63,487 nucleotides of DNA, filler included, from Reclinomonas americana ATCC 50394 (GCA_048213135.1; 17 parts of 17 records of this genome joined end to end with filler, not necessarily neighbours in it); one strand, 5' to 3'. Positions 1 to 63,487 are shown, counted from the first letter of the whole stretch. Numbers and translations: made by a program. Notes: generated from the sequence alone by a model not told the origin.

Positions 1-732
1 TCTTGGGACTTGGTCGACCCTTCCTAACCGGTACCGTCCCGCCCGCCGGCTGCCATCCCTCGACTGCTGTCGGCCGAACGACGGAGTCTCGGTACTACGC
101 AGAGAGAGAGAGAGAGAGAGAAAGAAGAAGAAGAGACAAGAGAGAAGGCCCTGACTATTGTTGAGCATTCAACGAGTGAGAATCACGACAACGCAGTGTG
201 TGACAACAACACTCATCCTCACACACACACACACACATGCACACACTTGCACTGCGAGCGAGACAACACACAGCGCAAACTCCAAATTTTCCGACTTCTC
301 ACTCCCTCCCTCTCCCTCACTTGCTTCCCACGAGAGACGCAACTGTAGCACGCACAAAGGTAAACCACGCAATGTACGCGAGAAGCAGAGTGGCGGCAAT
401 CCACTCCCACATGATTGAAAAAAAACAAAAAGTGATGATTGTCTGTCGGAATCGAGCTCGGAGTCCGCGTAGTCAAGTTCGGTTTCATGCAAAGGCGATT
501 GCATGCAGTGCTGTTTGTGAGCTGGGAAGCACGTGTCGCGCTGCCATCTCGCGAGGTGCACAGCGCAGGGATGGTGTGATTGCTGACGCAGAAGAACGTG
601 TATTGAAAATTGAAATACTTGGCGTCAAAGAGAGATCACGGTTCAGGCACAGAGAGCCACAGGCAACGTTGAAAACAAAGGAAAAGACTCGCTGAAAGCG
701 GTGCATGAGAAAAAAGGAAAACCCCCAAGTGA

Positions 733-2083
733 TCAAGCGGTATCGTCCTCGTCGAACACTCCACCGAACAGCTCCTCATCCTCCTCATCGACTTCGACTG
801 CGCGAATGTTCCAGACCGACTCCTCGTTAATAATGTAACGCACATTCGCAGCGGTTGCAAAGAGCGTGCGGCGCGCCAAATGCTTGAAGAACCAGAATGC
901 GTTCAACAGAAGTGCGCGGCTGACCCGGACGTCGAAGTGCTCGTCACTGCGCAGATCAGCGAGGAAGTCGTTCAGTTGATCCACAACTTGAGCACGAAGT
1001 TCTTGTCGCTCGTCGCCGGCAATGTAGCGGAGGCGTCGAGTGCGTGTGCCGGGAACCTCATAGTCCGGATTTTTCTGCGAGAATCGAACCACAAAATCGT
1101 CGACCTTGAAGTTACGGAGGCCAATGTCGATATTTTCTGGATCCTCATGCACGTAACCATCCGAGTACACTCCGTCAAACAGCGCCCCTCCTCTCCGCAG
1201 CGTCTTCTCAGGGCTACCATGCCCAAAAACGCAACGGGCACCGTAAAAGAGGCGGAGCAACAAGCCTGCGACCTCAGCATTGAAGCCAACAAAGACACGG
1301 AACTCGGGCTTGCTGGAGTCGAAGTTTTCGAGAGCCCAGAGGAACATGCCATCTCCTAGCTTGTTTTCAGTGTCGGTGTGTGGATTTGTGTATGTCACCT
1401 CCAAAGTCTGCCAGGCGTCCGTCAACACGAGTGGCGCATTGAGGCCTAGTTCTGCGTTGGTGAGCGATCATGAGAGTTAGAAATGCTGCAGCAAATAATT
1501 CACGTGTAAGCACTGAGTACTCACTTCCTGCGGCAGCACGCACTTTGTCAGCCAACGGAGTATCGAAACCAAAGAGGGTTTTTTCAACGCCGAGATTGGT
1601 CCCTCGTACCACCACATTCGACACGAGATCGCGCTCGTTGGAAGCGATCAAGAAGTTGGCAGCCAAAAGAGAGACCGTGACCGCATTTCGGCTCGCGGGA
1701 GCAGCTGCTTCGTCACCGTCATCAGCCTCTCGCGCATGCGCGTCGAGACCGGCTGCAATCAAGGTTCGCAAAACCTTCCAGCGACGCACGCGTCGCTGGC
1801 CGCCGACATCAACATCCGCATCGATGATCCCCGCAGACCATAGGCGATCACAGATTAGGGTGCATGCCTCCGACAAGATCTCCTTCCACACGCTTTCCCA
1901 GCGCGCCACGATGGCCACGATTCCAAGTCGACGAAGGCGACCGTACGCCTTTTGCTGATTTGACGTTAACGTTCCTCTCGCAAACACGGCATTTTGGAAC
2001 GCTTGTTGCTCTGCATCCACTTCTTCTCGGAACCGCCTGTAGGCTTGGCACCCTTCAACCGGTTCTCCCGCCGCGGCTGCCAT
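733..2083 (-). CDS. Two-exon eukaryotic protein (~425 aa), candidate HEPN-domain RNase
   Basis: ORFs 1367-2083 and 733-1428 join in frame through a GTGAGT...CTAAC...CAG intron at 1452-1524 (73 nt). N-terminal helix LGIVAIVARWESVW and C-terminal LFYGARCVFGHG (Rx4H) match the HEPN pattern. Confidence 0.6.
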
Positions 2084-2554
2084 CCCTGAATACTTTGTTA
2101 GTCATTGTTCAAAACGACGATGCCGCATCACCACAGCTCACCAACTTGCGAAAAAAAAAGGATATTCCTGAGAAGCGCAGACGAAATGCGGTTGTAGCAT
2201 CGTTCGTACGGAGTGGGGGACGGAGAGGGGGACGAGTATACTGTGAGGAAAAGAAGAAAGAACGAGGGGGACAGGTCAGTTTTAATGGGGGACGACCAAT
2301 GCTGACTGGGAACAATGCTTTCATCAATATATGGCACCACTTTACCACTTTACCATGAATACACAAGGAAGAACTGCTGCGGTGGACGTATATGGTCAGC
2401 GTCAAAGAAGAGCAAAGCCAATCGCGGAGAGACTGACCGTTGTTCATGGTAAAGTCAGGAGGAACTGAGCTGCGCTGGACGGACGTGTTCAACGCTAGCC
2501 ATTCTAGACTCTTCTCTCTTCTCCCTTCTCCTCCCTTGCCCTTACCCTTCCCCC

Positions 2555-3652
2555 TCATGACCACCTCGGCCCCCTCCACACCACCACCCTCGCCTCCTCC
2601 AACAAACAACACCGCATCACCAGCTCCACCAACCCCCTCCTCTCCACCCCTTCCCCCTCTCCATCCCCCTCTTGCATCGCCCTCACCACCCCCACCACCC
2701 CCACCACCACCTCCACCTCCCTCCACGCCCACTCCACCGGCGTCGCCCACACGCGCACCACACAATCCTCCCCGCAGCTCACCACATGCCGCCCGTCACC
2801 CGACGCACGCACCACCATCACCTCCTTTGCATGCCCCCAGGCATACCGATGCACCTCCCTGCCCTCCAGCGACCACACCCGCACCGTGCCATCACCGCCG
2901 CCGCTCACCACATGCTCCTCGTCCGCCGAAAACACCACCGACCACACCCACCCCGTATGCCCGCGCAAGCTGCACAGAAGCGCACCCGTAATCGCCGAGA
3001 ACACTCGCACCGTGTCATCGCAGCTGCCAGTGGCCACCAGTCGCCCATCGCGCGTCACCGCCACCGAGGTCATGGCCGCGTCCAGCGCCACCTCCGATCG
3101 CACCACTTGTCGCGCACTCGCCAGTGACCACACAATGAACAGTCCGTCGCCTCCACCACTGACCAGCACACGACCACTATCATCCTCGTCGTCGTCGGAG
3201 CCGGAGACCGCCACCGACGCCACCCAACTCTCGTGTCCGCTGAATCTCCGCACCTTCTTGCCACTGATCAGCGACCACATGTGCACACGACGGTCGTCTC
3301 CCGCGCCCACGAGCACATACTCGCCCGCGTGCTCCATGGCCAGCACCGCGTTGACAGTCACAGATGCAAGTGAGAAGCTCCACGACGACGATTGCTTGTC
3401 ATCAGTGACGAGTGAGTGTACGTGTGCGCGGCGGAGGTGGCGACTGACGTGGATGACGTAGTGGCCGTCGGAGGTCACGGCGAGCGAGGAGAAGCCGCAG
3501 GGGCAGTCGGGGAAGAGGCGCACTTGTTGGTGTGGTGGAGGAGAAGCAAGTGACCACATGCGCATGGTGTTGTCGTCGGCGGCGCTGATGACGTGGCGGC
3601 TGTCGGGGGTGATGGCGAGGGAGAAGACGCGCTCGGTGTGACCGGTGAGCAT
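2555..3652 (-). CDS. WD40-repeat protein with the conserved C-terminal tail shared with the 52.6-59.7 kb family
   Basis: MLTGHTERVFSLAITPDS..., about 7 GH...W repeats, tail GLVELVMRCCLLEEARVV. The ORF extension upstream of 3652 is low-complexity. Confidence 0.85.
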   Translation of the reverse strand: MLTGHTERVFSLAITPDSRHVISAADDNTMRMWSLASPPPHQQVRLFPDCPCGFSSLAVTSDGHYVIHVSRHLRRAHVHSLVTDDKQSSSWSFSLASVTVNAVLAMEHAGEYVLVGAGDDRRVHMWSLISGKKVRRFSGHESWVASVAVSGSDDDEDDSGRVLVSGGGDGLFIVWSLASARQVVRSEVALDAAMTSVAVTRDGRLVATGSCDDTVRVFSAITGALLCSLRGHTGWVWSVVFSADEEHVVSGGGDGTVRVWSLEGREVHRYAWGHAKEVMVVRASGDGRHVVSCGEDCVVRVWATPVEWAWREVEVVVGVVGVVRAMQEGDGEGEGVERRGLVELVMRCCLLEEARVVVWRGPRWS

Positions 3653-4371
3653 TGTGCAGGGGAAGGGAGAAGGGGGAAGGAAGAAGGGAGAGAGGGGAAA
3701 GGGTGATGTAATGGGGAAGGGCAGAGTTGTCCTGTCGATGTGAAGGGGGAAGGAGAGGAGATGCAGTGGCTGTGGAGTGGGAAGGAGAGGAGATGCAGTG
3801 GCTGTGTTGCCAGGGATAATTCCAGGGAAAGGGAAGGGAGAGGAAAGCACACGATATCGATTATCGTATCGCCGTAGAGGGGAGGAGGAGTGGCGATGAA
3901 TTCGAAGTGGCTGTGTTGCCAGGGAAAGGAAGGGATGGAAGGGCAACAATTGTTCAGTCGGGGAAGGAGTGGAGAGCAGATGCTGTTGGCAGAGCTTGAG
4001 GAGAAAGATTTGAGGGAAAGGAAAGGGGGAGGGAAGGGCAAGAGTTGTCCTGTTGTGGCAGTGGCAATGTACGGCGCTTTACCATCAAGGAGGCAGCCAG
4101 AAGGATTGCTTTCAAAGATGATGGCATGGTTTGCTTCGACGTTTTGCTCCAGCATCACGATTTTGATTCTGGTCAACCTTGAGGCTCGCATAGTTGCCGC
4201 GGTGCATCGTGTTAAAGGCGGGGATGTAGAACTTGCACCATGCTAGACCTCGCGGACCACTCTGTGCTGTAATGACAGCGGCAAGCCAAGTCGTTCTACG
4301 CCTCAGAATAAAGGATGAAACATTTCCTGCACTCTAGCAACACAATTTCTTTCTCTCGTTCTTGCACTCGT

Positions 4372-4419
<48 letters not shown>

Positions 4420-4431
4420 TATTTATTTATT

Positions 4432-4485
<54 letters not shown>
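4372..4485. repeat. (TTTC)n microsatellite at the start of a ~1.1 kb polypyrimidine tract
   Basis: Read directly. A longer motif GCTGACTCCTT...CCCTCACTTGTC recurs near 4622, 5026 and partially 5275. Confidence 0.95.
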
Positions 4486-4491
<6 letters not shown>

Positions 4492-4558
4492 TCTCTCTCT
4501 CCTTCCCCTCTTGCTTTCTTACTTGTCCCGTTGCCTCGTCTCTCACTCTGGCTCCTTT

Positions 4559-4594
<36 letters not shown>

Positions 4595-5146
4595 TTCATT
4601 TTCTCTAGATTTTCTCTCGCAGCTGACTCCTTCCTCTCTCCTCTCTTTGCTTCCATTCCTCAATCTCCTGCTCTCCCTCACTTTTTCCCGTGCCTGCGCC
4701 CTCACTTGTCTTCGCTCTTCGCCTCTGGCTTACTTGCCTCGTGGCCTCCTCTCTAGCTCCCTCCTTTCTTCTCACTCTGTTCTCCTTCTGTCAACCAAGT
4801 CTCCTTCCTATTTCTTTTGTCGCATTCCTCTCTCACTCTCCCCCTCCGTCCTTCTCACTCTTTTTCCTCCTTACTCCGCAACACGCACACGCACACAATT
4901 CAACGCACTCAGAACCCACTTACCCAGTGCTCTCTCTCTCTCTCTCTTTCTCTCTTGACGTATGCGCACATCTCTCTTATCCCCTCCTTTCTCTCACTCT
5001 ATTTTCCCCGTCCTTTTTTCTCGCTGCTGACTCCTTTCTCTCTTCTCTCTTTGCTTCCATTCCTCAGTCGCCTACTCCCCCTCACTTTTCCCTTGCCTGC
5101 TCCCTCACTTGTCTCCTTATCTTTGTGCACGTCTCCTTCCTCCGTT

Positions 5147-5181
<35 letters not shown>

Positions 5182-5536
5182 CATCAGCCTATCCTCCTTC
5201 CTTCTCTATATCTCTCTTGATTCACTCTCTCACTTCTTTCTCGTACCTCTCCTCTCTCTTCTCAGTCTCCAGCACTCCCTCACTTTTCCCTTGCCTGCTC
5301 CCTCACTTGTCTCCTTCTCTCTGTGCGCTTCTCCTTCTCTAATCCTCATTTCGCTAACTCACATTGCGCTATTTTCTCTCTTCCTATCTCTCCTCCCTCT
5401 GCGCCCCTTTCCCTCTCCTCTCCCTTCTCCCTCCCCTTCCCCTTCCGCCCCTCCCCCTTCTCCAATTACGAAACCCAGTTTCGTTTTACCTCCAACTTTC
5501 CCGTCTCCCTTCCCCTTCCGCCCTTCCCCAATCTAT

Positions 5537-6777
5537 CTACTGCGCCACCGCACACAAGCTATCCCCCTCCGGCGCCAACTTTCGCAGCCACACCTGATTC
5601 GACTTGACGAGCACCGACAGCTCCGAGCCAAACGCCGCCACGAAACCCTCCACCGCCAACATATTCATCGGCTCCACCTGCCGCACCGCCAGGATGCCGC
5701 CGACGCGCAGCATCTGGAACGACAGCACCAGGTCCTCCATGGTGCGCACGCCCATGTGGCACCCGTCAATGGCGATAAAGTCGTACAACGGCGCCTCCGC
5801 CGCCACCATGTACGCCAGCGCCTTGATGCTGCTCGAGTGAATGTAGCGCACGCGATTCTGCTCCACAAACGGCGCCATGGCGACGCGGAACGACTCCGGC
5901 TCCGCCGCCCGGTCGATGCACTCGAGCGTGGCCGCCGGCACCGAGTTCTTGATCATGAACAGCGAGGTGCGGCCGGTGCCGGCGCCAATCTCCAGCAGGC
6001 GCAGCGTCGTGTCGACCGGCACCAGCTCGGCGAAATTCGTCGCAAAGTCGCCGTCAACCTCCTCGGCGTTGTTGTTGGGTTCGGTGGAGAACTGCGCGAG
6101 GAACTTTTCGCGCGAGTAGCGGCGCAGCGCGCGCACCGCACGGTCGTGCACCTCGGCCAGGGTGAGGCACTCGCCTTGCAGGTTGTGCACGTGACCAAAG
6201 GCCAGCACTGGGGAAAGGGAGAGAAAGGAGAAGGGGGTGAGAGGAGGGGAGAGAAAGGAGAAGGGTGGATGGGGGAAGGAGAGAGAGACGAGTGTGCAAA
6301 AGGTTGGGAGAGAGAGTGAGAGAATGAGTGACTGCGGAAAATGTGCGAAATGTGTATGACTGTGAGTGCGTGAGTGTGAGGGGGAGAGAGTAAGCACGTG
6401 TATAGGCATGACAGTGCGGGTGCGTGCGCGAGAGAGTGAGCAAAAACACGAGAAAATGAATATGAACTCTATCTCTCTCGCACACACACACCTGCATCAA
6501 ACGTGTTCACGGCATTGACAAACGTGAGCATGACAGTGGCGCCGTTGACATTGAGCGCGATGCTCGCATCCTGGAACGCCTGCACGTCCACAGGCACCTC
6601 CGTCAACTGCAAGTTGGTGCACACAGAGTACGGGGCCTGCGCCTGCGCGGGAGCCGCTTCCTCCGAAGTTGCTGCTGGAGGTGCTTCTGCTGCTGCAGCA
6701 GTCACGTCCTCCTGCGCGAGTGTCGCGAGCACGAGGAGGATGGAGACGAGGAGGAAGAGCAGAGTGGCAGCGCGCAT
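5537..6777 (-). CDS. Signal-peptide-bearing class I SAM-dependent methyltransferase (Methyltransf_24-like), two exons, ~318 aa
   Basis: Exon 1 6492-6777 starts MRAATLLFLLVSILLVLATLAQ. GT-AG intron 6208-6491. Exon 2 has LLEIGAGTGRTS, YDFIAIDGCH and LRVGGILAV. Confidence 0.75.
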
Positions 6778-7250
6778 GGAGAAAAAGAAAGCAATGGAAA
6801 AGGCGGGAATTTATTGTGTCGCACAAAACCAAGAGGACGTCCGAACACGATCGCGAGAGACGGCAGCAGCTGCAGACCGTGTTTGGTATTGAGCATCCTG
6901 GAGCGCCTGCACGTCCACGGGCACCTCCGTCAACTGCAAGTTGGTGCACACAGAGTAAGGCGCCTGCGCGGGAGCCGCTTCCTCCGAAGTTGCGCATGCT
7001 GCTGGAAGGGCTTCTGCTGCAGCAGTCACGTCCTCTTGCGCGTGTGTCGCGAGCACGAGGAGGACGGAGATGAGGAGGAAGAGCAGAGTGGCAGCGCGCA
7101 TGGAGAGGGAGAAACAATAGAAAAGGCGGGAATTTTTGTGTCGCACAAAACTTGCGAGGACGTCCGAACACGATCGCGAGAGACGGCAGCAGCTGCAGAC
7201 CGTGTTTGGTATTAAGCATCCTGGAGCGCCTGCACGCCCACAGGCACCTC
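6567..7250. repeat. ~325-bp tandem duplication of the methyltransferase upstream region and first exon (two copies plus a 34-bp third)
   Basis: CATCCTGGARCGCCTGCACG recurs at about 6567, 6895 and 7217. The second copy encodes MRAATLLFLLISVLLVLATHAQ. Confidence 0.9.
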
Positions 7251-7991
7251 TGAACAACGAAACTGCGGAAATATCAGGAACTTGCGACGTCGACGCGTAC
7301 GTATACGTTCGAAATCGATCCCGTCGCGATGCCGAGACCCGCGCATGTGCACATGTACCGCTTCACAAGATCCGTGTATTGCCGTAGAGAGACATTGTAG
7401 CGCCCTCTATCGCCAGTGCCTGCACTGCTTACAAGTCTGCATGAACGAATTTGCGTTGTCCCGCTCAAAACCGTTTCCGTCGTATTTCCAGGCCGGCGCC
7501 GCAGCAGGAGTCGGCGTCTCTCCACAAGTGCGTTTTACGTACCTCGACTTGCATCCGATCCGCTCTCTGGCCATGAGTCGAGTGTGTGATTTCTCTCTCG
7601 GAAAAACATCTCTAAGTGCCTGCGCTTTCACCGCACCATCACTGCCCTCATCCATCATGTTGCGCTGATTGGTTGCCACCTCTCTCTCTCTCTCCGACTG
7701 TGCGCTAAACGATGCCCTTGTCTCTCTTTTTCTTTCGCTCTCTGCTGCTCGCTCGCTGTCTTCATTGCGCTGCTCTAAGTCGACTGGTTTCGGTCCTCTC
7801 AGATTCGCTGCTGCTGCTGAATCAGCCTATCAGCTCATGGCCTCGCGGCCGCCATCACACTGAGCTTGTGCTGCTGAGCAGAGAAGTGACCGCCTCGCAT
7901 TCCTCGCAGAAGAGAGCTCTCCCCTTTTTCTTTCGGTCCCTGTCTCCCTCTCTCTCACCCTCCTTCTCTTCTTTCTCTCTCTCTCTCTCTC

Positions 7992-8091
7992 NNNNNNNNN
8001 NNNNNNNNNNNNNNNNNNNNNNNNNNNNNNNNNNNTTAATTAATTAANNNNNNNNNNNNNNNNNNNNNNNNNNNNNNNNNNNNNNNNNNNN
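7992..8091. other. Artificial contig linker (N44-TTAATTAATTAA-N44); first of 16
   Basis: Identical 100-nt linkers at 7992, 10411, 14698, 16874, 20400, 21537, 27901, 43971, 47100, 48260, 50791, 51955, 53800, 57999, 59264 and 62009. TTAATTAATTAA gives stops in all six frames. Confidence 0.98.
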
Positions 8092-8295
8092 CTTCAGCCC
8101 GCGTTCCGACAACTCGACCAGATAAGCCCGGATATCGTCCGCCGTGGCCGCAGCCGGCCCGCCTCGGCTCGCAGCGAAGCCGAGATAGTCGTCGAGATCG
8201 CGCTCATAGGCCTCGAGCGTGTTCTTGGCTGCGCCGCGCTCGGCCGCCAGCATGTCGAGGAACCCGTTCAGCCAGGAGCGCGCCTGCTTGCTCAT
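8092..8295 (-). CDS. xerD: Tyrosine recombinase XerD, N-terminal part (truncated by contig end)
   Basis: FLDMLAAERGAAKNTLEAYERDL is the typical alphaproteobacterial XerD N-terminus. Confidence 0.9.
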
Positions 8296-8435
8296 TTCTG
8301 CAGCTTCGAGGGCGGTACGATCTCGACCATCTCGCGCGGCTCCGGCTTCACGAAGGTGACCAGCGCCAGCATGCCGCCATAGACCAGCCCGGCGATGACA
8401 GCCAGGAACGTCAGGAACTTGAACAGCGTCGGCAC
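8292..8435 (-). CDS. Small (47 aa) single-TM protein upstream of xerD
   Basis: GTG start, MPTLFKFLTFLAVIAGLVYGGMLALVTFVKPEPREMVEIVPPSKLQK. Stop overlaps the xerD ATG (ATGA). Too short for the ORF track. Confidence 0.8.
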   Translation of the reverse strand: MPTLFKFLTFLAVIAGLVYGGMLALVTFVKPEPREMVEIVPPSKLQK

Positions 8436-8465
8436 GGCCGGCGATTCCCCATGCACCCCAACCCG

Positions 8466-10298
8466 TTATTTCTGATTGGGGGTGTCGGACGCAAGGGCGG
8501 AACCGGCGATCTTTGCAAGCTGCAGCGCGCGCAGGCTGTTGCCGACGAACCAGCGAACGGCCTGCCGGAGGTCGTCGAGCCGCAGCGGCGCCTCGCGCGC
8601 AGCGCCTGTGTCGATGAGGTCCCGGCGCAACACGCCCGGCAGCAGCCCATGCTCCAACGGTGGCGTCAGCAAGACGCCGTCGCGCTCGACGAAGATGGTG
8701 CTGCGGCTGGTCTCGGTGACGTAGCCCTGCCGGTTGAGCAGCACCGCATCGTCGCAGCCATCAGCGGACGCTTCCGCCGACGCCCGGTCATAGACCGCCC
8801 TGCGCGTCGTCTTGTGGCGCAGGAACGGATCGCCGGCGTCGACGGGCTGGCTGGCGACGGCAATGCGGAGCACGCCATCGGCTGCACGCGGCATCGGCGC
8901 CGTGGTGATCTGAAGCGTGCCGCGGTGCAGTTCGCAACGCACGCGGCGGTCTTTCCCGGCGGGGAACGACGCTTCAATCTCGGCGAGCTGCGCGAGCGCC
9001 TGCTCCCGGTCGAACCGGAAGTCGAGCGCTACCGCCGAAGCGCCCAGACGGTCCAGATGCAGCGCCAGCCGGACATAGCCGCCCGACCAGCGCAAGGTCT
9101 CGATCAGCCCATAATCTTCGGCGAGATCGGTCAGCACCCGCGCCTTCAGCCGGCACTCGGCATATTCCTCGGCCGGCCTGGAATCGACGACGATGCCGCC
9201 GCCGACGCCATAGACGCCCGCGCCGCCCGGCAGCAGCGTCGCTGTCCGGATCGCCACGTTGAAGCTGAGATCGCCATTGGGCGCGATCGTGCCGATGGAG
9301 CCGGTATAGATCTCGCGCGGCGCGGCTTCGAGCTCGCGGATGATCTCCATCGCCCTGAGCTTCGGCGCGCCTGTGACCGAACCGCACGGGAACAGCGCCT
9401 GCATCTGCTCCAGAAGCGACAGGCCGGGCCGCAATCGGCTCGTCACCGTCGAGGTCAGCGTATGGAAGCCCGGATAGGTCTCGACTCTGAACAGCGCGGG
9501 AACCTCGACCGAGCCCTGCTCGCTGACGCGGCTGAGATCGTTGCGCAAGAGGTCGACGATCATCAGGTTCTCGGCCCGCTGCTTCGGATCGGCCCGCAGC
9601 GATGCCTTCGCCACCTCGTCGGCCTGCGCATCGACGCCGCGCGCAGCTGTCCCTTTCATGGGGCGGGTCGTGGCATACCCGCCTGCGGTCGCGATGAACA
9701 GCTCCGGCGAGACCGAGAGGATGCTCGCCTCTCCAGTCGCGATCAGGCCGCCATGCGCGACCGGCTGGCTCGCCCGGAGCGCGCCATAGAGAGCGAGCGG
9801 ATCGCCGGGGTAGCGGAAGCGGATCGGGAAGGTCAGGTTGACCTGATAGGCGTCGCCGGCACGGAGATAGTCGAGCACGCGCTGCACCGCTGCCGCATGG
9901 CCGGCTTGGTCCAGCCCGAAGGTCAGATCCTCCAGCGGCGGTGGACAGAGTGCCGCGAAATCCCGGTCGAGCGCGGCCGGTTCGACACTGCGCGGCGCCT
10001 CGAACAGGCCGAACCAGAGCAGCGGCAGACTGCGTTGCGACGGCAGCTGCCCGGCAAGGCGCGGCTCGAAGGCATAGCCCAGCTCGTATGACAGAAAACC
10101 GGCCGCATGCAGGCCGCGCGCCAATCCCGCTTCGATTCGCGCCAAGGCGCCCCCCATCCCCGACGGCTCGTCGGCCTCGATGATCTCCAGGGGATCGGCG
10201 AAGAGCAGCGCCTGACCTGCCCCGCCGCGATCCTCCAGCAGCACGAAGGGCGCCCGCAAGGCGGCGATCCCGCAATCCTCTCCGGCCACCGGCATCAT
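8466..10298 (-). CDS. pabB: Aminodeoxychorismate synthase component I fused to a class IV aminotransferase (ADC lyase) domain
   Basis: AGDAYQVNLT, SPELF, TRPMKGT, AENLMIVDLLRNDL and FPCGSVTGAPK, then LRHKTTRR and GLLPGVLR. Confidence 0.92.
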   Translation of the reverse strand: MMPVAGEDCGIAALRAPFVLLEDRGGAGQALLFADPLEIIEADEPSGMGGALARIEAGLARGLHAAGFLSYELGYAFEPRLAGQLPSQRSLPLLWFGLFEAPRSVEPAALDRDFAALCPPPLEDLTFGLDQAGHAAAVQRVLDYLRAGDAYQVNLTFPIRFRYPGDPLALYGALRASQPVAHGGLIATGEASILSVSPELFIATAGGYATTRPMKGTAARGVDAQADEVAKASLRADPKQRAENLMIVDLLRNDLSRVSEQGSVEVPALFRVETYPGFHTLTSTVTSRLRPGLSLLEQMQALFPCGSVTGAPKLRAMEIIRELEAAPREIYTGSIGTIAPNGDLSFNVAIRTATLLPGGAGVYGVGGGIVVDSRPAEEYAECRLKARVLTDLAEDYGLIETLRWSGGYVRLALHLDRLGASAVALDFRFDREQALAQLAEIEASFPAGKDRRVRCELHRGTLQITTAPMPRAADGVLRIAVASQPVDAGDPFLRHKTTRRAVYDRASAEASADGCDDAVLLNRQGYVTETSRSTIFVERDGVLLTPPLEHGLLPGVLRRDLIDTGAAREAPLRLDDLRQAVRWFVGNSLRALQLAKIAGSALASDTPNQK

Positions 10299-10510
10299 GC
10301 GCCTCACTGTCCTCGTCGCGGCGCTACGAGCCCGACCGGGCGGCCCCGGTCAAGCCGCAGCGCAAGGCACATGGCGGTACCGCGATCCTCATGCTAGAGC
10401 GGGCTCAAGGNNNNNNNNNNNNNNNNNNNNNNNNNNNNNNNNNNNNNNNNNNNNTTAATTAATTAANNNNNNNNNNNNNNNNNNNNNNNNNNNNNNNNNN
10501 NNNNNNNNNN

Positions 10511-11135
10511 GGTGCTGGCCTCGCCCTATACCCGCATGCCGCTCTGGCGCGACAAGCCCGAGAACATCGTCGGCGTCCTGCACGCCAAGGACCTGCTGCG
10601 CGCGCTCGATGCCGCCGGCGGCGATGCCTGCAAGCTCGATGTCGCGACCATCGCGCTCGAATCCTGGTTCGTGCCGGTGAACACGCCGCTGCCCGAGCAG
10701 CTCAAGGCCTTCCTCGCCCGCAAGACGCATTTCGCCCTCGTCGTCGACGAATATGGCGAGGTGATGGGGCTCGTCACGCTGGAGGACATCCTCGAGGAGA
10801 TCGTCGGCGACATCCGCGACGAACACGATGTCGCCGTGCCCGGCCTGCGCCAGCAGCCGGATGGGGCAGTTATCGTCGACGGCGGCGTGCCGATCCGCGA
10901 CCTCAACCGGGCGATGGACTGGCAATTGCCCGACGACGAGGCGACCACCATCGCCGGGCTCGTCATCCACGAGGCCCGTGCCATCCCCGATGCCGGCCAG
11001 GCCTTCACCTTCCACGGCTTCCGCTTCGAGGTGATGCGCAAGAGCCGCAACCGGCTGACCGCACTCCGGGTGGCGCCCGCCGGCAACGGCACGCTGGCCG
11101 AGCCGGACGCGGCCACTGCCTCGGTCAGGGGCTGA
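10511..11135 (+). CDS. HlyC/CorC family CBS-domain transporter-associated protein, C-terminal part
   Basis: YTRMPLW, ALVVDEYGEVMGLVTLEDILEEIVGDIRDEHD and ATTIAGLVIHE. Confidence 0.92.
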
Positions 11136-21403: not shown

Positions 21404-21536
21404 GACACCGCCTCCACCAGGGCCTGGACGGCGGCACGACGGATCTCCGCGCGCGAAGGGCCACGCCAGGAGCGGGTCAGCGCCGCGACGTCCTCTCCGA
21501 GATAGCTTCGCCGGTCGAGCGTGAAGGCGAGCACCG
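21400..21536 (-). CDS. 3' end of an unknown gene translationally coupled to the AAA gene
   Basis: ...VLAFTLDRRSYLGEDVAALTRSWRGPSRAEIRRAAVQALVEAVS*. Stop overlaps the GTG start (GTGA). Confidence 0.55.
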
Positions 21537-21756
21537 NNNNNNNNNNNNNNNNNNNNNNNNNNNNNNNNNNNNNNNNNNNNTTAATTAATTAANNNNNNNN
21601 NNNNNNNNNNNNNNNNNNNNNNNNNNNNNNNNNNNNCCTCCTCTCCTTCTCTCCTCCTCCCTCCTCCCTCCTCCCTCCCCCCCCCCCCCCCTCCCCTCTC
21701 CTTCCCCTTTTCTCCCTTCCCCTCTTCCCCCCTCACCCCTTCCCTTTTTTCCACAG

Positions 21757-23167
21757 GCTCCCCGCCCCAAAAGGTCAACCTCTTCCTCGACACCGGCTCC
21801 GGCCCGATGGCGGTGTCGGCGGTGGGCGTCAAGTCGGTGATTGCGCACTCGCCAATCTTCGACCCGGCGCTGTCGTCCTCTGGCTCCACGGTGCCGTACC
21901 CGTCGTCGACGCCGGCGTGCCAGAATCCGGCCAAGAGCAACGCGAACCTGTGCGGCACGGTGGTGTCGTATGGCACTGGCGGCCTGGAGGGCTACCTGTA
22001 CACGGATCAGGTCAGCGTCGGCTCGCTGCCGTCGGTCACCACCACATTCACGCTGATGACGATGGAGAGTGGTGCGGCGTCCGGTACCGTGGCGCAGCCG
22101 TTCTCGTCGCCGAATGTGGCCGGCATTGTGGGTCTGGCCTTCCCGTCGCTCTCCGGCCTGTACGGCAACACGGAGGTGCTGGATGTGGTCTCCGAGTACA
22201 GCAAGCAGCTGAGTGTGCCGAACCAGTTCGCGCTGTGCCTCAGCGACATGGCGGGCGTGTTCTCGGTCGGACACCCCGATCGCGCCCTGTACGACGCGAC
22301 GACGCTGCGCTGGTCGACGCTGGCCAACAAGCTGGGCACGATTACGCAGCCCACTGGCTACTACACGGTCAACATGGTGTCGTTCCTGGTCGGCGACACG
22401 GAGGTTCCGCCGCCATCTGGCTCCACGGCCGCCGATGTCAACACGTGGTGGAATGGTGGATTCTCGGGCACCATTGTCGACTCAGGCACCTCAGGTGACT
22501 TGCCAACTATGTGTGTTTGTGTGTGCGCGCGTGCATTCTTTAATTCTTCGCAACTAATCTTGGGGGGGCCACAGTGATCCTGATTCCGGAGCAGTTTGTG
22601 CAGCCAATGCTCAACATTCTGCTGCCGATTTGCGCCAACGCCGGCTACCCGGAGTGCAACGACCCGCGCGCTCTGGCCTTCATGCCGTCTCTCAAGTTTG
22701 TGGTGTCGGGCGAGACGACTCACAAGCGCGACGAGGTGGTGCTGGAGGTGCCGCCGTCGGCGTACCTGGTGTGCAGCGGTGGTGCCGGAACGTGCCAGCC
22801 GCTCATCATGCCCACCAACTCGGGCGCGGTGCTCGGCCAGCCGCTCATGCGCCTCTACTACACCATCTTTGATCGCGACAACCAGCGTGTCGGTTTCGCC
22901 ACCAAGACCCAGTCGACCTGCTCAGTGACCAACACCGACGAGTCGCTGGAGCAGTCGCAGAACGGCAACACCAACGGTACCCCGGCGTCGAACAACAACA
23001 ACAACACCGTCAAGCTGGCCATTGTGCTGCCGTTGACGCTGGTGGGCGCGGCCCTGGTTGTCGTCGCCATCACGCTGCTGGTGATTCGCTACCGCCGTCG
23101 CCGTGTTGCCGAGCCGGCCGGAACCCTGCCGCAGGCTCTGCTGGGCGACTCGGAGCGCGAGTTGTAA
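21757..23167 (+). CDS. Pepsin-family (A1) aspartyl protease with C-terminal TM helix, 5' end missing
   Basis: LFLDTGSG and TIVDSGTS catalytic motifs, GIVGLAF, YYTIFDRDNQRVGFA, TM followed by RYRRRR. Intron 22495-22574. Confidence 0.92.
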
Positions 23168-23469
23168 GCACCGTGCAATCTTTCCCATGTGTGTTTTTTG
23201 TTTTTATCCGCAAACCGGTTCCTCTGGCAACGGCAGTTTCTTGTTGGTTTTGACGCCTGCGTGTCTGGTGTGTGTTTTGTGTGACCGCTGCCTCGTGGGG
23301 CGCGTGTGAGACAATGCCGATGAACCGTGAATGTAATTCCGATTGATTGACAGGAGACAAGAACCATTTTTCGTGTGCGCGATGAGTGACGAGGTGCGAC
23401 GAACGGGGGCGGTGTGATCGCTTGAACGTGGCACTGACAATCACGTGCGTTGTGCAGGCTTCATTGGTC

Positions 23470-24737
23470 ATGGCGTTCTCATTTGAGAACGAGGTGTGTG
23501 TGAATGAGCGTGTGTAATGAGCGAACGATTTTGTCGTGTGACACTGCAACGCAGAATGCATCCGAGCCAGTGCAGTTTGGACACCCCGAACCACCCTCCT
23601 CTTCCTCATCCTCCACCGCACCTTTTGCACTCACCACACCATCGGCTGGTGCGTTGCTTCCGCATCACGCCACCGAGGAGCAGCGACAGTATTTGGAAGA
23701 GTGGAGCGAGTTGCATTCACAACATCTCTCTCTCTCATTCTGCGCAGTCGCTCACCATCGCCTGTGCACTCAGAGAGCAAGTGCGACTCAGTCGACAGCT
23801 GATCCTCGACGACGACATTGACTGGGATCCACCGGGTGCGTCCGAATGTGGCTCTGCATTGTGCACAAAGCAAGTTCCTCACTCCTTGTTGCCTTCCGCA
23901 GATCGCCGGCTCCGCTACATTGGCGGTGTCGACATTAGCTTCTCCAAGACCGAGGCCAACCATGCGTGCGCTGGACTGGTGGTGCTCGAGTACCCGTCCT
24001 TGAAGGTTGCGTCCGAGTTGGCGCAGCGGTGTCTTCCGTTGCCACGTGTCGTCCATGACTGTTGCATGCAGGTGGTCGAGGTGATGACGGAGATGGTGAC
24101 GTTGGACCTGCCGTACATCCCGGGCTTCTTGGCGTTCCGCGAGGTGCCGCACCTCGTGCGACTGGTGGAGCGACTGCGCGCGGAGAAGCCAGAGATTTTT
24201 CCGCAAGTGATCATGGTCGACGGGAACGGCATTCTGCATCCGCGTGGCCTCGGCCTGGCGTCGCACCTCGGTGTGCTGACGGGAGTGCCGGCGATTGGGT
24301 GTGCCAAGACATTTCTGTACGTGGATGGTCTCGACGAGCGTGACATCAAATCCAATCCGGAGCTGGAACGACCCGGTGCTTGGGTGCCACTGCGCGGAAA
24401 GTCGGGGCGCATCTGGGGCGCGGTGCGTGTTCCCTCCCTCTCTTCTCCTTTCCTCTCTTCTCGTTCATCAGTGATGAATCGCTTGCAGGCGCTGCGAGGT
24501 ACCGAGGCCGCCACAAATCACATTTACGTCAGCCCAGGTCACCGTTTGAGCATCGAGACGGCGGTGGAGGTGCTCGCTTTCGTCGTCAAGCCTGCTTTCA
24601 ACGCTTCCCACTCATTATTCCCCCTGCAGTTGACGCGACGCGTGTGCAAACACCGCGTACCGGAGCCTGTTCGACAGGCCGACCTGGAGACACGCAAAGC
24701 GCTGCGTGAAGAAACCGGATCATCACCCAGGCGGTGA
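23470..24737 (+). CDS. ENDOV: Endonuclease V, about seven exons
   Basis: YIGGVDISF, LPYIPGFLAFRE, MVDGNGILHPRGLGLASHLG, YVSPGHR, RVPEPVRQAD. Introns 23494-23554, 23710-23773, 23836-23901, 24006-24071, 24423-24488 and 24570-24629. Start tentative. Confidence 0.92.
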
Positions 24738-24778
24738 GCACGTTACATAAACATTAGTTGCCCTACATTCTTCTTGTG

Positions 24779-27700
24779 TCACCTCCTGGCCCCGAATCGT
24801 GTCAGCGGTGGCGGTGGTGTGGCTAGTTGCCGCAGCAACGTCGCTTGCGCCTCGGTGAGACCGGTGCAGCCCTCGATCATGAGCTCCGGGCATCGCAAGT
24901 CGCCAGTGCCCGTGTGCCACAGCAGCGTCGAGCAGTATGCACCACCACGATCCAGCGACGACCGCAATGGCGTTCCACCTGCACCAGCGGGTGCAGGCGA
25001 CGCGGAGGATCGTGGAGTGCTGCTGTCGGGGAACAGATTGAATTGCACTTGTCGCACCGAAAGCACACGCGGGTCGTCCACCGTGTCGTCGTCGCCGGCG
25101 GCGGGAGCACTGGCACCGGCACCGGCGGCCGACAGATCCTCGGCCGACGACGAAAGCCAGGACAGGTCGCGCGACGACCGGTCCGGCTGTGCACTCCACA
25201 GACGCAGCACTGCATCGGCGCCGCCACTCAGGATGCGCTTGGTGTCCGGCGACAGCGCAATCGAGTACACTGGCACCCGCTGATTGATGCGATGAATCAG
25301 CTCGCCCGTCGAGGCAATCCATAGATTGATCATGCCGTCGGTGCCACACGACGCCACGGCCTTGGAGTCCGGCGCCCAGCACACACACGTCACTGGCGAG
25401 GCGTGTGCACGCTCAATCGTGCGCAGACACTCGCCGCGGTCGGCGTTCCAGATGCGCACCGAGCTGTCGAAACCACCCGTCGCAATGCGGCGTGTGCTCG
25501 GCGAAAACGCCACACTCAAAATCGCCGACGAGTGTCCGTGCACGGCACGCACCAACGAGCCAGCCGCCACATTCCACAATCGCAGCACATTGTCACCACT
25601 CCCTGTGCGCACACAAAAATGAGTGAGCGTGACTCGTTGCCAATAATTCGCTGGCGCAGAGATTCGACTAACCCGCAGCGGCAAACTGCCCATCCGCACT
25701 CAGCGCCACGGCGCGGAACCGCTCCGGCCACTCGCCAAACCCACGCAACAACTCGCCCGTGTCCACGTCCCACACGCGCACGCTTCCGTCGAACGAGCAC
25801 GACACAATGAGCGCTCCGTCCGAGGAAAAGGCCACCGAGCGTACCCAGTGTGAATGGCCGCGCAGCACGCTGAGGCAGATGCCGCGCTCCGTGTCCCACA
25901 ATCGCACCGTCTTGTCCTCACTGCCCGACGCAATCACCACTCGGTCGGTGGTGATGGCCACGGCGCGGACGGCTGCCGTGTGGCCGCCGAGAAGCAGGAT
26001 GCACTGCGCCGTTGCCGCATTCCACACACGTACAGTACAGTCCTCCGAACCCGACACGGCGAGCTTGCCATCGGTCGAGAAGGCCACACAGCGAATCCAA
26101 CCCGAGTGCTGATCGCGTGCCTGCTCACCCTCAGGTCTCTCATCGACATCCCACGCACGGGCCGAGCGATCCACCGAGCCCGTCATCACCAGGAAGGCGC
26201 CGGAGATGTCGGCGACAGTTGGACTGCCACACGCAACACCACGCACGGCGGCCGTGTGGCCACGCAACACGCGAATGCACTGACCGCGACACTGGCTCAG
26301 CGGACGAATGTCGTATACTCGCGCGGTGTTGTCGCCACTGCCAGAGACCACGAAGCCGCCGTCGCGAGAGAAGCACGAGGAAAACACGGCGCCCGAGTGA
26401 CCGTCCAAGTCGAACAGCTTCTCCATGGTCACCGCATCGTACACCGCCGTTCGCCTGCAGTCAGCACGCAGGCAGGTGAGGAAACAATGGAAGACTATGC
26501 CATAAGCTTCATATACACACCTGGAATCGCCGGCGGCCAAGATCTTGGATCCATCGTTGGCGACGTGCACTGTGCGCACGGGGCCACCATGACCCACCAA
26601 CACGTGCACACACGCCGCGCTCGCCAAGTTCCACAGCCGCACCGACTCGTCGGCACTGCCAGTGACAAGAAGGGTGCCGTCGGGGGAGAAATCCACCGCC
26701 AGCACCTCATCCTGGTGACCGGCCAGCTCGCTCACTCGATGGCCCGTCTCCACATCAAACACGCGCGCCAGATTGTCGCCGCAGGCCGAGGCCACGAGAC
26801 GCGCGTTGGGACTCAGGGCGACACCGTGCACACACTCCGAGTGCGCCGCAATCGTCCGTACGCACTCACCGGCGACGGTTTTCCACACTCGAATCGTACG
26901 ATCGCGACTCCCCGACACGGCCACCTCACCGTCGGCACTCACGGCAACCGAGGTCACCACGAGTGTGTGGCCGGTCATGGTGGACGCGAGCGAGGCAGCA
27001 GCCGTGTTCCATCGTCGCAGTGAGCCGTCGTGTCCACCGGTCAGCAACCACGCCCCGTCGGCGGACGACGCCACACACGTGATCATGGTCGAATGCTGTC
27101 ATGCAAAAATAAAGGGGGGGAGAGACGAGATGAGCTCGCTGTGAAGCGGAACAAGGTGACGATAGAATGCACCTGCAAGAACGGCTGCTTGCCGAGTTGC
27201 ACGCCCTTCATTTGACACCGCCGGAACCGCACGTTGGCGAGCCAGGCGCCCGTCAGATCCACATTGCACAGATCCGCATCCTCAAAATTGGCCCCGTCCA
27301 ACATGGCCTGCACCGACGCACACGAGAATCAGTCAGCTGGCGGCAAAGCACACACGGGGGACACAGTGGCACGCAACGTTGGACAGGTTGGCGCCAGCGA
27401 TGCGCACACCCCGCATGTCGGACTTGACCAGCGAAACTCGCGCGGCATTGAGCACGGTAATGGCATTGGCGGCCGCCAGAGCCATGTCGGGTTGGTGACG
27501 CGAGGCGTGCACGATGCCGAGAAGGTGCGTCTCGGCCTGCTGTCTCCTTTGCACCATCTTGCCCAGGAAGCGAACAAAATCCGTCTGTGGTGCCACTGAG
27601 GGTCAGCGACAACGGTAAGAAGAGCAAAGTGATGCACACTACCTCGGCGGTAATAAGGCGAGCACATAGTGGGTGACTCCTCAGTGCGGCATCTCCCGCA

Positions 27701-27799
27701 ATGGACCAGTCGTCGAGAGCACCGAGCGCCTCCTCCGCGGCGAAGAACTATACAGATCGTACGCGTGAGAACAAGGACGAGAAGCACAGAATCTGATCT

Positions 27800-27872
<73 letters not shown>

Positions 27873-27900
27873 CCGTACCGTACGTACGTACGTACGTAAC
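24779..27900 (-). CDS. C-terminal half of an NLR-like protein: pentapeptide repeats plus about 14 WD40 repeats
   Basis: AAANAITVLNAARVSL...GVRIAGANLS/AMLDGANFEDADL, GH...W repeats, terminal IEGCTGLTEAQATLLRQL. Introns include 26455-26520, 27096-27172 and 27308-27377. Confidence 0.85.
27801..27869. repeat. (CA)n microsatellite at a contig end
   Basis: Read directly. Similar tracts at 53711-53770 and near 61730. Confidence 0.97.
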
Positions 27901-28000
27901 NNNNNNNNNNNNNNNNNNNNNNNNNNNNNNNNNNNNNNNNNNNNTTAATTAATTAANNNNNNNNNNNNNNNNNNNNNNNNNNNNNNNNNNNNNNNNNNNN

Positions 28001-30225
28001 CACTCACTCACTCACACTCACTCACTCACTCACACACACACACACCTCCCGTAGCGACTTGTCGACAAATCGATACCGATACCCATCACCTCCAGCTCGC
28101 AGTAAACCCTTTGCCCCAAATGCGCAGTGAGGCGCGACAGCATGGGAGGCGAGAAAAAATGATCACATGCGACGCAACAGCATGAACAAGAGTGGTCAGT
28201 GGGTCTCCCGACGAAACCGTCAGCTGGTCAACATCTCTCCTCAGAATAAAGTATTGGTGCATGCTGAGCATGCGCGAGGCCACTGCTCGGTACAGCTCAA
28301 GCAGCAGCGACGAGGTGACGGCACCATCGGTCGCCGTGTCCATTCTCCGCGACTGCAACCGCGCGCCAACAATGAGCAAGGCAGCGATGAAGAGGGAGAC
28401 GAGCACTTGTGTTACGCACCACCGACGTGATTCCGTGCGAGTACCACAACACAAACTCACGGATGACGTCGTTTCGCTCCACCACCTGCCCTGCATCCCG
28501 CGTCATGCATTCCAAACGCGGCAGAGCTCGCACCAGCAGCGAAAGATAAAGAGGCTGCGAGAAAAGCGAGATGAACACGATGTAGCGTGGGCGATTGGGG
28601 TCGAATCGCTCGCTGCTCACCACTTGTGCGAGTTCAGTCAGGCCTGGAATGGAGGCAATAGCATCGCGCAGCTGCCGCCAGTCGACTGAGCGGGAGGCGG
28701 AGCCACTTCGCTTGATGTATCTACACGTGAGAAGGGCATGAGCTTTCCAACTCGCCACAGGGGATATGAGACGGTGGCGCAACTCGCGCAAGAATTCGTC
28801 GACTTGCGTCTCCAAGAACGGCTGCAGGTAGCACTCGCTGACGACCACAGGTTCCGGCACACTGGCTCTCCGGCTCCTCTTGCTGTTTGGCGGAGGAACT
28901 GGAGCATGGAAAAAGGAAGCCAGTGGCCGACCAAGATGCCGTGCGTAGTCCAAGCGACAAGTGACGATCAGCTTGAACTTCCAGTCCTGCATCCGTGTTC
29001 ACCACCTGAGCGATCGAACCAACAGCCATCACGTAGGGAGACACGAACCGCAAAATTCGTTGCATGGAACACCGCCGACGGCAAGCTCTGCAGCTCGTCC
29101 AGCCCATCAATCACCAACACAATGTGGTACTTTTTCTGCAGCCGTGTAATCTGCAGACAAAATACTCGACCGATGAGCGACAGCCCGGTGTGAACTCCAA
29201 CCCGCAAGTCGCACACCTCACTCGAAGTGAATCCCTCGTGCTCCAGGAACTGCTCCATCCACAAGTGCTCCGGTTCCAGCAACACATCGGGGCGCACCAA
29301 CAGTGGCACAGCGTCGCCCTTGCCCCACGTTCTCCACAAATGAGTGACGACGTGCCTCGCAAGCACACTCTTCCCGGAGCCAGCATCGCCCAGCACCAGC
29401 AGCACCTGCAAATGTCGTCAGCGGGGAGACAAAGAGACAACACCACATCGCAACCGGGCACCTTGGAAACCATGTTGGTCGGGCTAAGAAACGCCTGCAC
29501 CAGGTCCATCTGCACACAACCAATGAGTTGTCTCGCAATCAGTGCGCCACTGTGTGATCCCCACGCAACCGCTGGCACCGGAGCCGATGCCACATGTGCC
29601 GAGGCCGTCGCCATGACACTGACATGACACACATCGACCACCGCCGGACCCGTATGCAACGCCTCTTGCAGGTGTCGCTCCTGCAAGTGCTGCAGCTTGA
29701 CATCCAGCGACACTCGCCCTCGCTGGACAGCGCAGCATGAGCACCAGCACTGAGAGCACACACATGCACAAAGATGGACGCAACGTGTGCCGCACTCAAC
29801 ACAGTGCCCTCGGAGGCCTCGGAGAGCTCTGTGACCGCGCGCGTGAGTGGACATGTCGGTTCACTCGCTGCACCACGCCTCTCTCTCGTGTGCGCGCATG
29901 TGTGCGCGTGCGCCTCTCTCCATAACACAACACACTGACAGAGACACGAGCACACACACGAAAGAACCAGACACAGAAAAGAAGCGCAACTGCAGACAAT
30001 GCAACTGTACACACACACACACACAGAGACAAGTAGCCTTCCATCTCTGTCCTTGATGCTCTCACACTGCTGCCGTTGCTCACCATACGCACTCGGATGG
30101 CCACCAATGGCATACGCAGAGCCTCCATTGGTTGTTCCACCTATGAGATGATGCCGCGACGCACCCACTCCACCTACACCACCGCCCACCACAGTCGCCT
30201 TCTCAGACGAACAGCGGCATCCCAT
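28001..30225 (-). CDS. N-terminal half of the same NLR-like protein: MGCRCS acylation motif plus NACHT NTPase
   Basis: VLLVLGDAGSGKS (Walker A), LVIDGLDEL (Walker B), KLIVTCRLDY, LQPFLETQVDEFL and PLYLSLL. Start MGCRCSSEK at 30225 is inferred. Confidence 0.8.
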
Positions 30226-30327
30226 TCCACACAAGCACACACCAACACGCACACACGGGCACACGCGCAGACACAGAGACAGTTGCGCAAATGAGTCACG
30301 ATCACAACAATCGTTTTCGCGCGCGCG

Positions 30328-33300
30328 ATGAGTGGTGGCCACAGTGGTGGCAATGGTCGCCACCTGTCTGCGATGCAGCAAGGCGTGCGCTCACTGCACG
30401 ACTTTGTGGTGTCGTCGACTCGCGATCGCCAACAAGGCGACGAGGTGCTGATTGCCTCCATAAACCTCAGCCACAATCGTCTGAGCAGCATCGATCCTCT
30501 GGTGCGCGTGTGGCCGCGACTGGCCGACTCGCTCACCTCGCTGGTGCTCTCTTCCAATCAGATCGATAGCATGAGTGGTCTGCAGGGGCTGACTGCACTG
30601 AGGGAGCTCAACTTGTCGGGCAATCGAGTTGCGATAACGAGGAGTGGTTGCATCGCTCGCTCGCTTGCTCATTCGTGTGTGTAGATTGTGCACATTGAGT
30701 GTTTGGAGACGCTGTCGTCGTTGCAGACGCTGGTGCTGTCGTTCAATCGTATTCAGAGTCTGGATGGTGTCGAGCAGGCGCCGTCGCTCGTGTCGCTCGA
30801 TCTCAAGCGCAACCTGATTGTCAGTGTCGATGAGCTGCAGCGACTGGAGGCGCTCACAGTTGCGCGCGGTCGTGAAAGGGAGAGAGAGATGGAAAGGCGA
30901 GGGGTGTTGCTCATGTGGTGTCGGTGCAGCGGTTGCGTCGACTGTGGTTGCTCGACAATCGTGTGTGTCGATCGCCCGAGTATTCGACCACGATTCTCGA
31001 GTTTGCCCCGCAGCTGTTGTACCTGGACGATGTGAAACTGGTGGCCGAGGCCACCTCTGGTGTGTTGTTTCCTTGCACTTGCAGTGGTCGCTTCGTCGCT
31101 CACGATGCGGTGCAGAGTCGGGTGCGTCTGGCGTGTTTCCGACCTTGCGCAGCCTCTCGGAACTCGTGCAGTCGCACGACCGGGCTGATCATGAAGACGG
31201 TGGTCGACCACCGGCCGAGCCTCCACCACCGCCACCCGCGACGGCGGCAGCACCACAGCCACCGCCACCTCCTCCGCCGTTGCACAGGTCTGAATTACGC
31301 GCGTGTTTATGTACTTCCGGTCGTCCTCTCATCGCGTTTGTATGGGGGTGCAGACCGGCGTCGGCAGACCTGGACGATGACGACGGCAATGTGGATACGT
31401 CACGCATCGACCAGGCGCTGCGCCATTACCAAGTGCGAGTGCCGCCTGGTGGTGGCGGGGCACGCAAACCAGTTGCGCGTGTGTGGCATCGATGTGTTCG
31501 ATGGCGAGTCGCTCACTGGCATTGTATCGTGACAGCGCTTGCGTCGGAGCACCTCGCCCGGCAAGCCAGCGAGTTGTGTCACCGTCGACAAATATTATTG
31601 TAATACACCGTCGCCACGTTCTCACGCGAGGATGAACACAGGACCAAGTGGCTGGGCAGCGGCACGGGCGCAGGCGATTTTGGCCGCGGGTGAACAAGAG
31701 GCGCTTGGACTGCGGTGCGTCGGTGTTCTCTCGCTTGTACACTGTCATCATTCGCCTGTGCTCACTTGCATTGTTGCAGGTTCGAGGAGGATGGTGAGCA
31801 GGCAGTATTTACAACCGCCTTGGAGAATGTGCACACTGACCTTGCACCACAGGCGGAAGCGCGCCGTCGCGAAAGCCCTCGTCGAGACCATCCAGTTCTG
31901 GTGGCAGTCGACCATCATCTGCAGCGGCATCGGCGGCCGGTCGGGGTGGCAGCAATGGTGGTGGCGAAGGACACCATGCGTGCAAGTCGTGCGGTTGCAC
32001 CTGCAACGGATCCAGTGACTGGCGAGCCGAAGCGGAGCGGTGAATTGTGTGCTGTGCGAACACGTCTCAACTATGGATTGCTCACGGACGAAAATTAGGT
32101 TACGCAAGGCACTGGCCGACGTGCGCAGCGAGATTCACGGAACGGCAGACGAGAAGGACAGCTTAGGCGTGCGACTGCAGCGGTGCGTTTTGAGGAGTGC
32201 TTGTCGAGTGGAGTAGTGTGTATGTATCGCTGACGTTCTACCCTCCTCCGTCTGCAGCACGCAAGGCGAGCTAATGGCCGCCACCGAGGACCTGTCACAA
32301 CGGGAACACGAGCTCGAGGAGGCCGGTAGGCGACGTCGAGAGGCAGAGCGCCGAGTGGCCGAGAGTGTGCAGACTATTGCGCGCCTGCGTGCCAAGCTGG
32401 ATGAGCGCAAGGAGGATATCGCGGCGCTGCATGAGGCTCGCGAGCGCCTGGAGGTGTGATATCCTGTAACTCTCTTTAGCGTGACGCCTCAACTGACTTG
32501 CTGTTGCAGCGCGTCAATCATAAATTGCAGAACGAGGTGGAGCGAGCACAGCAAGAGACGCGCAGTGCCGAGGCCGAGCTGCGGGACACGAGAGTTGCGT
32601 TGCTGCTGGTTGACATGTTGGTATGTGTCCGTCGTCTCACACGCCCGTCAGAGTGACATGGAGCGGCTGGAGGTGCAATTGGAAAAGTACCGAGAGGACT
32701 TGGCGCATGCGACAGCCAACGGGTCGGTCAAGGCCAGCGAATGGCAGGCGCGCTCTATGCAACTAGAGGCTGAGATGGAGGCGCACCGCAAGCTGGAAGT
32801 GCAACTGCGCGAGGAGGTGCGACTGCTGCGCGAATCCGCGCGCCATCAGGAAGAGGAAAATAGGCGTGTGCGGGAAGAACTTTCACAGTTGTGTATGACA
32901 AATCGAGGGAGGGAGAGGGAAGGAGAGGAGAACTCACGTATCGGTGGCAACACAGGCTGCACGGTGCCGAGATGCAGAATTATCTCGCGCGAGAGAACGA
33001 AGCCGTGTTTCGTGCCCGTCGTGCGGCCGAGGAGGAGCTCGCCGAGCGCGATCGCACCACGCAGGCGGCAGTGGCAGCGCTGCAGGACGATTTTGCTCAC
33101 CGACTGAAGAGTGTGTCACCACCAGCAGTGTTGCGATGATGAGTGTCGTTCTCTTACACGTGTCTCTCGTGCAGAACAACAACGCCAGATCAAGGATCTG
33201 CAGCAGGCACTGGAAGAATCGATCCGCAACGAAGCCGAACTGAAAACCGTTCGTAATGCGTCGTCGCCTTCGCTCGAGTCTCTCTGTTTCGGTAACACTG

Positions 33301-34862
33301 GGTGGCGGTGTGCGCAGGTGGCGCGTGACAGCATGACGAAAGAGTTGCGAACGGCGGCTGTGGCGAATGAACTGCGCGAGCTGGTGCGCGAGCAGAAAGA
33401 CAAGCTGGGCGAGCTGGTCGTCGCCAAGACCGAGCTCATGCGCAAGCACCAGGTTGGTCATCTAAGGGTGGGGGAAAAATGTCACCCAGCTGCTCGTCGT
33501 TCAATCGTGTGCCACGCAGGAGGAGATGGCCGTGCTCGAGGCTGAGTTGCGACGTGTCGCCGAGGAAGCACAGGTGCGTGCGCATGTCGCCTTGTCCGTG
33601 CTCCTCTTTGAGTCTCACCGCAACGCGCGAGCAGCACGGTCGCACGAACGAGGGTGAACTGCGTGCCGCCCGCGCCGAACTGCAAGCGCAGCGCACGCTG
33701 GCCACGCAGCTGGAGCGGCACATTGAGACATTGGACGAGAGGTGGAAGGAAAAGGTGAATGCCTCTTTTCGTTTTCTGTTTCCCCTTTTCTGCTGCTCAC
33801 GTTGTCGGTGCGCAGTTGCACGACATGCAATCGGCACGTCGTGAGGCCGAGGCGCGTGCCGACTCACTTCAGGACCGGCTGGCGGTTGCCGAGACCACGG
33901 TGGCCGACCGGGAGAGGCTCATAGTCCAGCGCACGCGGGAGTTGGAGGCGCTGGAGCGGTCGTTGGCTGACAAGGTTGGGAGGGGGGAAGGAAGGGGAAG
34001 GGGAAGGGGGAAGGGGGGAGAGAGGGGAAGGGGGGAAGGGAGGGGGGAAGAGGGTGCAGGAAGGAGCCACCTGTGCTCCTGTGCGATGCACGCACTGACA
34101 TCTGCTATCGAACAGGGCGCGGCGTTGGAGTCACTGCAGTCCGAGTTGCGCGGACGCCTGCAAGCGGTGCAGGATGAGCTGGATCAGGAGGTGGAGACGC
34201 GGACGAAACTGCGCGAGGAGCTGACACGCAAGGAGGAGCATGAACTGCAATTAGGTGCGCCCGTTTCTGCACGCCCTTTGTTGTTATCAGTGTGTGCACT
34301 CACACGAGTATTGCTGACGCCGACAGAGGAGGAACTGGAGACGGTGTCTCGCGAACGGCGCGACTTGCAGCGCAAGTACGATCGGCTGCATGAAGCCTTG
34401 GAAGACAAGGGGCGCACACTGAGCCTGCTGGAGCAGGAGGTAAAAGGCCTCCAGCGCGTGTACGAAGAGCGCGAGCGAGAGGCGCGCGAAAACTTCAAGA
34501 GCCAGCTGGCGGAGCAGGAGGCCGCCGTGATGCGTGCTCAGTTGCAACTGCGTGCGGCCGAGGACGAATGTCGTGCAGCGCGGACGCTAAGTGCGGATCT
34601 GGAGCGTCGCGGTGCCGAGCTCACCGAGTTGCGTGTGCAGGAGAAGGAAGAGGAAGGGTGTGTGTATGCACTGATATTTGTGTTGGGCAGAAACTTGCGG
34701 GAGGCTCGCGACGTTGTGGCGCAACAACGCGATGAAATTGTCGTGTTGCTGCGACACAATGACGAGCTGAAGGCGCAGATGGAGCAGCGCATGCGGAAGC
34801 TGCAGAGTGCGCTGAGTGAGCTGCAACTGCCGCTCGTGCCCGGTCCCAGTGGCAGCACGTGA
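30328..34862 (+). CDS. LRRCC1: Leucine-rich repeat and coiled-coil centriolar protein (LRRCC1/VFL1-like), about 20 exons
   Basis: N-terminal SDS22-type LRRs (INLSHNRL, LVLSSNQI, LNLSGNRI, LVLSFNRI), long coiled coil, and C-terminus MEQRMRKLQSALSELQ resembling the LRRCC1 C-terminus. Confidence 0.7.
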
Positions 34863-34915
34863 CGGGACGGACGGCCACAGTTTTTTCTTACGTATTGACT
34901 GAACGAGCAGAGACC

Positions 34916-35431
34916 ATGTGAGTTCGTTTCCTTCTGTCTATCTCTTCATGTGGTGCATCTCACGCGCTTGAGTTGCTGTTCATGTGCCATCACCACCGCC
35001 ACCACCACCACAGGGACGCCTTCGTTGCGTCTTCTTTTCGTCGCGTGTCCAACTCTTTGATTCTCACTCTTTTTCCTGCCTTCCCACAGATCCTTTGTTT
35101 CGTCTCCATGCTGTGCCACTAGTACTGAGAGCAATGCGCGCGTGTACACTCACCTCTTCTTCTCCTTCCCTCTCTTCTCGCGGCGAATGGGCAGTCATCG
35201 AGCCGGTATGTCTGCGCAGCACCACAATGTCTGATTTTCAGGTGCTGAGTTGTGTGCGTTTTTTCCTTTTAGGTTAGCGGCGGCATGACATCGGCGCCGG
35301 ACTGCCACCACGATCACCATGATCACCACCACGATCACCATCACCACCACCACCACCACCACCACCACGGCCATCACCACCACGGCCACCATGGCCACCA
35401 TGGCCATCACGGCCACCACGGCCACTGCTAA
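34916..35431 (+). CDS. Histidine-rich peptide (62 aa, 31 His) built from micro-exons
   Basis: Exons 34916-34917, 35014-35023, 35090-35096, 35195-35205 and 35273-35431 joined by GT-AG introns give MDAFILFIEPVSGGMTSAPDC-HHDHHD...GHHGHC*. An unspliced 48-aa ORF from the ATG at 35285 also exists. Confidence 0.6.
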
Positions 35432-36247
35432 GCAGTGGGGTGCGTGAAGACACGAGGGGGGGAGCACAGATGAGGCGGGGAAATCAATGAATGCCATGTG
35501 CTTCTCGTCGCGCGAGAACTCTTCTCACACACTCGGTGGTCGCGATCGTCGCCGACCGCGCGCTCGTTCGTGGCGCACAATCAGTCGCCTTTCGCTGTTT
35601 CTATATTGTCTGCAAACCTTCGGCTGATTCTTTTTATGGTCATTCCACCTCTCACACAAAACAGTGGCCCTGTTGCATGCCCTGTAGCATGGCGCTGGGT
35701 GCGCTGTATGTGCGCCCTCAATGACAACGCTGGCATCATGCATATTGATCGACGGCCTTTCAGATCCTCGAGTTCCCGACTGTCGGGCAGTAAGAGTGTC
35801 GTGTGAGGGTGCAAGTCGGTGTGTTGGCGCACAATGGGAGTGCAGCCGGATTCGAGCGCCTCCGCTGCGAGAAGCAGACAGACTCGGTCACATTGAAATG
35901 ATCGCCGCGCGCTGCGCAGCGGCGTTGCTGCGATTCACGTGCACATGCGTCTCCGACGCTCAGCACACCCTGTGACCTTAGACAGCACGTTCTATGTTCA
36001 GTTGAAGTCATATGCGTGAACCAAACAAAAGATCCAAGTTGATGAGCCACGGACGCGTCGACGTCAGTTTCTATATTGATGGTCATTTTGCGTCCCCCCG
36101 CCCTCTGTGACCGATCGCACTTTCACTTGCGCGCATTCGTTCACACTGCCTCCCCGCCGTATTGATTCCTCAAGGTGAGGTCACCAGTGGACTCTCATGT
36201 GGGCGATCAGAGGCTAACTTGCTGTTTGGTGCAGAACTCGACGACAC

Positions 36248-39200
36248 ATGTCCACAAACTCGCATTCCACCACCTGGTCTCTCGCGAAAAGTTCGCGAAA
36301 GGGGCATCGCAAGCTGCGTGATGACACGGGAGCCGGCGCCAGTTCCAGCGGATCCACTGGCGGTTCTTCTGCAGCTGCTCTTCATGAGTTTCCCGGAGTG
36401 TGGGACACCACCGCCACGCACGCTGCGCCGGTCACCACAGACGTTGCTGGAGGCGATGCAGCTGGCGGGGCGACGGCCCATCTAGCGCTACCGCTTGGAG
36501 ATCGCTACGCCGGCGCCGATGTCGACCCCTTGACCGCAGGGGTAAGCAGTTCATTCATCACATTTAAGTGCAACCAGCTGAGTGGTCTGTTTGCAGTTTT
36601 CTCCGCAGCAGGTTATCGAGGCCATTCGGCAGAAGTACTTTCTAGCCTACCGCTACGCACGCGACTTTGTAACCGACCACCACAAGCTGGTGGAGCTACT
36701 CAGTCAGCAATTGTTCTCCGAAAAGGTTTCAGCACATGACCTGAGGCTGCGTGCTTCTTCAGTTGCTGACAACACACCCTCAATAGGAACACTTCTTCTT
36801 CGAGCTGATCCAGAACGCCGACGACAACAGCTATTCGGAGTCTGCGCCACGCCTGTTCGCGTTCGACCTTTTGCCCCCGTCTGACCTCTATCCCCACGGC
36901 GCCTTACTTACTGTCAACACGGAGGAAGGGTTCCAAGCGCTCCACGCGGTGGCGCTCTGTCGCGCCGGAGTCAGCTCGAAGCGCGGCGAGTCGTGGACCA
37001 CTGCCACAGGAGAAATGCGCCGTCGCTTCATCGGTGAAAAGGGCATCGGCTTCAAAGCCGTCTTTGCCATCACGGCATCGCCACACATCTCTTCGCGTGG
37101 CTATCACTTTTGCCTCGACCGCGAGCCTTCTGCCGAAATTCCCTTGGGGTACATCGTGCCGGAGTGGCTGACTGGCGACGATTTCCACCGGGTGACGCTG
37201 CAGGAGGGCGCACTTCGCGTTCTCTCGCGCGCGTTGGGAGATCGTTTGCAATTGGCGGAAAAGCTGATGAGGACGGAGCCCACTTGCATGCTGTTTCCGC
37301 TTTGCAGCGACGATGCTCAGCGGGTGTGCATGGACGTGCTTGAAGGCGTCAGCACCAACACCGAGGTTCTGCTGTTTCTTGCGCGGCTCGATATTCTCGT
37401 GCTGCGTGGTGCAGTGGTTGCTCGTTCAGTCAATCGAGTCGCAGTTGAGCTTCCGGCTCGGCCGAGCGGTGCGGGCCCAGAAGTCGATATTGTGACTCTG
37501 TCGTGTAATAACCGCGTGACCAGTCAGTGGCTCCGAGTGACTGTTCCGCTCCGGGCGCCTGCCGTCCAGGAGGCCAAGCGTGCAGGCGTCGAGCTTATTG
37601 ACATGGCCATTGCGCTGCCTCTGACGCTGGAGGGTCAGGCGTCGCTGTTGCAGGACGGCACGTTGTTTGCTTATCTGCCAACGAAGTGCTATCCACTCGC
37701 GCTACCGTTCATTGTTAACTCAGATTTCCTGTTGACGGCGTCACGTGAAGCAATACTTGACTTAGCCTGGAACCGGAAGCTGCTTGACACCACTTTGCCT
37801 GAGTGCTACGAGTTGGTCGTGCAGCACCTGTCAGCGTTGATTGAAGCCAATGAGGTACCGGCTTCGCTTGACGTTCTGCTGGGCATGGTGGTGATGGATC
37901 CGCCCCTCCTTCTGGACAAGCCTGGCTCAAACACGAGCGGTCTCCAAGTGCAGGAAGCGATGCGACACGCACTGCTGCGCGCTGCGCGCGTACCTGTCGC
38001 TGTGGAAGCTGGCACTGTTCCTCTTGGCAGCTGCGTCCTTGCACCAACCTGGTTCCTCGACCTTTTGAGGCAGGAAGACATGGCGTTCCTCCGGCAGGTG
38101 TGCCCGTCACTGCGAGATCCATCTCGTCATTTGGCGTCACAGGAGGTTTCACGTGCGATGGACCGTATTGAGCGCACCCGTTCACGTGGATATCAACCAG
38201 GTCACGTGACACAATATCTTCAGCTGCTTGAGTGGTCAGACGCTGACTGGAATGCACTGTTCAACTGCGACGGCTGGCTGCGACAACGGGCTGCGAATGC
38301 TGCGGATTTTGTGCAGCTCCTGCAAATGATCAAGGATCACTGGGCGGAAACTTTTTCCCGCTTTGTTGATGGTGCTGGGAAGCCAACCATCCGCGTCATT
38401 CCAGTGTCCACTCACGGCCAGCTTCACTTCGACGTTGGCATTGGCGCTGTGTTGAAGGACCAGCAGCAAGGAGGGGTCGGAGACTTTCAGTTCGTCTCCC
38501 AGATTTTGGGTGCCGAGCCGCGCGCAGTGCCCGTACTGACGGACACCGTCGCGCGGTCGTCGCTCTATCCCTGTTTCGTTCAACAGGAAATCAGCGACGC
38601 CATCTACCGTGTCGCCACTCTCCGTGACTGGCTCGTTACAAAGCGTTTTGTGACGGTGTTTCGTCTGGATGACTATTGTCGGTACTTGGCCTCTGACTTG
38701 TCACAGTCCCTCGCTGGACACGGCGAGGCAATCGCCGAGGTGCATTTATTGCTTCGCGCTCATTTGCGGTGGCATATCGCCCTGTCGTCTGCTGCAGCTT
38801 CATCACGCAGCGGTTCTACCGAACATGAATTCGTCTCTCAGGTTTGTCCTCCGCCATCAGCATCGTCTGTGCGCTTTGTTTCCTGACTGTGAGTGCTCTA
38901 ACAGTTGCGGAAGGTCCCCTTTTACTCAGACCAGTTGCGCTCTTCGTCATCACGTATGCAGCTTGACATCTCTGCTGCGGGTGGCGTGGTGAAGCCATAT
39001 CGTTTCTCGCGTCCGCTCTCGGAGTTTCTTGTGCTTGATTCGCACGCCGCGCGGCTGAGCTGTGACGCATCAGTTGGTGCAGCTCGGGCGGAGCAGCTGG
39101 ATCGCCTTGTGGACGGTCAGATTCGTCAGTATGTGTTGCGCGCTGATTACTTCTACCCGCCAGCTGGCAGCTTGGCGGCGGGCCGGTGGAACGATCGGAA

Positions 39201-42200
39201 GGCAGAGGAATTGTGTGCTTTCTTCTTCAACAACGTCGTCTGCGCATCAGGCTCGCCGGAGCCGCCGGTAGAACGGAATGGACAGCCGCACGTTCTCTGG
39301 GAGGTGTATCCGTGGGACCGATGGCTGTTGCTGGAACGCACTGAGTACTGCCGCCGCCTGCATGACATGCTGCTCTGGATCTCGCGCAGCCGGCTCGCTT
39401 CAGCTGCGCAGTCTGGACGTGGTTCACCAACACTTGGCCAACTGATGCGATTGTGGTGCGCCCGAACTGACTGCTGGTTCCCTGCGACATTAGGTGGCGA
39501 CGTCGGCAGCGGTACTTTACCGCCTGGTGACGTGAGTGTGTGGACGCCGTCGTACACATGTGTAACGCTGTTGCCAGAGTCCGAAGGTTCTGGCAGCAGG
39601 CAGATTAATTGGTCTTCCTGGTACAAGCGAGTTTCCTCCTTGCTGCCCAGAGCGGAGAGTTCTGTGGTGGATGGGCTCTCCGGTTCGATGCTGGACGCCC
39701 TCGGCATTGTGTCGCTGGGCAGCGTTGACGTTCATGACTTCACTGTGCTGCTGCTGCGACTGCTCGTGGAGGAAGTAGCTCCGTTCATGGACAGCAGGAA
39801 AGAACACATTGATGCTGTCGTCGGTCTAGACCGGAATCCAATTTCTGGCCTGCCACAAGCGACTGCCATCGCTGTATCGAAGACGATTGTGAAGTGCTTA
39901 GCAACGAACGCACGACGCATGTCTCATCAGCAGTTGCGGTCTGTGCGAGAAGAATTCGCAAATCGTCGCCTCGTATTTGTTCGGAGAAAGAACGGAGCTG
40001 CTATGATTATCTGCAGCCAACAGCGCACAGTACTGTTGCCATCCGGCTCAGCCGGCCGCGGGGAGCTTTGCTCAGTGGTGGACAGTTGGGGACCGGAATT
40101 TAAGGCACCGTTTGCGCTGGTTGATCGCAATACCATTGTGTCTGCGAACCCGGATGATTTAGTCGAACTTCTCGCGCTTCCGTCGACCGTGACGGAACAG
40201 CAAGTCTTTGATCTGATCGAGTCCTTCCGTCGCTACACCATGGCAGTTCCCGACAGAATGGATTCGCCCGACGTAGCTGCTGCCATCGTGAAGCTGTATG
40301 GTCTATTGTTGGATGCACATGCACGCGATTCTGCCTGTGGTGGAAATCCGGCGAGGAATTGGTTCTGGTGTGAGATGGGTTGGACCAACCCGGCAGGTGC
40401 TGGGCAGGATCTGCTCTGGCTTCCTCGAGACGCAGCCCCTCGTGCACGTGGGGGCGACGCGCCGTCAGCAGAGTCGTTGCTTATCCTGGAGGCACTGGCA
40501 TGCTTCAACATCAACCCCTCTGGTTTGTCAGCAGACATTGCGACGTCGTACTTGGACGTCTGCGTCAAACTTTGCGACTGTGAGCTTCTGCGTCTGACTG
40601 TTCGCAAGAAGCTGCCTACCTTGTCTTGGTGCAGTCGGGAACTGAACGCGCCCCAACTTGAAGCTGTGTTTCTCGCCGTGACTCAGGCCGACGTGCGTGA
40701 GCTTGGAATGGAATCGTCTGCTGTGTTGGCATTGTATGAGGGCCTGCGTCGGCTCAAATGGAAGCCATCACAAAGAGTACTGAGCTGCAAAGTCGTACTC
40801 ACTGCTGCTGGCGTGTTTGTGCATCCGAAAGAGGCGTATTTGCCGAGTCCAGGCATTGAGCTACCGTCCACAAGCACCACAGCTCGCCTCTATGCTGTCG
40901 GCTTCGATCGATTTGGCGGTGACCTTCGCAACTGGTTTGGCATCCGATATGTCGCCGAAGATGTGCTGCAGAGCCCACTCGTTGAAGTGTCTGTTGACGG
41001 CGCTCTGGAGACTGATATTCTTCACCCGATGGTCCGTGACTTGCTGCCCGACCTTCTGAAGAACATCTGGGAGCCATTGCCTCTCGGATTTGACTGGGGT
41101 GTATTCGCAACTGACCTCCGCAACGCCGCTGTGTGGGAAGTGTCTTGCATTCGCCAGGTGGTGCTCAACTCGAAAGGTGACAACTTGGGTGATGACAACA
41201 TTGACATACTGTGGCCTTGCCGTTCCAATCTGACCAGAGGTGCCGACTCCACGGTTCCGCGGCTCACCGACCACGAGCGACAGTGCATCTACGTTGTCCG
41301 CACTGATTTCCCTGACGGATATGTGAGGACAGTCGTGCGGCAACTTTACGCTGCTGTGTTTGACACCCGTCAGCAGTCTATGCCCACTCCGCGAGTGACC
41401 ACCGATGCGACCACTGAGGCTAATCGCCGTTCTCGTCAATTGTCCTTGTTGATGTTCTTAGAGAAGGCCACTGAGATCGTGCAAGAGTCAGAGGACATAG
41501 CCGAGCAGCTGCAATGGCTCGTGGAGCAGACCATCGACTTTGTACAGTTTGCGGCAACTAGATTTGATGACCCCGCTGCGCGCGACCTGGTCCAACGCGT
41601 CAGAGCTGGAGCCGCTGAGCGTCCTGGAGAAGGACTGCTGGGTCGTTCGACTGGTCCCCAACGAGAGAGTGAACCACGTGACACAACCAGTACTGCGTCA
41701 GCCGGTAGTGCGGCAATCAGCTTGGACCGGCCGCGTGTCGGAAGTGCTTCTGGGTCTCGCCCACATTACGAGGAATCAACGGCTGTTGCAGTGGGCGAAG
41801 TGCACGACTATGGCGCCACAATCTGTCGATCTCGCGTGACGGAAGTGATGCATGGGCCTTTGGTGGTACGGGACCTCGGCATACCATCAACTGTGCCGGC
41901 CGAAGTCGAGAGACAGGGTTTCCCTTCGAATTCAGGTGCGTTCGATGTCTCGTCGCTCAGCTTCGCAGTCTGCACCCTGACTGATTGTGCTGCTCGTTGG
42001 GCGTGCTCCGCCACAGCTCGTGCAAGCACCGGTAAGTAGCATCCTTCGTACTCAAAAGTGAAGCGTATCCATTGCTGACTTATAGACTGCAAGCCACTGC
42101 AGCTGATGCGCAACGCGGCGGTGCCTCCGGATCCGCCGAGCGGATTCAGCTAACCGTGGGTGCGAGAGAAAACCGTGATGCGGCGTTGCTGCGCGTTCCT

Positions 42201-42674
42201 GGTGGGCGCGAAGGCAGTGGCGAGGTGTTACGCCGGGAGCGTCCGAGTCGCCGCCAGGCGGACTTCGAATTCAAGAACAGTCTCGGCCTTGCAGGCGAGC
42301 AAATCGTATTCCAGGAGCTGCAAAAGCAATACCAGCCGCCGGACTATTGCGTGGTTTGGAATAACGAGCATGGAGAGAGCCAAGCTTCAGTGGACCTGGA
42401 AGTCCGCGACGGTCGCACTGGTCAGGTGCTCCAATTCGTGGAGGTGAAGACCACACACAACAGCAGCAGCGGCTTCTTCTTTTCCGGTAACGAGTGGGAC
42501 CTTGCTCGAAGAGAACGGCAGCGTTACTGTGTCTATCGCGTGGTTGGTCACCTGGAGGACGACAGTTGCTTTGTCCCGGAATCCATCACTACAATCCCAG
42601 ATCCATTTGGGTGGTACCTCAGTGACCGGCTCAACGTGAAGGCTGACAAGTACAGAGCAAGGGTGAATTTGTAG
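36248..42674 (+). CDS. Sacsin/NO VEIN-like GHKL ATPase with C-terminal DUF3883 (PD-(D/E)xK-type) domain, about 2000 aa
   Basis: LLSQQLFSEK/EHFFFELIQNADDNSY, IGEKGIGFKAVF, LFAYLPT, FIVNSDFLLTASRE. C-terminal GLAGEQIVF...VDLEV...FVEVKTT...NEW...YCVYRV. Large ORFs joined by GT-AG introns such as 38842-38904. Start tentative. Confidence 0.85.
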
Positions 42675-43017
42675 GCAACTGTGTTACAATAGCCCTCAGT
42701 GAACTGCGGGTTTAAATTAATTTCTTCCGCTTGAACAAGCAAATAAAAGTAGAACGATTGGAGACGACGAATTTGAAATGAGTTGGCTCCTGATCGTTCT
42801 ACTCCAGAAACCTCAGTATGTCTAACAACAACTATCACGATCTTATAATGGTGATGAAACATCGACAACAACAACTTTACTAATTCCAAACAGCAACACT
42901 GCTGCATGTTGATCACCATCTTGCTGCAGAAAAGGACACAGCGAGGCACCGTCATGCACATGTATTTGGAGCCAGAGATGTCGACTCGCAGCGAGATCAC
43001 AACAGCGTGGAAGAAGA

Positions 43018-43408
43018 ACAATTCAGTCACCAACAAACAAGCAACAGCTGTCTTGATCATGATGGCCATGTCCAATTGCAACCCTATCAAACATCAATAC
43101 AAACACCTGTCTTGAAAGAACTGGAGGCAAGACTCAACGCAACGACGGTGAGTGGTCACGAGGACGCTGCGCGCGCTGCGGCCGAAGTCATCGTAATTCA
43201 CACAGGAAAACCTGCTGCTGGCAGCCATATGTGCTAACACTTGTGTTGATGTTTTGGATATGGTTGGCCTTGGTCCTCCAGACAGCTGTTGCTTGCTTGC
43301 TGGTGAATGAATTTGTTGTTGTCTCCCGATCGCAACGCGCAGAGTACGTTCAAACAAGCAACAACATCGTCAAGATAGCTGTTGCTTGTTTGTTGGTGAA
43401 TGAATTGT
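43018..43408. repeat. 39-bp inverted repeat pair with an extra internal copy
   Basis: 43018-43056 is the reverse complement of 43370-43408 at 37 of 39 positions. A third related copy starts near 43280. Confidence 0.8.
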
Positions 43409-44070
43409 TGTTGTCGAGAGGGGAATGCAGATGGCGCTGCGGTTGGAAATATGCAGACACAGCGGCGACTCCTCGTCCACAGCTACTCGGTGATGGAAAG
43501 AATGAGAACCTTGGGAGATAAGTGCGCAGGAACTTCCTGATATCAGTAGTACGTTCGCGATCGTCCTCGTCTGTCCTCGTTCAAAACTCGTCCGCCAGGC
43601 GTTCGCCTACAGCTGAGAGAGAAGAAAAGATCATGTTGCGTGCATATCTGCATCTCTTCTCCTTCTTGGGTGCGGTACTCACTCGAATGCATCATGCATG
43701 CTTCCTGCGCACAGGGATTTCGTCACTGTTGCGTCGGAGCTCCAAACTCTTGCTTGCATGCATGCTCCACTCACTGTGAAACGAATGCACAGATTACTCG
43801 TTGCGTCTTGTTGCGCTGAGCGTACAGAGAGTGTCCCTCGACAACAACAGCAGCAGAAGCGCTACGATAGCAAGCGCACTCGTGTACTTACCTCCTCCTC
43901 GGTTTTCGCTTGCGGTGTTCTTGGGCAGACAATGACCCGGTGAGTGCCGACTCTCCACCCAGTGCCTACTNNNNNNNNNNNNNNNNNNNNNNNNNNNNNN
44001 NNNNNNNNNNNNNNTTAATTAATTAANNNNNNNNNNNNNNNNNNNNNNNNNNNNNNNNNNNNNNNNNNNN

Positions 44071-46263
44071 TGCACTTGCAGCGACGATATGACCACTCGG
44101 TCGCGTACCGAGCCATCCGCCAACACAATCATGTCGTGTATCCGCGACGTGACAGGAATCATGTTGGTTTCGTCGCCTCGTCGCACATCGAACGTGCGAA
44201 TGGTGCGGTCAAACGACGCAGTGACCTGTGTGCACATGCGCAGTGAATGAGGACGCGCAGTGCCAGCACATCGCAGTCCCTCCGCTTCGCTCACTCACAA
44301 TGCTGGCCGAGCCCATCAAAAAGCCGACGGAAACCACCTTTTCTCGATGTCCCATTAACGTGTGCAACAACTTGTTTCTCCTCGTCGACCACAGCAGCGT
44401 GCCACTGCGCAGATCACGGACAGAGAAATGAGGCCCACGCAGCAGATTATACGATCGTGCACGATAGCCCGCAACTTGCTGTGTGAGGTGGCCGCCACCA
44501 TGTCGCCCTCTGGTGACACACAACACCGCAAGAGGCCACTGGTGCTCTCCTCGAATCTCGTTGCCACACAACCTGTGGCACACAGTCAGCGATGGAGGAG
44601 GTGCCATTCGGATTCCGCTACGATGCATTTCCTCACGTTCCCTGCTGCTGGAGATGCACAACTTTCTGTCCTCGGAGGCTGCGAGAGAGTGAGCGACACG
44701 CGACTCAAATCAAAACCCCGATCCCCCACACGCACACCTGACACAATGCTCTCGCCCAGCGAGTCAAACGTCACGCACATGATACCATCCTCGTGCACCA
44801 ACTGCAGATGCGCAATGAGAAATGTCGCGAACCCTCAGCGTTGAGCGACAAAATAAAAAACACGCACCAAGTCACCCAGATGATATCTCGGTAACCTCGG
44901 CGACTCCTCGGCGGCGGTCCTCGGCTGCTGCAGTGGCGACAAATCCGGGCGCCACTCGGTGCCGCTGCTGCGACGCAACGACATGCGAGAGAGACTGAAG
45001 GTTGCCGGAGTGGACGAAAATGTTGCAACTGGCTGCAGGGAAGGCGAGCTCACGGCAGAGCTGCTCTTTGGCGGCAACGATAAGGACTGCCGTGCGGCAC
45101 TGCCGGCCACCTGCATCGGCACGCCACCTCCGTCGCCACCATCAGCATCCTCGTCCTCACTGAACACATCCCCTCCGTCGTTGCTCTCGCCATCCGCCTC
45201 GCCATCAAAGTCGTCGCTGAATGTCGAGAGGGTGTTCAGCGCTGTCGCGGTGCCAGCGGCGGCGGCCGACGCGGCGACCAGCGAGGCTGCCGATCTCGCA
45301 GTGGCGGTGGTGGTGGTGGTGGTGGTCGTCGTTGCAGTCACAGTGGTGGTGGTGGTGGAGGAGCTCGAGTCCGTGGCCGACGCTGTGGCACACAACTGTG
45401 AGCACTGAGGCCTGCGCGCAATGCAAGCACCACCGCACGAAACTGTGCGACTGCGCTCGCTTCCTTCGCGGCTGTGCGCTGTTGAACGACAGACAGTAAA
45501 TAATCTTCAGCCCCCCCACGATCAGTAGCCACTCGACAAACGCAACGCCTTTCCGTGTTTGAGCTCCTCCACTTGCTGGTGCAAGGCATTGTTCTCGCGC
45601 TGCAGTCGCTGAATGATCTGTTCCAGGTTCCGCACTGTTGACAGCGTAGAAGTGAACAGAACCTCGCGAGAGAGAGAGAGAGAGAGATCCACTCACCTTC
45701 TTCCCGAGCCGAAGCCACCTCCCGCATCATCGTCTGCCGTTCGTTGGCGTGCTGGTCGATGGTGGCATTCAATCGAAGCACATACACCTTGCCGAGATCA
45801 ATCTCAGCGTAGGCCTCTTGCAGTCTGCACTCGCATGACAAGATGTAACAGGAAGAACAGCCTCGGGCAAGGCGACGGATGCATACCGTTTCTCCAGGTT
45901 GATGACGATCTCCTCATGTTCCTGTGCGGGCGTGAGTGTGTGCTGCGCCTGACAACTTTAATGCACAGGCACACGCACCTTCACAAAATGCGATGACACG
46001 TATCTCTGGCGCTGTACTCGCGGAGGATGAGGATAAGAGACGGAAGAAGAGGAGATGTCTTCAGCACGCAACTCCATACGAGCGATCGGTGAAAAGGCCG
46101 TACAGAAGGCGACGCACGCGCTCGACTTGTGCGTTGCGCTGAGGTGCGCAAGAGAGAGTGAGGAAAGAAGGAAGAAGAGGGGTAGAATGAGAGAGAGGAA
46201 TACCTGCACAAGTCGCTGCAGCACATTTGCGCGCCATTGGGGTTGGCCGCCACTCGCCTCCAT
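44071..46263 (-). CDS. ATG16L: Autophagy protein ATG16L-like (N-terminal helix, coiled coil, WD40), 3' end missing
   Basis: N-terminal WRANVLQRLVQ/RNAQVE resembles the ATG5-binding helix. LLHTLMGHREKVVSVGFLMGSASIV/TASFDRTIRTFDV closely parallels the ATG16L1 WD40 segment LRHTLTGHSGKVLSAKFL...SGSHDRTLKLWD. Confidence 0.7.
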
Positions 46264-46466
46264 TGAAGGCGCGTGGGTGGGGTCTCCTGCGCCGTGACAC
46301 GCCGAGCAACTTGTCACAAACCCGGCATCCGAAAAAAGTCATCTCTCAATTCTGGCCCTATTTAAAATCCCATGCTCCGCGTGTTGGTTGTCGAGTGGCC
46401 TAGCGGGCGCAAATGTTTTTGTGGTTGCGCGGCTTTTCTCGTCGATTGACCAAAGCTTCATTGTTT

Positions 46467-46549
46467 GCTTCAGTAACGCTGAAATCGCTCAATGGCAGGG
46501 CATTGGACTTCTAATCCAAAGGTTGCGGGTTCAAGTCCCGCCTGAAGCT
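46467..46549 (+). tRNA. Eukaryotic tRNA-Arg(TCT) with an 11-nt insertion between acceptor and D stems
   Basis: GCTTCAG-TA-[ACGCTGAAATC]-GCTC-AATGGCA-GGGC-A-TTGGA-CTTCTAA-TCCAA-AGGTT-GCGGG-TTCAAGT-CCCGC-CTGAAGC-T, followed by a T6 Pol III terminator. Confidence 0.85.
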
Positions 46550-46861
46550 TATCTTTTTTATTTTTGTATTTTTGTATTTTTCCTCACACAACAGAGGGTT
46601 GTTGTGTTCACAAAGAGGAACACCTGTGGCACAGGCAATGGAAGGGAGAAGATCAAAAAAAAAAAGAAGCGTACACCAACAACGTCATCATCCGAACAGC
46701 AACACAATTGCATGACGATCACCCTTGAGTGAGCACCGCTGACACATCTGCTCCTCCACATCGATCCACAAGAACACGAGTCTCGTGATGTGCGGCGATG
46801 CAGCGTTCCGAAGAAAAAGAAAGACAGACATACTGCATCCACACCTTTCCATTTTACTGCC

Positions 46862-47010
46862 TCACGGCTTGCACGTCTTCGCACGATGTCGGAGTGCCTT
46901 CCGCAGCACTTTCACCTCCATATCCGGATCCGGGGCACAGGCGCGCAGGAGAGACTCGGGGATCTTCTTCAGCTTCTGCTTGTCCACAAAGTCGTGGAGG
47001 AAGAGAGCCA
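46862..47010 (-). CDS. Probable last coding exon of an unknown gene
   Basis: After a TTGCAG acceptor: LALFLHDFVDKQKLKKIPESLLRACAPDPDMEVKVLRKALRHRAKTCKP*. Confidence 0.4.
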
Positions 47011-47849
47011 GGCCTGCAAAGTGCACCGTTCAGTATCACACCTGGCGTGACGAGCGCACAGGCAAGCGTCGACGTAACCAGCACGCAGATGCATCAGTCN
47101 NNNNNNNNNNNNNNNNNNNNNNNNNNNNNNNNNNNNNNNNNNNTTAATTAATTAANNNNNNNNNNNNNNNNNNNNNNNNNNNNNNNNNNNNNNNNNNNNT
47201 ACTCTCTTTCTCTTCTCTCTTCTCTCTCTCCACCCACTTTGTTCTCACGGCCGTGCTGTCCGCCGCTTGTCCCGTTTTCTATTCTTCCGATGCGCAATGA
47301 GTGAATGTCTTCGTGTGTGTGTGGTTGCTGTTGTTGCCATTTTGAGCCGTTGGCTTGCAGAACACAGAAGGAAGATCAATCTTTGTGTACTTGACGCAAG
47401 AAGCGGTGTTGGTGTGGGGGGAGAGAGACACAGAGAGAAAAAGACTGGTCGTTAAAGAGATGAAGAAAAGAGAAACCTCCACACCGCAGCAGCCCATCGT
47501 CTTGTTTCTCTCTTTTTTTCTCTCTTCTCACGCTGCGTGCTCTCACTCATCAGCATGGTTTCCTGCTCGCACAGACGCTCTCGTTGATGATGCAAGAGAT
47601 ACTCATGGAGTGCGACTCGCACCTCGGACGATTATTGTTCCCAATTCGCCTCCACCGAATTTCGTTAGCGGCCCTCAGTCATTGCTGTTGTGCCATTTCA
47701 TCGTCTTCTCCTTGAGGAGGAGGAGGAGGCGAAGGAGAAAAGAAGATGACCTACTGGATGTGACGACGTAGGCATCTTTTGGAGGTACGTGCGTATGTGC
47801 GCCTTGGGTGTGGATGGGAAATCAACGGGCGTCGACGTCTGCCTCGCCC

Positions 47850-48650
47850 ACACATTCATTCATTGTGTCTGTTCAGCAGCACGATCCGTGATCCCCCGCT
47901 CAAATGGAGAGTTGTCTCTCTCCCTGTCTCCACCATCGCCGGTGCATGCATCGCGAGGCTCGGAAGTCTCTGTGAGTTGTCCCTGTTGCATTGTTCCTTC
48001 TTCCCCTCTCTCGCTCTCCTCGCTCATTCATTCATCATTGTGTCTGTTCACCAGCTCGATCCGTGATCCTGCTCAAATGGAGAGCTGTCTCTCTCCCTGT
48101 CTCCACCGTCGCTGGTGCATGCATCGCGAGGTTCGGACGTCTCTGTGTGTTGTTCCTGTTGCATTGTTCCTTCTCCCCCCTCGCTCGCTCTCCTTACTCA
48201 CTCATTCATTCATTGTGTCTGCCCAGCAGCGCTAGCACGATCCGTGATCCCGCTCAAATNNNNNNNNNNNNNNNNNNNNNNNNNNNNNNNNNNNNNNNNN
48301 NNNTTAATTAATTAANNNNNNNNNNNNNNNNNNNNNNNNNNNNNNNNNNNNNNNNNNNNTCTCCCTGTCTCCACGTGCACCATCGCCGGTGCATGCATCG
48401 CAAGGTTCGGACGTCTCTGTGAGTTGTCCCTGTTGCATTGTTCCTTCTTCGCCTCCCTCGCTCTCCTCACTCACTCATTCATTCATTGTGTCTGTTCAGC
48501 AGCTCGATCCGTGATCCTGCTCAAATGGAGAGCTGTCTCTCTCTCTCTCTCTCTCCACCATCGCCGGTGCATGCATCTCAAGACATGGACGTCTCCGTGA
48601 GTTGTCCCTGTTGCATTGTTCCTTCTCCCTCTTCCTCGCTCTCCGTTTCT
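47850..48650. repeat. ~175-bp tandem repeat spanning a contig gap
   Basis: CATTGTGTCTG...GATCCGTGATCC...GCTCAAATGGAGAG recurs at 47861, 48036, 48211 and 48484. Confidence 0.92.
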
Positions 48651-50099
48651 CACCATTGATCCAGTCATGCCTGGCTCGTCGACGTCAAACAGGAGCGTAT
48701 TGCATGCAGACCGCACGCGGCATTGCGACACGCTGCTTGTCGTTTTCTTCCTTCAGAATAACCGCCATCGATTGCAACAGCATGTGTGTGAGTGTGTGAG
48801 AGAGAGAGAGAGAAAGATGTTTGTGCTTAAGCTTGTTCCTGCTGGTTTGTTTTCCTCTCTCCCCATCCTCCTCCTCCTCCTCCTCCCACTCTCAACCTCT
48901 CGACTTTCTCCTTGAGCTCTCTTCCCTTCCCCCTTCCCCACTTTCCCCCTCTGCTGCAATGAGCGGGATGGCAGACTCTCCACTCCGTCGCCTTTCTTGC
49001 TCTCTCTCCCCCATCGGCCACAGTCGATGCTCATGCTGTGCAAGGAGACTGGCACAGCGTCGCTCCATCCATCTCTTCCTCTCTTCCTCCTCCTCTGTGG
49101 CTTGCGTCTGTCCTTGGTCTGCAGTGTGGCGTGAATGCCGATTGATTCGGGAACCACGATCATCGCGAACTGGGTGGCTGCGGTGGTGGCTGTCGTGGTG
49201 GTTGTGGCGCAATGTATGCATCAGCTCGTTGCATCTCACTTTCCTGCACACACTGCCTCTGCGATGAATACCAGCAAGGAGAGGGAGAAGAGACGCCTGC
49301 ACGTTGTCCAACGTCGCATCGTTTGTCCCCCGCACACCTCTCTCCGCCGCTCAGTCTTCTTCTTCTATTGTGTGGTGTGATGCGCTGATGCACGAGCAAA
49401 GCATCAGTGGCGTGGCTTGCGTGTGATCGTGCATGCATGAGCGAGTGAGCGAGTGAGACCGTGTTTCGTCGTTGGCACACATTCTCTCGTCACTCGTGTG
49501 TGTTTTGCGAGGAGACTCGGAGAATGAGGAGGAGGATGAGTGTGGCACGCTAGACGACATTGTGCATGAGCAGCTGCTTGCACACACACCAGCTGCAGGT
49601 GAGTGTGTGGGAAAAGGAGAGAGAGTGTGAGAGTGTGTGAAAGTGGCATTCATTGTTTCGCGCGTCTCTTTCTCTCATTTCTCCCTCTCTCTCATCCACC
49701 TCCTCATAGTGAGCATGGCTGTGTGTTTGTGCGTGTGCGTGTGCCTATGCGCGTCTGCTGCTGAGCTGTGTGCGTGTTGCACCTCGATTCAGTTTTCCCG
49801 CCACTCGAGTCTCTCTCTCATTCCCTTTTCTCTCATCCTCTCTCTCTCCCTCCCCCCCTCCTCTCTCTCCCGCGCGCGCTCCCGCCTTCTCGTTCTTGTG
49901 AGGGAGCGTGTGTATGCGTCGTGGATGAGTCTCTTTGCGTCTGTTGATCGAATCCCCACACACTCGTTCTCCTCCTGCGTTCTCTTCTTCCTCCTCTCTC
50001 TCTCTTTCTGCCCTTCGAATCCCCTTCTCATCCTTGGCTCTGGTCAGAGTGACAGATGGAAGTGCGTTCATGCAATCGCCTCTCTCTCTCTCCTCTCCA

Positions 50100-50790
50100 C
50101 CCTCGTTGAATCATCGCTCTGTCGTCTCTGCCTCTTCCTTCTCTTTCCCTTTCTCTTCCTTCTCGTCTGCTCTTTCCCTTCCGTCTTCATTCTCGCTGAA
50201 TCATCGCTCTGTTGTTGTCTCTGCCTCTTTTCCCCTTCTGCTTTCTCTTCCTTCGCGTCTTCCCTTTCCCCTTCCGTCTTCATCCTCGTTGAATCATCGC
50301 TCTGTTGTTGTCTCTGCCTCTTCCTTCTCTTTCCCTCTCCCTGCCTTCGCATCTTCCCTCTCCCCTTCCGTCTTCGTCCTCGTTGAATCATCGCTCTGTT
50401 GTTTTCTCTGCCTCTCCCTTCTCTTCTGCTTCCTGCTTTCTCTTCCTTCGCGTCTTCCCTTTCCCTTCCGTCTTCACCCTCGTTGAATCATCGCTCTGTT
50501 GTCTCTGCCTCATCTTTCTCTTCCTGCTTTCTTCTCTTCCTTCGCGTCTTCCCTTTCCCTTCCGTCTTCTCCCTCATTGAATCATCGCTCTGTTGTTGTC
50601 TCTGCCTCTTCATTTTCTTCTGCTTTCTTTTCCTTCGCGTCTTCCCTTTCCCTTCCGTCTCCATGTTGTTGTCTCTGCCTCTTCCTTCTCTTTCTGCTCT
50701 CTCTTCCTTCGCGTCTTCCCTTTCCCTTTCGTCTTCATCCTCATTGAATCATCGCTCTGTTGTCTCTGCCTCTCCCTTCTCTTCTGCTTT
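50100..50790. repeat. ~90-100-bp pyrimidine-rich minisatellite with core GAATCATCGCTCTG
   Basis: Core at 50108, 50198, 50291, 50385, 50485, 50579 and 50746. Confidence 0.92.
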
Positions 50791-52595
50791 NNNNNNNNNN
50801 NNNNNNNNNNNNNNNNNNNNNNNNNNNNNNNNNNTTAATTAATTAANNNNNNNNNNNNNNNNNNNNNNNNNNNNNNNNNNNNNNNNNNNNTGCCACCGTT
50901 GCCTTCTTCTGTCTCCTCCACCCACCTCTCCCTCTCGCTTCAGATTCACCGATTCACTCTCTACGCCCTCCTTCTTCGCCCAATTCTGCGCCCACACTCA
51001 CTTTATCGCGCTCTCCGCCTGCAGACGATGATTCTGTGTGAGAGCGGTGCCATTCGACCGTCGCTTGTCAGCCGGCGTAAAATCGATGGGAGCTCGTGTG
51101 AGCCAGTCGTCGGTCACCGCCGGATTCGCAATGTGGCGCATCTTGTTCTTCCTGTTGGTGGCTCTGCGTTGATCGACCGTCACGCACTCCTCCACAGCAA
51201 CTGGTGATGCTGGTGGCGTTCGACGATACACACGTGCGGGGTGAGTTGACGGGAGCGGTGAGAGGAGTGGAGAGAAAAGAGGATCGTGTACGATTTGAGG
51301 TTGGGTGGAGAGACCAGCATGGTCATGCACTGACACGCATGATGCCACTTCTGCGACAGATGTGGGACGCATTTCGACTCGCCTGGTCCACATGCTCTGC
51401 TGCAGCAGGTGCAGCTGGGCGGCATCCTGTCACTTGCCGCTGTGTCCCTTGACTGCTCGAATGCCCACACACATTTTCTGTCGATCGGTGTGTGCTTGTG
51501 GTGCATGCAACACGAGTGCCGGCTGCTCTGCTTTTTTTCGTTGCTCACACATGCGCTCTCATGTCGCAGGGGAGTGAGGCCTGCCATGCATGTCCTTTGT
51601 GTTGTGCGAGACGGAGCGCCGTGGCGACGAGATGTGTGCATGTGCCTCGCACTGGCGCGCTCCAGCATCACATTCAGATCTCTCCCTGTCCGTCTCTACG
51701 CCGACTGTGTTCTTGTGTCTCACATATATACTGAGCAGGTGAGCGATTCACGTTTTGTCTCTCGTTCTTCCTCACTTCCATTATCCACTCGCGTTGGTCT
51801 TATTCACTTGCTTCCTTCACGACTCCTCCCACTCCCCTTTTCCTCACCTCGTCTCGTCTCGTCTCGCTCTTTCTTGTGTCTTCCATTGCCTTCCGTTCTT
51901 GGTCTCTCCTCTGCATTGTCCCCTTCCCGTGCGCCGCCCTTGTTGCTTTCCGTTNNNNNNNNNNNNNNNNNNNNNNNNNNNNNNNNNNNNNNNNNNNNTT
52001 AATTAATTAANNNNNNNNNNNNNNNNNNNNNNNNNNNNNNNNNNNNNNNNNNNNTCCTCCTCCTCTCTGTGCTTCAAGGACTTCCCTTTTCGGTCCCTTT
52101 TCTCCTTTCCTGATCTCTTTTCACTTGCATCCTTCACGCCTCCTCCAACTCTCCTTCTCCTTCACCTCGTTTCGTTCTCTCCTGCGTCAGCTGATCGCTC
52201 TTCAATGGCTTCCCTTTCAATGCCTCCCTCCTCTCCATCGTCCGCTTCTCAAGATCCGCCCTTTTTCCTTCCTTCATGTCATGCACTTGCATTGTTCATG
52301 CCTCCGTGCGCCCACTCTCTCTTTCTTCTCGTCTCGCATTGTTCTGCTTCGTGTCAATTGAGGGATGCTTGCTCGTCACTATGCCGCGTTCCTCGCTTGC
52401 TATCCTCTTCCTCCCCATTCCGATTTGTGCCTACCCTCTTTCTCTTCTTCTTTTTGCACCCGCGTAATTGCAGCACGCTACTCCTCTCTCATTCTCCTCA
52501 TTCCATCCCGTTCGCCGATGTCTGTCCTCTTGCGTCACAACCCACTCTCTCATCTGATTGTTTCTTCTTTCTTGCCTTTGTTCCTGTTGCGCAGT

Positions 52596-52887
52596 GTTGG
52601 ACGGTTGGGGGGGACGAACTGGATGGGTAGTTTCCGTCGCCGTCACTCCCAATGGCCAGCACATTGCGAGTGGGAGTGCGGATAAAACGATCCGAGTGTG
52701 GTCCGCGCCGCGTGGCCAGGCAGGACAAGAGGTTGCGGCCGCACAATCCGCCGTGATGGCTGTCAACGAGCTGCTTGCCGAAGATGACTGTGACTGGATT
52801 CTCGTCGATGTTGTGCTGCGGTGTTTTGTGTTGGAGGATGCAGAGGTGATTGAAAGCCGTGCGCCTGGATGGTGCTGGACGGAGTGA
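52596..52887 (+). pseudogene. Truncated member or terminal exon of the WD40-plus-tail family (one repeat and the tail)
   Basis: GRTGWVVSVAVTPNGQHIASGSADKTIRVWSAPRG...LVDVVLRCFVLEDAEVI. No other repeats upstream in the contig. Confidence 0.65.
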
Positions 52888-53708
52888 GCTCAATGAATAT
52901 GCGAAGACCGATGGCTGTCATTGCGCAACTCTGCTATGTTGACTGCCGTACCGCCTCACACGTGCTTCTCCACTGCCTTGCCAAGTGCAGGCAGCCGGAA
53001 AGCAGACACAGCACAGTGCAGTGGGAGTGCAAGAAGAGAATGCCGGGTGCGAGGTGTATGTGGATGTGTGTGTATGGTTGAGATGAGGCCACAGAATGAA
53101 CAGACACACGCGTGTTGCTCGGCATTGAGCGAGCCCTCGCTCACCTACCCACACACACACCTTGTGCTTGTGCCTTCATGTCGCCTTGTCATTCGAACGC
53201 GGCGTTGAAGCAGCGGGCATCATCGCCAGCCTCCCCCTCTCACACTGGCACCGCGTGAACATGGAGAGCGCGTCAAGCATCGATTCAGATGGCCACCCTT
53301 CTCGCCACACACGCCATGGGGAGAGGGAGTGCACTTGCCCTTCGCACTCGTTTCCCGCGCGTGCGTGTGTGCCTTGACAACTGGTGTGACGCACCCACTC
53401 ACGAACTGCGCTGCCTCTTGGCTCTCTTTCTGAATCGTGTGTTGTTGGCCTCTCCACGCGACTCACATGCGTGACTCGGAGCGAGTTGATGCTCGTGGCG
53501 TGTCGAGGTGGAACAGGCTCGGCATGCATGCATGCACATTCAATGCCGCAACATCTCACTCACATCGCAGTTGGAGAATGGAGCACCACGACGGGGACGC
53601 AGAGAGACAGGGGGCACTGAGACACAGACAGCACCGCGAGGTGCACGCACACGCGCGCGAGAGAGTTGATGTTGATGTTCCGTCGGATGAATCGAGTCGG
53701 TGCTTTAC

Positions 53709-53775
<67 letters not shown>

Positions 53776-55700
53776 GCACGCACTCTCTCTCTCTCTCTCN
53801 NNNNNNNNNNNNNNNNNNNNNNNNNNNNNNNNNNNNNNNNNNNTTAATTAATTAANNNNNNNNNNNNNNNNNNNNNNNNNNNNNNNNNNNNNNNNNNNNC
53901 TTTGTGATAATTGTTGTGTGTGCATCTTATTCGTGCATGTGTGTGCTTCAGGAGAGCACGTCGCCGTTGTCTGTTTCCCTCGCGTCTTCTTTTGCGCACC
54001 ACTTTGGCATCACTGCTCTGCTTCCCATTGTGCCTGTGCGCCGCGGACATTCTCTTTCCGGCTCTGAAGAATGCATGTCATCCCTTTCCTCCCTTTTCTG
54101 CCCCTTGCTGAATCTCTCTTTCTCCTCCTTCTCCCTCCCTTGTGCGCTCATGATCTTCACCAGTAATACGCCCCTCCTTCCCACACACTTGCGAGGCCGA
54201 GCTGCTGGTCCGCTGGTGATGCGCCGCCTTCCATCGCGTTAGGCAGTCCATCATGGTGAGCTTCCCGATGCCGAAGTGTGTGAGGTGGCATGCCTGCCTG
54301 CTGACTCTGCTCGCTCTCTCTCTCTCTCCCTCTCCTTTGCAGGATGGATGTGTGTGCAGAAGCATTCCTCGCCTTGCCTCTTGACCAAATGCGTGTTGGC
54401 ATCAGGTGCTTATCGGTGTGTTTGTCAGTGAGACAGAGCAGATATCTCTCTCCTTCCTCCCATTCCTTTTGCTCACAGCACACCGATATGCAGGCACCTT
54501 AGGGGCAGGTCCCCCTCGTTGTTCCGTAATGATTGCAGGCGTGCTGTGCATCGCCCGCTGCCGGCTGTCACCTCACTCACACGGCTCCCCATTCGCATCC
54601 CACCGCGCACTCAGCAGGTGTGTGGACTTGTTCATCGTGATCTCTCGTTCCGCTTTCCCTCCACTCACATCATTCATGCAGGTCATGCAGCCATGGAGGG
54701 CGTGGCGTGGTGGCTGTACACTTGCATGCCGTGATGTGCGATGGATGCTGGTCGGTGGATCGTTTTCAATCCCGGCTGGCAAGTCGGAGCGGATCGATGA
54801 TGTGCGCACCTTGGTTGCCGCCGTCTCTGCCGAGTGACAATGGTGGTGGCCATGGGAGATTGAAGACGCGTGCGTGTCCAGCAACACGTGTTCTGCACGT
54901 GCGTTGAGGAACAAGTTGGCGAGAGACTTGGAGATTGACTGACTCAGTTCTGTGTGTGATCTGAACACAGGCGTGCTGCAGCTGGCAAGTGGCTGGCCAC
55001 TGGCATGCATGCAACTTGACGACACGTGGTTCCATGCTTCGCAGTGCCTGCATGAGACGATTCAACCGACCGACTGTGAGTGTGATTGAAGGGACGAAGC
55101 ATTGATGGTGACTTGGGTGAGGGGAGGCGAGTCTCACGACGCTGCTGCCTCGTCCATCGCTGTGCTGCTGTGCTGGTCGTTCCTCTCTTGTTCTTTGTGG
55201 TTCTCTTTCTTTATTGTATCATCCTCGTGTGCCCTTGTCAACCTTGCTGTGGATCGATCCAAGGAGGTGTGAGGTTTCGATGACTTGTCGGTGCTCAATG
55301 GATTCTCGGGTGTGTCGTGCTCTGGCCGTGGCATCAGCACACCAGGGCCACAGCTGCGCATCCATGCAGCCCGACATGCCAGTCCTCGTTGAGAGATAAT
55401 GCAGGTCAGTCGAAAGAGAGTGTCGCTGGACAGCAGCGCGATGCAGTGGAGCGCCACCTCGAGCCACCACCCTTAAGCTTGTCCATTCTGCCGATTTCCC
55501 ATCGACCTGTCCCATGTCGGTCTTCAATAGCCCACACGCATCAAAGAAGCCACGTCGCTCACACACTACTGCATGCTGTGTGGCGTACTGGCTGCAGCCT
55601 GGCGAGGGATGGACGACGTCCCAGAGCAAGGCGGGAGAAGAAAAGCGGGAAACGGTGACAAATCCCGAGCGAGCACATCACACACACGCACGCACGGAGA

Positions 55701-56881
55701 ATGACAACCAAGGTGTGAATGTGTGTGCACTTTTGCGTGGTTGGTGTCTGTGCATGCATTCGTGTGCTTGTGCATATGTGTGGTTGCTGTTTGCGTTGCT
55801 GTGCATGTGCGTGTCTTTGAATGCCTCTCCACGTGCGTCTCACCGCGAATGATCGACGCAGATCATTCAGAGTCTCGCGACAGTGGTGTGGTCCATTACC
55901 GTCACTCCCGACGGCAAGCACATTGTTGGTGGGTGCATGGACAGCACCATCCGAGTGTGGTCTCTGGCAAGTGGCAAGGAGGTGCGACGGCTTGTGGGAC
56001 ACACTTCGTGGTTGCAATCTGTCGCCGTCACCCCTGATGGCCTTCACATCGTGAGTGGAGGTGGAGACAACACCCTACGTGTGTGGTTGCTGGAGAGTGG
56101 GATGGAGGTGCGACGGCTGGAGGGACACACTGGATGGGTGTATTGTGTCGTCGTCACTTTCGATGGTCAGCACATTATCAGTGGGAGCTGGGACTGCACA
56201 ATACGAGTGTGGTCTCTGGCGAGTGGGGAGGAGGTGCGACGGATGGAGGGACACGACGGAGAGGTATACTCTGTTGCCGTCACTCCCGATGGTAACCACA
56301 CTGCGACTGGGAGCGGGGACTGCACCGTGCGGGTGTGGTCGCTGGCGAATGGGACGGTGCGACAGCTGGCAGGTCACACTGGAGGGGTGTATTGTGTCGC
56401 TGTCACCCCTGATAATCAGCACATTGTGAGTGGCAGTAGGGACAACACGGTGAGGGTGTGGTCACTGGCGAGCGGGGAGGAAGTGCGACGGTTGGAGGGA
56501 CACATTGGTGCGGTGACGTCTGTGGCGGTCTCTCCCAACGGTCAGTACAGTTTTAGCGGGAGCGGGGACTGCACCGTGCGGATGTGGTCTCTGGAGAGTG
56601 GCGAGGAAGTGCGACGGTTGAAGGGACACACAGAATGGGTGTCGTGTGTGGCCGTCTCTCCCGACGGTCAGCACATTGTGAGTGCGGGTGGCATTGACGG
56701 GACGGTACGAGTGTGGTCGACGCCGCGTGGTCTTGCTCGCCTTGAACTCGACGCTGCGCGCTCGGCCATGGGGGCTGTGCAGGAGATGCAGGAGGATGAA
56801 GAAGATTCACGATGCCTTCCCGAGCTGGTTCTGCGCTGTTTCATCGTCGAGGATGCCGAGGTCGTCCTTTTCCGGTGCTGA
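55701..56881 (+). CDS. WD40 protein with seven highly similar repeats and the conserved C-terminal tail
   Basis: Exon 1 ATGACAACCAAG (55701-55712, MTTK), intron 55713-55870, exon 2 in frame with ORF 55883-56881. Repeats read GHxxxVxxVAVTPDGxHIVSGxxDxTVRVWSLASGEEVRRLE. Confidence 0.88.
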
Positions 56882-59062
56882 GTCGGTGAGTCGGAGGGAG
56901 AGAAGGCTGCTGCTGGTGATCGTGAGTTGTTTTTCGTGTCTTGCGAGGAAGAGTGGGTGAACATGCGGGATGCAGATTGAAGAAGAGTGGATGACTGACG
57001 CGAGGAGAGAAGTCGACGTGGATGATGCAGAACTGTTCTCTGTGCTTGTTCCCCTGTCTTGTGAATGTGAGTGAGAGGTCGTGAAGCACGTCTCCCTCTG
57101 TAGGCGTGCCTCTTTCTCACCTCCGTTTGTGTGTGCGAGCGAGATGAATCACTTGGTAGTCTGTGATTTCATTTCCCCTCGTTGTGATGTCTGTTGTGCG
57201 TGCATCTTTCGTCGCTGATATACGTGCCTCATGAGAGCGAGTCACCATTGTCTGTTTCCCTCGCGTCTTGTTTTTCGCACCTCCTTGGCACCGCCATACT
57301 CTGCTGCACGTGCGCCGCGGACATTCTCCTTCCGGTTCTGAAGAATGCCTGTCTTTCAGCTCACTTTTTCCTGCCTCCTGCAGAGTCTATCTCTTTCTCC
57401 ACCATGTCCCTCCTTTGTGCGCTCATCTGCTTCCCCAGTCATCCACCCCTCCTTGCCGCACACGCTCGAGGCCGAACATGCTGGTCCGCTCACCGTGTTC
57501 CGATTGCCATCCTGCCTGTCCATCATGGTGAGCTTCCCGACTCCGAAGTGTGTGAGGTGGCGTACCTGCATACTGACTCTGCTCCTTCTCTCCCTTGCAG
57601 GATGGTTGTGTAAGCGTCCCTTGGCTTGCCTCTTGACAAACGCGTGTTGGTATCAGGTGCTGATCGGTGTGTTCGTCATTGAGACAGAGCAGATTTCTCT
57701 CCTCGTCCTGCATTCCTTTTGCTCACATCGCACACACATGCAGACACCTTGGAAGCACATATTGCTCGTTGGTTGTGACGATGACAGGCGCGCTGTGCAT
57801 TGCCCGTTACCGGCTGTCACCTCACTCAGTTGGCTCCACACCCGTTCGCGAAGCAGGTGTGTGGCCCTGTTCTTCGTGATCTCTTTTCCTCCTTTCCTCC
57901 CACTCACCTCATCCATGCAGGCCGTGCGTGTCGTGGAGTGCATGGCGAGATGGGTGTACACATGTGTGTCGTGATGTGCGATGGATGGCCTGGTCGGANN
58001 NNNNNNNNNNNNNNNNNNNNNNNNNNNNNNNNNNNNNNNNNNTTAATTAATTAANNNNNNNNNNNNNNNNNNNNNNNNNNNNNNNNNNNNNNNNNNNNAG
58101 ATGATGCTGGTGGCCATGGAAGACTGCAGACGCGTGCTCGGCAATCTACTCATGGGTGGACACATGCGTGTCGTGTTTCCCGATGGGTGGCCTGGTCGGT
58201 GGATCGTTCTCGATCCCGGTTGGCAAGTCAGAGCGGATCGATGATGTGCGCTTCTTGGTTGCTGCTGTCGCCGCCAAGTAATGATGGTGATGGCCATGGG
58301 AGACAGCAGATACGTGCGCGTGGCCTGGTGCGTACGTGTTCTGCATCTGCGTTGAGGAGTAAGTTGGTGAGACTTGGAGATTGACTGACTCAGTTCTGTG
58401 TGACAGGCGTGCTGGCAAGTGACTCGTCACTGGCATGCGAAGACACGTGGTTCCGTGCCACACAGTGCATGCATGAGACAATGCACCGACCGACTGTGAG
58501 TATGATTGAAGGCGCGAGGCATTGACTGTGACTTGGGTGAGAGGAGGCGAGTCTCACAACACAGCTACCACTTCCATCGCTTGCTGCTGTGCTGGTTGCT
58601 CCTCCTCTATCCCTTGTGACTCTCCTTCTTCATTGTCTCACCGCGATCTCGCTGTGGGCCGAGCCAAGGAGGTGTGAGGTGTCGCTGACTCGGTGCTTTA
58701 TGGATTCTCGGGTGTGCTTTGCTATGGTATCAGTACAACTGCGCCACAGCTGCGCATCCAAGCAGCCCGACATTCCAATCCTCGTTGGCAGAGAATGCTG
58801 GCCGGTCTCGATGTAATGGAGCGCCAACCTCGTGTCACCACCACCACCTTGCAGGTCCATTCTGCCCATATCGCGAGTCCCATGTCGGTCTTCGAAAGCT
58901 CACGCGCATCATCGGAACCGCATCGCTCACACACACCGCATGATGCGTGGGGTGCTGGCTGCAGCGCAGCGAGGGATGCGGGACGTCTCAGAGCAAGGCG
59001 GGAGAAGAAAGGCGGGAGACGGTGACAATCCCGAGCGAGCAAATCGCACACACACACGGAGA

Positions 59063-59713
59063 ATGGCAACAAAGGTGTGAATGTGTGCGCACTTTGCGTG
59101 GTTGGTGTCTGCGCGTGCATTCGCAGCGTGTGCTTCTGCGTGTGTGCACGTGCGGTTGTTGTTCTTTGTGTTGTTGTGCATGTCTTCTAAAGTTGATGTT
59201 GTGTGTGCGTCTCACCACGAGTGATCGACACAGATCATTCAGAGTCGCGCTGCTGCAGTGAGANNNNNNNNNNNNNNNNNNNNNNNNNNNNNNNNNNNNN
59301 NNNNNNNTTAATTAATTAANNNNNNNNNNNNNNNNNNNNNNNNNNNNNNNNNNNNNNNNNNNNTCTCTCCCGATGGCCAGCACATTGTAGGTGGGAGCGG
59401 AGACGGCACAATTCGGATGTGGTCTCTGGCGAGCGGGGAGGAAGTACGACAGTTGGAGGGACACACTGGATGGGTGTCGTGTGTGGCCGTCTCTCCCGAT
59501 GGGCAGCACATTGTGAGTGCGGATGGCCAAGACAAGACGGTGCGAGTGTGGTCCACACCGCGCGGCCTTGCTCGCGTCGAGCTCGACGCCGCGCGCTTGG
59601 CCATGCGAGCTGTGCAGGAGATGCAGGAGGGAGAAGATTCGCGGTGTCTTCCCGAGCTGGTTCTGCGCTGTTTCATCGTCGAAGATGCCGAGGTCGTCTC
59701 ATTCTGGTGCTGA
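59063..59713 (+). CDS. Second array copy of the WD40 gene, middle lost in the gap 59264-59363
   Basis: Exon 1 MATK 59063-59074, intron to 59242, then after the gap two repeats and the tail RCLPELVLRCFIVEDAEVV. Confidence 0.82.
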
Positions 59714-61723
59714 GTCGGTGAGTCGGAGGGAGTGAGGGAGAAGGTGGCTGCTGGAGAATGTGAGTTGTTTTTCGTGTCTTGCGCGGGGGTGCGGGTGATC
59801 ATGCAGGGTGCTGGAGGGAGAAGAGAGGACGACAGGGGAAAGAGAAGTCGACGTGGATGATGCAGAACTGTTCTCTGTGCTTGTTCCCGTGAATGTGAGT
59901 GAGAGGTCGTGAAGCACGTTTCCCTCTGCATGCGTGTCTCCTTCTCACCTCTATTTGTGTGTGCGAGCGCGATGAATCACTTGGTAGTCTGTTGTGTCTT
60001 TTTGTCTCGTTGTGATGTCTGTTGTGCGTGCTTCTTCCGTCTTATTCGTGCATGTGTGTGCCTCAGGAGGGCGAGCCGCCGTTGTCTATTTCCTCGCGTC
60101 TTCATTCGCACACTTCCTTGGCATCACCGCCCTGCTTCCCATTGTGCCTGTGCGCCGCGGACATTCTCTTTCCGGTTCTGAAAAATGCCTGTCATTCAGC
60201 TCTCCCCCTTTTTGTCCCTTGCAGAGTTTCTCTCTTTCTCCGCCGTCTCCCTCCTTTGTGCGCTTATCTTCTTCCCCAGTCATGTGCCCCATCCTTCCCG
60301 CACAAGGTCGATCCGAGTATCTGCTCAATATGCGCCGGCTGCGATTCAGCCGTCGTGTTGGGCAGTCCATCATGGTTAGCATTTCGACACCGAAGTGTGT
60401 GAGGTGACATGACTGCAGACTGACTCTGCTCACTCTACTCTCCTTTGCAGGATGGTTGTGTGAGCGTCCCTTGGCTTGCTTCTTGCCCAAACGCGTGTTG
60501 GCATCAGATGCTGATCGGTGTGTTCGTCACGTGAGACAGAGCAGATATCTCTCCTTCCTCCATTCCTTTTTCTCACTGCGCACCGACATGCAGGCACCTT
60601 GGAAGCACGTTCTTGTCATCGGCCGTGACGATGACAGACGTGCTGTACATCGCCCGCTACCGGCTGTCACCTCACTCAGTTGGCTCCACACCCGTTCACG
60701 AAGCAGGTGTGTGGCCATGGCCTTGTTCGGCGTGATCTTTCTTTCCTCTTTCCCTCCCACTCACCTCATTCGTGCAGGCCGTGCTCGTCAAGGAGTGCGT
60801 GGTGGGAGGATGTACACATGTGCGTCGTGATGTGTAATGGATGGCCTTGTCGGAGGATCGTTTTCAATCCCGGCTGGCGAGTCGGAGCAGATCGATGATG
60901 TACACACCTTGGTTGCTGTTGTCACTGCCAGGTGACAACGGTGGTGGCCATGGGGGACAGCAGACACGTGCAAGGCCTGCAACACATGGTGCGTTCATGC
61001 ATTTTCTGCGGCGAGACTTGAGATTGACTGACTCAATTCTGTGTTTGATCTGAACGCAGGCGTGCTGGTAAGTAGTTTGCCACTGACATGCATGCAACAT
61101 GACCACATGTTGTTCCATGCCTCACAGTGCATGCGCGAGACGATTCACCGACAGACTGTGAGTGTGATTGAAGGCACGCGCGCACGAGGCATTGATTGTG
61201 ATTTGGGTGAAGAGAGACGAGTCTCACGACACGGCTGCCTGTTCCATCGTTGTGCTGCTGTGCTGGTCTCTCCTCTCCTGTTCCGTGTGGCTCTCGTTCT
61301 TTCTTGTACCATCATCAACCTCGCTGTGGACCGATCCAATGAGGTGTGCGGTTTCGATGACTCGGTTCTCATTGGATTCTTGTGACAACATGAACAACAG
61401 GGCCACAGCTGCACATCCAAGCAGCCCGACAATCCAGTCCTCGTTGGCAGAGAATGCAGGTCAGTCAAAAGAGAGTGTCGTTGAACAGCAGCGCGATGCA
61501 GTGGAGCGCGACCTGGTGTCACCACCGCCTGCATGTCCATTCTGTCGACTTCGCATCGACGAGTCTCATGTCGGTCTTCGAAAGCCCACACGCACCGCAT
61601 TGCTCACACACTACCGCATGCTATGTGGGGTGCTGGCTACAGCCTGGCGAGGGATGGACGACGTCTCAGAGCAAGGCGGGAGAAGAAAGGCGGGAGAAAC
61701 GGTGACAATCCCGAGCGAGCAAG

Positions 61724-61771
<48 letters not shown>

Positions 61772-61964
61772 GCACCCACGTGAGAACAGACTCTTCGTTT
61801 ACCACCGAGAGTACCAACCAAGTGGCTGGTTCTCCGAAGAGCGCAAGTCAACAGAAGCGAACCTGTCAAGAGAGGGCACAAGTGACATTTATCCTTCCTC
61901 TTTTCCAATGGGATTCGTGTGTTTGGCTGTTGCTCTCTCTTTGTGTTCAGCTCACCATGACTGG

Positions 61965-62008
61965 TCAACTCAGGTCTTGCGAGGTCACATAGACACGGTC
62001 CGAGGTGT
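61965..62008 (+). CDS. Probable start of a third WD40 copy, cut by contig end
   Basis: TQVLRGHIDTVRGV at the position where earlier units begin their WD40 exon. Confidence 0.45.
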
Positions 62009-62639
62009 NNNNNNNNNNNNNNNNNNNNNNNNNNNNNNNNNNNNNNNNNNNNTTAATTAATTAANNNNNNNNNNNNNNNNNNNNNNNNNNNNNNNNNNNN
62101 NNNNNNNNAGTCGCCGGCGCAATCGTGGTGGATGAAGGTTGCAGATCTAGATGCAGATGCAGGGAGACAGGGTTTCGAGGGGGAGGGCTATTAGAATGAA
62201 GACAGCAGCCGAGGTTTATTCATGACGGCAAGCACGGCTGCGCGTGCATGAAGGCCTGGTGACTTTGTACACATGTGTCGGAGAGTGAGCCAAGTTGTCT
62301 GCAGCTGCAGTTCGAAGAGAACCACAATACGTTGCAGGTAGGTTGCAGCTTCGTATTCCAATTAGCATCTGCTGTAGTTTGCAGCTCCTTTGGGAGCTGG
62401 GGCAAGTCCTGGTCGACCTTTGGAGGTATGGGGACATTCTGCGACGGTTTCATTGCTCGCGCAGCTTTTCGCATTATTGTATCGCACGAGAGAAGATCGA
62501 TTGATGCAGGACTCTCCCCGTGAATGGGAGGCTCGAGTTTCGTCTCCACCCCCTCTCTCTCACACGCACACACTCGCACACAGACACACACGCGCCTTGT
62601 GTGTGAAAGTGAGACTCATTTGTGTAACTGATTCGATAG

Positions 62640-63364
62640 GCGTCTCGGGTGGCACGCGTTATCTCCGACGCCGATGTGCTTGGTTTGCGCTCTGACACAC
62701 TGGCGTTGTACGAGCTCTGTCTGGAGCAGCTTACGGTGAGTGTGACACGAGATTGTGTGTTGAGTGAGCACAGGGTGTTTGTGGTGAGAGTGGAAAATGA
62801 GTGTGTTCGAGTGGGGGCAAGGTGCGTAGCAAGTTGATTGAAATACTGATTTGGCCCAATCACGCATCACAGGGCAACTGTGTGGAGTCGGCCATCAAGA
62901 CGGTGTGGTGGAAGCACGCACTGTTGCACGCACAGGAGTCCGGCGGCATACTGTACGACGCTCTGTTGCAGGTAGATTGGATACAGCAGCAATCACCTGT
63001 TTCCGTCAATGGTGACCCACCCTCGCGTCTGTGTGTACATAAAGGACGAGGAGAAGTCGGACGTGCGGGTTCATGTCACGGTGCGTGGCAATGCCCGACG
63101 TCAGTCGGACCCTACGCTTCCGCCTCTGCTCGACGAAGCATCGTCGCCGTCACCGGCTGCTCCGCTCCCGCGACCGCAGACTGCTTCTTCCGGCGACGCT
63201 CCTCGACGACCTCGGCGCTCGTTTGGGAGTGGTGGTGGCGGAGCTGGAGCTGGAGCTGGGCCCAAGGGTGCCACTTTGGAGCACACATCATCGTTGCCGT
63301 CGCTGGGCGCACGCCGCGTCAGTGGTGTGACCTCTCGCGATCCCTCTCCCGGACCGTTGGGTAG
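62640..63364 (+). CDS. Possible fragments of an unidentified spliced gene or pseudogene
   Basis: LGLRSDTLALYELCLEQLT ends at a GTGAGT donor. GNCVESAIKTVWWKHALLHAQ follows a CACAG acceptor. No recognisable domain. Confidence 0.3.
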
Positions 63365-63487
63365 TTTCGTCTTTTTTTTTTCCCGCTCATACCCTCCCTG
63401 CCTCCTGTGCTTGAGACGTAACCTCTACTTGTTTCTTTGTCGTCGTCGTCCTCAGGGAGCGCGTCGGCAGGGCGCATGTGGGATCGG

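Follow-up and report, generated by a model that had tools for sequence, protein, structure and literature searches.

The question raised by this locus is whether the introns of a GC-rich protist begin with one type of 5′ splice site or with two, the second having its conserved bases displaced with respect to the cut. A preliminary description of the DNA had listed ten donors beginning with GTT, beside a majority class of the type G/GTGYGT, and had taken them as signs of a major splicing mode. The ten motifs are all present (10/10), at the positions and on the strands claimed, in the window, i.e., the whole stretch of 63,487 nucleotides of Reclinomonas americana ATCC 50394 (GCA_048213135.1) that was analysed, the sample amounting to ~50 kb of one genome. 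Protein-level support exists for five of the ten (23710, 24006, 27377(-), 30628 and 30859) and a sixth (32594) is forced by the reading frame; at three (28783(-), 32888 and 34628) the coding evidence is ambiguous and at one (35024) coding support is absent. Thus the proposed donor class stands as far as the placement of the motifs and their occurrence above chance are concerned, and falls short at the four of the ten sites that are ambiguous or without support; as judged from the DNA, an A/GTTGCG class of donors seems to be real and frequent in the window.

Junctions in individual genes

The most direct evidence comes from the endonuclease V gene, in which two GTT introns flank one of the majority class:

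23710..23773, plus strand: intron of 64 nt, donor cga/GTTGCAT, branch GCTCAC, acceptor CAG
23836..23901, plus strand: intron of 66 nt, majority-class example, donor cgg/GTGCGTC, branch CCTCAC
24006..24071, plus strand: intron of 66 nt, donor aag/GTTGCGT, with G at -1

The model of this gene was built by hand, replacing a mixture-model call lost to an antisense extension, and its product, with the 23710 and 24006 introns removed, aligns without gaps with the 25 homologues listed of the 40 aligned. The first junction (...EEWSE|EQVRLSRQLI) falls within the W-x-x-E-Q-x-x-L motif of the homologues, again ungapped, and the in-frame alternative 9 nt upstream would cause the loss of three residues, including the W, as read from the alignment. 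At the second (YPSLK|VVEVMTE) there is no gap with respect to any of the 25 homologues listed, in none of which are the 22 residues seen that retention of the intron would insert. The majority-class junction lies at a place of variable length among the homologues, directly before the conserved LRYIGGVDIS block, and its donor was used as a reference for the canonical profile.

Three further junctions are fixed by the periodicity of repeat proteins, a fourth candidate lying in their vicinity:

27308..27377, minus strand: intron of 70 nt in the pentapeptide-repeat part of a WD40 gene, donor aac/GTTGCGT
28721..28783, minus strand: candidate intron of 63 nt downstream of a NACHT domain, donor cga/GTTGCGC
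30628..30684, plus strand: intron of 57 nt in an LRR gene, donor cga/GTTGCGA, branch GCTCAT
30859..30929, plus strand: intron of 71 nt in the same LRR gene, donor aca/GTTGCGC, branch GCTCAT

At 27377(-) the 5-residue period continues unbroken over the junction (...VRIAG ANLSN|AMLDG ANFED ADLCN...), the unspliced reading runs into a stop and the in-frame alternative donors would add 5 or 8 residues. The 30628 intron includes an in-frame stop and, within 60 nt, its donor is the only GT in frame; the LRR-motif asparagines are at residues 76, 98, 120 and 142, i.e., with an exact period of 22 residues, the junction being located at residue 100. The 30859 intron is of a length that shifts the frame, and its junction is crossed by the LxxLxxLxLxxNxV motif (LT|RLRRLWLLDNRV) in a repeat of 25 aa instead of 22; the sole in-frame alternatives, 33 and 39 nt upstream, would delete 11–13 residues. 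Around 28783(-) the ORF has no homologues at E<=0.001 and, since the candidate intron is in frame and stop-free, it may also be read through. Forbidding the donor in a donor-blind gene model costs 9.7 bits at 30628, 8.1 bits at 30859 and 4.4 bits at 28783(-), the only three sites at which such drops are informative; the coding statistics of this gene finder are too weak in GC-rich DNA, so that it misplaces donors and reads through stop-free introns of 3n length, and it selects GTTGCG in just 5 of 56 eukaryotic introns, several others being read through.

The remaining four of the ten donors are the following:

32594..32651, plus strand: intron of 58 nt in a coiled-coil gene, donor aga/GTTGCGT, branch TCTCAC
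32888..32955, plus strand: intron of 68 nt, donor aca/GTTGTGT, or gtt/GTGTATG 3 nt downstream
34628..34690, plus strand: candidate intron of 63 nt, donor cga/GTTGCGT
35024..35089, plus strand: candidate intron of 66 nt past the stop of the coiled-coil gene, donor ttc/GTTGCGT

The 32594 intron shifts the frame, the unspliced reading ending at the stop at 32654. Downstream in-frame GTs would leave introns of 43, 31 or 25 nt and an in-frame GT 57 nt upstream would yield one of 115 nt, to be compared with a minimum of 52 nt and a median of 66 nt among 63 modelled introns; the donor preferred here by the mixture gene model was ttg/GTATGTG, with a GAG acceptor. The intron at 32888 is likewise required by a frame shift, and its two tandem donors, one codon apart, fit equally well. 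The 34628 candidate keeps the frame and has no stop; the first half of its translation, ELRVQEKEEEG, is coiled-coil-like, and a canonical alternative, agg/GTGTGTG, would produce an intron of 33 nt. The 35024 candidate has a CTCAC and a pyrimidine-rich 3′ end terminating in CAG within noncoding flanks, and may be a UTR intron. The earlier contention that an open, protein-like frame results at each donor is wrong at 35024, where the spliced frame encounters stops immediately.

Other GTT introns and candidates lie elsewhere in the window:

29723..29784, minus strand: candidate of 62 nt, donor cac/GTTGCGT, branch GCTCAT
31472..31535, plus strand: candidate of 64 nt chosen by the mixture model, donor cca/GTTGCGC, branch GCTCAC
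44405..44475, minus strand: intron of 71 nt in a coiled-coil plus WD40 gene, donor caa/GTTGCGG, branch CCTCAT
45479..45546, minus strand: intron of 68 nt in the same gene, donor ggc/GTTGCGT
46012..46072, minus strand: intron of 61 nt in the same gene, donor gga/GTTGCGT, branch CCTCAT

The first of these is picked by the donor-blind model, in which forbidding it costs just 0.8 bits, and the flanking coding evidence is weak; with the second, the donor cgt/GTGTGGC, located 9 nt downstream, would also keep the frame. The three introns of the coiled-coil plus WD40 gene all shift the frame. That at 44405..44475(-), whose acceptor derives from the mixture model, has no viable in-frame alternative with the same acceptor, that at 45479..45546(-) has one (ttt/GTCGAGT, 9 nt downstream) and for that at 46012..46072(-) the sole alternatives, 45 and 54 nt upstream, cost 9–12 bits. 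Beyond the five GTT junctions fixed by protein evidence, four are forced by the frame and have no reasonable alternative donor.

Profile and frequency of the two donor classes

The eukaryotic contigs contain ordinary short GT-AG introns with a median length of 66 nt and a CTSAY branch 10–25 nt before the YAG. The set of 63 introns on which the profiles were based was obtained from a mixture gene model that contains a class-2 donor profile, is useful for acceptors and is self-reinforcing, and that over-calls, GTTGCG and GTTGCA “introns” being predicted by it also in bacterial contigs. Two introns predicted antisense to the EndoV gene were left out of the set, as were, before counting, seven dubious ones (1235(-), 7471(-), 29990(-), 30067(-), 38098, 39894 and 42565), whereas 32621-32672 was changed to 32594-32651 and acceptor 28706 to 28721. 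Three paralogous units at 54–61 kb are 78% identical throughout, so that exons and introns cannot be separated by comparing them.

The G/GTGYGT consensus attributed to the majority class is confirmed by the 41 modelled donors of this type, which have G at +3 in 36 cases, C or T at +4 in 17 cases each, G at +5 in 31 and T at +6 in 23, with G at -1 in 30 and A at -2 in 22. In the 17 GTT donors, as had been described, the same motif is moved by one base: G is found at +4 in 17/17, C (14) or T (3) at +5, G at +6 in 16/17 and T at +7 in 11/17, and U stands in for the canonical +1 G. The G at -1 is usually missing, as had also been noticed, this position being A in 12/17 and G in 2/17, so that the A at -1 parallels the canonical A at -2 (22/41). 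When placed on the canonical profile, the exon side of the GTT class scores +12.8 bits if shifted vs -32.4 if unshifted, and positions +7 to +9 score +9.3 vs -10.1 bits. GTT donors having G at +5 (GTTAGT, GTTGGT and GTTGGG) retain the G at -1. In terms of its base composition, then, the GTT class is the canonical form with all the conserved bases, those of the exon side included, one position downstream of their usual place relative to the cut.

The A/GTTGCG(T) donors account for about 14–27% of the modelled introns (17/63 in the mixture set), i.e., roughly one in five, a share that is partly circular, like the statistics of the flanks, because the set comes from a model that has the class-2 profile and over-calls. 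The high frequency of the class within the window, from which a major splicing mode had been suggested, is supported. A YTNAY-type branch word is present within 40 nt of the YAG in 16/17 GTTGYR introns, the 24006 intron having CATGAC, and the difference in branch words between the two classes (CTCAT vs CTCAC) is not significant (Fisher p=0.35).

Analyses made without gene models also place the motif above chance. A strict 3′ signal follows GTTGCG at a distance of 50–95 nt at 15/59 sites vs a baseline of 10.3% (p=7.5e-4), and a branch-plus-acceptor signal at the same distance follows AGTTGCG at 10/22 sites vs 10.3% (p=2.7e-5). The enrichment is strand-specific, the reverse complement of GTTGCG being at the baseline level (7/59) and the bacterial contigs of the window having the signal after the motif at 0/13 sites. 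GTTGCG ranks second of 192 GTNNNN hexamers for a downstream 3′ signal, in a scan that was unplanned and in which p=7.5e-4 rises to about 0.14 after Bonferroni correction and is then no longer significant. If only gene spans are taken, and of these the sense strand (baseline 14.1%), the signal follows GTTGCG at 12/30 and AGTTGCG at 9/15 sites, other GTT words remaining at baseline (14/115 and 29/214). Furthermore, A occupies -1 at 10/15 of the motif sites with a 3′ signal vs 12/44 of those without (p=0.012), G occupying it at 1/15 of the former. The G peak at +6 that had been expected when +3 is T is detected weakly by this approach (OR 1.46, p=0.054), as is the G peak at +5 of the GTG sites (OR 1.34, p=0.01).

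Proposed reading of the displaced donors by U1 and U6

Shifted and bulged U1 registers are known from human, and the cut is fixed by U5/U6 and not by U1 (PMC4856993, PMC11162779 and PMC9311317). For the GTT class of this protist we lean towards a mechanism in which the 5′ end of U1 docks one base further downstream (“+1 shifted register”). The +1 G of the site would then pair where the -1 G usually does, the -1 A would take the pairing place of the -2 A and the +6 G that of the +5 G, while the U5/U6 and Prp8 machinery, which acts later, would still set the cut at GU. The fact that the flanks fit the canonical profile only after a one-base move favors such a shift of the whole helix over a bulge. 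Since the conserved G would be six bases from the cut instead of five, the ACAGA box of U6 would either have to accommodate an additional base or leave this place unpaired. With the textbook U1 5′ end (sequence given in PMC9311317), which may not be that of the organism, the predicted duplexes average -2.1 kcal/mol for the GTT class vs -6.2 for the canonical one, and the +6 G is placed on C4 in 4/17 of the minimum-energy pairings; such weak duplexes imply that a plain shift on the textbook U1 would be a very weak interaction.

This poor pairing is what would be expected if the class were served by dedicated variants, namely by a second U1 (perhaps also U6) gene complementary to A/GUUGCGU, the variant snRNA being complementary to AGUUGCGU, while the standard copy reads G/GUGYGU. 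The sharp definition of the class, with its nearly invariant G residues (+4 G 17/17, +6 G 16/17), points in the same direction, and expressed variant U1 genes are known in human (PMC3561869 and PMC10870369). Nevertheless, we consider dedicated variants unlikely, given that just one base position distinguishes the two classes and that a single U1 could slip on its two adjacent C residues. A search of the window for snRNA genes (Rfam, at gathering and at E<=1) yielded none, the only matches being two tRNAs and three chance miRNA-like ones.

Were the donor bulged and not shifted, pairing would be normal at -1, +1 and +2, one U of +2/+3 would be bulged and pairing would resume from +4, which leads to the expectation of the same displaced motif on the intron side; moreover, the 24006 donor has a G at -1, the pairs C9:-1 and C8:+1 are preserved in the duplex predicted for it, and the bulge +2/+3 register has been validated in human (PMC4856993). 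A bulge predicts G at -1, however, and the preponderance of A at this position, also without gene models (A 10/15, G 1/15), together with the -32.4 bits of the exon side in the unshifted register, makes it rather improbable. Equally improbable, in our opinion, is a minor role of U1, with donor recognition depending chiefly on U6, whose ACAGA box would sit on GYGU with one extra base looped out, and on intron definition, the A at -1 stemming from U5 or from coding constraints. The weak predicted U1 pairing and the short introns with strong branch signals are in line with this idea, as is the canonical YGU at +4 to +6, which corresponds to what U6 reads (PMC11162779), but it leaves unexplained an exon-side preference that moves by exactly one base together with the intron side, and a +1 register of U6 is not known to have been described, the one reported case (PMC11162779) being at -1. 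That GTTGCG is just a common word, e.g., of Glu-Leu-Arg codons, and that the introns are absent or have other donors is very hard to credit, for even though GAGTTGCG is also exonic, as GAG-TTG-CGN codons at 33344, 33546 and 34145, introns at 28783, 34628 and 35024 are not demonstrable and the mixture model over-calls, five junctions are fixed by homologue alignment and repeat periodicity and the enrichment is confined to one strand and to the eukaryotic contigs.

Relation to known systems

Human atypical 5′ splice sites are reportedly read by U1 in a +1 shifted register, a finding credited to Roca and Krainer (2009). The protist class resembles them in beginning with GUU, in having both the intron bases and the exon preference one base downstream, in lacking the -1 G and in being cut at GU. 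The human sites, on the other hand, are a handful with a UAAGU core, whereas the protist class has a UGYGU core and makes up about a fifth of the introns of the window; known from sequence alone, it is predicted to pair weakly with textbook U1.

Of 201,541 human sites, 68 belong to the bulge +2/+3 register and 51 to the bulge +3 register (~0.03% each; Tan et al. 2016, PMC4856993), and all human non-canonical U1 registers together make up about 1.5–2% of the sites (PMC4856993). The two bulge registers share with the protist class an extra U after GU that displaces the downstream pairing, but imply that -1 is paired in the usual way, of which the protist class (A 12/17) shows no sign. The tandem donor of STAT3 is described in PMC11162779 as using a non-canonical U6 register, with the conserved G four bases from the cut. 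In both STAT3 and the protist class the G read by U6 is not five bases from the cut; in the former it is one base closer, at a single site, whereas in the latter it would be one further (six), throughout a whole class. Finally, the GC-rich alga Micromonas has AG|GTGCGT donors and a CTGAC-type branch and thus shares the majority donor consensus and the branch type with this GC-rich protist, no GTT class being described in the available text of PMC3879977. A literature search for GTTGCG donors or non-canonical registers in protists retrieved nothing relevant.

Displaced registers are already known as rare human exceptions, and what would be new is their large share of the introns in one lineage. 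It is a tentative but attractive possibility that about one intron in five here has a wholly one-base-displaced 5′ motif and that U1 and U6 are routinely in the +1 register, or that a second matched set of U1/U6 variants exists, either of which would give one spliceosome what is in effect a second donor code of the major type. If so, this lineage would show the position of the cut and that of the snRNA pairing to be routinely uncoupled, and would offer a natural system for learning how U5, U6 and Prp8 set the cleavage site; gene prediction would also be affected, in that, with donor models of a single profile, one intron in five would be annotated wrongly in genomes of this kind.

Three other origins of the motif were considered and rejected. 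With a G-to-T base-call error at +1, the end of the exon would be displaced by one base, which should break the frames confirmed by the homologues. U12-type introns are characterized by the donor /RTATCCTT and the branch TCCTTRAC; the introns in question have GTTGCG donors and CTSAY branches, their branch words being like those of the canonical class (Fisher p=0.35, as above). As to an introner-like family, an all-against-all blastn of the 63 introns gave 8 non-self matches, none of which is between two introns of the GTT class. The sole long match between introns is that of the tandem duplicate 6824/7146.

Introns with GTT donors in the endonuclease V and repeat genes

At the scale of the window, the existence of a class of 5′ splice sites that read mostly A/GTTGYG and have the conserved G at +6, alongside the G/GTGYGT majority having it at +5, is well supported. 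The ten GTT motifs of the preliminary description are all present (10/10), and its claim that every one of them yields an open, protein-like spliced frame stands, with protein support, at 23710, 24006, 27377(-), 30628 and 30859, but fails at 35024, which lies beyond the coiled-coil gene's stop codon and whose flanks are devoid of coding support.

The cleanest test among these sites comes from the endonuclease V (EndoV) gene, for which a manually built model containing six introns (60–66 nt) was aligned with 40 homologues, 25 rows being listed. Splicing at 23710 (cga/GTTGCAT) yields EEWSE|EQVRLSRQLI, ungapped with respect to the motif W-x-x-E-Q-x-x-L-x-x-x-L(I/V) of the homologues reaching this region, and splicing at 24006 (aag/GTTGCGT) yields YPSLK|VVEVMTEMVTLDL, ungapped against all 25 listed homologue rows; retention of the latter intron, 66 nt long, in frame and stop-free, would introduce 22 extra residues absent from every homologue.

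23508-24734 (+): four successive EndoV introns (66, 66, 66 and 60 nt), all multiples of three and stop-free

As a result of these four introns, a single frame remains open for 409 codons through exons and introns, and an ORF-based annotation would keep all four as coding.

Other donors fall in repeat and coiled-coil genes:

24779-30225 (-): NACHT P-loop exons, a run of pentapeptide repeats and >14 WD40 repeats, on one strand on either side of the gap 27901-28000
30328-34862 (+): an N-terminal SDS22-type LRR block, then about 800 residues of coiled coil, linked by the gene finder via two GTT-class introns (31472 and 31573)
44073-46263 (-): a gene rich in introns (12 modelled, with four GTT-class donors), coding for a coiled coil at the N terminus and WD40 repeats at the C terminus and including a low-complexity exon rich in Thr/Ser

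The first may be a single large NACHT-pentapeptide-WD40 gene; the second may be two genes or, if a single one, would be of the LRR plus coiled-coil centrosomal type; the layout of the third looks ATG16-like by eye.

Reading through 27377(-) leads to a stop and splicing preserves the pentapeptide register VRIAG ANLSN|AMLDG ANFED ADLCN VDLTG. No alternative in-frame GT lies within 60 nt of site 30628, and the LRR asparagine recurs there at residues 76, 98, 120 and 142, exactly every 22 residues, across the junction at residue 100. At 30859, where the repeat length is 25 residues, the motif LT|RLRRLWLLDNRV crosses the junction and the only in-frame alternative donors entail the loss of 11–13 residues. 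An intron is required at 32594, where in-frame GTs further downstream would leave introns of 43, 31 or 25 nt; the 63 modelled introns measure at least 52 nt (median 66) and the nine protein-supported ones 57–71 nt. Sites 28783(-) and 34628 give candidate introns of 63 nt each, in frame and stop-free; the first half of the latter “intron” would encode ELRVQEKEEEG, and its canonical alternative agg/GTGTGTG would leave a 33-nt intron. Site 32888 stands in tandem with gtt/GTGTATG, 3 nt apart. Finally, GAGTTGCG occurs as ordinary Glu-Leu-Arg codons at 33344, 33546 and 34145, so that this word by itself is not enough to specify a donor.

Enrichment without gene models and share of the class

A test independent of gene models relied on a strict 3′ signal (CT[CG]A[CT], 5–26 bases, YAG) ending 50–95 nt downstream of the site.

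Sites followed by the strict 3′ signal
All eukaryotic positions, both strands: 10.3% (baseline)
GTTGCG: 15/59, p=7.5e-4
AGTTGCG: 10/22, p=2.7e-5
GGTGCG: 18/74, p=4.2e-4
GTGCGT: 16/79, p=0.006
CGCAAC (reverse complement): 7/59, p=0.41
GTTGCG, bacterial contigs: 0/13 (no p value)

Among 192 GTNNNN hexamers GTTGCG ranks second to GTGTGT, itself confounded by microsatellites; the GTTGCG enrichment fails Bonferroni correction if taken as an unplanned hexamer scan and holds as the hypothesis put forward in the preliminary description. With a fairer baseline, namely the sense strand within ten gene spans (14.1%), the signal follows 12/30 GTTGCG, 9/15 AGTTGCG and 63/245 GTG[CT]G sites, GTT words lacking the G-Y-G pattern remaining at baseline (14/115 and 29/214); the excess amounts to about 8 GTTGCG vs 28 GTGYG sites, a ratio near 1:3.5. 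The G peak anticipated at +6 of GTT sites was seen, weakly, at window scale when the 3′ signal follows (OR 1.46, p=0.054), GTG sites being enriched in G at +5 (OR 1.34, p=0.01), and this window-scale test detected no G enrichment at the other position (+5 for GTT, +6 for GTG).

A home-made Viterbi gene finder lacking a donor profile chose GTTGCG in 5/56 eukaryotic introns, with many donors misplaced and 3n stop-free introns read through. A two-class donor profile gave cleaner gene models, yet is self-reinforcing, and it predicted GTTGCG and GTTGCA “introns” even in bacterial contigs. The intron set was drawn from the two-class-profile genes scoring >90 and the EndoV hand model; with two introns antisense to EndoV left out, 7 dubious ones dropped and two replacements, it comprises 63 introns, 41 GT[AGC], 17 GTTGYR (13 GTTGCG, 3 GTTGTG and 1 GTTGCA) and 5 other GTT. 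The share of the GTT class is 9/63 (14%) counting only protein-supported or frame-forced sites and 27% counting all; GTTGCG accounts for 4 of the 20 introns whose removal is required and whose donor is the sole viable in-frame GT.

Register of recognition and pairing with U1 and U6

Base counts in the two donor profiles
Canonical (n=41): -2 A 22; -1 G 30; +3 G 36; +4 C 17 / T 17; +5 G 31; +6 T 23
GTT class (n=17): -1 A 12; +4 G 17; +5 C 14 / T 3; +6 G 16; +7 T 11

Scored against the canonical profile, the exon positions of the GTT class reach +12.8 bits in the register shifted by one base and -32.4 in the unshifted one, the corresponding values for positions +7 to +9 being +9.3 and -10.1. Model-free, an A at -1 is found in 10/15 motif sites with the 3′ signal vs 12/44 without it (p=0.012). 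The profile scores and the A at -1 thus indicate that the entire recognition motif is displaced, exon side included, as predicted if the U1 helix slips by one base; it is this slip that we infer for the class. A bulge after +2 would not predict such a displacement on the exon side, since it would preserve normal pairing at -1, where a G would be expected.

GTT donors with G at +5 (GTTAGT, GTTGGT, GTTGGG) retain the G at -1. They form a third small type (cag/GTTGGT, aag/GTTGGG, cgg/GTTAGT), which pairs with textbook U1 in the normal register:

33453-33519 (+): intron with third-type donor
33975-34115 (+): intron with third-type donor; its 141 nt contain a (GGGGAA)n-like purine run
25603-25672 (-): intron with third-type donor

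With the textbook U1 5′ end, given as AUAC-psi-psi-ACCUG (PMC9311317), nearest-neighbour folding predicts duplexes averaging -2.1 kcal/mol for the GTT class vs -6.2 for the canonical one; G+6 falls on C4 in just 4/17 minimum-energy pairings, and the helix in the shifted register consists of three separate two-base-pair pieces. This predicted weakness would speak against a simple slip on textbook U1. The U1 end of this protist might differ, a variant U1 might operate, or much of the recognition might be borne by proteins and U6. Lying six, not five, bases from the cut, the conserved G would place the U6 ACAGA box in a +1 register; the single non-canonical U6 register described in PMC11162779, as far as that account goes, is displaced by one base the opposite way at one human site.

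Among other explanations, a base-call error turning G into T at +1 would make the exon one base longer and disrupt the homologue-confirmed frames. U12-type introns are rejected, no U12-like signals being seen, as is an introner family, the GTT-class introns sharing no sequence among themselves. Branch words do not differ significantly between GTT-class and canonical introns (p=0.35).

A shifted U1 register in human was reportedly described by Roca & Krainer in 2009. Shifted and bulged registers are presented as established in human in PMC4856993, where Tan et al. 2016 retain 4,270/201,541 sites (2.1%) in any non-canonical register, 68 of the originally predicted sites using bulge +2/+3 and 51 bulge +3. 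A donor-recognition mode known as rare would thus be a major class here. The G/GTGYGT majority, for its part, resembles AG|GTGCGT, given as the majority donor consensus of Micromonas (PMC3879977). Full-text searches returned nothing relevant on GTTGCG intron donors or on non-canonical U1 registers in protists.

Make-up of the window

The 63,487 bases consist of 17 short contigs separated by N44-TTAATTAATTAA-N44 linkers (7992-8091, 10411-10510, 14698-14797 and 13 further sites); these contain stop codons in all six frames, so that continuation of any feature across them cannot be assumed. Pfam scans of stop-free frames of at least 100 codons covered 290/302 frames. Five contigs, with a GC content of about 0.65, contain intronless genes of bacterial type and are probably bacterial contaminants of the assembly:

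8092-20399: chorismate-binding/aminotransferase IV fusion, phage integrase SAM-like and Arm DNA-binding domains, CorC/CBS, Na/Ca exchanger, DUF1330, TRAP DctP, Asp/Glu racemase, DUF3008, GNAT
18338-18411 (-): tRNA

The genes of the other contigs are eukaryotic, with Pfam matches to aspartyl protease, endonuclease V, NACHT, WD40 and LRR as well as a giant ORF that is Sacsin/NO VEIN-like. Identity to the best EndoV relatives (Balamuthia, dictyostelids, Capsaspora and unnamed metagenome proteins) is only 35–46%, no close annotated relative of the protist being found in the protein collection searched with EndoV; no snRNA genes were found in the 63,487-nt window. Further features are:

36248-42674 (+): few-intron giant gene that opens with a weak Sacsin-domain match and closes with a C-terminal NO VEIN domain
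54230-55030, 57500-58300, 60340-61090 (+): three paralogous units sharing about 78% identity from end to end, each upstream of or between WD40 genes, where predicted micro-exons are unreliable
27790-27900, 28001-28030, 33975-34060: microsatellites of the (CA)n, (CACT)n and (ACGT)n types at contig ends, and the (GGGGAA)n-like purine run within the intron 33975-34115
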